A stretch of 64,000 bases of DNA, taken from the IMG/VR virus record IMGVR_UViG_3300032282_001105, positions 1 to 64,000 of that record. One strand, given 5' to 3'. Position 1 is the first letter of the stretch. The number at the start of each line of letters is the position of its first letter. A program made the translations under genes and the position numbers. This DNA is from a virus. Under the pieces are notes generated by a model. It ran no database searches. It saw only the letters and a program-made list of their open reading frames with translations, and was not told where the DNA came from. Positions 1 to 64,000 of this stretch are shown here, in pieces.

Positions 1-61
1 CACCCAATGGACTCATCTGTCCTGATTGATTAACTCTAGTAAAGTGTTTTTTGTATGTCAT
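1..61 (-). CDS. Partial CDS (N-terminus MTYKKHFTRVNQSGQMSPLG...) running off the window; possibly portal protein
   Basis: ATG at 61-59 on the minus strand, frame open to the edge, preceded by minus-strand TAAATA (79-84). The N-terminus recalls portal proteins of related phages, from memory; only 20 codons are visible. Confidence 0.4.
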   Translation of the reverse strand, partial: MTYKKHFTRVNQSGQMSPLG

Positions 62-85
62 AATGAAGGTCTATTCAGTATTTAG

Positions 86-2860
86 TTAAACTTTTGAATA
101 CTGCAATAATTCACTTTGTATACTATTGCTATCAGACTGGGCGTCAATCAAGGTATCCATTTTAGCAACAAATTCTCTCATTAAGTCAACTAGTTCGCTA
201 TTATCAACTGGGGCGGCATTGCTACCAAACATATCCCCTGCAGGAGTATTAGCTAGCTTATCTAATATTGAATCTTTAGTTAGTCGTTTAATAAGTTCAT
301 TACCGTGTAACGTAGCTGAGTATCCAGATTCTGGCCCTTCTGCAATACCTTCTAGGCTAGCACTAACTTTGCCACTATCTCTTAATAAACTAACAACAGT
401 TGGTGCCCTATTACCTACTTGCCCGTACCATTTACTTTGTTCTAAGTTTTGTGCGGCACCTTTAGTGTCACCTTCTTCAAGTTGCTTCTTAAGCTTAGGC
501 CATTTACTAATCCAACTTGGGCCCATATTGAATGTCAAATCTGTTAATGCTCCTTGACCTCTACCATCTAGTTTACCAAATCCAGGAATATTCATAGCGG
601 CACTTCTATGGTGAGCATAGTCTTTTTCAAACATTGCCATCACTTCTTCATCACTAAACTCTCTGTTCATTTCAGGTGGTAATGATTTACCATCACCAAT
701 CAAGTGGCCTACACCAACAGTCCATAATCCTAAACTATCCTGGTAAGGTCTATTTCTCTTACCTTCGTGTTTAATAATCATTGCTTTGATTTCTTCGTCA
801 CTCATACCAGCACTACTAACTTTAACTTTTGGTGGGGGCATACCTTTCATATCGTCTGAACTAGCGCCGGTTGCTTTACTAGAAGCGTCTACTCCTCCAC
901 CATCTGTTCCACCACTAGTTAGTACTCCCATATTTTGATACAAACCCATACCTGCACCAACTAAGCCACCTACAACCGCTCCGGCTGCTGTTCCTAAACC
1001 AGGCACTACACTACCTACCATTGCTCCCATACCTGCATAACTTGCGGCTTGACTTGCAATATCTAATCCAGCACCGGTTTTTGCGTGACCTTCACTCTTA
1101 GCATAGTCAGCACCCATACCTAATGCGGCGCCACCTAATGCGGCTGCACCACCTTTTAATAATCCTCCGCCAATCCGTTTCATTGCGCCACCTTTACTAG
1201 GGGCACCTTTACCAGGACCAACATCTCCGGTTCCACTGACAGATTCTATAGCTTTTCCTACAGTTGCTTTTGCGGCCATTGCACCTAATGCAACTGCGGC
1301 TACCCCGGCTGCGGCAGTTAAGGCTGCGGCAGCGGCTGTAGTAGCATTGAATCCTTGCATCAATGGATTTACTGAAGCTACTAAATCATCTAAACCAATC
1401 TTAGCCTTACGCTCAAGTTCAGTTAGTTCATTACGTGCTATTTGTGCCGCATCTTGGGCCGCAACACCTTTATTTAAAGAATTTTCTTGTATCTTATTTC
1501 TTGATTCGGCTGCGGCTGCAACTTCACTCTCTACACCTTCACGTTTATTAATGTAGTCTAATGCTTTTTCATCTAAACCAGTTGCCTTTTTGAAGTCCTC
1601 ACTTAAAGCCAATGACGCTTGATTACCATCAGTCATTGTTTCTGCGGCTTTTTTGTAAGCATCATTAAATTGACCAGATTGATATGTGTTTTCTTTGGCT
1701 GCTTGAATCTGCTTCTCTATATCAACTCCAAGAACTGCAAACTGTGAACTTGCAGGAGTAATAGCTCCTGTTAAATATTGTAACTGAACTGCCGCTGTTT
1801 TAGTAGGATCACCTAACTTAGTAACGTCATTTATAAGTTTGTTAGCACCTTCTTTTTCAGCCTCAATGCGGGCCATTTCTTCTTTGTTACCAGACTCTTG
1901 TGCCGCTTTGAGTTGTTTAGCCCATTTGTTTTCTTGTAATTTCCATTCATAAGTAGCACGTGCTACTTCCATATCCTTCTTGGATTCTTCAATACTCTTA
2001 CCGGTTATAGAACTTAGTTCATATAAGTTTTTAGTATAATCTAATGAAGCTTTTTGTAATCCTGCACTAGTTTTTAGTTGACCGCTTAGTACACCACCGG
2101 AACGTTCCATCATTCCAATATAGTCAGCTTGTGCTTGTATACGTTCTTGGTCATTCAAACCTAAACGTTGAAACTCCATTCTAGTTGTTTTGGTGACAGC
2201 AATCATTTCACCAAATACTTTTACTCCATCAGCAGATGTAGCCCCCAAGCGTGTTAATCCACCGCTCATAGAACTCATTGGCTTTATCATCTTATCTAAT
2301 TGGTCTGATGCTAAGCCTGCATCTATACCCATTTTACGTATACCTTCAGCAGTAAATGAGTTCATTGCACCCATTTTACTAATTGCGTCAGTAGCTTTTA
2401 GTGTGTCATCTGCTTGCTTCAATGCCATCTCGGCAGCTTTAGTAACACCTTTTACTAGTGCGCCGGCTGCTAGCCCAAGTGGACCAAAGTTTTTGCCCCA
2501 AGCTAGTGCGGCACTGCCGGCACTACTCAATGCGTTATTGTATTTTGCAAATTCTCCGGTACCATTTAATAAGGCACTGGCAAAACTATCAAGTGCTTGA
2601 GTACTTTTACTCATAGCTTCATTCAAGTTAGCTTGCCTTCTTTGCATCTCAGTTTTAGCAAAAGCATCTGCTTGTTGACGTTCAGTACCTTCTTTAAGAG
2701 ATTTGTTATATTTGTCTAATCCGTCTTTGACTGTAGTGGTTCCAGCGGCTATTCCACCTACTTGACTTAAACCCTGCATAACGGTTGGCAAAATTCTAGC
2801 CATATCGTTCAATGACTCATTTATTTGATTAAGTGCATTTTGATCTAAATTTTCTGCCAT
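86..2860 (-). CDS. Tail tape-measure / baseplate-hub-like protein with C-terminal phage lysozyme (GH24-like) domain
   Basis: Long Ala/Gln/Lys helical region, hydrophobic and glycine-zipper segments (GMGAMVGSVVPGLGTAAGAVVGG), lysozyme motif IIKHEGKRNRPYQDSLGLWTVGVGHLI...LTFNMG...SKWYGQVGNR; lies divergent from a gp26-like gene. Confidence 0.8.
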   Translation of the reverse strand: MAENLDQNALNQINESLNDMARILPTVMQGLSQVGGIAAGTTTVKDGLDKYNKSLKEGTERQQADAFAKTEMQRRQANLNEAMSKSTQALDSFASALLNGTGEFAKYNNALSSAGSAALAWGKNFGPLGLAAGALVKGVTKAAEMALKQADDTLKATDAISKMGAMNSFTAEGIRKMGIDAGLASDQLDKMIKPMSSMSGGLTRLGATSADGVKVFGEMIAVTKTTRMEFQRLGLNDQERIQAQADYIGMMERSGGVLSGQLKTSAGLQKASLDYTKNLYELSSITGKSIEESKKDMEVARATYEWKLQENKWAKQLKAAQESGNKEEMARIEAEKEGANKLINDVTKLGDPTKTAAVQLQYLTGAITPASSQFAVLGVDIEKQIQAAKENTYQSGQFNDAYKKAAETMTDGNQASLALSEDFKKATGLDEKALDYINKREGVESEVAAAAESRNKIQENSLNKGVAAQDAAQIARNELTELERKAKIGLDDLVASVNPLMQGFNATTAAAAALTAAAGVAAVALGAMAAKATVGKAIESVSGTGDVGPGKGAPSKGGAMKRIGGGLLKGGAAALGGAALGMGADYAKSEGHAKTGAGLDIASQAASYAGMGAMVGSVVPGLGTAAGAVVGGLVGAGMGLYQNMGVLTSGGTDGGGVDASSKATGASSDDMKGMPPPKVKVSSAGMSDEEIKAMIIKHEGKRNRPYQDSLGLWTVGVGHLIGDGKSLPPEMNREFSDEEVMAMFEKDYAHHRSAAMNIPGFGKLDGRGQGALTDLTFNMGPSWISKWPKLKKQLEEGDTKGAAQNLEQSKWYGQVGNRAPTVVSLLRDSGKVSASLEGIAEGPESGYSATLHGNELIKRLTKDSILDKLANTPAGDMFGSNAAPVDNSELVDLMREFVAKMDTLIDAQSDSNSIQSELLQYSKV

Positions 2861-2871
2861 GTTTTTTACCC

Positions 2872-2895
2872 ACTAAATATTATGTAGTATTTAGT
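2872..2895. promoter_or_regulatory. Overlapping pair of oppositely oriented late-promoter-like motifs (ACTAAATA-N8-TATTTAGT)
   Basis: TAAATA at 2874-2879 (+) and 2888-2893 (-) form an inverted repeat between divergent structural genes; resembles the T4 gp55 consensus TATAAATA. Confidence 0.65.
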
Positions 2896-2930
2896 ATTGG
2901 GCAAACGCCCGTTTTTAATCAAGGACAACA

Positions 2931-3761
2931 ATGACTATACAAAACAACCCACTAAAGCAATATTTCCGTAGACCTTCAATTTATTTGAAACTACCTAGCG
3001 GTGGTAAAATGTATGCACCTGGTGTAGTAAATATTCCAGAATCCGGTGAGCTTCCTGTATACCCGATGACAGCGATTGATGAAATTACTTCAAAGACTCC
3101 GGATGCGTTATATAACGGTACTGCAATGTCTGATATTATAAAAAGCTGTATACCTGATATCAAAGATCCGTGGGCCATTAATAGTGTTGATTTAGATGCA
3201 GTATTGATTGCAATACGTTCGGCTGCGGATGGTAACGATATGTCTATCACATCTGGATGCCCTAGCTGTAAAGAAATTGCAGAATATGCAGTAAATTTAG
3301 TGGGAATTTTAAGTCAATTGAGGGCAGCCGACTATGATAAAGAGTTGACTATAAATGACTTATCTATAAAGTTTAGACCATTAACTTATAAAGAAATAAA
3401 TGAAGCCGGTACTAGTCAAATGGAAGCCCAACGAATTTTTATAAGTTTAGAAAAAGAAGAAAATGAACAAGTTAGAATGGAAAAAACTCAACAGGCTTTA
3501 AAATATATCACTGAAATAACAATGAATATATTATCAAAAACTATTACACATATTAAAACTCCCTCAGCATTTGTAGAAGAAATTGAATATATTTTAGATT
3601 TCTTGCATAACTGTGATAAGGACACCTATATTGCTATTAGAGATTATAATACAAATTTAAAAGCACAGGCTGAAATTAAACCATTAAAAATTAAATGTAT
3701 TCATTGCCAACACGAATATGAACAGCAGTTTACATTGAATACATCCGATTTTTTCGGATGA
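2931..3761 (+). CDS. gp26: Baseplate hub subunit/chaperone, T4 gp26-like
   Basis: NPLKQYFRRP..YLKLPS.G, PMTAIDE, D..LIAIR, two CxxC pairs (CPSC, CIHC), C-terminal DFFG; RBS AGGA. Confidence 0.7.
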   Translation: MTIQNNPLKQYFRRPSIYLKLPSGGKMYAPGVVNIPESGELPVYPMTAIDEITSKTPDALYNGTAMSDIIKSCIPDIKDPWAINSVDLDAVLIAIRSAADGNDMSITSGCPSCKEIAEYAVNLVGILSQLRAADYDKELTINDLSIKFRPLTYKEINEAGTSQMEAQRIFISLEKEENEQVRMEKTQQALKYITEITMNILSKTITHIKTPSAFVEEIEYILDFLHNCDKDTYIAIRDYNTNLKAQAEIKPLKIKCIHCQHEYEQQFTLNTSDFFG

Positions 3762-3985
3762 AGCTTCTACACCTTGACCACGAGGGTGTAAAGAAGCTGA
3801 TAGATAATATGGAAGAAGAGTGTGCCGGTATTAAGAAAAATGCTCTTAGTATGAGTTGGTATATGAGAGGTGGTGTAACATATGAAGATGTGTTAAATAT
3901 GTCCTCTGAGGAAAGAGCAGAAATTAAGAAAATTATTGATAGCAATCTGGAAGTTACTAAGAAATCACAGATGCCATTCTTCTAA
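3758..3985 (+). CDS. Small baseplate hub assembly protein (gp51-like)
   Basis: ATGA overlap with the gp26-like gene; W.MRGG.TYEDVLNMS.EER motif; position matches the gp26-gp51 pair. Confidence 0.55.
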   Translation: MKLLHLDHEGVKKLIDNMEEECAGIKKNALSMSWYMRGGVTYEDVLNMSSEERAEIKKIIDSNLEVTKKSQMPFF

Positions 3986-4040
3986 TCAAACCCGTAACTG
4001 TTCATTTATCACATCGGGTTATTATATTGTTTCTTTGTAA

Positions 4041-4082
4041 AGATGAACTTCGTTCATCTAAGAACTCACTTCGTTCGTTCTT
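4041..4082. repeat. Two abutting hairpins sharing an AC-GAA-GT core (minus-strand sense)
   Basis: AGATGAAC-TTC-GTTCATCT (4041-4059) and AAGAAtype stem AAGAAC-tc-AC-TTC-GT-tc-GTTCTT (4060-4082), followed by an AT-rich tract. Confidence 0.85.
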
Positions 4083-4124
4083 ATTGTTTACGGTTATCTA
4101 TTGTTTTTTATTCTAATTTTAATA

Positions 4125-4492
4125 CGGACTATATTGCCGCTTTGAAGCCATGGTAGTGCTAATCAGCACTACCAATGGTAAAGGTTGTTTGCACGCCCGT
4201 CATCCAGTGTTATCTATTCCCCACTTAGTCAGCTATTTGATGCTACTAAATGCTACCGGTTGCTCTGTAAAGTATATGGGATTGTAGTTGAATTTACGCA
4301 CTTTATTGTGTTTCATTCAGCAACGCACATTCTATTGATTCAAGATAAAATATCAATAGACTTGTTGAAGGTTCGCTTTGTCGATTGCCTTCTCGGTATT
4401 CCGTGTATATCGCTATACACGCTTACTCCAGATCCGTCAGCACAGCACAATCTGTACAAACTCAAGGAGGTCTCCCAACGGAGACAACAAAT
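4125..4492 (-). ncRNA. Putative structured non-coding RNA, family not recognised
   Basis: Non-coding and visibly GC-richer than its flanks. Stems at 4470-4485, 4402-4421 (GCGA GNRA loop on minus), 4367-4392, 4331-4360, 4222-4252 (G-U pair only on minus) and 4151-4174 (10 bp). Boundaries are approximate. Confidence 0.6.
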
Positions 4493-4504
4493 TTTTACTA
4501 TAAA

Positions 4505-5071
4505 TTAGGTATTGATTGTGAGGATGTTGTTATTTGTAACAGTTTGATTTGACGTGGTGTCTATTGAGCCTGAATATGTTTTTAATAATTGACTGTTATG
4601 TATAAAGAAACTGTCAAATTCTGTTATTATCCAATCACCATTTTTGGGACTAGTATAATATAAGAAATTGTCAGTAACCCAAGTATGCTTGCTTTCTACG
4701 GCAATATATCGACCTTTACGATTGAACTTCATAAAAAGAATATTACAATCGTCAGGATCGGCTACATCCATGAGTTGTTCTAGCCAAGCATCTATTACTT
4801 TACATTCCCCTGAAAGTAATAAATGAAATGGAAAATCAGCATAAAACTTACATTCTACATTCATCTTAGTAAAAGTCTGTCCAGGAACAATGTCCCCTTT
4901 GAAACTTCTAATCTGACCTTCGTGTAGTATTTGGGTTCTTGACTGATTTTTGCCACCGATGTAAGCACCTGAACCGGGAGCACGAATGAATGATTCACCG
5001 TACTTCTCTGAAAGATATTTAGCAATTTCTCGCTCAAAACCGGAACCTTTTGCTTTTTGTGGACTTGGCAT
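4505..5071 (-). CDS. PD-(D/E)xK nuclease, Holliday-junction-resolvase-like (Hjc type)
   Basis: KAKGSGFERE, R.PGSGA, GDI...VECK catalytic pattern; lies downstream of gp46/gp47. Confidence 0.75.
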   Translation of the reverse strand: MPSPQKAKGSGFEREIAKYLSEKYGESFIRAPGSGAYIGGKNQSRTQILHEGQIRSFKGDIVPGQTFTKMNVECKFYADFPFHLLLSGECKVIDAWLEQLMDVADPDDCNILFMKFNRKGRYIAVESKHTWVTDNFLYYTSPKNGDWIITEFDSFFIHNSQLLKTYSGSIDTTSNQTVTNNNILTINT

Positions 5072-5076
5072 ACTAC

Positions 5077-5084
5077 TACTTATC
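5077..5084 (-). promoter_or_regulatory. Late-promoter-like GATAAGTA 5 nt upstream of the resolvase ATG
   Basis: Same variant motif as at 22700; no Shine-Dalgarno fits between the motif and the ATG. Confidence 0.5.
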
Positions 5085-5111
5085 GTTAATTTCTCTTGTT
5101 ATAATTTATTG

Positions 5112-6215
5112 TTAATTCGTTAAAAATCCAACAGCATAATCCTCAGTAACCAATGAACAATTGCATTTCTGTTCACATTCTACCCAGGCTTTTGATTTAT
5201 TATCAAAACTGTCAAATAAATGAGACCAAATGTCATCATTCAATACTTCTTCTAAGGATCTGTTGTATAAATTGAGTTTATCTCTGTATACCTGATGAAA
5301 ACTATCTTCGAATTTTATTGTTTTTCTATCTGTTTGTAAAGATACATATGGGTAACTAACCCAACTGCAAGGATGTATCACACCATCAGCACTTACATAT
5401 AAACCACGATTACCAATGGTACACATTGGGGTAACCATTTTATAATAAGTGTTTGACATACGTTTGTATAATTTCATATTGTGACTCATATAATCTTCGT
5501 TGTGTTGTTCTCTACCTGAAATATTTCTAAAATGTCTTTCATATCTATGTGTCTTGCTAATAAATTCTATTCTAGGTTCAAGTGAATCACTTTCTCCGCC
5601 ATACGCTTCTCCATACTTACTACCAAATTTAGTACTGTAGGTTAATTGTACCCCATCACATCCCATTTCTTTTGCTTGATTGTGTATATCTTCTAAATGG
5701 TCTTGATTAAATGAAAATACAATAGTAGCCCAATATACAAATGCTGAACTTTTCTTGCACATAATATCCATACCTTGCATTATGGAATCCCAATTACTAC
5801 CTACACGATATAAATTATTAGACGTTTGGTCATATCCATCAATGCTAAAATTCACAGTATCATACTCATTGCTAATACTGGCAAACCGTTCCCACCATTC
5901 AGCTTTTCTATAACTACCATTTGTAATTGTAAACACGTGTATCTTTGGATTGTGAGTCTTAATGTATTCTACAATATCTAAATATTGACTAGCATAGATT
6001 GGATCACCTACATCACCGCACATTGTAATACGTTTAACCTGTGTCTTTAATAACTCAGGTGGCAATACTTTTTGAAAAAAATCTAATGTTAATTCTTTAT
6101 TCATCCAAGGCACGGGAGCTGTATCATTTCTGGGACAGCGTGGACATTTGAGTGTACACTTACCACTTACTTCAAAATGCCAATGATATAATTGCCAAGG
6201 ATATCTTAACTTCAT
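5112..6215 (-). CDS. Radical SAM enzyme with C-terminal SPASM/Twitch domain
   Basis: CTLKCPRC, CGDVGDP, TNG, FSIDG; C-terminal C.IGNRGLYVSADG.IHPC...CEQKC. Confidence 0.9.
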   Translation of the reverse strand: MKLRYPWQLYHWHFEVSGKCTLKCPRCPRNDTAPVPWMNKELTLDFFQKVLPPELLKTQVKRITMCGDVGDPIYASQYLDIVEYIKTHNPKIHVFTITNGSYRKAEWWERFASISNEYDTVNFSIDGYDQTSNNLYRVGSNWDSIMQGMDIMCKKSSAFVYWATIVFSFNQDHLEDIHNQAKEMGCDGVQLTYSTKFGSKYGEAYGGESDSLEPRIEFISKTHRYERHFRNISGREQHNEDYMSHNMKLYKRMSNTYYKMVTPMCTIGNRGLYVSADGVIHPCSWVSYPYVSLQTDRKTIKFEDSFHQVYRDKLNLYNRSLEEVLNDDIWSHLFDSFDNKSKAWVECEQKCNCSLVTEDYAVGFLTN

Positions 6216-6817
6216 GGTGCAATCTCTATAAACTTAATAGAATTATCAAATAATACTTCTACTAATTGTGTAACAACTTCATCTACTGTTAAGTGCGGGT
6301 TTGAGTATATGTCATTAAACCGTTCTTCGTGCCCTTTATATCTACTACGATTGAAATTTGTTTTTGTCAAACCTAATCTAACTTCTAATATGTTTGCTTT
6401 AGGATACTCTACTTGAAGCATATTAGTAAATGACTCTAACGCTTTCTTGGTCAAACTATATGCTAAATTGTTTGCATAATATTTTTTGTTATTAGTGCTG
6501 GTAACGTTAACAATCTTACAATTTATGTTATTTTTTAATGCTTTCTGTGATAGTAATACGGGTGCAACTAAATTAGTATTAATAATGTTAACAATCTCAT
6601 TAGTATTATGTTTTGTAAACTCTATCTTACCACCTATATCAGTGCCAGCACAATTAATCAACATATCAACTGTTGGCATAACAAAATTAGAAACTTGTTC
6701 TGTGTTGGACAAGTCTAACTCGGATCTAGATAATCCTACAACCGTATAAGATTTAGATAAAGACAACATTAGTCCTTGCCCTACTCCACTAGATGACCCT
6801 GTAATTAATATGTTCAT
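6212..6817 (-). CDS. Short-chain dehydrogenase/reductase (SDR)
   Basis: TGSSSGVG cofactor motif, LINCAG, catalytic YSLTK (YxxxK). Confidence 0.9.
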   Translation of the reverse strand: MNILITGSSSGVGQGLMLSLSKSYTVVGLSRSELDLSNTEQVSNFVMPTVDMLINCAGTDIGGKIEFTKHNTNEIVNIINTNLVAPVLLSQKALKNNINCKIVNVTSTNNKKYYANNLAYSLTKKALESFTNMLQVEYPKANILEVRLGLTKTNFNRSRYKGHEERFNDIYSNPHLTVDEVVTQLVEVLFDNSIKFIEIAP

Positions 6818-8886
6818 TCGATATCAACCGCATTGCTATAACTTGTAAAGCCGTTTTCTTTAACAACTTTCAATACATTAGGCACACGCCCTGCTAGTTC
6901 TTCTCTGTGTGATACAAGCCAAATACTTTTCTGTCGTCTACGTGACATATCTTTGAGAATTGCTAAACTGTTCTCAACACCCATTGTGTCAAGACCACTG
7001 TCAATCAACTCGTCAATAAACAATGTGTTGATCGGTGAATACAATGATTCCCACACATCACGGAAAGCAAAACTCAAACCAAGAATCAATCGGTTGCGTT
7101 CACCACGACTTAAATTATCAAAGTCAAGTTCACGACCCAATTCTGTAATCTCAACCTGCAAGTCATTCTTAAAGATAACCTGATGCGGTAGACCAATCTT
7201 ATCTAAGTAATGAGTCAATCGTGCGTTTAGATAACTCAAGTTCTGGTCAATAATCTTCTTACGAACAAAACTATCTTTGCTAGTTAACAAATCTAACAAG
7301 AATTTTTGATGTTCCATTGTACGTGTCAATCTATTGATAGCTTCAAAGTCAATAGCTTGTAGTGCTTGCGTTTCCATCTCAACTACTTGTTCGCTATATG
7401 GATCCGTCTCTTGTGACTTGTTGTCAATCTGATTTAGAATGTTTGCAATCTCACTTGAATGTTTGACTGCTTCTGCTTCTGTATCATAATGAGTAACCGG
7501 TTGAGGACCTAACTCAATAGATGTTAACTCGCTGAGTTGTTCTCTAAATGGATTAGATTCTTGTTTCTTATCTTCCCATATTTTCTTCAAGTTAGACACA
7601 TCACCACTATGACGAATAGCTTCTGCTTCGGTATTATATGTTGGAGTAGGCTTAGGCCCTAATTCAGTAACCAATGACTGATTGATTGACAATTGACTTT
7701 CAAGTTCAGCCAACTCAGCACGGGCATTCTCAAGTACTGTAGTCTTTTCTAATGTAACTTCTAAATGTTTATCATCGTGGAAGTCTTGACCACAAGCATA
7801 ACATTTATGATCCTCAAGTTCTTTAACTTCCCGAACCAATTTGTCAATTAATTTTTTTTCTTTTGCAATACTTTTGGTTAGGGTATCAATTATTGTTGCT
7901 ATAGATTTTTGTTCAGCGGCATCGTGTAGCCAATCTTTTAAGTCACTCCACGCTTTAAGTTCAGCTTCAATGTCATATGCATTTTTAAGTGAGTAGGCTT
8001 TATGTGCTACTGAAACGTCACTGTCATGTTTTTGTTGCCAAGCGGTAGAACGAGCAACTAACGCATTGTATGCATCTTGCTGTTCTTTCTGTTTAGTCCA
8101 AACGTTTAAATCTTTATGTGCTTGTAACTCTACTTCAATGTTAATTTTACTTAGTTCATCATACTGTAGTGCAAGACTGGTTAAGTCTTCATCGTGCTTC
8201 TTCAACCATAATGTCTGTCTGCGTTTCAATGCATCAATCTGTTCCTTGACACGTTTGTTAGCTTCTTCAATAGCTTTAACTCTAAAATCTTCTTGTTGAA
8301 TATCATCTTTACTTTTACGAATCATCTCTTTGATGATTTCGGCTTTCTCAGATAACAATGTAATACCCATTAATTGCTCAATGATATCTTTCTGGTCATT
8401 GCTTTTTAATGCCAAGAATGGTTCACTGTAAGTATTCAATACGACAATGTGACGGAACATATCGGCTGACATATTGATAACTTTTTCAATTGCTGCCTGT
8501 GTTTCTTTGTTCTCACCTTGTTGATCCTCAGAAGCTTTATCCTGAATATCATTTACATAGAATTTAAGAATGTTTGGCTTACGACCACGCTCAATCTTAT
8601 AGTTTGTACCATTGACATTGAACGTCAATGTAACCATCATACTTTTACCATTTGTACGATTAACTAAGTTATCTTTACGAATGTTATTAATGGGTGTACC
8701 AAACAATGCATAACTAAGACCCTGAATCAGGGTTGTCTTACCTGTACCATTACGAGCACCGTCACCTCCTAAGTCTAAGTTCTCACCTAGAATTAATGTT
8801 AAGTCTTTCTTGTCAAAGTCTACTGCTTGTGTGACTGCACCGATACTTAAAAAATTGCGTAATGTAATGTCTTGTAATGTAATCAT
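6814..8886 (-). CDS. gp46: Recombination ATPase subunit, Rad50/SbcC-like (T4 gp46)
   Basis: Walker A NGTGKTT, coiled coil with CYAC zinc hook, signature LSRGE, Walker B FIDELID, H-loop VSH. Confidence 0.95.
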   Translation of the reverse strand: MITLQDITLRNFLSIGAVTQAVDFDKKDLTLILGENLDLGGDGARNGTGKTTLIQGLSYALFGTPINNIRKDNLVNRTNGKSMMVTLTFNVNGTNYKIERGRKPNILKFYVNDIQDKASEDQQGENKETQAAIEKVINMSADMFRHIVVLNTYSEPFLALKSNDQKDIIEQLMGITLLSEKAEIIKEMIRKSKDDIQQEDFRVKAIEEANKRVKEQIDALKRRQTLWLKKHDEDLTSLALQYDELSKINIEVELQAHKDLNVWTKQKEQQDAYNALVARSTAWQQKHDSDVSVAHKAYSLKNAYDIEAELKAWSDLKDWLHDAAEQKSIATIIDTLTKSIAKEKKLIDKLVREVKELEDHKCYACGQDFHDDKHLEVTLEKTTVLENARAELAELESQLSINQSLVTELGPKPTPTYNTEAEAIRHSGDVSNLKKIWEDKKQESNPFREQLSELTSIELGPQPVTHYDTEAEAVKHSSEIANILNQIDNKSQETDPYSEQVVEMETQALQAIDFEAINRLTRTMEHQKFLLDLLTSKDSFVRKKIIDQNLSYLNARLTHYLDKIGLPHQVIFKNDLQVEITELGRELDFDNLSRGERNRLILGLSFAFRDVWESLYSPINTLFIDELIDSGLDTMGVENSLAILKDMSRRRQKSIWLVSHREELAGRVPNVLKVVKENGFTSYSNAVDIE

Positions 8887-9899
8887 AAGTTGTTATAAAT
8901 GTCCAAAAGAATCTTCTTATCAAAATTATTTGATTCAATTGAGTTAATCTGGTCAATAATAATTTGGTCAACACTTTCGAACTTTAATCCGTCTGCTGTT
9001 TGACCGTTCTCATTCATATCTGCCTTCATAGGTATCAATGCCATTTCTCTTAGTTTATGTTCTGGTATCCAAGTCTCACGCAAATAGTTAGCCTCTTCAT
9101 ATGAGATTTCAACATCAAGATGTACTCTAACATGGCTGTCAATCAATAGCAAGCCCTCAGGGTTTTCTAATATATCACTTAATTTGTGTACACGGAATAC
9201 AGGCTGTCTTGGCCAAGTATGAAATACAGGCTCACCGCCCCATTCTAATATCATCATACCACGTGCGTCATCACCTGCGTCAGCATAGTTATGTGGGAAA
9301 GCATTACCAATATACCAAATGTTCTTACGTGCTTGTCGTTTATGAAAATGACCACTGAATACTTTCTCAAAGCCAGTCATATGGTCTTCGTTAATCTCAC
9401 CGTGATCGGGCATCTCAACCATAGCGTTCATATAGAATCTTGGAAGTTCAAAATGACCAAACATATATTTGCCACTCATCTTTTGTAGTTTCTTGTAATC
9501 ATCTTGTACAAGCCATGGTGCAATAACTACATCTCCTTGTTGGAAGAAGTCGTTGATGATTTGTACGTTTGGTAGATGTTTAGCCCACTCAACGCTATGA
9601 ATGTCCCTGCGGTCACGATAATAAAGATCGTGGTTGCCTGGGATAAAATATACAGTATCAAAGCTAGCATTTAATTTCTCCAGAGCCTGTAGCCCAAATT
9701 GTAATGTATGAATGTTAATACTTGCACGATGATGATTATAATCGCCCAAAAAGAAACAGGTTTCACAATTCTCTTTCTTTGCTTTGGCTATAAACCAATC
9801 AACGAAATCAGAACAGTCTTGGTTATGTTGTAAGCTGTTTGACTTTAATCCAAAATGAATATCAGTGAACACAGCGGCTTTTTTGAAAAGGTTACTCAT
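8883..9899 (-). CDS. gp47: Recombination nuclease subunit, Mre11/SbcD-like (T4 gp47); start reassigned to ATG at 9899
   Basis: Metallophosphoesterase motifs TDIHFG, LGD, GNHD, GHF, SGHFH. A sigma70 promoter immediately upstream of 9899 argues against the longer start. Confidence 0.95.
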   Translation of the reverse strand: MSNLFKKAAVFTDIHFGLKSNSLQHNQDCSDFVDWFIAKAKKENCETCFFLGDYNHHRASINIHTLQFGLQALEKLNASFDTVYFIPGNHDLYYRDRRDIHSVEWAKHLPNVQIINDFFQQGDVVIAPWLVQDDYKKLQKMSGKYMFGHFELPRFYMNAMVEMPDHGEINEDHMTGFEKVFSGHFHKRQARKNIWYIGNAFPHNYADAGDDARGMMILEWGGEPVFHTWPRQPVFRVHKLSDILENPEGLLLIDSHVRVHLDVEISYEEANYLRETWIPEHKLREMALIPMKADMNENGQTADGLKFESVDQIIIDQINSIESNNFDKKILLDIYNNL

Positions 9900-9905
9900 T
9901 TGTTT

Positions 9906-9934
9906 ATTATATAAGAAAGCCGTCACATTAGCAA
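9906..9934 (-). promoter_or_regulatory. Sigma70-type promoter TTGCTA-17-TATAAT for gp47, probably leaderless
   Basis: -35 at 9934-9929, -10 at 9911-9906, then 6 nt to the ATG. Confidence 0.75.
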
Positions 9935-9940
9935 CGGCTT
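9913..9940 (-). terminator. Possible intrinsic terminator after gp55, overlapping the gp47 -35 box
   Basis: Minus strand AAGCCGT-tgctaatgtg-ACGGCTT followed by TCTT. Confidence 0.45.
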
Positions 9941-9948
9941 TGGTTAAA

Positions 9949-10854
9949 TTATTCTTCGTACACAGTAGAACTAGTTCCAATGCCCTGTCGTGACCAACTA
10001 GGATTGAGACCATTGATTTCTAAAATATCATCACGTATGTTTTGATTTCGCTTCTCAGTATTCAATACACGGCAAAAGCTATTAGTTATAGCGGCTGTAT
10101 AATAAGCGAATGGGTTAGCTGATTTTGCTTCATTGAAACGTAGACCAACATAGGTTAGTTGTAAGATAGCACTGTTACGCATTTCGTCATTATATGTATA
10201 CCCACGCCAATTATATTTCATTGCGTATTTTTCGCACATCATAATATACATACGGGCAAGTTTGTTTGTGATTTTACCATGATCTTTATTAAAGATACCT
10301 GTTTCCAAATCACCTTCCCAATGACTTTTACCCACACATTTGAATGTATTATTTGAATCTATTTTGTAATGTTGGAATGGGGGAAAGTTAACTTTAACGT
10401 GAACCATATCGTCTACTTCTGCTTTTGTGGTATTATCTTCTAAGTCAGCAAATATTTCGTCTGGATCTGGTTCTTCAAAATCAAAGATATCCTTTGCTGT
10501 TTTCTTTTTAACTGTTTTACGTGGTTGTTTCGGGGCAACCGGAACGTGATCCCAAGTCATTACACGAAATACTAAATCTGTAATTTCTATGGAATCTGGG
10601 CTAACTGCATCTTTACTACCTTGTTCTAAACTAAGACGTAGTGCTCGGGTTTCTTTTGCTTGCTGAATTGTTTCTTGTTTGAAAGCATATTCTAAACTGT
10701 CTTCCATACTAGATTGAGGCATATCTACGATGAAGTCATATCTGTGATAACTTGGGTCTGTGAAGTAGCAATATGCGTTTTTGCTTTCGTGAATCTCTTT
10801 TAGAATGTCTTTATTGTTTAGATAGTTGACAGGTTTGCGTGAGGGTAGGGACAT
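9949..10854 (-). CDS. gp55: Late-transcription sigma factor (T4 gp55-like)
   Basis: VNYLNNKDIL N-terminus; NWRGYTYNDEM and F...KS.NPFAYYT.AI.NSF.R...EK region; gp55-gp47-gp46 synteny. Confidence 0.85.
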   Translation of the reverse strand: MSLPSRKPVNYLNNKDILKEIHESKNAYCYFTDPSYHRYDFIVDMPQSSMEDSLEYAFKQETIQQAKETRALRLSLEQGSKDAVSPDSIEITDLVFRVMTWDHVPVAPKQPRKTVKKKTAKDIFDFEEPDPDEIFADLEDNTTKAEVDDMVHVKVNFPPFQHYKIDSNNTFKCVGKSHWEGDLETGIFNKDHGKITNKLARMYIMMCEKYAMKYNWRGYTYNDEMRNSAILQLTYVGLRFNEAKSANPFAYYTAAITNSFCRVLNTEKRNQNIRDDILEINGLNPSWSRQGIGTSSTVYEE

Positions 10855-10879
10855 AGTTCTCCGTTATTATGTTGATGTA

Positions 10880-10908
10880 ATTATAGCATTATTGTTGCAG
10901 AATAGCAA
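10880..10908 (-). promoter_or_regulatory. Sigma70-type promoter TTGCTA-17-TATAAT with extended -10 (TG) for gp55
   Basis: -35 at 10908-10903, TGcTATAAT at 10888-10880; RBS GGAG upstream of the ATG. Confidence 0.75.
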
Positions 10909-10951
10909 CGATTTTGTGATGAAAAGGGTAAAAATACTAGTTTATTTAGTA

Positions 10952-10959
10952 GATAAATA
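10952..10959 (+). promoter_or_regulatory. Late-promoter-like GATAAATA at the start of the baseplate operon
   Basis: Motif recurs in intergenic gaps before structural genes. Confidence 0.7.
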
Positions 10960-10981
10960 TAAGTAAGGATAACAACATATT

Positions 10982-12610
10982 ATGTCACAATATACGAGTA
11001 CGCAATCCACAGCAGGTGGGTTAGTTATTAATGCAGTATTAAATTCTGTAAATAATACAATAACTTACACAGCATCCGCCCCTAACGGTGCGACTGCAAC
11101 CTATACTGCACCTGCGGCAGAGGCTGGAAATTCTGTTACAATTGTTAATGCTCTACGAACACCTTTACGAAATCAAAATGTACCGGGTACCGTTTACAAT
11201 GGAATAGGCACTGCATTAGAGAGTGTACAAGTATCAACTACCCAGCAAGCAACTCAGGCACAAGTTACTGCTGTTGCTACAGGAAATCCTCCACCCGCAG
11301 AATCAGCGCCCATTCCAGTAGCAACAGCAAATAATCCAAACACAACACCTACTCCGTCTATTCCACCAGTAGAAAACGCAACAGCACCATCTACTGGACA
11401 AAATGCCGACGCAGCCTTCCAAGAAGCTAACGCATCACCACAACAACTTATCGACCCTAATAATGATCCTAATACTAATATTGGTGTAGAGGTACAAAAT
11501 ACAGGATTTGAACCATTACAAGAACCTCCTATTACTAATGATGGAGATGAGTTTAGTGGGATAGATGAACAAGTACAAAGGCAAAAAGATTTAGAAGATG
11601 GGTCACTAGAATTTGCTGGTATAGATGACCAAATAGCCGCAAATGAAAACGCATTGCAAGAACCACCACAGTTGACGGATGAAGAAATAGCACAACAGAT
11701 ACAACAAGCAGGGCAGGGATCTGATACAGAAGAAAGTGTATTTGATCCTACCGGTAATGGTGGTGCACCTCAAGGTATATCAACTGCATTAAACAACACC
11801 CGTAGTACGGCAACAAAACAAGATAGTGCTAACTTTCAACAAAAGCCAGATTGGCGTGCAAGATTAAGTCTAGCACCAAACGCAAACTATTTGTACAAAG
11901 TACCAAAAGGACAAGCAGGTATATTAGCACCATTGCAAGCAACAGATGGAGTTATATTCCCGTATACACCTGGCATATCAGTAACATACAGTGCGGGTTA
12001 TGACCCAAGTGAATTAATACACAGTAACTACAAAGTTTATCAATATAAAGGTAGTAGTGTAGATACAGTTTCAATAACCGGTGATTTTACTGCCCAAGAT
12101 ACTAATGAAGCTAATTATATGTTAGCAGTAATACATTTCTTCCGTAGTGTCACAAAGATGTTTTATGGACAGGATCAGAACCCCAATAATGGTGTACCCC
12201 CACCGTTATGTTATTTAAGTGGGTTTGGAGCATATACTTTTGATGCTCATCCGTTAGTTGTAACTAACTTTACATATACTACACCGACTGATGTAGATTA
12301 TATACGTGCAGGTAGTCAGACTAATCAACCGGGTGTAAATGTAGCACAACAAAATAGTATAGTAAATAGCTTTGTACCAAGTGTACTACGAACTGCTATG
12401 AATGGCTTGGCTCCTAAATTACCAAACTTCTCAACACAGAACTCACTTATTAACTCTGATGCAACCTATGTACCTACAAAATTACAATTACAAATCACTT
12501 GTATACCTATCGTTACTAGAAACGATATCAGTAACAAGTTCAGTCTCAAAGAATATGCGACTGGTGCATTATTACGAGGAAGTAAACGATCAGGTGGAGG
12601 TATTTGGTAA
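10982..12610 (+). CDS. Baseplate/tail-tube-initiator-like structural protein with low-complexity N-terminal half
   Basis: C-terminal domain DWRARLSL...GVIFPYTP.I...HSNY...ITGDFTAQ...PPP.CYLSGFG resembles contractile-tail tube-fold proteins; lies immediately before a gp53-like gene. Confidence 0.55.
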   Translation: MSQYTSTQSTAGGLVINAVLNSVNNTITYTASAPNGATATYTAPAAEAGNSVTIVNALRTPLRNQNVPGTVYNGIGTALESVQVSTTQQATQAQVTAVATGNPPPAESAPIPVATANNPNTTPTPSIPPVENATAPSTGQNADAAFQEANASPQQLIDPNNDPNTNIGVEVQNTGFEPLQEPPITNDGDEFSGIDEQVQRQKDLEDGSLEFAGIDDQIAANENALQEPPQLTDEEIAQQIQQAGQGSDTEESVFDPTGNGGAPQGISTALNNTRSTATKQDSANFQQKPDWRARLSLAPNANYLYKVPKGQAGILAPLQATDGVIFPYTPGISVTYSAGYDPSELIHSNYKVYQYKGSSVDTVSITGDFTAQDTNEANYMLAVIHFFRSVTKMFYGQDQNPNNGVPPPLCYLSGFGAYTFDAHPLVVTNFTYTTPTDVDYIRAGSQTNQPGVNVAQQNSIVNSFVPSVLRTAMNGLAPKLPNFSTQNSLINSDATYVPTKLQLQITCIPIVTRNDISNKFSLKEYATGALLRGSKRSGGGIW

Positions 12611-12921
12611 TGTCTAATAATGCTTTATATCCAGCATCAAGTCCATATTTTGCTACCGGTGTAGTAAATGGTAGATTTTTAGATGTATTAGTAGATAGAC
12701 CTATTCCTAAGTTAGGTAGTGATAGATATTGGGAAATCACAAACACATATAACTTACGTCCTGATATGCTAGCATATGACTTGTATAGTAATGCTAAGTT
12801 ATGGTGGGTATTTGCAAGTAGGAATCCAAACACATTGAAAGATCCCTTCTTTGATTTTACTGCAGGTACAAGTATCTATTTACCTGAAGCTTCTACATTA
12901 AAACAAATATTAGGTTTATAA
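12610..12921 (+). CDS. gp53: Baseplate wedge protein, gp53/LysM-like (start ATG 12610, TAATG overlap)
   Basis: RPDMLAYDLYSNAKLWWVFA.RN...G..IYLP motif. Confidence 0.75.
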   Translation: MSNNALYPASSPYFATGVVNGRFLDVLVDRPIPKLGSDRYWEITNTYNLRPDMLAYDLYSNAKLWWVFASRNPNTLKDPFFDFTAGTSIYLPEASTLKQILGL

Positions 12922-15573
12922 ATGGCAATTGAAACAGATGAGCTAGGTAATATAATATCTTCTACGCCTGATAAAAATGATTTAGGCGGGACGGATGGTG
13001 ACGGTGAATATAGTTATGATAAAGCTTATGCTGCCAACCTAACTACTAAAGAAAACAATGCTACTGCTACTGGTAGCAATGAGATGGAAACTCTCAATGA
13101 AAGTTATGCTGGTCAAACTCAAACAGGTAAAGCACAGAAGCCTGCAGGCAATAGTGTAGTTGATAAAGGTGTTGGGAAATCAGCAAAGCCCGGATCACGC
13201 TTACAAAACCCATTAGGTAACTTTAGTAGTTATACATATCAATTAAGTTTGTATATGATTACACCTGATGCATATCAAGCATTTAATTTATCAGGCAGAA
13301 AAAACATTAACTCATTATCTGCTACAGACGCTAGCGGGCAAGCAACTAATGGTGGTGCATTTTTAGTTGCACAATCAGGTGGTATCAATAATAAAACAAG
13401 TCGCAGAGCACCCGGATTTGAGTTAGATTATTACATAGATGATTTAAAAATAAAATCAGCTATTAATGGTAAAAATACACAATCAACATCTAATGTTACT
13501 TCTTTATCTTTTAGTATATATGAGCCATACGGCTTTTCATTTATTACTAAACTAAAACGAGCAAAAGAAGCTTTACAAAAAAATAGTAAAATAAAAAATT
13601 ATGATAAAGCAATGAATGCAAGTAAACAGTTTTTTGTTTTAGGTATTAGATTTCAAGGTTATGATAAGAATGGTAATATAGCAAATGCCAGCGAAGTATT
13701 TTCAGATGATACACTAAACACCAGTCCAGATGCTAGTGGTGTATATGAAAGATTTTATGATATTTTATTTACTGGAATGAAATTCAAAATCAACGGTGGT
13801 GCTACTACTTATAATATAACAGCTAATGTTATTGCAACTAATGTTGCTTTAGGTACGGCACGAGGAATGATAGATAATAATATTCCAGTTGTTGCTGGAA
13901 ATGTCAAAGAAGCATTAGACGGTGATGGTGATGGTATAACTAGTATATTGAAAACAGTAAATGAAACACAAAAAGCACTATTCGATCAAAAAGCAATAGA
14001 GATACCTAATGTTTATAAAGTTAGATTTTTAGGAGATACAGACCTTATTCAGAATGCAAGTCTTGTAAGTAAAGCTGACCCAGACAAAGCTAAACTGCCT
14101 ATGAGTCGGGCAGATAACTTGGGTGAAGTAAATGAAAAAACTAGTGTTAATGCGGTTCCTGATAATACAAAAAGATTGATAACTATAAAAAAAGATACGC
14201 CTATAACTCAAGCTATCAATAGTATTATAAAACAGAGCACATATATGGAAGATGCTCTCAAAGTAATAGTAGTGGCAAGCACCGAGCCAGATGGTGATAC
14301 TAATAGTCCTGAAGTAGTTACTAAAAAAGATGTTCCACCTGTTAAGTGGTATAACTTAAGTACAGAAGTTAAATGTTTAGGATTTGATACTAAAGTAGGT
14401 GACTTTGCATACGAGATAACATATGTTATTCAACCATATGAAACTCCTGCAGCCGCATCACCTTATACAAAATCTAGTAAGTACTATGGTCCGCATAAAC
14501 GATATGAGTATTGGTTTACTGGTAAGAATAGTGAAATACTATCTTACGAACAAACAATGGATAATACTTATTTCAATGTAACGTTGAATAAAGCAGGTGA
14601 TCCTGCAAGTCAAGGCGGAGGAACTGATTCTCCTGTATATGCGGGCAAGAAACAAAACCAAGAAAGTACAGGTAGATTGGATACTGGTATGGAAGCGCAA
14701 AATGCGTATATGACTAGTTTGTTTGATCCCGGAGCGTATGCCAAAGCTAAAATTAGTATATTAGGAGATCCTGATTATCTTACACAAGAAACACCAAGTA
14801 GTATTAATGATGTTTACAGACAGTTTTACAAAAGTGACGGGTTCACTATCAATCCAAATGGTGGACACGTGTTTATTGAAATAGATTTTAAAGAGGCAGT
14901 AGACTATAAAAATAGTGACGGTTTAATGGATATCAACTCATCAATATACTTTTGGAACTATCCACCAGCAGTAGCTAATAAAATCAAAGGTGTAAGTTAT
15001 ATGGTATTAGAAATAGAACACACCTTTAAGGGCGGCAAATTTGAACAAACATTGAACTGTACCATCAATACATTCCCAGGAGTATTGGGTACACCAGCAG
15101 AAGCACTTGGTGGCAGAGCAAATGCAACAAATGCAACAGGTGCAAGAACCGGAGTTGCATTAACGGCAGAAACAGCAAATACTGCACGTTCAGCCTTTGC
15201 AGCCAATGATCCTAGAAGAATTGACCTATCAAGTTCAGATGTACGCACTAGCACTAGCGAGGGCGGTGATGGCCCAACACCAAGTAGTGGTAGTAGTACA
15301 TCTTCATCCTCTGGTTTTATGCAAGATGATGCAACTGGTGTAGATGCGGCAATAGCGTTACAACAGTTACCGGATAATATGGAACTTTTCTATAGCAGTA
15401 CACCAATACCAACAACAACAGAAAATACAGCACAAGGTGTTGCAAATGATGATAGTGTACAAACTGCAGGACAAACACAAAATGGTGTTGCTAACTCACA
15501 AAGCCCGGACGCAGGCAGAGAAACAGAAAACACTACATTACTTACTGGTTCAAGACCAGGTGAAGGTGCATAA
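12922..15573 (+). CDS. Baseplate hub protein (gp27/gpD-like, putative)
   Basis: Lies between gp53 and gp5; C-terminal AKISILGDP...Y.V..IEHTF.GG.F.Q.L pattern of hub proteins. Confidence 0.55.
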   Translation: MAIETDELGNIISSTPDKNDLGGTDGDGEYSYDKAYAANLTTKENNATATGSNEMETLNESYAGQTQTGKAQKPAGNSVVDKGVGKSAKPGSRLQNPLGNFSSYTYQLSLYMITPDAYQAFNLSGRKNINSLSATDASGQATNGGAFLVAQSGGINNKTSRRAPGFELDYYIDDLKIKSAINGKNTQSTSNVTSLSFSIYEPYGFSFITKLKRAKEALQKNSKIKNYDKAMNASKQFFVLGIRFQGYDKNGNIANASEVFSDDTLNTSPDASGVYERFYDILFTGMKFKINGGATTYNITANVIATNVALGTARGMIDNNIPVVAGNVKEALDGDGDGITSILKTVNETQKALFDQKAIEIPNVYKVRFLGDTDLIQNASLVSKADPDKAKLPMSRADNLGEVNEKTSVNAVPDNTKRLITIKKDTPITQAINSIIKQSTYMEDALKVIVVASTEPDGDTNSPEVVTKKDVPPVKWYNLSTEVKCLGFDTKVGDFAYEITYVIQPYETPAAASPYTKSSKYYGPHKRYEYWFTGKNSEILSYEQTMDNTYFNVTLNKAGDPASQGGGTDSPVYAGKKQNQESTGRLDTGMEAQNAYMTSLFDPGAYAKAKISILGDPDYLTQETPSSINDVYRQFYKSDGFTINPNGGHVFIEIDFKEAVDYKNSDGLMDINSSIYFWNYPPAVANKIKGVSYMVLEIEHTFKGGKFEQTLNCTINTFPGVLGTPAEALGGRANATNATGARTGVALTAETANTARSAFAANDPRRIDLSSSDVRTSTSEGGDGPTPSSGSSTSSSSGFMQDDATGVDAAIALQQLPDNMELFYSSTPIPTTTENTAQGVANDDSVQTAGQTQNGVANSQSPDAGRETENTTLLTGSRPGEGA

Positions 15574-18500
15574 TGGCAAATAATATCTTTAAACCAAAAG
15601 GCGCAACAAGCTCAGGTAAATTAGGAGCCGGGGGAGCAGTCGTTAGTCCTGTACCAGTATTCGGCGTAGTAAAAGATAATATCGACCCTATTCGTTCAGG
15701 TCGATTAAGAGTTTATATCAGTGACATGGGAGGTACAGACCCTGATGACAGTAACAGTTGGGTTACTGTAAGTTATATGACACCTTTCTATGGTCTGACT
15801 GAAGGCACTGGTGATAAGACAGGCTATGGGACATATCTACAAAACCCTGTTAGTTATGGTATGTGGTCAAGCCCACCTGACATTGGTACAACTGTTATTT
15901 GTATATTCATAAATGGTGATACTAACTATGGATATTGGATTGGATGTGTGCCAGAACCAGAAGCATTGTATATGGTGCCTGCAAACGGGTCAACTGAAAC
16001 AGCAGTTCTTAATGCTAGTGAATCAAACAGTTACGGTGGTGCAAAAAAGTTACCAGTAACTAATATCAATACAAATAATAATGAAATCAATGAGAGTGCT
16101 ACATTTTTTAATGAACCCAAACCAGTCAACAGTTATCTTGCAGGTGTATTAAATCAGCAGGGATTAATTAGAGATACAATTAGGGGTACGATTGGTACAA
16201 GTGCTCAACGTGAAAGTCCTAGTCGTGTTGGTTGGGGCGTCAATACTCCGGGTAGACCTATCTATGAAGGTGGCTTTACAGATGAAACAATTGCAGATGC
16301 CGCAACTGGTTCAGGTCAACAGAGCAGTTTAAAAATAACTTCACGCAGGGTTGGTCATAGTATTGTAATGGATGATGGTGACTTACTTGGTAGAGACCAA
16401 TTAGTAAGATTGCGTAGTAGTTTAGGACATCAAATATTAATGAGTGATGATGGGCAATGTTTATTCATCATTCACGCTAACGGACAAAGTTGGGTTGAGT
16501 TAGGTAAAGAAGGTACAATTGATATGTACGCTACTAACTCAGTAAATATTAGAACACAGGGTGATTTAAACTTACACGCTGATAACAATATTAATATGCA
16601 CGCCAAGAAAGATTTTAATCTTTATGGTGAAAATGTAACAATTAATAGTGATAAGAAAACTGATTTTAGAATAGGTACTGATTACAGCATACAATCATTA
16701 GGTAAGTATACACTAAAAGTTGGCGCAGGTATGAGTCTATCATCTGCAGGAGAAGCAAGTGTTGCTAGTTCTGCGGCTACATTTATTAATGGTAGTAAAG
16801 TTAATTTGAATACCGGTAGTGCTGGACTTGTACCAGCAGATGTTAAACCATTAACAACCATAGCACATACCGATACACTATATGACCCAACAAAAGGTTG
16901 GGCGGCAGCACCAAGTGCTTTATTAAGTATTACAAGTCGAGCACCTGCACACAGTCCTTGGAATAGTGCAAATCAAGGGGTAGATGTTAAAGTAGATAAC
17001 AATGCAAGTGCAAACTTCCCAAGTGCTCCTGCACCAGCAGTAGCTACTGCAAATGCGTCAGTACCCGGAACACCACCTGTACCAGTTACAGCGGCAGCGG
17101 CAGCGACTGTACCAGTTACTGGTGCGATTAGTAAAGCAGTTCCAGCAATACCGACAGCGGCATTGGTAAGCCAAACTGCGGCAACAGCCGCATCAGGTAT
17201 AGCTAAAGATGCAGTAGCTAAAGGTGCAGGAGTAGTACAGACAGCAACCGGAGCTGTAGGCTCGGTAGGCAAGCTAGCACAAAGTCCAGAACAAATGGAG
17301 GCAGCCGGTATATTAAAATCTGGATCAGCAGTATTAATTGCATCACTAATTTCTCAAGGAAAAACTATTGAAGAAGCAATGACTGACAACTTGTTTACAG
17401 GTATGCCAGGAGCAGAGAATTTACAAGCCTATATAGCTAGTACTACTTCTCAAGTTAAAGCACAGGTTGCCAACTTCCAACAAGCACAAACTAAACTTAC
17501 ACAAGCCGGAGTTATTACCGGTAATGAAGATGCTAGTCAAATTACAGGAGCGATTAATGCAGTAAGTGGTGTAGGGATAGACGCCACTGTTGATTTAATA
17601 AAAACTGCATCTAATGGAAATGGATTTGGTGTATCAGGTGTTGTGAGTACGGCAGTAGGAGCTACAAATAAAGTATTAGGCGATGTAAAATCATTAGTAT
17701 CATCTGGTAACTATGCCGCAAATATGGCTACTAAAATGACCGGAGGGCTTACTTCATTAACAACGTCATTAGATGGATTGAAGAAAACAATAGGCGGAGG
17801 TGTAGCAGGGCTATTAGATAGTGCAAAAGGAATTGCCGCTGGAGCATTTGCCGCAATAACAAAAGGCTTCCCGTCTTTAAAAGCTGGCGTCCCTCAAAAC
17901 TTAAAACAGATTGCTGATAAAGCAACAAATGATATCCAATCAGCTGGAACAAATGCAAGCGATGTGGCAAGTATAGTTAAATCAGCCGCATCAGCTTCAG
18001 GAATAGATGTTGCGGCTATAGCTTCAGGTAAAGCATCGTCAGCTATCAATGGTTTAGATAGTATTAACACAGCAGTGGCTACGGCTGTAGGATCTACTAC
18101 AAATGTAGTAACTGCATTGGAAAATGCAGAAAGTGCAGTTAGTGCAACATTACCCGCAAGCGTTGCAAGTGGCTTGAACAATTTGCCAGGCGCACAAAAT
18201 GCAGTATCAACTGTAATTAAGGGTGGAGTTTCCGCAGTTAATTTAGTGCCCGGAGTAACCGGTATTAAGAATTCAATAAAAGATATTACAGCATCAGTCA
18301 CTACTGGAAGCGGTGCAGCCAATGCATTAGTTAATCAATTAAAACAACCTGGAATATCACTATTTCAAAAAGCAAGTCTTGGATTGAGTCCAGCCGCACT
18401 TACTTTATTAGAAAACTCTATAGCACAAATAAGCTCAGAGGGCGGAACACAAATTAAACCACCAACAGTTGGAACTAGTACGGATAACACTAGACCTGCT

Positions 18501-18815
18501 TTAGCAAGTCAATTACAGAATCTATTTAATAATGCAAAGATTCAAGTTCCTAATTATGGTGGTAATCCTGCAACGACAGGAGAGACTGCAGGAACAGCCG
18601 CACTAGACAAAGCAACAGAAAGATTAGAAAAAATAAGAGAGGTCGCCGCAGAAAGTAGACAACAACGAGTTGTAGTAAGTCAAGCAAATATTGCTTATGT
18701 AAAAGCAGTAGAAGAATTACCTGCAGGAGATCCGGGTATTGAAGCAGCCGCAGAAAAAGTCAAAACAGAAAGACTAATATTGAGCGAGATAGCTGACAGG
18801 CTTTTAAAGTTATAA
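15573..18815 (+). CDS. gp5: Baseplate central spike (gp5/VgrG-like) with long Ala/Gly/Ser-rich C-terminal extension
   Basis: OB-fold GVVKDNIDP.RSGRLRV...SYGMW..PPD.G..V; GHSIVMDDG, GHQILM.D; beta-helix repeats; R.PAH.PW. Confidence 0.8.
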   Translation: MANNIFKPKGATSSGKLGAGGAVVSPVPVFGVVKDNIDPIRSGRLRVYISDMGGTDPDDSNSWVTVSYMTPFYGLTEGTGDKTGYGTYLQNPVSYGMWSSPPDIGTTVICIFINGDTNYGYWIGCVPEPEALYMVPANGSTETAVLNASESNSYGGAKKLPVTNINTNNNEINESATFFNEPKPVNSYLAGVLNQQGLIRDTIRGTIGTSAQRESPSRVGWGVNTPGRPIYEGGFTDETIADAATGSGQQSSLKITSRRVGHSIVMDDGDLLGRDQLVRLRSSLGHQILMSDDGQCLFIIHANGQSWVELGKEGTIDMYATNSVNIRTQGDLNLHADNNINMHAKKDFNLYGENVTINSDKKTDFRIGTDYSIQSLGKYTLKVGAGMSLSSAGEASVASSAATFINGSKVNLNTGSAGLVPADVKPLTTIAHTDTLYDPTKGWAAAPSALLSITSRAPAHSPWNSANQGVDVKVDNNASANFPSAPAPAVATANASVPGTPPVPVTAAAAATVPVTGAISKAVPAIPTAALVSQTAATAASGIAKDAVAKGAGVVQTATGAVGSVGKLAQSPEQMEAAGILKSGSAVLIASLISQGKTIEEAMTDNLFTGMPGAENLQAYIASTTSQVKAQVANFQQAQTKLTQAGVITGNEDASQITGAINAVSGVGIDATVDLIKTASNGNGFGVSGVVSTAVGATNKVLGDVKSLVSSGNYAANMATKMTGGLTSLTTSLDGLKKTIGGGVAGLLDSAKGIAAGAFAAITKGFPSLKAGVPQNLKQIADKATNDIQSAGTNASDVASIVKSAASASGIDVAAIASGKASSAINGLDSINTAVATAVGSTTNVVTALENAESAVSATLPASVASGLNNLPGAQNAVSTVIKGGVSAVNLVPGVTGIKNSIKDITASVTTGSGAANALVNQLKQPGISLFQKASLGLSPAALTLLENSIAQISSEGGTQIKPPTVGTSTDNTRPALASQLQNLFNNAKIQVPNYGGNPATTGETAGTAALDKATERLEKIREVAAESRQQRVVVSQANIAYVKAVEELPAGDPGIEAAAEKVKTERLILSEIADRLLKL

Positions 18816-18818
18816 ATA
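18811..18818 (+). promoter_or_regulatory. T4-type late promoter TATAAATA before gp25
   Basis: Exact T4 consensus overlapping the gp5 stop codon. Confidence 0.65.
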
Positions 18819-18834
18819 TAGTATAGGATAAAAT

Positions 18835-19284
18835 ATGCCAACATACGTAGGATTCTCAACAATTGGTGCTAATGAACCCAAAACAACCAATGCCAGTACT
18901 GGCATAGACGGTGGTACAGGTGGTGTACTAAAGCCAACTATACCGGGTAAAAAGTATCGTATTGTTGATGAAGCATTAGTTGTTAGAGATTTTGTCAACT
19001 CATTAAACATACAACAAGGTCAAAAAGTTGGTAATCCGGGATATGGTTCTACTATTTGGAGTTATATTTTTGAGCCAAATGATGCTGATACTCAGTTAAA
19101 AATTGAAAATGAAATACGTAGGATCGCTAGCAATGATCCTAGATTGATTGTCAATACTGTAAAGAGTTATACTCAGGATAATGGTATATTACTTGAAGTA
19201 GAATTAGCTATTGCACCCTTCAATAATGCTGAAATATTGAGTGTTTTCTTCAATAATTTAACTAATACTGCTAGCTTACAATAA
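18835..19284 (+). CDS. gp25: Baseplate wedge subunit gp25
   Basis: D..LV.RD..N...GQK..NP.YGS.IW..IFEP...DPR motif. Confidence 0.88.
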   Translation: MPTYVGFSTIGANEPKTTNASTGIDGGTGGVLKPTIPGKKYRIVDEALVVRDFVNSLNIQQGQKVGNPGYGSTIWSYIFEPNDADTQLKIENEIRRIASNDPRLIVNTVKSYTQDNGILLEVELAIAPFNNAEILSVFFNNLTNTASLQ

Positions 19285-19307
19285 CAAAAACCGTAGTTTT
19301 CATTTAA

Positions 19308-19315
19308 GATAAATA
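19308..19315 (+). promoter_or_regulatory. Late-promoter-like GATAAATA before gp6
   Basis: Intergenic; identical to the motifs at 10952, 39887 and 40670. Confidence 0.7.
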
Positions 19316-19332
19316 CTTAAAAGAGAATAACT

Positions 19333-22300
19333 ATGGCTACAAGTTCAAGACAATCAGCAATATTTGGTGTTCAGAATTGGCAACAAATCTATCAAACTTT
19401 TCGTGAAGCCGATTTCAAAAGCTACGATTATGAGACCCTGCGTAAGAGTTTCATTGACTATCTACGTACATACTATCCTGAAACATTCAATGATTACATT
19501 GAATCCAGCGAATTTATTGCTCTATTAGACGTTATTGCGTTTATGGGACAAGGTCTTGCCTTTCGCAATGACTTAAATACACGTGAAAACTTTATTGATA
19601 CGGCTGAACGTAGAGATAGTGTTGTTAAACTAGCTAACTTAGTAAGCTATAATCCAAAAAGAAACATTGCAGGACAAGGCTATCTTAAAGTAACAAACAT
19701 TAGTACCACCGAAAACATTACAGATATCAATGGTATCAATTTAAGTAACCAAACTATTCTTTGGAATGATCCTGCAAATGCTAGTTGGTTAGAACAATTT
19801 AACACTATTATTAATGCTACATTGATTAATAGTCAACGTGTTGGTCGTCCTGGAAACAGCCAAGACTTATTGGGCATAAAGACAGACGAGTACAGTATCA
19901 ATATTCCTCCTGCTAGTTTGCCCATCGTACCATTCAGTAGTACTGTGGATACTATCAATATGAATTTTGAATTAGTTAGTGCGACTAGTTTGGATCAAGA
20001 TTATGTTTATGAAATTCCTCCTGCACCAAGTGGCAAGATGAATATGATGTATCGTAACGACAAATTAGGTTACGGTAGTCCAAATACAGGATTCTTCTTT
20101 TATTTTAAACAGGGCACATTACAGACTTATGATTTTAATTTAGCCCAACAGATTAGTAACCAAGTAGTTGATATTGACATTCAAGGTATTAACAATACTG
20201 ATACTTGGTTATATCAAATCAATGCTAGCAATGGTGGTAGAACATTGTGGAGATTAGTAGACAGCGTTTATGCAAATGCAAGTTTACAAACAGAGACTAG
20301 TTATAAAAAGGTATTCTCTGTTGTTTCACGATTCAATGACCAAGTTAGTTACACTTTCGGTGATGGAGTATTTTCCGAAGCTCCAGTTGGAACGTTTAGA
20401 GCATATGTACGTGGCGGTAATGCATTGACATATACTATCGACCCAACTGAAATGCAGGGGATTCAAGTAACAATACAGTATATTAGTAGAGTAGGACGAA
20501 CAGAAGCACTTACAATAGGATTATCATTACAAACACCAGCTTCAACAGCGCAAGCCAGAGAATCATTAGCAAACATTAAACTACGTGCTCCTGCTCGATA
20601 TTATACTCAAAATAGAATGGTTAATGGTGAAGATTATACAAATTTCCCATATACATTATACAGTTCAATTATTAAAAGTGCCGCTATTAATCGCAGTTCT
20701 ATTGGCGTGTCTAAAAACTTAGACCTACTTGATCCTACAGGAAAATACTCCAGCACGAATTCATTTGCAGGTGACGGTGGCTTATATCAAAATAGTGATA
20801 ATGGTAACTTACCGTTAACTATCAATAACACCGGCGACATTATTCAGTTTTTAACTGATAACCTTGCAGTGGCGTTAGCAGACAATAGAGCAAAGCAATA
20901 TTACTTACAAAATTATCCACGCTATAATATTAATACAGCATCTGGTGATGGTACAGTATATTGGAATACAAGTACAGTAGATGCAAATAGTATCACTGGT
21001 TACTTTTATAATATAGATGGTTCATCTAATCTACCAATTGCTACTGGTACATATAATACTCATAATATGAAGTATGTAACTAAAAGTGCATTAATTAAAG
21101 TTACTGCACCAACTGGTGCTTACTTTGACGAGAACAATCGATTGGTATACGGTATTGCAAGCCCAAGTGATACATTATTCTATTGGACAACTGTATTGAA
21201 TGTTATTGGTGATGGTTATAATAATGGTATAGGAAATTTTAGTAATGGTTCAGGACCAGTTACATTGAATGGTTTTGTACCACAAGGTGCGATTATTTCG
21301 CAGGTTATTCCTGCTTTCCAAAACACATTGCCATCTACAGTTATTACTGAAGCTAGAATCAAAATGGAATTGAATCAAAGTTTCAGCTTGATATTTAATA
21401 ACTCATTATTAATTACTCAGGATCGTTGGAGTATTGATGTGTATAATGCCACTGGGTGGTTTATAAACTTTAATAGTGTAGGAAATAACAAATACCAAAT
21501 TGCATATAGGTCGTTGCGTTATTACTTTGGTAGTGTTGCAGATACACGTTTCTGGTATGAAACTGGTAAGTTAGTATATGATCCATTTACAGGTAAGATA
21601 CTAGCTGACTACGTTAAAGTATTGCCATCTAATACACAGCCTGACAGTAATTATCCTTTAGCAAGACCGGTACAGATGAATGTAATTGGTCAGACAGTAG
21701 AGAGTGACGGTTATGTAAATGATTTTGAAGTTGAAGTAGCAAGTATAGATGTAAACAATAAAGAAATTGTAACAGACCCTGACTTCTTCCAAACAGTTAC
21801 AGGATATACAACTGGTGGAAATAACACAGGTATATATACTTTCTTTGAATTAATTCAAGATGCAATAAACTTATCACGTTATCAATTGATTGCAACAAGT
21901 GATGTTGTATATCAATACCCAACGTTATCAAATGTTGAAGTAGTAAAATATGAATATCCATTAGGACAGATTTTCTATGCTTATAGTGATAATATTTTTT
22001 ACACTACAGTACAAGATACTAGCGTTACCACACCGTATTACATAGTAGTTGAACAACCACAATATAGTATGCAGCCAGGCAGACAAGCATTGGCATACCA
22101 ATATAGACACAATAGTAATAATACAACACGTATTGATCCTGCCACAACAAACATTATTGATTTATATTTGGTAACACAATCATATTATACTCAATATCAA
22201 AATTGGATACAAGACACAACTGGCACAGTACCTAAACCAAACGTACCTACTATCAATGAATTACAGCAGGCATATGGTAATTTAGATCAGTATAAAATGC

Positions 22301-22704
22301 TATCTGATAGTGTAATACCTAACAGTGTTCGTTTTGTTCCTTTGTTTGGAACAAAAGCACCTGCTCAGTTACAAGGTACAGTTAAGGTAATCAAATCACA
22401 ATCAACGAATGCAAGTGATAGTGAGATTCGTAGTGCTGTACTATCAGCTATGAATAGTTATTTTAATATTAACAACTGGAGCTTTGGAGACACGTTTTAT
22501 TTTAGTGAATTAAGTGCATACTTACACGCACAGTTAGGTGATATAGTAAGCTCAGTCGTATTAGTACCAAACGATCCTACAATGTCATTTGGAGATTTGT
22601 ATGAAATTAAGTCAGCACCATTTGAAATTTTTGTCAATGGTGCAACAGCAAATGATGTGGTTGTGATTGCGGCTTTAACTCCAGTGCAATTACAAATAAG
22701 ATAA
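19333..22704 (+). CDS. gp6: Baseplate wedge subunit gp6-like
   Basis: DFKSYDYETLR, FNDYIESSE, ENFIDTAERRDSV..LA..VSY.PKR, FGDGVF, ES...IK.RAP..Y.TQNRMV..EDY. Confidence 0.88.
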   Translation: MATSSRQSAIFGVQNWQQIYQTFREADFKSYDYETLRKSFIDYLRTYYPETFNDYIESSEFIALLDVIAFMGQGLAFRNDLNTRENFIDTAERRDSVVKLANLVSYNPKRNIAGQGYLKVTNISTTENITDINGINLSNQTILWNDPANASWLEQFNTIINATLINSQRVGRPGNSQDLLGIKTDEYSINIPPASLPIVPFSSTVDTINMNFELVSATSLDQDYVYEIPPAPSGKMNMMYRNDKLGYGSPNTGFFFYFKQGTLQTYDFNLAQQISNQVVDIDIQGINNTDTWLYQINASNGGRTLWRLVDSVYANASLQTETSYKKVFSVVSRFNDQVSYTFGDGVFSEAPVGTFRAYVRGGNALTYTIDPTEMQGIQVTIQYISRVGRTEALTIGLSLQTPASTAQARESLANIKLRAPARYYTQNRMVNGEDYTNFPYTLYSSIIKSAAINRSSIGVSKNLDLLDPTGKYSSTNSFAGDGGLYQNSDNGNLPLTINNTGDIIQFLTDNLAVALADNRAKQYYLQNYPRYNINTASGDGTVYWNTSTVDANSITGYFYNIDGSSNLPIATGTYNTHNMKYVTKSALIKVTAPTGAYFDENNRLVYGIASPSDTLFYWTTVLNVIGDGYNNGIGNFSNGSGPVTLNGFVPQGAIISQVIPAFQNTLPSTVITEARIKMELNQSFSLIFNNSLLITQDRWSIDVYNATGWFINFNSVGNNKYQIAYRSLRYYFGSVADTRFWYETGKLVYDPFTGKILADYVKVLPSNTQPDSNYPLARPVQMNVIGQTVESDGYVNDFEVEVASIDVNNKEIVTDPDFFQTVTGYTTGGNNTGIYTFFELIQDAINLSRYQLIATSDVVYQYPTLSNVEVVKYEYPLGQIFYAYSDNIFYTTVQDTSVTTPYYIVVEQPQYSMQPGRQALAYQYRHNSNNTTRIDPATTNIIDLYLVTQSYYTQYQNWIQDTTGTVPKPNVPTINELQQAYGNLDQYKMLSDSVIPNSVRFVPLFGTKAPAQLQGTVKVIKSQSTNASDSEIRSAVLSAMNSYFNINNWSFGDTFYFSELSAYLHAQLGDIVSSVVLVPNDPTMSFGDLYEIKSAPFEIFVNGATANDVVVIAALTPVQLQIR

Positions 22705-22707
22705 GTA
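22700..22707 (+). promoter_or_regulatory. Late-promoter-like GATAAGTA before the giant structural gene
   Basis: Variant of the recurring motif, overlapping the gp6 stop codon. Confidence 0.55.
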
Positions 22708-22730
22708 TATATAACAACTAGAGAGTTATA

Positions 22731-25700
22731 ATGGCAGCACGAATTAGAACACTAAATTTTTTACCAGATATATTCCAAACACCTACTAATGCACAATTTT
22801 TAGGTGCAACACTGGATCAAATTGTTGACCAACCCAACACGATGCGAATCGAGGGTTACATTGGTAGTAAATTTGGTTATGGAATTAATGCCAAAGATAA
22901 TTATGTAATTGAACCTACAAAAGTACGCACAGACTATCAATTAGATCCGGGTGTAGTTTTTACAAAAACAAATACAAGTACTGCTAAAGATTTCATAAGC
23001 TATCCAGGTATCATTGACGCATTAAAATTAGAAGGTGCAATTACAGATAACAATGATAGATTGTTTAATAGTCAATTCTATTCTTGGGATAGTTTTACTA
23101 ACTTAGATAAGATTATTAACTTTAATCAATACTATTGGTTGCCAACAGGTGCACCGGCAGTTAACATATCAACTGACATTGTTTATACCGCAACAGATTA
23201 TACTGTTCAAAGTTTGCCTAATGGATATAAAATCTCTAGTGATGTTAATCCAGGTGGAACGACTAACCCAACATTAACATTGATTCGTGGCGGCACATAC
23301 ACGTTTACAGTAAATCAATCTAGTGAATTTTGGATTCAAGGTAAACCTGGCATTACTGGATATGATCCACAACAACCAAACATACAAACACGTGATGTAT
23401 TAGGTGTAGAAAATAACGGCACTTCTACTGGAGTAGTCGTATTCACTGTACCATATAAAGATGCACAAAATGAATATAATTTCCCGGGTAATAATTTAGT
23501 AGATGTTGTATCTACATTACCTTTCGACCAAATCAATGGTCAATTATTAAGTGATGTTGGCAATATAGATGGTGTGACAGGCCTTGAAGGGCTTACTGTT
23601 ATGTTCTATAACACTGGCAGCCCTTTTTTAGTTTCAGCAGGATCGTTTGTAGTAGGAACTACTTATACGATTACAGATTTAGGTGATACCACGCAACTTC
23701 AATGGAATACTATTGCCGGAACAAGTAGTGTTACATATGCAGTAGGTGATAGTTTTATTGCAGCCGCAGTTGGTACTGGTACAGGCACAGCAAAAGCATT
23801 AACTGGATATGTTTCTAAATTTTATGATACTACATTGTATGATGAGGATGGTGGAGTAAGTTATACTCCTCCGGGTACAACAGCAGATTTTAATAATTAT
23901 GAAGGTGGATACTACACAGATATCTATTCTACTTTCTATACTATAACGTATGAAGGCTCTGCTTCTGATCCAGTGTTACGTTTAGTACCATCAACTGCTA
24001 TTCCAACAAGTCAAAAAATCACAGTTACCTACGGTACACAATGGAAAGCAAGAAACTTCTATCGTACTACAGTTGGTACTATTAATCTTATTCCGTACCT
24101 AAGTGCTATACTTGATACATTATATTATCAGGATAGTGTTAGTGTAAATAAAGTAGGTATTATTAGATTAATTGAAAATAATTCTACTAATCAAATAGAT
24201 ATCAATGATATATTAGGTAGGGAACAATATACCAGTCCAAATGGTGTAGTATTTACTAATGGACTAAAAGTTTCTTTTTCTGGCGATATATTCCCTACAA
24301 GTTATAAAACAGGGGAATATTATGTAGAAGGTGTTGGTACTGCAATAGAATTAATTGATACTTCTACACTTATTGCTCCAGAACCTTTTACTGAAGGTTC
24401 GTATATTCCATACGATACATTGCCTTATGATGACGGTAATTACGACAGCACCTTGTATGTCCCTGTATATCAGGATTATATAACTATTGCAAGAAATAGT
24501 ATAGACAAAAATGCTTGGTCAAGAAGTAATCGTTGGTTTCACATTGATGTTATCAATGCCACTGCTACATATAACAATAATCCAGATATAGCAACTGTAT
24601 ATGCAACACAGTACAATAAAGCAAAACGCCCTATCATTGAGTTCTATCCTAACTTAAGATTATTTGATAACGGTATAATAGGTAAGGCACCTATTGATTT
24701 CTTTGATGATAGAACAACAGACGCATTTACATATGTAGCTGGTCAAGAAAACTATTGGCCAGATGTTGAAGTATTTACTGCTTATACTGCCGCAATTGCC
24801 GGAGTTACTGGAGATACAACAACTACTATAACTGTTTTAGAAAATGACGTTACCGGAACATTCCAAGTAGGTCAATTTATTAGTGATACAACTAATCAAT
24901 TACCAAGCAATACTCAAATCACTGATATAGCATCTGCTACAGTCGATGGAGTAACAACACTAACTCTTACAGTTGAATGGATTACACCTGCTAATGTAGG
25001 TACAGTTACAGATGCATCACTTGTTGCAGATGATGTATCAAACGACAACTATTCATTATATGATGGTGCAAGAATCGTATTCTCAGTTGATACTAATCCA
25101 GAAGTTAAAAACAAAATTTACGTTGTAAGATTATCTGACATTGCAGGTGATGGAACAAAAGTAATAACACTTACCGAAGCAGATGATGGATTGGTGTTAC
25201 CATTAGAATGTACATTTGCTTTTAAAGGCTTTAACAATCAAGGTAAAGATTTTTATTTTGATGGTGTTGAATGGTTCTTAGCACAACTAAAAACTACTGT
25301 AAATCAAGCACCGTACTTTGATATATTTGATAATGATGGTATTAGTTTTGGTAACACAGATGTTTATGTAGGTACTTCATTCAAAGGTAATAAATTATTC
25401 AGTTATGGAATTGGTAGTGGTATAAAAGATATTGTATTGGGTTTCCCACTACGTTATAGTTCTGTAAATAACGTAGGTGACATTAGTTTTGATGTCCCTT
25501 TAAATAGCGCAACCTTTAATTATGTTAACGGTACAACTCCTAAAACACAGCAAGTTAATACAGGTTATGTATATAATTACACGTCGGGTACAAATGTAGT
25601 TAGACAATTGGGATGGCAAACTGCTGTTGCAGAAAGTCGTCAATATCAAATATTTTCTTTTAACTATGTTGCATCTGAAGCGACAACAACCTATACTTGT

Positions 25701-28700
25701 GATATAGCTGCCGAAACAAACACAGTATGGCCTAATATTCAAGTTTATGTTAATAACGTTCTACAGGCAAAAGATACCTACACATATACAATTAATGCAA
25801 ACTCTACCGTTGTTAATTTTACAGTTCCTGATCCCTCAATTGATACAATTGTAGAGATAACGTTATTAAGTGACCAAGTAAGTAAAACTGCATACTATCA
25901 AGTACCTATTAATTTACAAAATAACCCATTTAATGCAGATGTTACAGTTGTAAATGTTGGTGATATTCGTGGTCAATATCAAAGTATTTTCTATAATAAT
26001 CCAAACACAACTGGAGTTGTATTTGGTGCAAACAACTATCGTGACTTGGGTAATCTTGTGCCGTGGGGCACTAAGATAATTCAAAATAGTGCGTCATTGG
26101 TATTACCAGGCTCATTGTTAAGATTACAAAATCATAACTTAATTAATTCAATACAATATAGTAGTCAGCAATATATAAATTTTAAATCATTGTTAGTATA
26201 TACTATAGATAAAACAGAATACAATGTTCGTCAATCTCCTGCAACTATATTAGATGATGCATTGGATCAAATCACATCAAATAAAACTAATACAGAACCT
26301 TTCTTCTGGAGTGATATGTTACCAAGTAAGGCGGCATATGTTACTAATACTTATACATTTGCTAACTCATTGGATGTAAGTATCTATCCTTTAACAAGAA
26401 TTTATAATTATAGTACTGCTAATTATTATGGCGTGTTGGTATATTTGACAACAACAGTAGGTAATATTACTACTACTGTACAGCTCATTATTAACCAAGA
26501 TTATACAATAAGTACAGATAGTCCTTCTCTTACTATTACTAAAGATTTAGCACCCGGCGATATTATAACCATTAGAGAATATAATCAAACATTCGGTAGT
26601 TATGTTCCAAACACTCCTACTAAACTAGGACTATATCCTTCATTCATACCTTCAGTAGTACTTGATTCTGATTATTCACAGCCTACATACTTTATTCAAG
26701 GACACGATGGATCTTACAATAAACTATACGGTGATTATATTGATGGTTATTTAATTGACTTTAGAGATCAGGCTTTATTAGAGTTTGAAAAACGAGTTTA
26801 TAATAATTTAAAACTATCAGATATTGTTCCTGTTACTGAGTATGATGTTATTCCGGGCTTCTTTAGAACGACCAATTATTCATATGATGAAATATTACAG
26901 ATATACAGTCAATATTTCTTAAATTGGGTTGGGCAGAATAGACTTGAATATAAGAAACAATTCTATCAACCTAATGATGAATTCAGTTATAACTATACTC
27001 AATCTGGCAATAAGATTAATGGTCAAGCTTTTGAACAAGGCTTCTGGAGAGGTATATACGAATATTTCTATGACACTAGCACACCAAATTTAACTCCTTG
27101 GGAAATGATTGGTTTTAGTAATGAACCTACTTGGTGGACAAGTCGTTATGGTGCATCCCCGTATACAAGTGACAACTTAGTATTATGGGGTGATATGGCA
27201 GCAGGTATTAACTGGAACAACGGTGATCCAATCGTATTACCACAGTTTATCAGAGAACAGTTGTTAGAAGTTATTCCTGTTGATAGTGCCGGTAACTTGT
27301 TATCACCGTTTGATGCGGTGATGGGTAACTACAATCAAAAAACATTCCGTAACAATTGGGTGGTTGGAGATGTAGGCCCAGTTGAGTTCAGTTATCGTAG
27401 AAGTAGTAGTTGGCCTTTCGATTTAATGAAGATTCTTGCCCTTACTAAACCTGCTCAATTCTTTAACTTAGGGTTTGATGTAGATAACTACAAATACAGT
27501 AGTGAGTTTAATCAATTTTTGGTTAACAATCGTAGTCACTTAGTGATTAGTGATGTTGCTATATATGGTAACGGAACAGCAAAAACAAGTTATGTTAACT
27601 GGATAGTTGATTATGAAAAACAAGCTGGTATTACTGCCACAGAAAATATCACTGAGCTATTCGATAACTTAGATGTACGATTAATTTATAGATTAGCTGG
27701 ATTCAGTGATAAGAGTTTGCTTGGCTTCTTTGTTGAAAAAGGTACTCCTAACAGTAGAAACGCTTCACTGTTAATACCTGACGAAAGTTATAGTGTAATC
27801 TTATATGATAATGTACCTATATCTACTATAATTTATAGTGGTGTGGTCGTACAAAGCACAAGTACCGGCTGGAAAGTATTTGGTAATTCACAAGATACTG
27901 CGTATTTCACAACAGTAACACCAAAAATTAACGGTAATTATAACAAAGTAACAGTGGGTAACCAGTCTGTACAAATTGCCAATGACTACACAGAAACAAA
28001 AATTAATATAGTACCGTATGGCACTGAGTTTGTTGATATACAATCATTGAGTCAGTTCATTGCAAGTTACGGACAATTCTTGTTAACACAGGGTGTATTG
28101 TTTGACCAAATTGAATCTGGTATAGATGTTAATTGGCGTCAGATGATTACAGAATTATTATATTGGATACAATCAGGTTGGGAAAATGGTAGCTTAATTA
28201 ACTTGAATCCGGCTGCAAATTTAATTACTATTAATAAAGAAAGTCACGTAGTTCAACCTTTGACATTACAAAAACAAAACTTCATATTGAATCAAAACTT
28301 CTATCCAATACAAAGTACCGACTTGTCTGTTAACCGTGATAGCACATTTTTCAGCGCAAGACCGTTAAATGAAGGTGACACTGTTGCATATGGTCAATTC
28401 AATATTAGCAATTTTGAACATGGTATTGTTTTTGATAATGTAACATTATTCAATGATGTGTTATATAACTTAACAACAGGTTTAAGACAGAATCGTATTC
28501 TAACAAGAGGTACTAAGTCCGCAGATTGGAATGGTACTATTGATGCACAAGGCTTTATTCTTAACCAAGACAACATTGAAGAATGGAGTCCAAATCAGAA
28601 ATATACAAGAGGCAGTATTGTTAAGTATAAAAACAAGTATTGGTTTGCATTAAAAGTATTAAATGCAAAAGATATATTTGAAGAACAATATTGGAAAGAA

Positions 28701-31700
28701 ACAGATTATAATGAAATTCAGAAGGGCTTGTTACCAAATAGTTCAACACGTTCATATGAATCTACGTTGTTTTATGATACAAACAAAGCTAACTTAGACC
28801 AAGATAGTGATTTACTAAGCTGGTCATTGATTGGCTATCGTCCACGTGATTATCTAGCTTTAGCGGATCTCACAGATATTACTCAAGTTAATGTTTATAA
28901 GAACCTTATCAAAGAAAAAGGTACAAGAGTTGCTACTGATACGTTTAGAGGATTAACGTTACCCCAAGGTGGTATCGATTATGATATCTATGAAAACTGG
29001 GCGATTAAGACTGGTGAGTTTGGCGGTGTATTAAACAATAACTTTGTTGACTTCCGATTAAATCAAAATGTATTAACAAGTAATCCTAGCATTGTAGGAT
29101 TAACTAATGGAACATTCACGACCGGAGTACAACAAGAAGTACCAACATATTCTATATTCAATTATGGAAGACCTGTCAATAGTCCTAATGTATTACCTAC
29201 ACTACCTTCTGATACTCCAAACAGATTATTACCAGATGCAGGATATGCAAACTTTAACGATATTAAAATATCATCATATTACTATAATGGATTGAATACT
29301 GCGGTTACTCCTCTGTCACAGTTATATGTAAATGAGTATGTATGGTTAGCTGATTACAATAGTACTTGGCAAGTATATACTCCTACAAGTGCTGGACAAG
29401 TTATTGGCGCAGTAAATAATTTAAACGGCACAGTAACTATTCAGTTTGCAACGCAACATAATTTAACCAAATATCAACCGTTTGCTATTGTTAATTTTAA
29501 TAGCAACATTAATGGATACCGTATTGTTGCAAGTGTAGTAGACGCTTTTAGAATAACAATAGCATTAAACATATCTCCATCTATTACTGGTATTACTGGT
29601 AACGGAGTAGCATTTAAATTCTCATCACAACGTGTTGCTACACCTAGCGATATTAACAATTTACCATTACTAGATAGCGAATTTGTAAAAAATAAAGTTT
29701 GGGTTGATGAAAATAATGATGGATCTTGGGCTGTATATAGTAAGAGTTTAAATTATGTATTCAATGATGAATTACTAAAAACAGGATCATCAACATACGG
29801 CAGTGCTGTAGCACAAACTTCTGCATTGGGATATTTAATTACTGATGCTACTGCAGGTAAAGCATATCGTTATAGTTATAATGTAGTTTTTGATACTTAT
29901 AGTATTGTTCAAACACTCGACCACGATGTATCTTTTGGTACTAGTATTACATATACCGATGATATATTTGTAATCAGTGAACCAACTAGCGGGTCACCTA
30001 AAGTTTATGTTTATCAATTAGAACAAACAACATTAGTTGACCAACTTAACTTGATTCAAACAATTACAGCAGAAGACGGTTCAACAAATTGGGGTAGTGC
30101 AATATCTGTATCCGGCGATAAGAATTGGTTATATATATCTGCTACTGATTTGAATAGAGTTTATGTTTATCGCAAATCTAACCCAAATACATATTCAGCT
30201 GGAACATTCACTGTAGGTAAATCGTACACCATTACCTCATTGGGTACTACTACACAAAATGAGTGGAATATTATTGCTGGAACTAATTTGAATCCAGAGC
30301 CGGTAGTGTATTCTGTTGGTAGCAGTTTTGTTTGTGCAGATCCCGGTACTGGATCCGGCACAGCAACGGATATTACATATGTTCAAGTAACTTACCTGTC
30401 AACAACACTCTCTCCGGGTGATAATTTTGGTTACGCACTTGCTACAAATTACTATGGTAACACCGTAGTTACAAGTGCACCAGAAAAAGATACAATTGTT
30501 GCTGATTTAGGTACTGCATACTCCTTTGAAAGAATAGTGCAAAATTTTGAGGCGTCTTATAATAGTTTACCATTTACGCCACAAACGTTTAGTTTGATAT
30601 TCACTCCGAATACAACGCCTGTCACGGTTACTGCTACTAATTCAGGTACAGACCGTTTTACTTGTGCTAGTAGTGCAAGTTTAGTAGTCGGAGATCCTAT
30701 TGTCTTTACGGGGACAGTATTTGGTGGAGTGTCATTGAATACTGTATATTATGTATTAGCTAAACCAACAGGTACTACATTCACTGTATCTACTGAACTC
30801 GGCGGTTCAATATTACAACTGACTACAGATAGTGGTTCTATGATTGCTGTTCAACAAACTGAACCAATATTTGTTAGCGTTAACGGAACATTGATTGATG
30901 ATAGCAATTACGGAGTAACAAACTCGTCTATCAATATCTACTCATCATTAACAGCAGGTGATATCATTACTGTCAGTGGTTCTGAATTTGTCTTAACACA
31001 GGAATTTGCATCAGTAGATTCTAACCCAGAAGTTGGTACAAACTTTGGTTATAGTTTAGATGTAGATAATTATGCGAATGAAATATTGATTGGTGCACCG
31101 TTTGAAATCAATAGTCAAAATGAAGAAGGTGCTGTTTATCGTTATACTAATAGCGGTGGCAGTTATGGTATAGTAACTGGAACTACTGAATGTAATGTTC
31201 TTACACCTGTTACTATACTAGTCAACGGTTACTCAGTATTAATTCCTGCAGGAAATGCTTCTACTGTCGCAAGTGCTATTGCTTCAGCCAAAATTACTAA
31301 TGTTACTGCATCCGCTTCTGCTAATAATATTTTAACTATTCAAGTTATAAGTGTTGACTTAGCATATATCAATGCTAAGTTAACCGTATCAGTTTTAGAT
31401 GCTACTGTACTAGATCAATTAGGTATCCAGTTATATACACAAACACAATTAATCAATGATCCACATAGTCAAGGTAGAACTCAGTTTGGTAGCACAATCA
31501 AGTTTAATGAAAGTGGATCGTTTGTAGTAAGTGCTCCGGCATCAGCAAGATATTCTGACACTACATTTGATGCAAGTGATGATGAAAATTATAACAATGA
31601 CACATTGTTTGATAATAATACAACACAGTGGATAGATTCATTTAACAATGCCGGTGCAGTATATATGTATGATTACTTGCCAGTATATAATGAATCTGTA

Positions 31701-34700
31701 ATTAATTCAGGTGCATACGTATATGCACAAAGCGTCAATGCATTAAATGAAAATTATGGTAGTCAACCATATTATGGCACTGCATTAGATTTTAACAATA
31801 ATTATGTAGTTATTGGAACACCTAACTTTAGACCAAGTTATAACAATGGTCAAGTAATTATATACAACAATGCATCTGGTGAAACAGATTGGTCTGTGTA
31901 TCGTAATTCTGCACCAATCGTTAATACTGATGCAATACAAAACGTTCAGTTGTATAGTGTAACTACGAACAATACATTAGATAATTTAGATTATATTGAT
32001 CCATTACAGGGTAAAATACTAGGTGCAGTTAGTGAAAATTTAGATATTACATCTAATGCCGATCCTGCTAATTACAACAGTCCTGATGCAACAAACAAAG
32101 GGTCTACTATTTGGGGAGCCGAAGAATTAGGAAAATTATGGTTTGATACCTCAACTACAAAATTTGTAAATTATCATCAGAGCGATGATGTTGTTTATAA
32201 TAGTGTATGGTGGGGTCGTGTTTTCCCCGGTAGTGATGTAAGAGTTTATAGCTGGATCACAAGTGATGTACTGCCTATATTATATCAAGGCCCTGGTACA
32301 CCTAGAAGCCTAGATAATTATGTTATTCAATATAGATTAAACAGTACTGGAACGATTGTACCTATATATTATTATTGGGTAAGAAATACGAATATTGTAT
32401 TCAATCAATTAGGAAAAACTTTATCAGATACTATTTGCGAATCGTACATTGCTACACCAATATCAACTGGCATATCATATATGGCGCCAATACAACCAAA
32501 TGTATTTGGTTTATATAATTGTGGTAGCAACATTAATAACACTGATACTGCATTACATATTGGTTTTGCAACAGGTACAAATGATGATGTTTCACATAGC
32601 GTTTACAGTTTAATTCGTTCTAATTATGCTGATGATTTCTTGCCAGGATTACCTGGCATAGGTGACACACTAGTTCCTGAATCCTTATATAACAGAATGT
32701 TAGAAAGTTTTAGTGGAGTAGATCAGACCGGTGCAGTTGTACCTGATCCATACTTACCAAAACCAGTACAGTCAGGTATATTAGTTCGACCTCGTCAAAG
32801 TTTCTTCTATAATAGATTTAAAGGTCTAGAAAATTATCTTACATATGCAAATGAAGTATTTGCATTGTATCCTTTAGCTGAAACAAGTAGTTTGAAATTC
32901 TTGTTTACTGAAGGTCAAATCAATAAATCGACTGATCCGGTATATAATACTGACCCGTTAACACCTTATTATAGCACTAGTCCCTGGACAGGCCCGATTG
33001 AATTGTTTTACAATACACAAGATTACTGGGAACTAGTTAACTGGTGGGCTCCTGGCTATGATAACAATACTAGATCCGCAATGTTAGTTGAATCTTATTA
33101 TGATTTAGCTCCTATCAATGCTCAGATAGGTTTGATTGTTACTGTTAATAAAAACGGTGAAGGTCTACAAGAAACTTATATATATGACGGTGCAGAATGG
33201 GTTCGTATTGGTTTACAAAGTGGCACCATACAATTTAAGAGTTCTTTATGGGATTATGCTGAAGCACGTTTGGGTTTTGGTGATAATTTCTTTGACACAA
33301 CACCGTTTGATACCTTCCCTAGTGAAGAAACACGTTATATCATTCGTGCATTGAACGAAGAATTACCTAGTAACTTATTATTATATAGAAATAAATTGTT
33401 AACATTGATGTTCCAATATATTGTAAGTGAAACAATTGAAAGTCAAAATTATCTACCTTGGTTGAACAAAACCTCATTCATTGATGTTGCACACACTATA
33501 CGTGAATTATTACCTCTAGAAGTATTCCAAAGTGATAATCAAGAATTCTTATCAGGCTATTTAAATGAAGCCAAGCCATTCCACGTTGTCATCAAAGATT
33601 TCTTATTCAAATATACAGGAACAGATGTATATGAAGGTGAAATAACTGATTTTGATTTACCTGCTCAATACAATACACAATACCAACAATACATTACTCC
33701 TGAACTAGTGTATGCTAATCCAAGTGGTATTAATCAATACTTGCCAAATGATCCTATCTGGCAAACTCAACCTTATATTAATTGGTTTAACAATCAAGGT
33801 TTAAGTATTACTGGTGTAAATAATTATCCTATTACAATATTAGCCTCATATATTTCAGAAAATAGTGGCTCGATAGTTGTAGACAACGTATATGGATTTC
33901 CAACAATAGGCACTATTTTAATAGGTGATGAAGAAATTTCTTATTCAAGTGTTGATAGAGCATATAGCACGTTAAATGGATTGACACGTGGTGTAAACGA
34001 TACACCTATATCAAATCATATTCCGGGTGAGCAAATTATCATTGATTTACCTCCTGTATTATTATTAAATGGCGGAAGAGGGTATGCAAATCCCCCTAAA
34101 GTTACCGCGTATATTGATACATCTATATACCCAGAACCAAGACGTGCGGCTATATTACAACCAGTAATGAGCTTAGATACAATTTTAAGAATTGATGTAG
34201 TAGATCCGGGTGATGGTTACCAAGTATTACCTGAAATAGTAATTGAACCAAGTGTAGTCATTACATTTGCTAGTACAGAAGTAGGAGTATTAACAAATAC
34301 AATTACGCTACAAACTCAGTTTGTTCAAACCGGTGACCTAGTTCGATATTATACTGGCATAGATACTACACCAATTGGTGGAGTAGATGATGGTCAATAT
34401 TATTATATTGCTGTATTAGAAACATCTCCGTTTTATGTTATTGCATTATATACTTCATATGCTGATGCATTGCAGGATCGTGACAGAGTGATATTTACAG
34501 ATGAAGGATCCGGAAATAATAATAACATTGCAGTAAGTGCAAGAGCAAGTTGTGTGTCAACTTCTGTCCCTATTAGAGAAAATAATATTACTCTACGATT
34601 TGATAGAACGACATATAACTCACCAATTACAGAATGGACACCAAATAATTTTTATGGTAGTTTCTATGCAGGTTTATTTAATAACAGCACTCAGGTTGCA

Positions 34701-37700
34701 AGTTCTAGTATTTTATTAGAAGCCACTCAGCCTCCTATCAATACTATTTTAGCTAGTGGTCAGGGTGCAACATTTGAAATACAAAGCGTAGTTAATGACC
34801 AAGTAGTAACATGGTCATCATTTATTCGTTCAGTAAGTGAAACAACAGCATCGGATGATTCTATCACTTTATCATATAGTAGTACAGAGCCAAATGCATC
34901 TGGATCAACTATTGGTTTTTATGTTGGAATGCCAGTTATGTTTGCCGGAGCAGTGGGTTTAAGCAACATAGAAAATGATATAACTTATTATGTTAAGTCT
35001 ATCGTTGACGAAGCTAATTTTACTATATCTGAAACAGTTGGTGGTCCAACATTTGCATTGAATGATGAAGTAATTAGCATTGCTGGTTTATCTTGTTATG
35101 CGGGTGAAGTAACAAATACTGCGATAGTAACAATAGCATATCCTGGAATATTGAATGTCACTACAACAGAACAAACAACTAACTTTATTACATCACCGTT
35201 ATTAGCTAGTGGTTCAGGTGGTACTGCTGGATTCTATGTTGGTTTACCTGTATATTTTGTAGGTGATGTATTTGGTGGAGTCATTGAGAATGATCCATAT
35301 TACATTATAACAATTATTGACGATGAGACATTTACTATATCAAAAGAGAATGATCCGTTAGTTTTAGACGTTACTGCTACATCATCTACTGGAAATGTAG
35401 TAACTGTATCTTCAACTCTACAACTAGCAGTTAATGATCCTATCATCTTCACTGGTGATACGTTTGGTAGTAACATTGTTGCAGGTACTGTATATTATGT
35501 TAGAAGTATAGTATCCGGTGGTATTACTATTGCTAGTGTATTAAACGGTGGTGCAGTTCCATTAACAACTGCTTCAGGTTCTTGCACATTAACTAGTCAA
35601 GCAACAGCATTGCAGTTAACAACTGTAAATAACGGCTCAATGACAATGAATGTTGGATTACCGGTAAGTCCAGGACAAATTAATGGACAACAGTTTACAT
35701 TCTATCAAACAGAATCATCTATTGCTACAGGTGTAACAGGTACTAATGGTAACTTAATTATACGAAATACTGTTGCTAGTACTGATAACGGCAATGCATT
35801 GTTCATATCATACTTGGATGGTGGTACAACAAATATGTACACTAACTTACCGTTCCAATTAGATGATACGATAGGTGGATTGTCTGCTAACACAACTTAC
35901 TATGTTTTATCATTAGAAAATATATCAGTTAATGTAACTAGTACAAGTTCTTCTGGTACTATAACTTGTGCTTCTACTATTGGTTTTTATGAAGATATGC
36001 CGGTATATTTTACCGGAGCAGTGTTTGGTGGAATAGACGATTTCAATATTTATTACATCAAAACAATCAATAGTCTAAACACGTTTACAATGTCTACTAC
36101 TATTGGTGGAAGCACATTTGTACCAACTACTGATAATGGTTTAATGACGTTAACCGTTGATGATCCTTATATTACTGTTAGTGCTACTCCAAGTGGTAGT
36201 GCAATAACTCTATCCGAAGAAATAAAAGAAGTAATACTAACTCAATACCCAACAGCAGTTCCATCATTCAATATAGGAACTTCATTGGGTGGTTATACAG
36301 TAGAGATTGTTGCAGACGGTGAGGGATATACATTTGACAATACGATTACTATTCCAGGAACAAGTTTAGGTGGAACGACCCCGACAAATGACCTCGTACT
36401 AACAGTTAATGGTATTTATGTTATTGTTGCAAATCCTGACTTTATATATTATCCTGATCCAGATTTCTTGTTACCATTAGTATCTGATGGAACTATTACA
36501 AGTGTGATTGGTTCAGGAACTCCTGTCAACATTGTAAATCAATATTACTTGAAAGTTATATCTGCAACACAATGTGAAGTTTATTCTGATCCATTAATGC
36601 AACTTCCAGTAAGTGGTATAGGATTCCCATATAACGCAGAAGATTATGCGTTATTACCTGAGCCGTTCTACTTTGACCAATCGATTGTTAAGTATAATAA
36701 TCAAGTATGGCAATGTGTTATTAGTAACAATGATAGTGAATTTATCTTAGGTAAATGGGAACTACTGGTCAGCGGTGATAGGAAACTTAATGAGTTAGAC
36801 CGTATTGTTGGTTATTATCAACCTACTGTAAATATGCCTGGGGTAGACTTAACTCAATTGGTCACTGGAATTACTTATCCTAATGGAACTTACAAAGATA
36901 ACGCTTTTGCTCCAGAGGATCAATATACATTAGATACTATTTTAGAAGATAAGCCGTTTGGTGAAATTGGTGAGACTATATACAATGTACAAGGTGATCC
37001 ATTCCAAGCAGGTTATGGACCAGAAGAATTAGTACCAGGAGTGGTTACTGATAACCTAGCAATGATTGTTACAACTAGACCGGGAACTAATTGGGATGCA
37101 GAAATATATCAAAATGTAGGTTTCAATGTAGTATCAACCGAAGTAACACCTACATCAGGTCAACAGGAATTCTCATTCAGTCTTATTGTAGAGAATCCGG
37201 CAAATATGGCATTATTTGATATTAATAATGCTACCAATTTAAGCACTAGAATATATGAGTATTCAGTTGATTGGGTTAATAAAGTTATAACTTTAGATAC
37301 TGCATTAGCATCAAATCATAATTTGCGTATAGATTTATATGAAGTTGGTAATGGAGATCAGTTAGTAAAATCTAATTCACAAGTCATACCGTTTATTGAC
37401 AATGAAACAACTGGTTTTGTTGAGATGCCATTAGGTTGTAATTATTCTGCTAACATATACAGTGGTTCTGGAATAATTAGACCAAATACAGATCCTAAAC
37501 AAGTTACTGCAACTGAAACTGATGCATTAGATAACGGTATCGTGTGTGATAGTGTGGACTATTTTGCACTTAATGCACCTATAACATTCCAAGGTGCTGT
37601 ATTTGGAAATATAGTTGCTGGAACTCAGTACTACATTAAAACAATTAGTACTATTACTAATAAAATAACTGTTTCAGAAACTATTGTTACTGGTATACCA

Positions 37701-39884
37701 GGACCTACTTTTATTGTTAGCTCTGATACAGGTACAATGTTAGTAAACATTCAATCATCTAATGGACTAGTTTGGTCAGATCCTATTGTAGTACACAACG
37801 GAACTAATCTTGTATTGGGTGAACAGGGTATTGTTACTGAAACAATTAGTGGTACTAATAAGATTGTAGTTAACTCTACAGACCATTATGAAGTAGATGA
37901 TACCGTTGTGTTTAGTAATGCTATTGATGACCCTGATGGAACATTTGTTGGTTGTGGTCTAGTATCACAACAAATATATTACATTACTTCTATTACAGGT
38001 AATCAGTTTACAGTATCAAACACAATGGGCGGAGCAAATGTAACATTGAATGATGCAACTGGTATTGCGTTATGTATAACTAATGATTATGCTATTTCTA
38101 TTGTTGAACAGGGTATAACTGCTAAATTTGTATTTGCTAATCAATATAATCAGAATGATGATTTTGTTGTACTATCAGTGTTTGGAGAGACAGCACCGTT
38201 ACAATACGGATATACATTACCAGTATTAGAACAGTTTACTGCAACTGCGGGTCAAACTGTTTTCAACTTATCTAACTATGTAACTGGTGACAATCCAGAT
38301 AACGCAATTGTAGAAATAAATGGCCTACGTTTAAATGATACTGCTTATACAATTAGTGATCTAACTGATACATTAACATTAAATAGTGGTGCAACCTTAG
38401 GTGATATTGTTGCTGTAACTAGTTATAACTTAACAGATCGTCAATACTTAAATACTCAATATGGTATTACAGGTAAAACAGTATCTACTATTCAAACTAT
38501 TAACAATCAAATTACAAGTCCGTTGGTAACAACAGTTGTAACTGCTACATCATCTATTGGCAACTTCTTAACGTGTGTTGACACTAGTAGCTTTATTGAT
38601 AACCAAACTATTATATTCCAAGGCGTAGGTATAGGTAATGTATTAACAAATGGTACTGTGTATTATGTAAAATCTGTGACGTTCCCGTATGACGGCACAT
38701 TTACTATTTCTCAAACCTTAGGTGGCCCGACATTTGATCCAGGTACTGGTTCAGGTAATATGCTAACTACTGTTGGCGGACAACCTGCAGTTCGTGTAAC
38801 TACTGCATCTGCACACGGAATAACTGCACCAACTGGATCGGATCAATTATTTAGAATTTCAGGAACACAGGGTTCTGTGCAACTGAATAATAATACATAT
38901 TATGTTCACGTAATTAGTCCAACTGAAGTTGATTTATATACTATTCAACCTTATAACTCAGCTATCAATGCAACAAACTATCCAGTGACTCAAATATCAA
39001 CTTGGACAGGTGGCGGGTATATTTTTGAGGATGAATCATTTGTTATTGTTAATGATTGGGATCAAACTAATGTTGATAGATTGTGGGTTACGGTTAACGG
39101 AAAACGTGTACCATCAAGTTCATTGTATCTAAATGCTAATAACAACCTAACTATTTCAACTCAAATAATATCAAGTGATATTGTTATCATTACAAGTATG
39201 ATGCCCACAGCTACTCCAAATCAGTTGGTGTATATTCAAACAGTTAATAAGAACGGAACACAGACTGTGTTCAGAGCAAATTCATTAACTAGAACTTGGT
39301 TAACATATGGCTTACAAGATGTAGATACTGTGTTATATGTAGAAGATGTGTCTAAGATAACTGAGTCTATTACGCAGAGTGTGACTGCTCCTACTGTAGT
39401 AGATGATACTATGAGCATAGGACTTGAGGGAGACAAGAATACTATTTCACAGGTTATTGTTTATAATAATAGTACAAATGCTACAATAGATCCTGCAAAT
39501 TATGGAATTGTTATTGAAGATGTTGCTCCTATTTTAGTAATAGATATTGACCCATTGTCTCCATCTATTACTGTAGGGGATTCTTTAACTATAACAGTAA
39601 TTGTGGGCAATTTAGTTTATATTAACGGTGAGCAGATACGCTTCACTACTGTAGATTTTATTAATAATACATTGTCTGGTTTACAACGTGGTTATAACGG
39701 AACTGGCAAACAGGTATATATTCCTAAATATACAGAAGTTTACAGTGTATTAACTTCTAATATTTTACCGAGTGTTTACATAGATCAAAGTTGGAACTCA
39801 TTTAACTATAATCCTATAGAGGGTGATCCACTACAGATTAGCACGACAGTTCCTGCTATTTTCTTAAATGCTGATGTTCCTTGA
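22731..39884 (+). CDS. Giant 5717-aa virion structural protein (gp7-position baseplate wedge/fibre) with beta-propeller and many repeated beta-rich domains
   Basis: Uninterrupted 17-kb ORF after gp6; Thr/Ser/Asn/Val/Tyr-rich; N-terminal LP.IFQT..N..FL.ATLDQ; YLNEAKPFHV motif; internal repeats. Confidence 0.8.
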   Translation: MAARIRTLNFLPDIFQTPTNAQFLGATLDQIVDQPNTMRIEGYIGSKFGYGINAKDNYVIEPTKVRTDYQLDPGVVFTKTNTSTAKDFISYPGIIDALKLEGAITDNNDRLFNSQFYSWDSFTNLDKIINFNQYYWLPTGAPAVNISTDIVYTATDYTVQSLPNGYKISSDVNPGGTTNPTLTLIRGGTYTFTVNQSSEFWIQGKPGITGYDPQQPNIQTRDVLGVENNGTSTGVVVFTVPYKDAQNEYNFPGNNLVDVVSTLPFDQINGQLLSDVGNIDGVTGLEGLTVMFYNTGSPFLVSAGSFVVGTTYTITDLGDTTQLQWNTIAGTSSVTYAVGDSFIAAAVGTGTGTAKALTGYVSKFYDTTLYDEDGGVSYTPPGTTADFNNYEGGYYTDIYSTFYTITYEGSASDPVLRLVPSTAIPTSQKITVTYGTQWKARNFYRTTVGTINLIPYLSAILDTLYYQDSVSVNKVGIIRLIENNSTNQIDINDILGREQYTSPNGVVFTNGLKVSFSGDIFPTSYKTGEYYVEGVGTAIELIDTSTLIAPEPFTEGSYIPYDTLPYDDGNYDSTLYVPVYQDYITIARNSIDKNAWSRSNRWFHIDVINATATYNNNPDIATVYATQYNKAKRPIIEFYPNLRLFDNGIIGKAPIDFFDDRTTDAFTYVAGQENYWPDVEVFTAYTAAIAGVTGDTTTTITVLENDVTGTFQVGQFISDTTNQLPSNTQITDIASATVDGVTTLTLTVEWITPANVGTVTDASLVADDVSNDNYSLYDGARIVFSVDTNPEVKNKIYVVRLSDIAGDGTKVITLTEADDGLVLPLECTFAFKGFNNQGKDFYFDGVEWFLAQLKTTVNQAPYFDIFDNDGISFGNTDVYVGTSFKGNKLFSYGIGSGIKDIVLGFPLRYSSVNNVGDISFDVPLNSATFNYVNGTTPKTQQVNTGYVYNYTSGTNVVRQLGWQTAVAESRQYQIFSFNYVASEATTTYTCDIAAETNTVWPNIQVYVNNVLQAKDTYTYTINANSTVVNFTVPDPSIDTIVEITLLSDQVSKTAYYQVPINLQNNPFNADVTVVNVGDIRGQYQSIFYNNPNTTGVVFGANNYRDLGNLVPWGTKIIQNSASLVLPGSLLRLQNHNLINSIQYSSQQYINFKSLLVYTIDKTEYNVRQSPATILDDALDQITSNKTNTEPFFWSDMLPSKAAYVTNTYTFANSLDVSIYPLTRIYNYSTANYYGVLVYLTTTVGNITTTVQLIINQDYTISTDSPSLTITKDLAPGDIITIREYNQTFGSYVPNTPTKLGLYPSFIPSVVLDSDYSQPTYFIQGHDGSYNKLYGDYIDGYLIDFRDQALLEFEKRVYNNLKLSDIVPVTEYDVIPGFFRTTNYSYDEILQIYSQYFLNWVGQNRLEYKKQFYQPNDEFSYNYTQSGNKINGQAFEQGFWRGIYEYFYDTSTPNLTPWEMIGFSNEPTWWTSRYGASPYTSDNLVLWGDMAAGINWNNGDPIVLPQFIREQLLEVIPVDSAGNLLSPFDAVMGNYNQKTFRNNWVVGDVGPVEFSYRRSSSWPFDLMKILALTKPAQFFNLGFDVDNYKYSSEFNQFLVNNRSHLVISDVAIYGNGTAKTSYVNWIVDYEKQAGITATENITELFDNLDVRLIYRLAGFSDKSLLGFFVEKGTPNSRNASLLIPDESYSVILYDNVPISTIIYSGVVVQSTSTGWKVFGNSQDTAYFTTVTPKINGNYNKVTVGNQSVQIANDYTETKINIVPYGTEFVDIQSLSQFIASYGQFLLTQGVLFDQIESGIDVNWRQMITELLYWIQSGWENGSLINLNPAANLITINKESHVVQPLTLQKQNFILNQNFYPIQSTDLSVNRDSTFFSARPLNEGDTVAYGQFNISNFEHGIVFDNVTLFNDVLYNLTTGLRQNRILTRGTKSADWNGTIDAQGFILNQDNIEEWSPNQKYTRGSIVKYKNKYWFALKVLNAKDIFEEQYWKETDYNEIQKGLLPNSSTRSYESTLFYDTNKANLDQDSDLLSWSLIGYRPRDYLALADLTDITQVNVYKNLIKEKGTRVATDTFRGLTLPQGGIDYDIYENWAIKTGEFGGVLNNNFVDFRLNQNVLTSNPSIVGLTNGTFTTGVQQEVPTYSIFNYGRPVNSPNVLPTLPSDTPNRLLPDAGYANFNDIKISSYYYNGLNTAVTPLSQLYVNEYVWLADYNSTWQVYTPTSAGQVIGAVNNLNGTVTIQFATQHNLTKYQPFAIVNFNSNINGYRIVASVVDAFRITIALNISPSITGITGNGVAFKFSSQRVATPSDINNLPLLDSEFVKNKVWVDENNDGSWAVYSKSLNYVFNDELLKTGSSTYGSAVAQTSALGYLITDATAGKAYRYSYNVVFDTYSIVQTLDHDVSFGTSITYTDDIFVISEPTSGSPKVYVYQLEQTTLVDQLNLIQTITAEDGSTNWGSAISVSGDKNWLYISATDLNRVYVYRKSNPNTYSAGTFTVGKSYTITSLGTTTQNEWNIIAGTNLNPEPVVYSVGSSFVCADPGTGSGTATDITYVQVTYLSTTLSPGDNFGYALATNYYGNTVVTSAPEKDTIVADLGTAYSFERIVQNFEASYNSLPFTPQTFSLIFTPNTTPVTVTATNSGTDRFTCASSASLVVGDPIVFTGTVFGGVSLNTVYYVLAKPTGTTFTVSTELGGSILQLTTDSGSMIAVQQTEPIFVSVNGTLIDDSNYGVTNSSINIYSSLTAGDIITVSGSEFVLTQEFASVDSNPEVGTNFGYSLDVDNYANEILIGAPFEINSQNEEGAVYRYTNSGGSYGIVTGTTECNVLTPVTILVNGYSVLIPAGNASTVASAIASAKITNVTASASANNILTIQVISVDLAYINAKLTVSVLDATVLDQLGIQLYTQTQLINDPHSQGRTQFGSTIKFNESGSFVVSAPASARYSDTTFDASDDENYNNDTLFDNNTTQWIDSFNNAGAVYMYDYLPVYNESVINSGAYVYAQSVNALNENYGSQPYYGTALDFNNNYVVIGTPNFRPSYNNGQVIIYNNASGETDWSVYRNSAPIVNTDAIQNVQLYSVTTNNTLDNLDYIDPLQGKILGAVSENLDITSNADPANYNSPDATNKGSTIWGAEELGKLWFDTSTTKFVNYHQSDDVVYNSVWWGRVFPGSDVRVYSWITSDVLPILYQGPGTPRSLDNYVIQYRLNSTGTIVPIYYYWVRNTNIVFNQLGKTLSDTICESYIATPISTGISYMAPIQPNVFGLYNCGSNINNTDTALHIGFATGTNDDVSHSVYSLIRSNYADDFLPGLPGIGDTLVPESLYNRMLESFSGVDQTGAVVPDPYLPKPVQSGILVRPRQSFFYNRFKGLENYLTYANEVFALYPLAETSSLKFLFTEGQINKSTDPVYNTDPLTPYYSTSPWTGPIELFYNTQDYWELVNWWAPGYDNNTRSAMLVESYYDLAPINAQIGLIVTVNKNGEGLQETYIYDGAEWVRIGLQSGTIQFKSSLWDYAEARLGFGDNFFDTTPFDTFPSEETRYIIRALNEELPSNLLLYRNKLLTLMFQYIVSETIESQNYLPWLNKTSFIDVAHTIRELLPLEVFQSDNQEFLSGYLNEAKPFHVVIKDFLFKYTGTDVYEGEITDFDLPAQYNTQYQQYITPELVYANPSGINQYLPNDPIWQTQPYINWFNNQGLSITGVNNYPITILASYISENSGSIVVDNVYGFPTIGTILIGDEEISYSSVDRAYSTLNGLTRGVNDTPISNHIPGEQIIIDLPPVLLLNGGRGYANPPKVTAYIDTSIYPEPRRAAILQPVMSLDTILRIDVVDPGDGYQVLPEIVIEPSVVITFASTEVGVLTNTITLQTQFVQTGDLVRYYTGIDTTPIGGVDDGQYYYIAVLETSPFYVIALYTSYADALQDRDRVIFTDEGSGNNNNIAVSARASCVSTSVPIRENNITLRFDRTTYNSPITEWTPNNFYGSFYAGLFNNSTQVASSSILLEATQPPINTILASGQGATFEIQSVVNDQVVTWSSFIRSVSETTASDDSITLSYSSTEPNASGSTIGFYVGMPVMFAGAVGLSNIENDITYYVKSIVDEANFTISETVGGPTFALNDEVISIAGLSCYAGEVTNTAIVTIAYPGILNVTTTEQTTNFITSPLLASGSGGTAGFYVGLPVYFVGDVFGGVIENDPYYIITIIDDETFTISKENDPLVLDVTATSSTGNVVTVSSTLQLAVNDPIIFTGDTFGSNIVAGTVYYVRSIVSGGITIASVLNGGAVPLTTASGSCTLTSQATALQLTTVNNGSMTMNVGLPVSPGQINGQQFTFYQTESSIATGVTGTNGNLIIRNTVASTDNGNALFISYLDGGTTNMYTNLPFQLDDTIGGLSANTTYYVLSLENISVNVTSTSSSGTITCASTIGFYEDMPVYFTGAVFGGIDDFNIYYIKTINSLNTFTMSTTIGGSTFVPTTDNGLMTLTVDDPYITVSATPSGSAITLSEEIKEVILTQYPTAVPSFNIGTSLGGYTVEIVADGEGYTFDNTITIPGTSLGGTTPTNDLVLTVNGIYVIVANPDFIYYPDPDFLLPLVSDGTITSVIGSGTPVNIVNQYYLKVISATQCEVYSDPLMQLPVSGIGFPYNAEDYALLPEPFYFDQSIVKYNNQVWQCVISNNDSEFILGKWELLVSGDRKLNELDRIVGYYQPTVNMPGVDLTQLVTGITYPNGTYKDNAFAPEDQYTLDTILEDKPFGEIGETIYNVQGDPFQAGYGPEELVPGVVTDNLAMIVTTRPGTNWDAEIYQNVGFNVVSTEVTPTSGQQEFSFSLIVENPANMALFDINNATNLSTRIYEYSVDWVNKVITLDTALASNHNLRIDLYEVGNGDQLVKSNSQVIPFIDNETTGFVEMPLGCNYSANIYSGSGIIRPNTDPKQVTATETDALDNGIVCDSVDYFALNAPITFQGAVFGNIVAGTQYYIKTISTITNKITVSETIVTGIPGPTFIVSSDTGTMLVNIQSSNGLVWSDPIVVHNGTNLVLGEQGIVTETISGTNKIVVNSTDHYEVDDTVVFSNAIDDPDGTFVGCGLVSQQIYYITSITGNQFTVSNTMGGANVTLNDATGIALCITNDYAISIVEQGITAKFVFANQYNQNDDFVVLSVFGETAPLQYGYTLPVLEQFTATAGQTVFNLSNYVTGDNPDNAIVEINGLRLNDTAYTISDLTDTLTLNSGATLGDIVAVTSYNLTDRQYLNTQYGITGKTVSTIQTINNQITSPLVTTVVTATSSIGNFLTCVDTSSFIDNQTIIFQGVGIGNVLTNGTVYYVKSVTFPYDGTFTISQTLGGPTFDPGTGSGNMLTTVGGQPAVRVTTASAHGITAPTGSDQLFRISGTQGSVQLNNNTYYVHVISPTEVDLYTIQPYNSAINATNYPVTQISTWTGGGYIFEDESFVIVNDWDQTNVDRLWVTVNGKRVPSSSLYLNANNNLTISTQIISSDIVIITSMMPTATPNQLVYIQTVNKNGTQTVFRANSLTRTWLTYGLQDVDTVLYVEDVSKITESITQSVTAPTVVDDTMSIGLEGDKNTISQVIVYNNSTNATIDPANYGIVIEDVAPILVIDIDPLSPSITVGDSLTITVIVGNLVYINGEQIRFTTVDFINNTLSGLQRGYNGTGKQVYIPKYTEVYSVLTSNILPSVYIDQSWNSFNYNPIEGDPLQISTTVPAIFLNADVP
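29785..31870 (+). repeat. Seven FG-GAP-like blades within the giant protein
   Basis: TYGSAVA, SFGTSIT, NWGSAISVSGD, NFGYALA...SAP, NFGYSLDV...IGAP, QFGSTIKF...SAP, YYGTALDF...IGTP. Confidence 0.7.
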
Positions 39885-39886
39885 AA

Positions 39887-39894
39887 GATAAATA
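39887..39894 (+). promoter_or_regulatory. Late-promoter-like GATAAATA, 5 nt before a small ORF
   Basis: Intergenic recurring motif. Confidence 0.7.
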
Positions 39895-39899
39895 AGTAA

Positions 39900-40049
39900 A
39901 TGAATAATACTACAGAAAATAAACCTGAAACTAAACCGGAAGTTGGACCAAAACCCAACGAATCCGGAGGTTTCTATTTTTCATCTTTTCTAAAAATAAC
40001 GGATCCAAACACAAAAGAAGTTTTGGTTCAAACACGGGGCGATAACTAA
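39900..40049 (+). CDS. 49-aa small protein not in the ORF track (MNNTTENKPETKPEVGPKPNESGGFYFSSFLKITDPNTKEVLVQTRGDN)
   Basis: Fills the gap exactly, late motif upstream, TAATG coupling to the next gene; FLKITDPNTKEVLV resembles FLKIYDPNNGEIFV in the next protein. Confidence 0.75.
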   Translation: MNNTTENKPETKPEVGPKPNESGGFYFSSFLKITDPNTKEVLVQTRGDN

Positions 40050-40669
40050 TGTCAGTAATAACACTATCATATAAAGTAGAGGGTTTCTTAAAGATATACG
40101 ACCCTAACAACGGCGAAATATTCGTTGATAAGAAAAATGCTATTAATTACGAAAATATGTCAGAAGCAATTGCTGACACATTAAGCAGTCGTGGATACGG
40201 TGAAATTTATCAGATGGCGTTCGGGAACGGTGGTGCAAGCGTAGATGAAACAGGTGTTATCACATATCTACCCCCGAATACTACTGGCCAAAATGCGGCT
40301 CTGTACAATCAGACCTATGCTAAAATCGTTGACGATACCAGTGTTTTTAACCTAGATCCAACAAGAAACAAGATGACAGTTAGTCACACTACTGGTAAGG
40401 TTTATACTGACATTTTAGTACAATGTTTGCTTGACTACGGTGAGCCTTCTGGCCAAGCGGCATTTGACAACAGCACACAAACTGATTCCAGCTATATTTT
40501 TGATGAATTGGGTCTATTAGCTAACTACGGCACTGATAGTAATGGAAACGTTATAACAAGATTATTAACTCACGTTATTTTCCACCCAGTCCAAAAGAGT
40601 TTAAATAGACAGATTCAAATAGATTATACCGTTAGAATCCAAGCATTGACAAACTTAGTCACAATTTAA
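40049..40669 (+). CDS. Virion structural protein (baseplate/tail-fibre attachment-like)
   Basis: MAFGNGG, FDELGL, LLTHVIFHPVQKSLNR.IQIDYTVRI; lies between the wedge and fibre genes. Confidence 0.6.
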   Translation: MSVITLSYKVEGFLKIYDPNNGEIFVDKKNAINYENMSEAIADTLSSRGYGEIYQMAFGNGGASVDETGVITYLPPNTTGQNAALYNQTYAKIVDDTSVFNLDPTRNKMTVSHTTGKVYTDILVQCLLDYGEPSGQAAFDNSTQTDSSYIFDELGLLANYGTDSNGNVITRLLTHVIFHPVQKSLNRQIQIDYTVRIQALTNLVTI

Positions 40670-40677
40670 GATAAATA
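40670..40677 (+). promoter_or_regulatory. Late-promoter-like GATAAATA before the tail-fibre gene
   Basis: Intergenic recurring motif; GGAG RBS follows. Confidence 0.7.
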
Positions 40678-40701
40678 AAAGAGACCCCGGAGTAATTAAA
40701 C

Positions 40702-42258
40702 ATGGCATATACAATCAAAAAGAGTAATGGTACGACACTGACAACCATTGCTGATGGTACTATTAATACGACTAGTACTTCATTGGGCCTACCAGGCAGA
40801 AACTATGCAGGTTATGGTAACACATTAGACACAAACTTTGTACATCAATTAGAAAATTTTGCAAACACTGCACCTCCTGCAAACCCATTGACAGGTCAAT
40901 TATGGTATAATACTAATTCTAATACATTGTACGTATGCCCAACAGACGGTTTAACAGATGCAAATGCTTGGGTTACATTAGCAACTACTTCAGCAAATTC
41001 AACGACTACTTTTGGTGCAGTTCAGGTTACAGGTAACGTAACTGCTAATAATATTACTGCAAACAATACAGTTACTGGTGCAACAGGTGCTTTCACTAAT
41101 ATTTCAGTCACTTCTACCGCTAATATCGCATCAGGTACTGCAAACATCGGTACCGGTAACATCACTTCTTTATTCACAAATTCTATCAGCACAAGTTCAC
41201 AAGCAAATAATGGAACATTAACTGGTGTATGGACTGCTAATGGTGCAGGAACAGCTAACAGTGTAGCTGGTACAAGTATGTGGGTTACAGGTGGTAACCT
41301 TATGGTATCCTCTAGTGGTGCTTACAATTTTGGTCTTAAAATTGCAAATGCTAACTGCATCATGGATTTTAGCGGTAATCCTATCACGTTCAGTGGTAGT
41401 TATAATGATAGTAATGTTGCCGCATACTTACCAGTATTTGGGGGTAATATTCTTGCTAACACTGTTACCGCTACACGTATTTCGGGTAGAGCACAGCCTA
41501 GTGTTACTGCTGGGTCATTTGTTGTCGGTCAAGTGTATATTATTGCTACCATTGGTACTACTGACTTTACATTAATTGGCGCGGCATCCAACACATCTGG
41601 TGTACAGTTTACTGCTACGGGTATAGGTACAGGTACAGGTACAGCATACTCATTGTCTGCTGTTGCGGCAACTGCATTAGTTGCCGGTTATTCTTATCAA
41701 ATTGCAACCGTTGGCTCTGGCACTAACTGGACAAGTATAGGTGCATCATCTGGCGCGGTTGGGGTACAATTTACAGCTACTAGCGCCGGTACAGGCTCTG
41801 GGACAGCATACCCAATCAACTCGTTCTCGGGTATATGGGCACTGAGTGCAGGATCACGTTTAACTGCAACATACGCTGACTTAGCAGAACGATTTGAAGC
41901 TGATGCCTATTACGATGCTGGTACTGTTGTTGAACTTGGTGGAAATAATGAGATTACCGCAGTTCAATATGAATTAAGTGACGAAGTATTTGGGGTAGTA
42001 TCTGACACAGCAGCCTACTTAATGAATGCTGGAGCAGGTAATGACATAACGCATCCTCCAATTGCAGTTGGTGGTCGTGTAAAAGTTAAAGTTACAGGTA
42101 AAGTTAAAAAAGGCCAGCGTTTAGTAAGCGCCGGTAATGGTATGGCTCGTGCCGCAAATGCAGGTGAAGCCACATCATTCAATGTAATCGGTCGTGCTTT
42201 AGAAAATAAAACTACAGACGATTTAGGGGCCGTAGAAGCCTTTGTTAAAATAAATTAA
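40702..42258 (+). CDS. Tail fibre protein with C-terminal intramolecular-chaperone-like domain
   Basis: N-terminal MAYTI...L.L.GRNYAGYG...ENFA...P.NPL.GQLWY; Thr/Asn/Gly-rich shaft; C-terminal YADLAERFEAD...GTVV.LGG..EIT...GRVKVKV.G.V.KG..LVS. Confidence 0.75.
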   Translation: MAYTIKKSNGTTLTTIADGTINTTSTSLGLPGRNYAGYGNTLDTNFVHQLENFANTAPPANPLTGQLWYNTNSNTLYVCPTDGLTDANAWVTLATTSANSTTTFGAVQVTGNVTANNITANNTVTGATGAFTNISVTSTANIASGTANIGTGNITSLFTNSISTSSQANNGTLTGVWTANGAGTANSVAGTSMWVTGGNLMVSSSGAYNFGLKIANANCIMDFSGNPITFSGSYNDSNVAAYLPVFGGNILANTVTATRISGRAQPSVTAGSFVVGQVYIIATIGTTDFTLIGAASNTSGVQFTATGIGTGTGTAYSLSAVAATALVAGYSYQIATVGSGTNWTSIGASSGAVGVQFTATSAGTGSGTAYPINSFSGIWALSAGSRLTATYADLAERFEADAYYDAGTVVELGGNNEITAVQYELSDEVFGVVSDTAAYLMNAGAGNDITHPPIAVGGRVKVKVTGKVKKGQRLVSAGNGMARAANAGEATSFNVIGRALENKTTDDLGAVEAFVKIN

Positions 42259-42267
42259 GGAAAAGAA

Positions 42268-43218
42268 ATGAGTTACGCACAATACGGGACAATTCAAGCA
42301 TCAGACTACAACACGCTAGTTTACTCTGCGGGTACTACAGCGAATGCGCTTAACACAGTATGGTCTACTGGCAGTGCCGCATTTGGATATGGTCAAACAG
42401 CGGAGGCAAACGTTGCAATTGGCGATACTATCACAGCTAGTAAATGGTCTAATCTTGTTACTAAAACAGCAAACGCCGCAACACATCAAGGCTCAAGTAT
42501 TACTGCTGTCACAGCGCCTGCATCTGGTGGAACAATTACTTATTTGTCTGCTGTTCCTACAAACTTACAAACAATTTATACAAATAAGTTAAATGCTTCA
42601 ACACAAAGTAGTACTACATCAAATGCAGTAGTATCAGGTGCTACGTGGTCAAGCCTTGCAACATTCACTCATACAGCAACATTTGCGAATGGTGATGCGG
42701 CACGTTATTTCTTTAACTCAGGCGGTCAATTAGCAATTACAGTAGCAAATGCCAATAATACCGCAGGCATTAATTTGTTATTGAATAACTTATGTACCAA
42801 CGTTGGTACTGTTGTATTGAGTTCTGTTACTAGTGGTTCTGCAACTATTGCAGGTACATCATACAATGGTGTTACTAAAGTTGGTGGCGGTGGTAATGCC
42901 CCTACTGTGTCAACAAACAGCGGTTACTATGCTTGGACAACTAGTAATGCTAACGTGTTTACACAAACAGCAAGTACTGGTCCTGCAAGTTATTTAGGTA
43001 CATTTATCCGAGTTATTGTTAAAACTAATGGCCCGGTTGGTTCAAACGGTGACGTTGGTAACGTTGTTACTATCTATACAGTTTGGGATGAAATTCCAGA
43101 TGGTTTAACAGTTGGTACAGGATCTACAACTACATTAACTGTACGTCCACCAGAAGTTACTAATATCGCTAACACTTGGGGAACTATTTCTCTAGCTGGC
43201 TCAGTAACGCAAGCATAA
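42268..43218 (+). CDS. Thr/Ser/Gly-rich virion structural (tail/fibre-associated) protein
   Basis: I.ASDYN, GYGQ, ITA..W, F..GDAARYFFNSGGQL; position and composition. Confidence 0.6.
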   Translation: MSYAQYGTIQASDYNTLVYSAGTTANALNTVWSTGSAAFGYGQTAEANVAIGDTITASKWSNLVTKTANAATHQGSSITAVTAPASGGTITYLSAVPTNLQTIYTNKLNASTQSSTTSNAVVSGATWSSLATFTHTATFANGDAARYFFNSGGQLAITVANANNTAGINLLLNNLCTNVGTVVLSSVTSGSATIAGTSYNGVTKVGGGGNAPTVSTNSGYYAWTTSNANVFTQTASTGPASYLGTFIRVIVKTNGPVGSNGDVGNVVTIYTVWDEIPDGLTVGTGSTTTLTVRPPEVTNIANTWGTISLAGSVTQA

Positions 43219-43240
43219 TTTTTTGACATCTTGGTATCCA

Positions 43241-43248
43241 TCTAAATA
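43241..43248 (+). promoter_or_regulatory. Late-promoter-like TCTAAATA heading the modification cluster
   Basis: TAAATA core then AGGAG RBS, before the first gene of a ~20-kb near-gapless run. A TTGACA at 43223 lacks a well-spaced -10. Confidence 0.6.
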
Positions 43249-43265
43249 CTCTTAGGAGAACATAG

Positions 43266-43571
43266 ATGGATACCAAAACCTTACTTACTGAGGCGAAAGC
43301 TAGATTCAATCTCAACAGTGCAAAAGCACAATTAAAAGACAAATATGATGGCAAGCTTATTATTGCCAGTCAAGGTGGCTTGTGGAAAGCTGACCAACAA
43401 ACAATTAATTTCTTATCTAGTTTTGATACCGAAACTGTAATTTTAATAGATACTTTTGATAGTCCTGTAACTGTTGATAGAGTTGCATTATTAGATAAAT
43501 TGAAAAATTTATATTCCGATGTAATGACAGCTTGGCACGATGAATATAAAGAGATAGAGAATACACGATGA
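43266..43571 (+). CDS. Hypothetical protein (possibly tail-fibre assembly-like)
   Basis: AGGAG RBS, ATGA coupling to the next gene; no motif recognised. Confidence 0.7.
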   Translation: MDTKTLLTEAKARFNLNSAKAQLKDKYDGKLIIASQGGLWKADQQTINFLSSFDTETVILIDTFDSPVTVDRVALLDKLKNLYSDVMTAWHDEYKEIENTR

Positions 43572-44371
43572 GCAGAGGTGCAATATTATTTGCGTTCAAC
43601 TCACCTAAATTTGACTATTATAAAATGGCGGTTGCAACAGCAAAAAGAGTTAATCACTTTTTGGATATACCAGTCACTGTTGTGACTGACAAATCTTCTG
43701 TATCTAATGACCTGTATCAATTTGATAAAACAATATTAGTTGAACCCGATAAAAGCAATAATAGGGATTGGGGAATGTGGATTAATAAAGGGCGATATCA
43801 AGCATATGAATTAAGCCCATATGACGAAACACTATTACTTGATACTGACTATATGGTCAATTCAAATAAAACATTAGATATCTTTAATTATTATGATGAC
43901 TTCTCCTGTCACAATAAAACAAACTTTTTGATGCAACCGAGCTTACCGCAAGAAGTACTAAGCGTCTATAGCTTTGAAACATTGTGGGCAACCGTTGTTG
44001 CATTTAAAAAATCAAACCGTGCTAAACAGATATTTGATTGTTTGGAAATGATTCAAAAGAATTTCAATCATTATGCAGAGATACACGGTTTTGTGTCTGG
44101 TACATATAGAAATGATTATGCACTAACATTAGCATTAAGAATAGTTAACGGTCATTCTTCAATTAAAAGAGATTTCATTCCCTGGAATTTAGTTCATTTG
44201 GGACAACGAAATGTACATATCTATCGAAATAATGATGACGAATTCAATACAGAATATACCGTTACATATGATAATCATCAGCGTGGCAAAATTCGTAAAG
44301 AATACATTACTATTAAAGATTTCGATTTCCACGTAATGAATAAAGATAATTTTCTGGAGTTAATAGAATGA
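43568..44371 (+). CDS. GT-A fold glycosyltransferase-like protein
   Basis: YELSPYDETLLLDTDY (DxD), WATVVAFKKS, RNDYAL. Confidence 0.7.
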   Translation: MSRGAILFAFNSPKFDYYKMAVATAKRVNHFLDIPVTVVTDKSSVSNDLYQFDKTILVEPDKSNNRDWGMWINKGRYQAYELSPYDETLLLDTDYMVNSNKTLDIFNYYDDFSCHNKTNFLMQPSLPQEVLSVYSFETLWATVVAFKKSNRAKQIFDCLEMIQKNFNHYAEIHGFVSGTYRNDYALTLALRIVNGHSSIKRDFIPWNLVHLGQRNVHIYRNNDDEFNTEYTVTYDNHQRGKIRKEYITIKDFDFHVMNKDNFLELIE

Positions 44372-45141
44372 CAAGAGGCTTTGTAATTATGGCACAAAAC
44401 ACAGAAAAAACAGACTATGTTAAATGTGCTAAAGCTTTAGAACTAAGCATTAAACGTGTTATGCCAAATGCAAATGTAACTATCATAACAACAGATATGT
44501 TACCACACGGAGATGTTGTCCCTGATAGTGATTGGAAACTAGCTAACGATTGGCAAGTATATGAAGCAAGCCCGTATGATGAAACTATTAAACTAGAAGC
44601 AGATATGTTCATACCAAGAAATATTGAACATTGGTTTGATATTTTAAGTATACAGGACGTGGTGCTTTGTACAAAAATACGTAATTATAAAAGTGAGATA
44701 TCAACTAATCGGTCTTATAGAAAGTTCATAGATGATAACAATTTACCTGATGTATATAATGCAATTACATATTTTAAAAAATCAGAAACAGCAGAACAGT
44801 TTTTTAATACAGTAAGAAATATATTTGAAAATTGGGAAGACTATAAAACAATATTAAGATGCAAACCACAGGAAGAAGTATCTACTGATTGGGCATACGC
44901 TATAGCTAGTCATTTAATCGGTAGAGAAAAAACGACTCTTCCCAATTTTGATGAATTGTCAATGGTACATATGAAGCAGTATATTAATGGAACTAACACA
45001 GAAGATTGGACTGATACTTTAATATATGAATGTTTATCGGATGTTATTAGAGTAAACACATATACACAGATGTATCCATTCCACTATCATTCAAAGTCAT
45101 TTAGTGATAAAATACTAGAGAGGTACAAATGGAACACATAA
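44368..45141 (+). CDS. GT-A fold glycosyltransferase-like protein, paralog of the upstream gene
   Basis: YEASPYDETIKLEADM (ExD), YNAITYFKKS, TDWAYA, HMK. Confidence 0.65.
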   Translation: MTRGFVIMAQNTEKTDYVKCAKALELSIKRVMPNANVTIITTDMLPHGDVVPDSDWKLANDWQVYEASPYDETIKLEADMFIPRNIEHWFDILSIQDVVLCTKIRNYKSEISTNRSYRKFIDDNNLPDVYNAITYFKKSETAEQFFNTVRNIFENWEDYKTILRCKPQEEVSTDWAYAIASHLIGREKTTLPNFDELSMVHMKQYINGTNTEDWTDTLIYECLSDVIRVNTYTQMYPFHYHSKSFSDKILERYKWNT

Positions 45142-45461
45142 TTATATGGGAACCAAAACCGTTAGAAAAGCCTGAATTTAGATTATATTATGATGATAAA
45201 GGTAAGGCACTTTTTTATAGTTGTGAAAAACCTGAAGGCAATTACATTGTTATTGATGCTACAACGTATGCAATTGGTAAACCCGATGTAAGAGTCATTG
45301 ATGGAAAAATCTCAACAGTTACACCCGAAGCAGTTGTTTCAAAATTAATGCCAAGCGATGAAGGTGTTACCTGTACTGAAGAAGATATAAGTATAGTGGT
45401 TGATGATAACTATACAGAAAAAACTATTAAATGGAAATTAACTACATATGAACTCGGATGA
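45129..45461 (+). CDS. Hypothetical protein
   Basis: GAGG RBS, overlaps both neighbours. Confidence 0.65.
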   Translation: MEHIIIWEPKPLEKPEFRLYYDDKGKALFYSCEKPEGNYIVIDATTYAIGKPDVRVIDGKISTVTPEAVVSKLMPSDEGVTCTEEDISIVVDDNYTEKTIKWKLTTYELG

Positions 45462-46401
45462 TATTATTGATGTAGCAGATTTAGATTGCATTTATCTAAG
45501 CTACGATGAACCACAAAAAGAAGAATTCTGGCTTAAGATTAAACATATGGTGCCTTGGGCTAAACGTGTTGACAATGTTAAAGGTAGTGATGCCGCACAC
45601 AAAGCCGCAGGTGAAGCTAGTGATACTGAACGCTTCATTCTAATCGATGGCGATAATATGCCAGATGAATCATTCTTTAATATTCAACTTGATTTTACAG
45701 ATAAAGATGAGACATTCCGTAAAGCACAGTTTCGTTGGAAAGCAATTAACTCTATCAATGGATTACGCTATGGCAATGGTGGAATGAGTTCTTGGACAAA
45801 AACATATGTACGTGAAATGCAAACACACGAACATCAAACTGATGGTGATGAATCACGTATTGCTGATTTTTGCTTAGATAGCAAAGATAATTTGTATTGG
45901 GCAATGTATAACTGTTATTCAACAACGTATCCCAATCATACACCATTTCAAGCTTGGCGTGCAGGTTTCCGCGAAGGTGTGAAGATGAGTTTGAATCGCG
46001 GTCTACGTCCATCAGTAGATGAATTTAAAGAAACAGTAGCTACACGCAATCTAAACAATCTTACTGTTTGGCACAACATTGGGGCTGATGTTGAGAATGG
46101 TATGTGGGCTATATATGGTGCAAGACTTGGAACATATATGACTATGCTTACTGAATGGGATGTACATAATGTTCAATGGTTTGATAACTATATCACATTG
46201 TGGGAAGAACACGAACATAGAGATCCTGCAATTGAAGCCGAATTATTAGGCACAGCACTAAGCGATAAATTAGGTTTGCCTATGTGTATTCATAGCCCTG
46301 AACAAAGCAAATTCTTTAAGCGTCATTACAAGGCTGATTTTAAAAATAAAGATCCTCTTGTAACTGAAATGGATGTGATTCGTAGTATTGAGGGCTGGTG
46401 A
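45448..46401 (+). CDS. Glycosyltransferase-like protein (GT2-like, GT-A fold)
   Basis: YLSYDEP, RVDNVKGSDAAHKAA, FILIDGDN (DxD), NGLRYGNGG, PFQAWRAGFREGVK. Confidence 0.65.
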   Translation: MNSDDIIDVADLDCIYLSYDEPQKEEFWLKIKHMVPWAKRVDNVKGSDAAHKAAGEASDTERFILIDGDNMPDESFFNIQLDFTDKDETFRKAQFRWKAINSINGLRYGNGGMSSWTKTYVREMQTHEHQTDGDESRIADFCLDSKDNLYWAMYNCYSTTYPNHTPFQAWRAGFREGVKMSLNRGLRPSVDEFKETVATRNLNNLTVWHNIGADVENGMWAIYGARLGTYMTMLTEWDVHNVQWFDNYITLWEEHEHRDPAIEAELLGTALSDKLGLPMCIHSPEQSKFFKRHYKADFKNKDPLVTEMDVIRSIEGW

Positions 46402-47009
46402 TGGAATGGTATACTCACCACTCGGACAAATATACTGAATGGAATTTATATTTAAATTCGATAGAGAAATATTTTAATGTATGTAAAGATAACACTGTTT
46501 TAGAAATAGCACCGTTGTTTGGTACACATACTAATTTAATTAAACATCACGGTGCTAAACAAATTACATTTGTTGAAATAAATGACAATGCAGTAAATGC
46601 GGCATTACCCAACACGCATCCAGATTGTGAACTAATTATAGGTGATATATTTTCATACTTGTCAACTCCTAAAAAATTTGACGTAGTTGTGTGTTGCGGA
46701 TTACTTTATCATCTGCACTCTCCGTTATATCTATTAGAATTGATTGCAAATAACATAGCACCTAAATTTATTATGTTAGAAACTTTTCCTTATAATCACG
46801 AAAAGATGCACCACGCTTTAGTAAAAATTGAAGAAAATGAATCGTTACCTGATTGGAAAACGTGTGGTATTAAACTTGGTTTGGATCAAGAAATTTTTAT
46901 AATTGCTATGAAAAATTTAGGGTATAAGTTAATAACAAGTGATACTAATATTACTAAGCCATCAAATCCTGATGCTGATTTGTTTTTAGGAGTGTTTGAA
47001 AAAATATGA
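46398..47009 (+). CDS. Class I SAM-dependent methyltransferase
   Basis: VLEIAPLFG motif I, acidic residue in FVE, FDVVVCCGLLYHL..P. Confidence 0.85.
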   Translation: MMEWYTHHSDKYTEWNLYLNSIEKYFNVCKDNTVLEIAPLFGTHTNLIKHHGAKQITFVEINDNAVNAALPNTHPDCELIIGDIFSYLSTPKKFDVVVCCGLLYHLHSPLYLLELIANNIAPKFIMLETFPYNHEKMHHALVKIEENESLPDWKTCGIKLGLDQEIFIIAMKNLGYKLITSDTNITKPSNPDADLFLGVFEKI

Positions 47010-48571
47010 GCGGAGAATACGACCAATTTGCTAGAGATATGCGTGACCGCTTGAATGCGGTCAGTCCATCTTTGTGTCTTGCTAAATGGCAACAGGTAAG
47101 TTTGCATTTACCTAGCGGACTAACACAAAGTTGCTATCATCCACCGACACATAAAATTCCATTAGAATTATTAGAAAGTAAACCCAGTACATTACATAAT
47201 ACTCCTATTAAAATACAAGAACGTAAGGAGATGCTTGCAGGTAAACGTCCTAGTGGTTGTGCTTATTGTTGGAAAGTAGAAGATGCAAAAAGTGATGACC
47301 CAAACGGTCATTTAAGTGATAGACATTATCGTAGTAGCGAATGGTGGAATGCCCCAACATTTGAAGAAGTAACACAAAACTCATTTGACTATGACGTAAC
47401 ACCTAGATATGTAGAAGTTAATTTCAATCAGGCCTGCAACTTCAAGTGTATGTATTGTAGCCCCCATCTTTCTACTAGTTGGGAAGAAGAAATTAAAAAA
47501 CACGGTGGTTATCAATTAACCAATATGGTTCATAATAATATAGAAGCACTTGAAAAAAGTGGATTGATGCCACTTAAAGTAGCAAACAAAGACAATCCAT
47601 ATGTTGACGCTTTCTGGAAATGGTTCCCTGAAATCTATCGCAAACTACGTGTGTTTAGAATGACAGGTGGTGAACCACTTATGGACAAGAACACATTCAA
47701 AGTGTTAGATTACGTGAATGAAAATCCTCACGGTCAGCTTGAGTTATCCATCACAAGCAATATGTGCCCGCCCGATCAGAAGTTATTTGATAAGTTTGTT
47801 GAAAAAGTCAAAGCTATTGAAACATTACGCACATACGAAGATAAAGAAAACTTTAATGAATTCAGCGGCAATCATTGGTATGTAGATAAAGGATTCAAAC
47901 ACTTTTGGTTGTTTGTATCACTTGACGGATTTGGTGAACAAGCTGAATATATGCGTACTGGTTTAGAGTTTGACCGAATGTTAAACAATGTACGTACTTT
48001 CTTACGTGAGACAAAATATTCTACTGTGAGCTTTATCAACACATTTAACATAATGTCTATACCAAGCTTACATAAATTTTTAGCTATGGTCTTAGAATTA
48101 CGTGCAGAGTTTGGTGGAAGAAGTCAAGTTGAGTTTGAGATTGCACCCGATCAAACTGATACTGAAAAAGAAAATAACATTGTTCACAAAGTTTACAAAC
48201 AAAAGAAGTTTCAACGTGTATTTTTTGACATTCCAATCTTACGATATCCGCCGTGGTTCAGTATACAGAACAGTGGACAATATGGCATTGATGAAGTAGA
48301 ACGTTGTTTAAAATATATGGAAGACAATGTACAAGATGATGACTATTTGGAAACATTCGAGGGTTTTAAACCATATGAGATATTGAAAATTAAGCGAGAC
48401 CTTGCTATAATGAAAGAATCTCTACCCCAAGAACAATTGTTACTAAATAAGAAGAACTTCTATATGTTTATTACTGAATATGATAGACGTAGACAAACGA
48501 ATTTTATGGAAACATTCCCCGAATTAAAAGGATATTGGAGAGAATGTATCAAAGCACATACCAAACATTAA
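47006..48571 (+). CDS. Radical SAM enzyme 1 of 10, N-terminal Twitch-like domain (CxAKW subtype)
   Basis: CLAKW..SCYHPP..CAYCW; CNFKCMYC; TGGEP; SLDG; C-terminal YDRRR..NF.ETFPE. Confidence 0.92.
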   Translation: MSGEYDQFARDMRDRLNAVSPSLCLAKWQQVSLHLPSGLTQSCYHPPTHKIPLELLESKPSTLHNTPIKIQERKEMLAGKRPSGCAYCWKVEDAKSDDPNGHLSDRHYRSSEWWNAPTFEEVTQNSFDYDVTPRYVEVNFNQACNFKCMYCSPHLSTSWEEEIKKHGGYQLTNMVHNNIEALEKSGLMPLKVANKDNPYVDAFWKWFPEIYRKLRVFRMTGGEPLMDKNTFKVLDYVNENPHGQLELSITSNMCPPDQKLFDKFVEKVKAIETLRTYEDKENFNEFSGNHWYVDKGFKHFWLFVSLDGFGEQAEYMRTGLEFDRMLNNVRTFLRETKYSTVSFINTFNIMSIPSLHKFLAMVLELRAEFGGRSQVEFEIAPDQTDTEKENNIVHKVYKQKKFQRVFFDIPILRYPPWFSIQNSGQYGIDEVERCLKYMEDNVQDDDYLETFEGFKPYEILKIKRDLAIMKESLPQEQLLLNKKNFYMFITEYDRRRQTNFMETFPELKGYWRECIKAHTKH

Positions 48572-48572
48572 A

Positions 48573-50027
48573 ATGTCATCAAAAAAATATAACGAATCTT
48601 TTTCAGAATACAAAGCAAGATTAATTGACCCAGTAAGTGAAAGCTTTTGTGCCGCTAAATGGCTCAATGCTACTATCTGGTTGGGTAATGGTCAAACAAC
48701 AAGTTGTCATCATCCACCTGGCCATCAGATTAATGCAGCCGAATTAGCAACTAATCCTACAGCAATTCACAATACACAACATAAAAAACTTATGCGTGAG
48801 ATGATGCAAATTGGCAAGAGACCAAAAGAATGTGAATACTGTTGGAAAATTGAAGATATGGAACGCGGTGCAATGAGCGACCGTGTTTATAAAACTGCGG
48901 TATTTGATGAAGCTGATATTAACAAAGCGGCACATAGTGATTGGCAAGATAACACAATGTTAAAAACATTGGAGATCAGTTTTGACCGTACGTGCAATTT
49001 TGCTTGTAGTTATTGTAATCCAAGTTTTAGTACAACGTGGGTAAAAGATATTAACAAGTTTGGTCCCTACAAAAACCTCGAGGGTGATGCAAGAGACCAT
49101 TTTAATAATGCCGCCGAGTCTGCTAAGCCTATACCAGATGAACAGAATCCATATACACAGGCTTTTTGGAAGTGGTGGGAAATGCCAAATGGTTTAGCTG
49201 ATAACCTAGAAGAAATACGTATTACAGGTGGTGAGCCATTAATGGCACCAGGCGTATGGAAATTATTCGAATGGTTCAGAGACAATCAACAACGTGTAAT
49301 GAATAGACCTGATGGTAAAGTTATGCGTTTTGCTATCAATACTAACTTAGTACCTAGCGATGAGATTATGGATAGACTTATACAACTAAGTCACTATGTG
49401 CCCCATTTAGAAATCTATACTAGCTGTGAGAGTTTTGGCCAACACGCACAATATATTCGTGACGGATTTGATTGGAACAAATGGATTCACAATTTACAAA
49501 GACTTCATAAAGAAAGTAATGTGAAAAAGACACATATGATGATGACTGTTAACAGTCTATGTCTTGCTAGTATTGTGCCTTTTATGGATCAAATGATTAC
49601 ATTTAAACAATTATATGATTCAATGTTCCCTATAATGACACTTAACATTTTACGATTTCCTAGTTTTCAGAGTTGTGTAGTGTTACCGGATCACATTAGA
49701 GAAAAATATAGAAATGAATTACAAATTTGGTTGAACAATCAGATACAAATGAATCTTCATAATAGTAAAGGTGAGCCTTTATTATTACAAATGGAACGTG
49801 AACACGTGCAAAGATTGATTGATTATTTGGATGTAGTGAAAACACCACATAGATATATGTCAGATATTGAAGTAACACGTAGAGATTTTAAACAATTCTA
49901 TCATCAATATGATATTCGTAGAGGTAAGAATTTTAGAGCAACTTTCCCTCCTGAGTTTGTGCAATTTTATGATAGTATAGATGCACAATTGTCCCCACCA
50001 GAACAAATACTATCCGGTATTAATTAA
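48573..50027 (+). CDS. Radical SAM enzyme 2 of 10 (CxAKW subtype)
   Basis: CAAKW..SCHHPP..CEYCW; CNFACSYC; TGGEP. Confidence 0.92.
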   Translation: MSSKKYNESFSEYKARLIDPVSESFCAAKWLNATIWLGNGQTTSCHHPPGHQINAAELATNPTAIHNTQHKKLMREMMQIGKRPKECEYCWKIEDMERGAMSDRVYKTAVFDEADINKAAHSDWQDNTMLKTLEISFDRTCNFACSYCNPSFSTTWVKDINKFGPYKNLEGDARDHFNNAAESAKPIPDEQNPYTQAFWKWWEMPNGLADNLEEIRITGGEPLMAPGVWKLFEWFRDNQQRVMNRPDGKVMRFAINTNLVPSDEIMDRLIQLSHYVPHLEIYTSCESFGQHAQYIRDGFDWNKWIHNLQRLHKESNVKKTHMMMTVNSLCLASIVPFMDQMITFKQLYDSMFPIMTLNILRFPSFQSCVVLPDHIREKYRNELQIWLNNQIQMNLHNSKGEPLLLQMEREHVQRLIDYLDVVKTPHRYMSDIEVTRRDFKQFYHQYDIRRGKNFRATFPPEFVQFYDSIDAQLSPPEQILSGIN

Positions 50028-50039
50028 CAAGAGAAAATT

Positions 50040-51560
50040 ATGGCAAGAGATTATAGCAAAAAAGAAACATACAAAGAGTTTAAGATTAGAGTCATCGATG
50101 ATGTATCTAAAACATATTGTGGGGCTAAATGGTATAATGCTACCATATGGTTGGGACATGGGCAAACTACAAGTTGCCATCACCCACCGGCACACAAAAT
50201 TGATATTAAAGAGATTGAAACAAATCCTTCTGCTATTCATAATACCCCTCATAAAAAATTAATGCGTAAGTTAATGCAAGAGGGGGAACGCCCTAATGAG
50301 TGTGAATACTGCTGGAAAGTAGAAGATATGAACCGAGACGCAGTTTCGGATCGTGTATTTAAAACTCATATCTATTCTGATGAAGATATCTATGCTAGTG
50401 CCAAGATGCCGTGGAATGCTGATGTTGAATTAAAAACTTTAGAAATCAGTTTTGACCGTACGTGTAATTTTGCTTGCTCATACTGTAACCCTGCATTCAG
50501 TACTAGTTGGGTACGTGATATTAAAAAACACGGTTCTTACAAAAATATCTTGTCTGATGGCCGTGGTCACTTTATTGATACAGCACCTTGGGCGGCTAGT
50601 GCAGGTGAATCAGATGATGACAATCCATACATTCAAGCATTCTGGAAGTGGTGGAATAGTTCATTACAAGATAACTTAGAAGAAATTCGTATTACAGGTG
50701 GTGAGCCATTAATGGCTCCTTCTGTTTGGAAGCTGTTTGAATGGTTTAAAGATAATCCAGAGAAGGCTAAAAAATTACGATTTGCAGTTAATAGTAATTT
50801 AGTTCCTAAGAAAGAAATTTTAGATAAACTAATTGAGATGAGTCATTTTGTACCACACTTAGAGATTTATACGAGTGGTGAAGCAAAAGGCCCACATAGC
50901 GAATACATACGTGATGGTATGGAATATAAACAATGGTGGGAAAATCTACATAGATTACATACTGAGGGTAATATTCATTCTACACATATGATGATGACTA
51001 TCAATAGTTTGTGTCTTGCTAGTATTACTGAATTTATGGATGACGTATTAGAATTCAAACGTACACATAACACACGTAGTCCAACTATGAGTTTAAATAT
51101 TTTACGTTTCCCTAGTTTCCAAAGTTGTGCTATCTTACCAGATAGTATGAAACAGCATTATAAAGAAAAATTGCAAGCTTGGTATGATGAACAGTTAGCA
51201 AAAGATGAACGTGTTAACATTGGTTGGATGGCTCCTATTCTTACAGAGGGTGAAAAGAATCAAATTGAACGTTTGATTGAATATCTTGATGTAGTTAAAA
51301 CACCTCATCGTAATACAGCAGAACAACCTAAGTTATATAATGACTTCAGGGCATTCTATGAACAGTATGATGAACGTAGAGGTAAAAACTTTAGAGCTAC
51401 ATTCCCTCAAGATTATGTTGATTTCATTAATAGTTGTGAAATTATTGGCGGTGATAGTATTCGAGGCGAAGATCCTGCAACAACAGAAGCTGGTTATGTG
51501 AGTGATGAAGTAGCACACGGTTGGGATGTTGATAACGACAGTTTGGGAAAAAATGTTTAA
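50040..51560 (+). CDS. Radical SAM enzyme 3 of 10 (CxAKW subtype; close paralog of 2)
   Basis: CGAKW..SCHHPP..CEYCW; CNFACSYC; TGGEP. Confidence 0.92.
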   Translation: MARDYSKKETYKEFKIRVIDDVSKTYCGAKWYNATIWLGHGQTTSCHHPPAHKIDIKEIETNPSAIHNTPHKKLMRKLMQEGERPNECEYCWKVEDMNRDAVSDRVFKTHIYSDEDIYASAKMPWNADVELKTLEISFDRTCNFACSYCNPAFSTSWVRDIKKHGSYKNILSDGRGHFIDTAPWAASAGESDDDNPYIQAFWKWWNSSLQDNLEEIRITGGEPLMAPSVWKLFEWFKDNPEKAKKLRFAVNSNLVPKKEILDKLIEMSHFVPHLEIYTSGEAKGPHSEYIRDGMEYKQWWENLHRLHTEGNIHSTHMMMTINSLCLASITEFMDDVLEFKRTHNTRSPTMSLNILRFPSFQSCAILPDSMKQHYKEKLQAWYDEQLAKDERVNIGWMAPILTEGEKNQIERLIEYLDVVKTPHRNTAEQPKLYNDFRAFYEQYDERRGKNFRATFPQDYVDFINSCEIIGGDSIRGEDPATTEAGYVSDEVAHGWDVDNDSLGKNV

Positions 51561-52774
51561 TGGATAGTACTACATATTGTCCTATGCCATGGATGCATTT
51601 GCACGTTTCTGTAACAGGAGGTGTGCAACCTTGCTGTATTGGGAAACAAATAGGAGATATACAAAAAAATAGTTTAGAAGATATTTGGAATAATGATGAG
51701 ATGAAAGATATTCGTCTAAAGATGTTAAACAATGAAAAACCTAAACAATGTTCTGAATGCTATAATCGTGAAGATTTAGGCTCTGCGTCACTTAGAATAA
51801 CCTCAATACATAACTACGCAAATTTAGTTGACCCTATCAATGACACACAAGCTGATGGATCATTAACAGAAATGAAATTACGTTATGTTGATTTTAGATT
51901 CAATAATCTTTGTAATTTTAAATGTAGAATTTGTAACCCAGTGTACAGTTCAAACATAGGCTCAGAAATAGTAAACTTTCACAAAATAGATTTAATAAAC
52001 GTTGTCAATAAGAATGGTCCAATCCTATATGAGGAAATGAAAAAGCAATATGATAATGTTAAAAAGATATATTTTGCAGGTGGCGAACCTATTATGCAAC
52101 GGGAACATTTTCAAGTACTAAAAGATTTAATTGAAAGCGATAGAGCAAAAGACATTGAATTGATTTATAGCACTAATGGGAGTAGATTTAAAAATGGTTT
52201 GGGCAATATGTTTGAATATTGGTCTCATTTTAAAAAAGTAGAAATAGTATTCTCATTAGATGGATATGGTTCTGCCGCAGAATATTGGCGTTCGGGCACA
52301 AATTGGGAAGAAGTAGAAGAAAATATAAAACATACAAAAAACTATCCTAATATTGTAGTAAAAGTCAATAGCGTAATAGGTTGGCCTAATATTTTTAATT
52401 GGATTAATTTTATAAAATATGCGTTAGAGACAGAGTTAATTGACGATCTTTTAAGTGCAATTGAAGTTATCCCTATTAATGATCCATATTGTTATGCACT
52501 AAGCGGTGTTCCTGAATTTAAGAAAAAAGAAATTATCAATGAATTAGAAAAATTTAAATATTACGTATGGGCATTTGCTTCACGTGTAAAATATACAAAA
52601 CCCGCAGATTTATTAATGTGCATAGATGTTTTAATTAAAAGTGTAAACATTTCTGATACGCCATTTATAAAAAAACATTTCATAGTAAAAAATACAAAAC
52701 TAGATACTTGGAGGGGTGAAGATTTCTTTACCGCATTTCCAGAACACGAAGATATGAGACCTTATATAACATGA
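51560..52774 (+). CDS. Radical SAM enzyme 4 of 10 (CxxPW...CC subtype)
   Basis: CPMPW..QPCC..CSEC; CNFKCRIC; AGGEP; SLDG. Confidence 0.92.
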   Translation: MDSTTYCPMPWMHLHVSVTGGVQPCCIGKQIGDIQKNSLEDIWNNDEMKDIRLKMLNNEKPKQCSECYNREDLGSASLRITSIHNYANLVDPINDTQADGSLTEMKLRYVDFRFNNLCNFKCRICNPVYSSNIGSEIVNFHKIDLINVVNKNGPILYEEMKKQYDNVKKIYFAGGEPIMQREHFQVLKDLIESDRAKDIELIYSTNGSRFKNGLGNMFEYWSHFKKVEIVFSLDGYGSAAEYWRSGTNWEEVEENIKHTKNYPNIVVKVNSVIGWPNIFNWINFIKYALETELIDDLLSAIEVIPINDPYCYALSGVPEFKKKEIINELEKFKYYVWAFASRVKYTKPADLLMCIDVLIKSVNISDTPFIKKHFIVKNTKLDTWRGEDFFTAFPEHEDMRPYIT

Positions 52775-54153
52775 ATAAAATAGTACCTATATGGGAACAC
52801 GGACGAATTAGTCCAGATAGTCCTAATAAAGTTTTCTGTATGGCTCCTTGGACACATACTTACATATCACCTCAATCTGAACGTAGAATGTGTTGTGCTT
52901 CACGTGAGGAACATAGCTTTCAAAAGCAATATATTGATAGTAGCAATGATTCAAAGTATGGAGCTGTTACTGAGAGTAAAACAGCATTAGATGATTATAA
53001 TCCAGTTTCATTAAAAGAACATTGGAATAGTGATTATATGAAAAATATACGCCGCAAATTAATGGCTGGTGAAGAAATACCACAATGTGATGTATGTAAC
53101 AAAGACTTGTTAAGTCAAAGTTCATATCGTCAGTGGTTTACTGGTAATTTGTTTATGGATAAGATACAAGAGGCATTCGATAAAACAGATGATACTGGAC
53201 ATACAACTATGGAAGCAATCAGTTTTGATTATCGTTTCAGTAATCTATGTAATTTTAAATGTCGTATGTGCGGTGAACAATTAAGTTCTACTTGGGAAAC
53301 TGAGAAAAAGATTAACAATCTTTGGAGCCCAAAGAATCAATCATTTATGATTCCAGAAATTAAATCTGCTATGCAAACATTCCAAGATGAAGTCGTAGAG
53401 CCTGAATTCCGTGATGCGATTAGTCGTGGTATAGTAGAAGAATGCTATTGGGTAGGCGGTGAACCGTTAATGTACGATGTTCATTGGTGGGCATTAGAAG
53501 AAATGCTAAAGAACGGGTCAGCAAAAGATTGTTATATGCGTTATAATAGCAATTTAAGTCGTGTACAGTTCGGTCAAAAAAATCTATACGACTATCTACC
53601 TCACTTTAAAGATTGGTTAATGTGTGCAAGTATTGATGGCACGGGTAAGATAGGTGAATATATTCGTACAGGTTTAAAATGGGATCAATGGTTAGAAAAT
53701 TTTAAACAGGGACTTGAGTTACCGGGCGGTCATGATAAAATGATGATTGACTTGACCATCACAGGTCCGGGTATGTTCAGTCTTAAAGATTTGTTTGACT
53801 TAAGTCAGGAACTTGATGTACGTATTGAAACTAAGATTATGTTTGCCTTTCACGCAGATATAATGTTTACTGCAATGGCTTGGCCAAGACATATATTAAA
53901 TAATATAATTGATGATTTGCTAGCGTATATGGAGCCAAAAGCAACACGTAAACAAGAAACATTAATTAACACACTAAAGTCTATGAAAACTAGACAAAAT
54001 CACGAAGAAGCGTTTCCAGAAACATATAAAACGGCTGCATTGAATGGTAAAAATTGGCTAAAAAGATTGGAGATCATTCGCAAAGATACATATACTATTG
54101 AAGATATATATTCTGAAAATAAAGAACTAATAACATGGTGGAACAACATATGA
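52771..54153 (+). CDS. Radical SAM enzyme 5 of 10 (CxxPW...CC subtype)
   Basis: CMAPW..MCC..CDVC; CNFKCRMC; VGGEP; SIDG. Confidence 0.92.
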   Translation: MNKIVPIWEHGRISPDSPNKVFCMAPWTHTYISPQSERRMCCASREEHSFQKQYIDSSNDSKYGAVTESKTALDDYNPVSLKEHWNSDYMKNIRRKLMAGEEIPQCDVCNKDLLSQSSYRQWFTGNLFMDKIQEAFDKTDDTGHTTMEAISFDYRFSNLCNFKCRMCGEQLSSTWETEKKINNLWSPKNQSFMIPEIKSAMQTFQDEVVEPEFRDAISRGIVEECYWVGGEPLMYDVHWWALEEMLKNGSAKDCYMRYNSNLSRVQFGQKNLYDYLPHFKDWLMCASIDGTGKIGEYIRTGLKWDQWLENFKQGLELPGGHDKMMIDLTITGPGMFSLKDLFDLSQELDVRIETKIMFAFHADIMFTAMAWPRHILNNIIDDLLAYMEPKATRKQETLINTLKSMKTRQNHEEAFPETYKTAALNGKNWLKRLEIIRKDTYTIEDIYSENKELITWWNNI

Positions 54154-55412
54154 ACGAAACTAAAAAGGTATTTCCTATTAATACCGCAACTGCTTGTCAA
54201 TACAAATGGACTTGGAGTACAATCTATCTATCGCAGGGACAAACTAATAGTTGTCACCGAGTTGGTGGCGGGCATTTAGACGCTTGGAACTTTAAGAACT
54301 TTCATAACTTGCCCGAAAAAATACGTGATAGAAAATTGATGTTAGAGGGTAAATGGCCTGATAATGAATGTAACTATTGTAAACGTATTGAAGACGCGGG
54401 TGGACTAAGTGAACGTAACGGATACATTAATACGTTGGATATGGTTCCACCTGAATTGGATACTGATCCGACAGCAGTTGAAGTTACTCCTCGTATTTTA
54501 GAGATTTACTTTAGTAACTTGTGTAATCAGTCTTGTGTCTACTGTTCACCTATGTTCAGTTCTGTAATTGAGAATGAGTTACGTAAACACGGCCCGTTAA
54601 GCAAACGTTATTTCTTAGATGGTACTTGGGAACAAAATCCTTTATATGAACAGTGGAAGCGTGAGTTCTGGGAATGGATGCACGAAAACTCAACACACTT
54701 ATATGATTTCCAAGTACTTGGTGGTGAGCCAATGTTCCAACCAGAGTTTCAAGAGTGTTTAGACTTTTTTGAAGAAACAGAAAATCCTAACTTGAATTGG
54801 AAAATGTTTAGTAATTTAAAACACGACCATGAACAGTTTAAAGTAAAAATCAACAAGATGGCTTCATTAATTCAACGTAAGAAAATGAAACGTATTGAAA
54901 TTGTTGCTAGTATTGATTGCTGGGGAGATGAACAAGAATACGCTAGAAATGGTATGAGTTTAGCTAATTGGGAAAAGAACTTTAACTACTTGTTAGAAGT
55001 ACCTGAAATTAGTATATTCATTCAATCTACTATCTCTCCTATTACTGCACCTACTGCATATCAATTAGTAGATAAAGTAATTGAGTGGAATAAGAAAAAA
55101 CAAATTCATCAAGGTTGGAATGTTGTCGCTAACCCTCCATTCTTAGATCCAAGTGTGTTTGGTCATTACTTGACAGACTATATGGACAAGTTAGCAGAAT
55201 CAGCACAGTCATTGAAACGTCCGCATTTCCCTGACATTAGTTATTTGGATGGATTCGTAACTCAAATTAAGAGTGCACCGGTTAACCTTGAAATGATGCG
55301 TGAGTTAAGAGATTACTTAGATGGTCTTGATGCACGTAGAAATCAAAATTGGCGTAGTATCTATCCTTGGATGGATGAGATTATGACTAAAGAATTGGGA
55401 CCTAAAGAATGA
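54150..55412 (+). CDS. Radical SAM enzyme 6 of 10 (CxxKW subtype; start at ATGA overlap 54150)
   Basis: CQYKW..SCHR..CNYC; CNQSCVYC; LGGEP; SIDC. Confidence 0.9.
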   Translation: MNETKKVFPINTATACQYKWTWSTIYLSQGQTNSCHRVGGGHLDAWNFKNFHNLPEKIRDRKLMLEGKWPDNECNYCKRIEDAGGLSERNGYINTLDMVPPELDTDPTAVEVTPRILEIYFSNLCNQSCVYCSPMFSSVIENELRKHGPLSKRYFLDGTWEQNPLYEQWKREFWEWMHENSTHLYDFQVLGGEPMFQPEFQECLDFFEETENPNLNWKMFSNLKHDHEQFKVKINKMASLIQRKKMKRIEIVASIDCWGDEQEYARNGMSLANWEKNFNYLLEVPEISIFIQSTISPITAPTAYQLVDKVIEWNKKKQIHQGWNVVANPPFLDPSVFGHYLTDYMDKLAESAQSLKRPHFPDISYLDGFVTQIKSAPVNLEMMRELRDYLDGLDARRNQNWRSIYPWMDEIMTKELGPKE

Positions 55413-56599
55413 GTACATACTGCTCACTTCCTTGGATACACTTAGCAACGCACCCTCACGGGGGTGCGACTCTTTGCTGTGTAAGTGACCATAGAAATGC
55501 GGCAAGTAGTGCAAGAAATTTTGAACCATTACGTTACTTAGATGTAAATTCATCTACGATTGACAACATAATGAATAGTGATTACTTTAAGCAAACCAGA
55601 TTGGAAATGCTGAATAATCAAGTTCCGCACGCCTGCCAACGTTGTTTTACTGAAGAATCAAATGGTGTACGCAGTAAGCGAGTAGAAGAAAATGAAAGAC
55701 TAGGTTTTACTGAAGATATGGCACGTGCTATTACACGAAGTGATGGTACTATTCCTGTTAATTTTAAATTTGTTGAGTTACGTTTGGGTAACCTGTGTAA
55801 TCTTAAATGTAGAACCTGTAACCCAATGAGTAGTACTAATTGGATTCAGCCATATCAAAAACTACAAGAAGAATTAAAGTTTGTTACTCACTATGATAGA
55901 AAGATTAACAGTTCTTGGACAGAGAGTGATGAATTCTGGGATGACTTATTTCAACATAGCGAAGATTTACAGTTAATATATGTTAACGGTGGTGAACCTA
56001 CATTGGTTGAAAAGCATTGGAAATATTTAGAAGAACTTATTAAACGTGGGTTAAACAAGCAAATTACCTTATGGTATAATATCAATATGACTAACTTGCC
56101 TGACGATCTTATTGAATTGTGGAAACAATTTAAAAAAGTTCAGGTTACTTGTAGTATAGATGATTTGGGTGAACGCAATGATTATATTCGTGCAGGATCT
56201 GAATGGGATACTATAATTAATAACTTAGATAAGATACAGTCTTATCCTTGGATTGAAGCTAGCGTATGTCAAACAGTAAGTTGGATGAATGTTTATTATA
56301 TCAATGATTTTATAAAATATATGCGTTCACGCAACCTGCACGTACATTTAAATTATGTATACGATCCGGAGTTTTTATCACTTAAAGCATTGCCTGTACA
56401 TTTGAAACAAATTGTATTAGATAGATGTACTGATTTAAACGAGTGGGAATTGAACAGCTTGCGTAGTCAATTTATTGACCAACCTGATATGACAGTATTT
56501 CGTCAAGGTGTTGAATATAACAATTGGTTAGACAATAACAATCGCACTTCATTTGCTAAAGTGTTTCCAGAATGGTATGAAATACTTAAAGGCGTTTAA
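55409..56599 (+). CDS. Radical SAM enzyme 7 of 10 (CxxPW...CC subtype)
   Basis: CSLPW..LCC..CQRC; CNLKCRTC; NGGEP; SIDD. Confidence 0.92.
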   Translation: MSTYCSLPWIHLATHPHGGATLCCVSDHRNAASSARNFEPLRYLDVNSSTIDNIMNSDYFKQTRLEMLNNQVPHACQRCFTEESNGVRSKRVEENERLGFTEDMARAITRSDGTIPVNFKFVELRLGNLCNLKCRTCNPMSSTNWIQPYQKLQEELKFVTHYDRKINSSWTESDEFWDDLFQHSEDLQLIYVNGGEPTLVEKHWKYLEELIKRGLNKQITLWYNINMTNLPDDLIELWKQFKKVQVTCSIDDLGERNDYIRAGSEWDTIINNLDKIQSYPWIEASVCQTVSWMNVYYINDFIKYMRSRNLHVHLNYVYDPEFLSLKALPVHLKQIVLDRCTDLNEWELNSLRSQFIDQPDMTVFRQGVEYNNWLDNNNRTSFAKVFPEWYEILKGV

Positions 56600-57763
56600 A
56601 TGGATTTAACTAGATTTAAAGAGTGCCCTGCAATAAAAAATTCAGTATATGTAGATAATCAAAGCAAGGTAGCACCTTGCTGTTATTTTAAATCTAAACT
56701 ACCAATTGAAGTGTTAAGTGATTGGAACAACTACCAAACTGAGCTTGCAAAAATTGATATAGAGACAGGTTGTGAGCATTGCATTAAATTAGAAAATTCC
56801 GGAGTAGAAGAATCACATCGCAATCGTTTTGTGCATAGATATAAAAGTGTTCTTAAGAAAGATGAGCTAGAAATATCTATCAGTGTAGATAATGTATGCA
56901 ATCTTAAATGCACTACTTGCAATCCTATTAATAGTTCTTTATGGCTGGGTGACGCTATAAAATTAAACAGTTTAAACCCTAATTATAATTTAGATCAATT
57001 TTTATCAGGGTTTAAAGATGGGAACTTTAAGTTAGATATTTGTAAAAAGATAATTGAGTCATACGAAAAAGATATTACGGTTATTCTATATGGTGGAGAA
57101 CCCACAATCAATAACGCCGTCATTGACTTTTTAGAGTGGTTGACAGAATTACCTAATGCACATTTAATATCAATAACGTTTATAACAAATGGCACTACTG
57201 TTCCTAAAAATATTGAAAATTATATTAATAAATTTAAAATGATTGATATAAATTTAAGTCTTGATTCAATAAACGAAAGAAGCGATTTTTTGCGTTTCCG
57301 TAGTCAATGGAAAGAACTTGAACAGAACGCAATAGTTTATGATTTATTAGCTTTAAAGTATAAAAATTTTGAATATAGGATACATCTTACTTTATCATTG
57401 TTAAACGTTTATTATTTTTATGAATTTTGTAATTGGGTAAATAATACTTTAAACAACGTTGAAGTTATATTTACAAAGTTAATTGGACCTAGACACCTGT
57501 CTTTAGATTTATTGAATCCAAAACAAAAACAAATAGTGATAAATCATAATTTAAACTTACTTAATAAAATTGAATCTAAGGGTTTACAAAATATCAACCA
57601 GACAATTAAAAATTATGAACAAATGGTAGAAACTTACATAGCTGATGTATATAAAGATGGATTAACACCAACTTTAGATTTTTTAACTAACTTAGATGAT
57701 ATCCGATCTACTGCTTATAAAGTAACATTTCCTGAGATAGTAGAAATTTTAAATAATGAATAA
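56600..57763 (+). CDS. Radical SAM enzyme 8 of 10 (divergent CC subtype)
   Basis: CPAI..APCC..CEHC; CNLKCTTC; YGGEP; TNG; SLDS. Confidence 0.9.
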   Translation: MDLTRFKECPAIKNSVYVDNQSKVAPCCYFKSKLPIEVLSDWNNYQTELAKIDIETGCEHCIKLENSGVEESHRNRFVHRYKSVLKKDELEISISVDNVCNLKCTTCNPINSSLWLGDAIKLNSLNPNYNLDQFLSGFKDGNFKLDICKKIIESYEKDITVILYGGEPTINNAVIDFLEWLTELPNAHLISITFITNGTTVPKNIENYINKFKMIDINLSLDSINERSDFLRFRSQWKELEQNAIVYDLLALKYKNFEYRIHLTLSLLNVYYFYEFCNWVNNTLNNVEVIFTKLIGPRHLSLDLLNPKQKQIVINHNLNLLNKIESKGLQNINQTIKNYEQMVETYIADVYKDGLTPTLDFLTNLDDIRSTAYKVTFPEIVEILNNE

Positions 57764-58994
57764 GAAACTGTTACAAGACCTTAGAAATCAAACAAGTCAA
57801 ACATTATGTTTGGCTAAATTCCACGAATCTACTATATGGTTATACGAAAGTAAGATTGCAAGTTGCCATCATACACCTTTTCTGTTAACAGGCAATGATA
57901 CATTAACATTTTATAATCCTGAAGGTAGACGACAGCAACAGTATTCTATGCTTAAGGGTAATAAACCAGATGAATGCAACTATTGCTGGAAACTTGAAGC
58001 ACAAGATGTTGTTAGTGATAGAGAAAAGAAATCCCTAGCATTTAACTCATCATTAACAGCAGAACAATATTTAGATAAGACATATCCATTTAAACCCAAA
58101 GCACTTGAGCTTGCATTCCAGAACACGTGTAATTTAGCTTGTAGTTACTGTAGCCCTAGTTTTAGTACTGAATGGGAGAATGATATACGCTTGAAGGGCA
58201 ACTATGAGAATATCACTACTGATAAAAAGATGCATTACCAGCGCGGTATTGATAATCGCACTCCGGTAGATATGACATTGTTTTGGGAGTGGTTCAATGA
58301 TATTGCTCCTGAGTTAGAAAGTATACGTATCACAGGTGGCGAGCCACTATTACACGAAGATACATTTGCTACATTTGCTAAAATGATTGAGGTTAATCCT
58401 AATGTAGAATGTGTTGTGCATACAAATATGTGTCAGAAGCCATTGGTGGTACAACGTTTTATTGATGGTATCTCTAAGTTAAACAACGTAAGACTCAACA
58501 TAAGTAATGAAAGTGCAGGAGAGGTCGCAGAGTTTATACGTGATGGTATGGTATATAGTGATTGGCTTAGAAACGTAACTGAAGTAGCTAAAACAAAAGC
58601 TACTATGAGTATAAGCACTACAATAACACCTATATCATTACTAGCACTAGACCAATTATATTTGGATATTATTGATATACGCAAACAAACAGGTAAGAAA
58701 GTAGATATCTCAATTAACTTTGCTACATACCCTGAGTTTCAAAGCTTGGCTGCTTTGTCAAGTGAAGAACGTGCTTTCTATTTAAACAAGTATACTAAGT
58801 TTTTTGAATCTATTGATTCATTGTTATTAGATAGTGAACGACATTCTGTTCCTAGATTTTTAACAATGTTAGATCCTAAATTAACACATACAGACAACTT
58901 AGCATATAGAAAAGACTCTGACAGTTTTTTTAAACAATATGTAATTAGAAGAAACAAGTCAATCAATTTTGCAGAACAGATTGGAACAAGATGA
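57756..58994 (+). CDS. Radical SAM enzyme 9 of 10 (CxAK subtype)
   Basis: CLAKF..SCHH..CNYCW; CNLACSYC; TGGEP. Confidence 0.92.
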   Translation: MNKKLLQDLRNQTSQTLCLAKFHESTIWLYESKIASCHHTPFLLTGNDTLTFYNPEGRRQQQYSMLKGNKPDECNYCWKLEAQDVVSDREKKSLAFNSSLTAEQYLDKTYPFKPKALELAFQNTCNLACSYCSPSFSTEWENDIRLKGNYENITTDKKMHYQRGIDNRTPVDMTLFWEWFNDIAPELESIRITGGEPLLHEDTFATFAKMIEVNPNVECVVHTNMCQKPLVVQRFIDGISKLNNVRLNISNESAGEVAEFIRDGMVYSDWLRNVTEVAKTKATMSISTTITPISLLALDQLYLDIIDIRKQTGKKVDISINFATYPEFQSLAALSSEERAFYLNKYTKFFESIDSLLLDSERHSVPRFLTMLDPKLTHTDNLAYRKDSDSFFKQYVIRRNKSINFAEQIGTR

Positions 58995-60166
58995 AAGACG
59001 CACCAAAGAATTTATGTAGTCTATTATGGACAGGGTTTAGCAATGAACCTGATGGTCGTGTTCAACCTTGTTGTCTATATAAAGGATACATTGAAGAAGA
59101 TGGAAAGCCAATGTATGTACAAACACATTCAGTAGATGAAATATTTCATAGTAAATATATGAAAAACTTGCGTACACAGTTTAGAAATAATGAGCGTCCT
59201 GCAGGATGTAGCACGTGTTGGACTGACGAAGATAACAACTATGACAGTAAACGTGTAATATATAACACCAAGATACATCATAATTTTGGTATTAATTGGA
59301 CAATTGAGCCAGTTGAAATAACAGAGTTTCAACTTATCATTAGCAATAGTTGTAATTTAAAGTGTCGCAGTTGCACACCAAGCCATAGTAGTCAATGGCA
59401 ACAAGAAATGAAAATGTTAACTGGGTCTACTGGTTACGAAATGCCACACGGACAGTCAGCAGAAGAAGCCGGTAAATTATGGTTAGATAGACATCGTTGG
59501 TACAAGAATCTAAAACGTTTAGAAGTTGTAGGTGGAGAACCATTCTATGTTAAACAATGGCATACTATGTTCAATGAGTTAATTGATTTGGGTTATAGTA
59601 AAAACATTGATATTACATTAACAACTAATTGTACACTATTCTTTCCTGAGTTGATAACTAGAATAGCTGAAAATTTTAAATCAGTTTCGATTGGTTTGAG
59701 TATAGATGGCATAGGATCAACGTATGAATATATGAGACATTTGGGTAAATGGCCAATCGTGTATGATAATATGAAAAAATATCACGAATTGACTGATAGA
59801 ATTAATATTCAGTTAAACCTGACTATTAGTTGGCTGAATGTATTAGAAGTACCGGAGTTACACGAATTGATTAGTAATGAATTCCCTAAATTTAAAATAT
59901 GGAACAATCTTGTACATTATCCTCAGCATCTTTGTGTATGGGCAATACCTGAAGAATTAAAGAAAGCAGTATCGGATAAGTGGGATAAATATCAATGGAA
60001 AAACGAGTATAAAGATACTATGCAAGGTGTATTAAATTATATGAATAGCAAATCAACTACAAATGAAGAATTCAAAAAGAATTTAAAAATAATTTATAAG
60101 ACCGATGAATTTAGAAAAGAAAACATCACACAATCTATACCAGCACTACAGGAATTTTTAAAGTGA
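58991..60166 (+). CDS. Radical SAM enzyme 10 of 10 (CC subtype)
   Basis: CSLLW..QPCC..CSTCW; CNLKCRSC; VGGEP; SIDG. Confidence 0.92.
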   Translation: MKDAPKNLCSLLWTGFSNEPDGRVQPCCLYKGYIEEDGKPMYVQTHSVDEIFHSKYMKNLRTQFRNNERPAGCSTCWTDEDNNYDSKRVIYNTKIHHNFGINWTIEPVEITEFQLIISNSCNLKCRSCTPSHSSQWQQEMKMLTGSTGYEMPHGQSAEEAGKLWLDRHRWYKNLKRLEVVGGEPFYVKQWHTMFNELIDLGYSKNIDITLTTNCTLFFPELITRIAENFKSVSIGLSIDGIGSTYEYMRHLGKWPIVYDNMKKYHELTDRINIQLNLTISWLNVLEVPELHELISNEFPKFKIWNNLVHYPQHLCVWAIPEELKKAVSDKWDKYQWKNEYKDTMQGVLNYMNSKSTTNEEFKKNLKIIYKTDEFRKENITQSIPALQEFLK

Positions 60167-60885
60167 AGAATATTTTAGTTTTAGGAGATAGTTTTTCATA
60201 TGGTCAGGGTTGTTCAGACAGACCCACAACACGTGACGCAATAAGGGAAATAACACCTAGTGAATATTGCTGGCCATCTTTATTACGTAATGAATTGGAT
60301 CCAAAAGAATACAGAGTAATTAATTTGAGTAAAACCGGAAACTCATTACCGGGTATATTTTTAGATTTAATTCACTATGATGCCCATCATTCAAGTACAG
60401 ACCCTGTAAACTTAATTATATTTTCAGTCACTTCATTTGATAGACTATTAGTGGCAGACTCTGTAAAGCCGGATCTTACTACTAATTGGGTATTGAGTCA
60501 GGAATTTGAACTGAATGTTATATCAAAAGAATATGAAAACGCTAAACTTAGTTTTTTAAAATATTTATGGAATGATTCGTTATTATCTTTAAATGCAATA
60601 GTATACATTCACGCATTTTTTAGTTATGCAAAACTAAAAAATATTAAATGTTTATGGAGTACACCTGATAAACCAAATTTATATGGACAGGATAATTGGG
60701 TAGACTTTGTAAATGATTACTTTTTCGAACACCTATATAATTATGATTTTTCAGGAGAATACAATGATGCGTTTAATAAAACGTGTATTGTAGAAGATGG
60801 TCACCCTAATAATTTAGGACATCAATTGTACTATGAAAAAATAGTAAGACCTAAGATAATAAATTATATAAAGGAAAATCTATGA
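60163..60885 (+). CDS. SGNH/GDSL-family hydrolase or acyltransferase
   Basis: GDSFSYG block I, NLSKTGNS block II, DGHPN block V. Confidence 0.85.
   Translation: MKNILVLGDSFSYGQGCSDRPTTRDAIREITPSEYCWPSLLRNELDPKEYRVINLSKTGNSLPGIFLDLIHYDAHHSSTDPVNLIIFSVTSFDRLLVADSVKPDLTTNWVLSQEFELNVISKEYENAKLSFLKYLWNDSLLSLNAIVYIHAFFSYAKLKNIKCLWSTPDKPNLYGQDNWVDFVNDYFFEHLYNYDFSGEYNDAFNKTCIVEDGHPNNLGHQLYYEKIVRPKIINYIKENL

Positions 60886-64000: not shown

Follow-up and report, generated by a model that had tools for sequence, protein, structure and literature searches.

The minus strand of window positions 4133-4497 is a gene for a non-coding RNA of ~355-365 nt; the window is the 64-kb stretch of DNA that was analyzed here. 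It belongs to the record of an uncultured virus, a 72-kb fragment that is ~17% complete according to CheckV, and its gene content is T4-like: the virus that carries the RNA is an uncultured giant T4-like phage. Selection acts on the pairing of the RNA, on the minus strand, clade-wide and on one copy per genome. The fold thus maintained is strongly constrained and of ribozyme grade. As judged from sequence and covariance-model searches, it represents an RNA family that is not catalogued so far and that appears to have no relatives among the known families. We think, with a probability of about 0.65, that it acts in trans as a folded RNA, which would either be catalytic or serve as a scaffold, binding protein or itself.

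The RNA gene lies in the one large intergenic gap of the window

On one side of the gap are genes for a lysozyme-bearing hub protein of 924 aa (86-2860, minus strand) and a gp26-type baseplate protein (2931-3761, plus strand), the latter directly followed by a 75-aa gp51-like ORF (3758-3985, plus strand). On the other side, and convergent with this ORF, is the gene for a 188-aa PD-(D/E)xK nuclease (4505-5071, minus strand), which matches Pfam PDDEXK_15 (E = 1.3e-24) and PHROG 244 (E = 2e-20); the latter carries the label 'RusA-like Holliday junction resolvase'. Other minus-strand genes of the window encode a radical SAM protein, a short-chain dehydrogenase and a Rad50/gp46-like protein. The 519-nt interval between the convergent genes (3986-4504) is without a conserved ORF. 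Elsewhere in the window, the gaps between ORFs of at least 100 aa are at most 164 nt long or are occupied by a 301-aa ORF.

Within this interval, the RNA is located between the nuclease stop codon and two small hairpins (4041-4082). Its conserved limits are ~4133, in a 3′ box, and either 4485, where the first helix begins, or 4497, where an A-rich leader begins. An earlier reading of the stretch, made without database searches (the sequence-only reading), had placed an RNA from 4125 to 4492, between the resolvase stop and the twin hairpins, and the conserved limits lie close to these positions. It had also described the interval as the only large non-coding gap of the window, as richer in GC than its flanks and as interrupting no gene. 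All of this holds: no other gap is of comparable size, the GC content is 41.4% in 4133-4497 versus 35.2% in the whole window, and the RNA follows the stop of a complete nuclease ORF and precedes a convergent gene.

Compensatory changes define a minus-strand, non-coding RNA

The fold of the single sequence beats shuffled sequences on both strands (z = -3.4 and -3.3), although such z-scores alone prove little. Pair counts were based on an alignment of 60 distinct copies (A1), in which RNAalifold predicted 95 pairs, 51 of them with compensatory changes. Two pseudoknots were added to this fold; one was first seen in the alignment and the other was detected by corrected mutual information. When both pseudoknots and the tail hairpins are included, 99.0% of the 6267 pair cells in the 60 copies are standard pairs, and 60 of 105 pairs have changed on both sides, versus 11-15 in six slid controls. 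On four of five measures, none of 500 shuffles reached the observed value; the fifth measure (further pair types) was unexceptional and was reached by 90 of the 500.

The strand was assigned from covariation and not from the single-sequence fold. Over 5307 core cells, standard pairs make up 98.9% when the RNA is read from the minus strand versus 93.3% when it is read from the plus strand, and 308 G-U cells account for the difference. The preference for the minus strand voiced in the sequence-only reading is thereby borne out, as is its claim of at least six stems: the named stems are present and covary, and the fold holds ten helices. The stem it had picked out for a GCGA tetraloop of the GNRA type, CGTGTATA-GCGA-TATACACG, corresponds to helix P3 (4402-4421), where all eight pairs have changed on both sides, and the stem CATTTAGT/ACTAAGTG is part of helix P8 (4222-4252) and covaries. 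Its larger claim, that an unrecognised structured RNA of ~370 nt is present here and may be a novel large phage non-coding RNA, is supported by the conservation in relatives, by the compensatory changes and by the negative family searches described below.

Protein coding, as well as a decayed gene, could be ruled out. Among 117 distinct relatives, a single one has the 107-aa plus-strand ORF at 4185-4508 open, and the median lengths of the longest stop-free stretches are 62 and 64 codons. Of 934 indel runs, only 80 are divisible by three, and one-base indels break all reading frames within the RNA.

The RNA is universal in a large clade of uncultured giant phages

When IMG/VR was searched with the nuclease protein, 193 related stretches came up, and 80 of them were retained. 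The gap sequence was present in all 80 of these loci, in full length in 75 and cut by the end of the locus in five; nucleotide identity was 72-95% over the whole conserved RNA (4133-4497, RNA positions 4-368). With a 20-base motif from P4-P5, at least 119 further stretches were found, and the RNA was in the same neighborhood in 118 of 119. The remaining one was rejected as a chance match inside a gene of an unrelated GC-rich phage. A 22-base core motif found at least 120 metagenome stretches, with the RNA in all 80 loci examined; the nuclease gene was upstream in 56 of the 56 loci that reach far enough, and a gp51-like ORF was downstream in 75 of 75. The clade is large, since a profile of six nucleases found 435 relatives; the best 80 loci from this profile, which was aimed at relatives without the RNA, were again the nearest ones.

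The RNA is conserved at least as well as the genes that flank it. Across 89 loci, mean nucleotide identity to the window was 79.8% for the RNA, 77.6% for the nuclease coding sequence and 67.4% for the gp26-like coding sequence; the RNA was the more conserved in 65 of the 89 loci when compared with the former and in 88 when compared with the latter. A covariance model of the 85 positions of P4-P7 (R1) gave one strong match in each of five huge-phage records (E = 2e-26 to 1.6e-22), and the RNA is single-copy in the three complete genomes among them (352, 364 and 524 kb).

Outside this clade we found no further members in the collections searched. R1 matched none of five cultured jumbo phages (SCTP-2, Phosso, Atu_ph07, PA5oct and RsoM2USA), versus 5/5 for the positive control, and blastn of the gap sequence against 50,697 phage records gave no match at E ≤ 0.01. 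The core motif had no match in ~185,000 prokaryote species, represented by one genome each; its sensitivity was such that it matched 183 of 242 loci, the 59 misses being 42 cellular loci, the chance match in the GC-rich phage and 16 phage loci. The 42 cellular loci had been found with the P4-P5 motif and were rejected, as they lie in DNA of 50-69% GC, show no similarity beyond 27-30 nt and have no phage genes. Most of them share one conserved coding context, and the one tested is an AcrB-family gene.

The fold comprises ten helices, a four-way junction and two pseudoknots

RNA position N equals 4501 minus the window coordinate, and all features described here are read from the minus strand. 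The consensus fold and the pair counts in A1 delimit a structured core at RNA positions 13-368 (4133-4488). Four of its ten helices meet in a tight four-way junction; it also has two pseudoknots, both of which covary, and probably a base triple. The core is preceded by the A-rich leader UAAAAAUUU (4489-4497), directly after the nuclease stop, in which A10, A12, A13 and T14 are invariant in A1. In many relatives, the UAA of the leader is the nuclease stop codon itself, as seen in an upstream alignment of 53 distinct copies.

The 5′ part of the core begins with hairpin P1 (4470-4485), in which GUCUCC (RNA positions 16-21) pairs with GGAGAC (26-31) across a GUUG loop; five of its six pairs have changed on both sides, and one is G-U in 20 of 60 copies. 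Next to it is the box CCUCCUUGA (4462-4470), the 5′ strand of P2, which resembles an anti-Shine-Dalgarno sequence and is invariant in 60 of 60 copies. The CUCC and GA of this box are predicted to pair with the GGAG and UC of the 3′ strand UCUGGAG (4426-4432), which is likewise invariant, so that P2 cannot covary. P2 encloses the peripheral hairpin P2a (4433-4461; A1 columns 45-72), which is variable in length and sequence and has been swapped for shorter, unrelated hairpins in many relatives. P3 (4402-4421, RNA positions 80-87/92-99) carries the GCGA loop at 4410-4413; in most copies the loop is GCGA, GUGA, GCAA or GUAA.

The four-way junction joins P4, P5, P6 and P7 through linkers of 1, 1, 2 and 0 nt. 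It is closed by P4, formed by UACCG (4394-4398) and CGGUA (4254-4258; RNA positions 103-107/243-247). The first pair of P4 is U-A in 50 copies, A-U in 9 and C-G in 1 (n = 60), or U-A in 79, C-G in 23 and A-U in 15 when 117 relatives are counted; the remaining four pairs are invariant. P5, GAAGGCAAUCG...CGAACCUUC (4367-4392, RNA positions 109-119/126-134), is a hairpin with an internal loop. Two of its five outer pairs covary (A-U in 40 copies, G-C in 20) and its three inner pairs are invariant. P6 (4327-4365, RNA positions 136-148/163-174) is a hairpin in which 10 of 11 pairs have changed on both sides, and its loop UUAUCU (4343-4348) is one strand of the pseudoknot PK2. P7 pairs GUUGCU (4319-4324) with AGCAAC (4259-4264; RNA positions 177-182/237-242), with both-sided changes at three of six pairs. 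It carries a second variable peripheral hairpin, P7a (4289-4318; A1 columns 192-225), which covaries internally, and a joining strand, ACUACA..UCCC..ACUUUACAG (4265-4288), with invariant ACTACA and TACAG. This strand contains the 5′ strand of the pseudoknot PK1 (4278-4281) as well as RNA position 230 (4271). The consensus fold places the 3′ strands of P7 and P4 one after the other, as AGCAACCGGUA (4254-4264), without a linker.

Beyond the junction is hairpin P8, CAUUUAGUAGC...GCUGACUAAGUG (4222-4252, RNA positions 249-259/268-279), with changes on both sides at 8 of 11 pairs and many G-U pairs. It is followed by the 3′ strands of both pseudoknots (4210-4221), identified from the alignment and by mutual information. 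In PK1, GGGA (4218-4221, RNA positions 280-283) pairs with UCCC (220-223), and all four pairs have changed on both sides. In PK2, AGAUAA (4210-4215, RNA positions 286-291) pairs with the UUAUCU loop of P6 (153-158), and five of six pairs have changed on both sides. The base at position 230 is the same as that at position 103, and both are complementary to position 247: U-A/U in 50 copies, A-U/A in 9 and C-G/C in 1 (n = 60). From this pattern, 103, 247 and 230 probably form a base triple of the major-groove type.

The 3′ part of the core starts with a mostly unpaired conserved stretch that includes the box GAUGACGG(G/U)CG (4179-4209). RNA position 305 (4196), within this stretch, covaries with position 361. 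The two are G and G in 81 copies and U and U in 36, with no mixed cases (n = 117); within A1 the counts are 36 and 24, again with none mixed (n = 60), and A1 has no third column correlated with this pair. P9 is a 12-bp hairpin with the nearly invariant stem GGUAGUGC/GCACUACC (4148-4178, RNA positions 323-336/341-353); six of its 12 pairs never vary and two have changed on both sides. The core ends with the 3′ box CUUCAAAGCGGCAAU (4133-4147), invariant as CTTC.AA.CGGCA. Its GGC may pair weakly with GUU at 4486-4488 as a 3-bp helix P0, which shows one-sided changes only. Because they never vary, P2, four of the five pairs of P4, the inner part of P5 and most of P9 stand as predictions of the fold.

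Downstream of the core, an A/U-rich variable spacer (4083-4132; poorly conserved A1 columns 400-478) leads to the twin hairpins (4041-4082). These have C(GAA)G loops, and six of eight and five of eight of their pairs have changed on both sides. The first of them has tandem G-A, and in some relatives its loop is GAUA, of the GNRA type. The twin hairpins may represent a 3′ tail or terminator of the RNA, or else a signal at the level of DNA.

Comparison with known RNA families

We searched Rfam 15, as the sequence-only reading had suggested, and none of the 4227 models matched at gathering score in the whole window or in ten divergent relatives. The models included GOLLD, ROOL, OLE, HEARO, raiA, RNase P, tmRNA and the group I and II introns. 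At E ≤ 10, the region 3900-4650 gave three chance rows, two for miRNAs and one for a snoRNA, which fall outside the RNA or at its edge. The sequence-only reading had seen no tRNA, tmRNA or RNase P signature, and the searches agree: ARAGORN found nothing in the window, with no tRNA gene in its 64 kb, and no such Rfam model matched even at E ≤ 10. In a complete relative of 364 kb (G003), ARAGORN found 47 tRNA genes, of which one has a CUA anticodon, as well as a separate tmRNA with the tag ANDSVFALAA that is far from the RNA. The RNA of G003 is at 293.8 kb, more than 50 kb from a tRNA cluster at ~225.7-240.9 kb. Because these tRNA genes and the separate tmRNA all lie far away, the RNA is neither a tmRNA nor linked to tRNAs.

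Several classes were rejected individually. A tmRNA is contradicted by the negative ARAGORN result in the window and by the one-base indels, which break every frame. Group I and group II introns would have to interrupt a gene, but the RNA lies between the stop of a complete nuclease ORF and a gene convergent with it. A riboswitch or other cis-regulatory leader would have nothing to control, as only the hairpins and the 3′ end of the convergent gene are found downstream on the minus strand. It is also close to negligible that the models overlooked a strongly diverged RNase P RNA, tmRNA, group I intron, GOLLD or ROOL here. The size of the RNA and the combination of a double pseudoknot with a four-way junction are loosely like those of bacterial RNase P RNA; against this stand the Rfam results in the window and in the ten divergent relatives, the finding by ARAGORN of a separate tmRNA in the complete relative and of nothing here, and the absence of an interrupted gene.

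There is a likeness of a general kind to GOLLD (RF01998) and ROOL (RF03087), which are large and ornate, rich in pseudoknots and in conserved unpaired bases, and often borne by phages, as is the RNA described here. These RNAs measure roughly 580-800 nt and are frequently found beside tRNA genes in phages or prophages. The phage RNA is smaller, at ~355 nt, has no adjoining tRNA genes (none in 64 kb, and more than 50 kb away in G003) and matches neither of them in sequence or structure in the Rfam searches. GOLLD and ROOL self-assemble, as shown by cryo-EM (10.1101/2024.12.08.627333). In a comparison with them, we saw no conserved self-complementary loop in the phage RNA.

RNase P RNA of type A presumably offers an architectural parallel, with a similar length, two pseudoknots and a four-way junction that bears a longer arm besides its two hairpins. 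Its pseudoknot strands come in another order, however, and no RNase P model matched even at E ≤ 10. The universal box of RNase P RNA, GAGGAAAGUCC, is absent from the sequence of the RNA. OMEGA/TnpB-type guide RNAs share the arrangement in which a nuclease gene is immediately followed, on its own strand, by a conserved structured RNA and this in turn by a variable stretch. Here, however, the nuclease is a small PD-(D/E)xK resolvase-like protein and not of the RuvC type, the variable stretch (4083-4132) is low-complexity A/U and not guide-like, and the RNA and the nuclease each appear to occur without the other, the RNA outlasting truncation of the nuclease gene and the nuclease being present without the RNA in five of five cultured jumbo phages. 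No mobile-element ends were found. ColE1 RNA II and the T4 oriF transcript are likewise structured, with an A/T-rich end and strand-specific hairpins alongside, but no origin signal was seen in the GC skew of a complete relative, and a primer could do with a far simpler fold. We found no description of the RNA in the literature. The survey of Fremin et al (2023; PMC10690425) reports 10,006 viral candidate RNAs of only 30-151 nt, and its supplementary tables could list single hairpins of this RNA.

The adjacent nuclease and other alternative readings

The sequence-only reading had considered that the RNA is a partner of the adjacent PD-(D/E)xK nuclease, and this idea has been weakened. In six loci from at least five records, a gene for a SegE-type GIY-YIG homing endonuclease (Pfam E = 1.4e-33) replaces nuclease residues 1-68, and E73 and K75 are missing as well from the 139-aa ORF that is left; in this lineage the RNA is full-length with its helices paired, although the records are 3-27% complete and an intact nuclease copy could be present elsewhere. 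Conversely, SCTP-2, Phosso, Atu_ph07, PA5oct and RsoM2USA have a nuclease homolog that is directly followed by other genes, with no gap. Since the RNA persists beside a truncated nuclease gene and the cultured phages have the nuclease but lack the RNA, neither is probably an obligate partner of the other.

A partnership from the same transcript, with the RNA as a cofactor, guide scaffold or decoy of the nuclease, is thus unlikely, even though the RNA is on the same strand, 0-16 nt after the stop codon, and has the nuclease gene upstream in every testable metagenome locus and throughout the loci found with the P4-P5 motif. Such strict placement would also fit a functional link, but adjacency carries little information because the synteny of the whole neighborhood is fixed in the clade. 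The tight four-way junction P4-P7, with its very short linkers, and the succession of a conserved scaffold and a variable stretch would suit a nuclease partner as well; in one variant, the junction would act as a mimic of a Holliday junction. They are outweighed by the intact RNA in the disrupted-nuclease lineage, by the five cultured phages that R1 did not match and by the low-complexity, A/U character of the variable stretch, which is not guide-like. We also regard as unlikely another hypothesis of the sequence-only reading, a primer or R-loop RNA of a replication origin; here the RNA would be a structured pre-primer that hybridizes to the A/T-rich spacer. The spacer and the two strand-specific C(GAA)G-loop hairpins, which follow the RNA on the same strand, would be appropriate for this, and the sense strand, once displaced, would form these two hairpins (compare ColE1 RNA II and the T4 oriF R-loop). 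In T4, oriF is located within uvsY, in the vicinity of genes 25, 26 and 51, and the RNA adjoins homologs of gp26 and gp51. The complete relative G003 offers no support for an origin: its cumulative GC skew has a maximum at ~196 kb and a minimum at ~330 kb, neither of which coincides with the RNA at 293.8 kb, and it is 5.4 kb from the RNA to the closest major strand switch, at 299.2 kb. This test is weak, since skew in T4-like phages mostly tracks transcription. A doubly knotted core with many invariant unpaired bases would nevertheless be superfluous for a primer, and the GAUA loop of the first hairpin in some relatives suits RNA equally with DNA.

Two further readings concern gene expression. 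The box CCUCCUUGA behind P1 might mimic the 3′ end of 16S rRNA and titrate Shine-Dalgarno sequences or a ribosome-binding factor. Its invariance in all 60 copies, the AGGA/GGAG-type sites upstream of several genes of the window and the heavy investment in translation of the complete relative, with its 47 tRNA genes (one with a CUA anticodon) and tmRNA, are in keeping with such a role. It is nonetheless very unlikely, as the box is paired to an equally invariant GGAG in the consensus fold and accounts for only 9 of ~355 nt. Still less probable is a cis-acting 3′ UTR element that stabilizes or terminates the transcript of the nuclease operon or insulates the convergent operons. The RNA does come last in its transcription unit, opposite a convergent one, and hairpins follow it; yet its complexity and its conservation, at least equal to that of its coding flanks, go far beyond what a terminator or stabilizer needs, and it is kept where the upstream gene has been destroyed. 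We do not think that the RNA regulates its neighbors, because downstream on the same strand there are only the hairpins and a convergent gene.

A trans-acting RNA as the preferred reading

We favor a trans-acting folded RNA because of its invariant unpaired boxes, its variable peripheral hairpins, the lack of a gene downstream and its survival without its neighbor. In the model that we propose, the RNA would be made as the tail of the nuclease transcript and would end at or before the twin hairpins. Co-transcription with the nuclease is the simplest reading since the first helix starts 9-16 nt after the stop and no promoter was scored. The transcript would fold into a compact knotted core composed of the 5′ domain P1-P3, the tight four-way junction P4-P7 and hairpin P8, and its 3′ strand would link the loop of P6 and the joining strand of P7 via the two pseudoknots. 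The probable U-A/U base triple and the nearly invariant P9 would complete this fold, with P2a and P7a free to vary, and the RNA would then work in trans through its invariant unpaired boxes.

What such an RNA might do can be narrowed only tentatively. Within the trans-acting reading, a ribozyme, also raised in the sequence-only reading, is possible though far from assured, and the same can be said of a protein-binding scaffold; self-assembly like that of ROOL and GOLLD is doubtful. That the RNA represents a new natural ribozyme class, or an RNA machine specific to giant T4-like phages, is likewise a suggestion we make with reserve. If it is a ribozyme, the doubly knotted core with its base triple could be a putative active site for cleavage, ligation or processing of RNA or DNA, with a putative activity during replication and recombination, and the invariant unpaired boxes could hold putative catalytic or substrate-binding residues.

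To our knowledge, RNAs so large and intricate are rare, and nearly all of those with a known job are ribozymes or the cores of ribonucleoproteins. Each of the orphan large RNAs OLE, GOLLD, ROOL and raiA started a research line. The RNA described here occurs once per genome throughout a large clade of uncultured giant phages and is conserved no less than the flanking genes; two pseudoknots and a likely base triple are already evident from its alignment, and the RNA is amenable to study without the host. If it turned out to be a catalyst or to lie at the core of a phage-specific machine, a very short list would gain a new entry, and were it to form cages, it would extend that phenomenon to a much smaller RNA.

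As for possible targets in trans, the reverse complements of the 3′ box and of the GAUGACGGGC box match only the RNA gene and scattered sites with one mismatch in five records. Our scan scored neither a promoter nor a canonical terminator near the RNA. A late-promoter-like motif of the AGATAAATA type, which the UAAAAAU leader does not fit, is found upstream of several plus-strand genes.

Hairpins behind the RNA and the adjacent reading frames

Behind the structured RNA, the minus strand carries a pair of neighbouring hairpins (window 4041-4082), each with a C(GAA)G loop. Covariation supports both of them, with 6/8 and 5/8 pairs covarying in the two stems. The first hairpin contains tandem G-A mismatches, and in some relatives (L023, L041, L026 and L080) its usual top is replaced by GC-GAUA-GC. 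The twin hairpins may belong to the RNA as its 3′ tail, or they may act as a signal in single-stranded DNA.

Farther along, a TTTTTTC run is located at window 3749-3761, immediately ahead of the stop codon of the gp26-like ORF. The end of this ORF is overlapped by a 75-aa ORF (3758-3985) in the -1 frame relative to it, and right behind the stop of the smaller ORF is a potential hairpin, AACCCG ... CGGGTT (3989-4020). Its loop, GATAAATGAACAGTTA on the minus strand, is kept in relatives; no clear covariation of the candidate stem was seen in their alignment.

Two correlated positions within the RNA

At RNA positions 305 (window 4196) and 361 (window 4140), 81 of 117 sequences had G/G and 36 had U/U, and mixed states did not occur. 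The state switches between close relatives, independently of the intervening loop of P9, the nearly invariant hairpin. We did not find a third column correlated with this pair within the alignment.

A homing endonuclease in the nuclease gene

In one RNA-bearing relative, a SegE-type GIY-YIG homing endonuclease gene (L097:1586-2477) takes the place of the first 68 residues of the PD-(D/E)xK nuclease, which is encoded upstream of the RNA. The same replacement of the nuclease N-terminus was observed in L160, L165, L173, L178 and L190, and what remains of the nuclease in the GIY-YIG-bearing loci is a 139-aa ORF.

Matches and gaps outside the RNA-bearing clade

The cultured jumbo phage Phosso of Sinorhizobium carries ~1 kb without an annotated gene between its RNase HI and resolvase genes (L244:1987-3000), and R1, the covariance model of helices P4-P7, had no match anywhere in the Phosso record. 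Cellular genomes (L201-L242) match the 20-base P4-P5 motif by chance, and these 42 matches were rejected as false; most of them run antisense to a conserved segment of AcrB-family transporter genes.

Other features of the window and of a complete relative

The window holds a single plus-strand ORF of 5717 codons (22731-39884). A recurring AGATAAATA-like motif is found 10-25 nt ahead of the ribosome-binding region of the genes at 10982, 19333, 22731, 40702 and 43266. The consensus of T4 late promoters is TATAAATA, which the window motif resembles.

In the complete 364-kb relative G003 (loci L338, L339 and L345), ARAGORN identified a group of 45 tRNA genes that spans about 225.7-240.9 kb. Close to the right end of the same genome it also identified a tmRNA, whose tag is ANDSVFALAA, and a tRNA whose CUA anticodon would decode amber stop codons.
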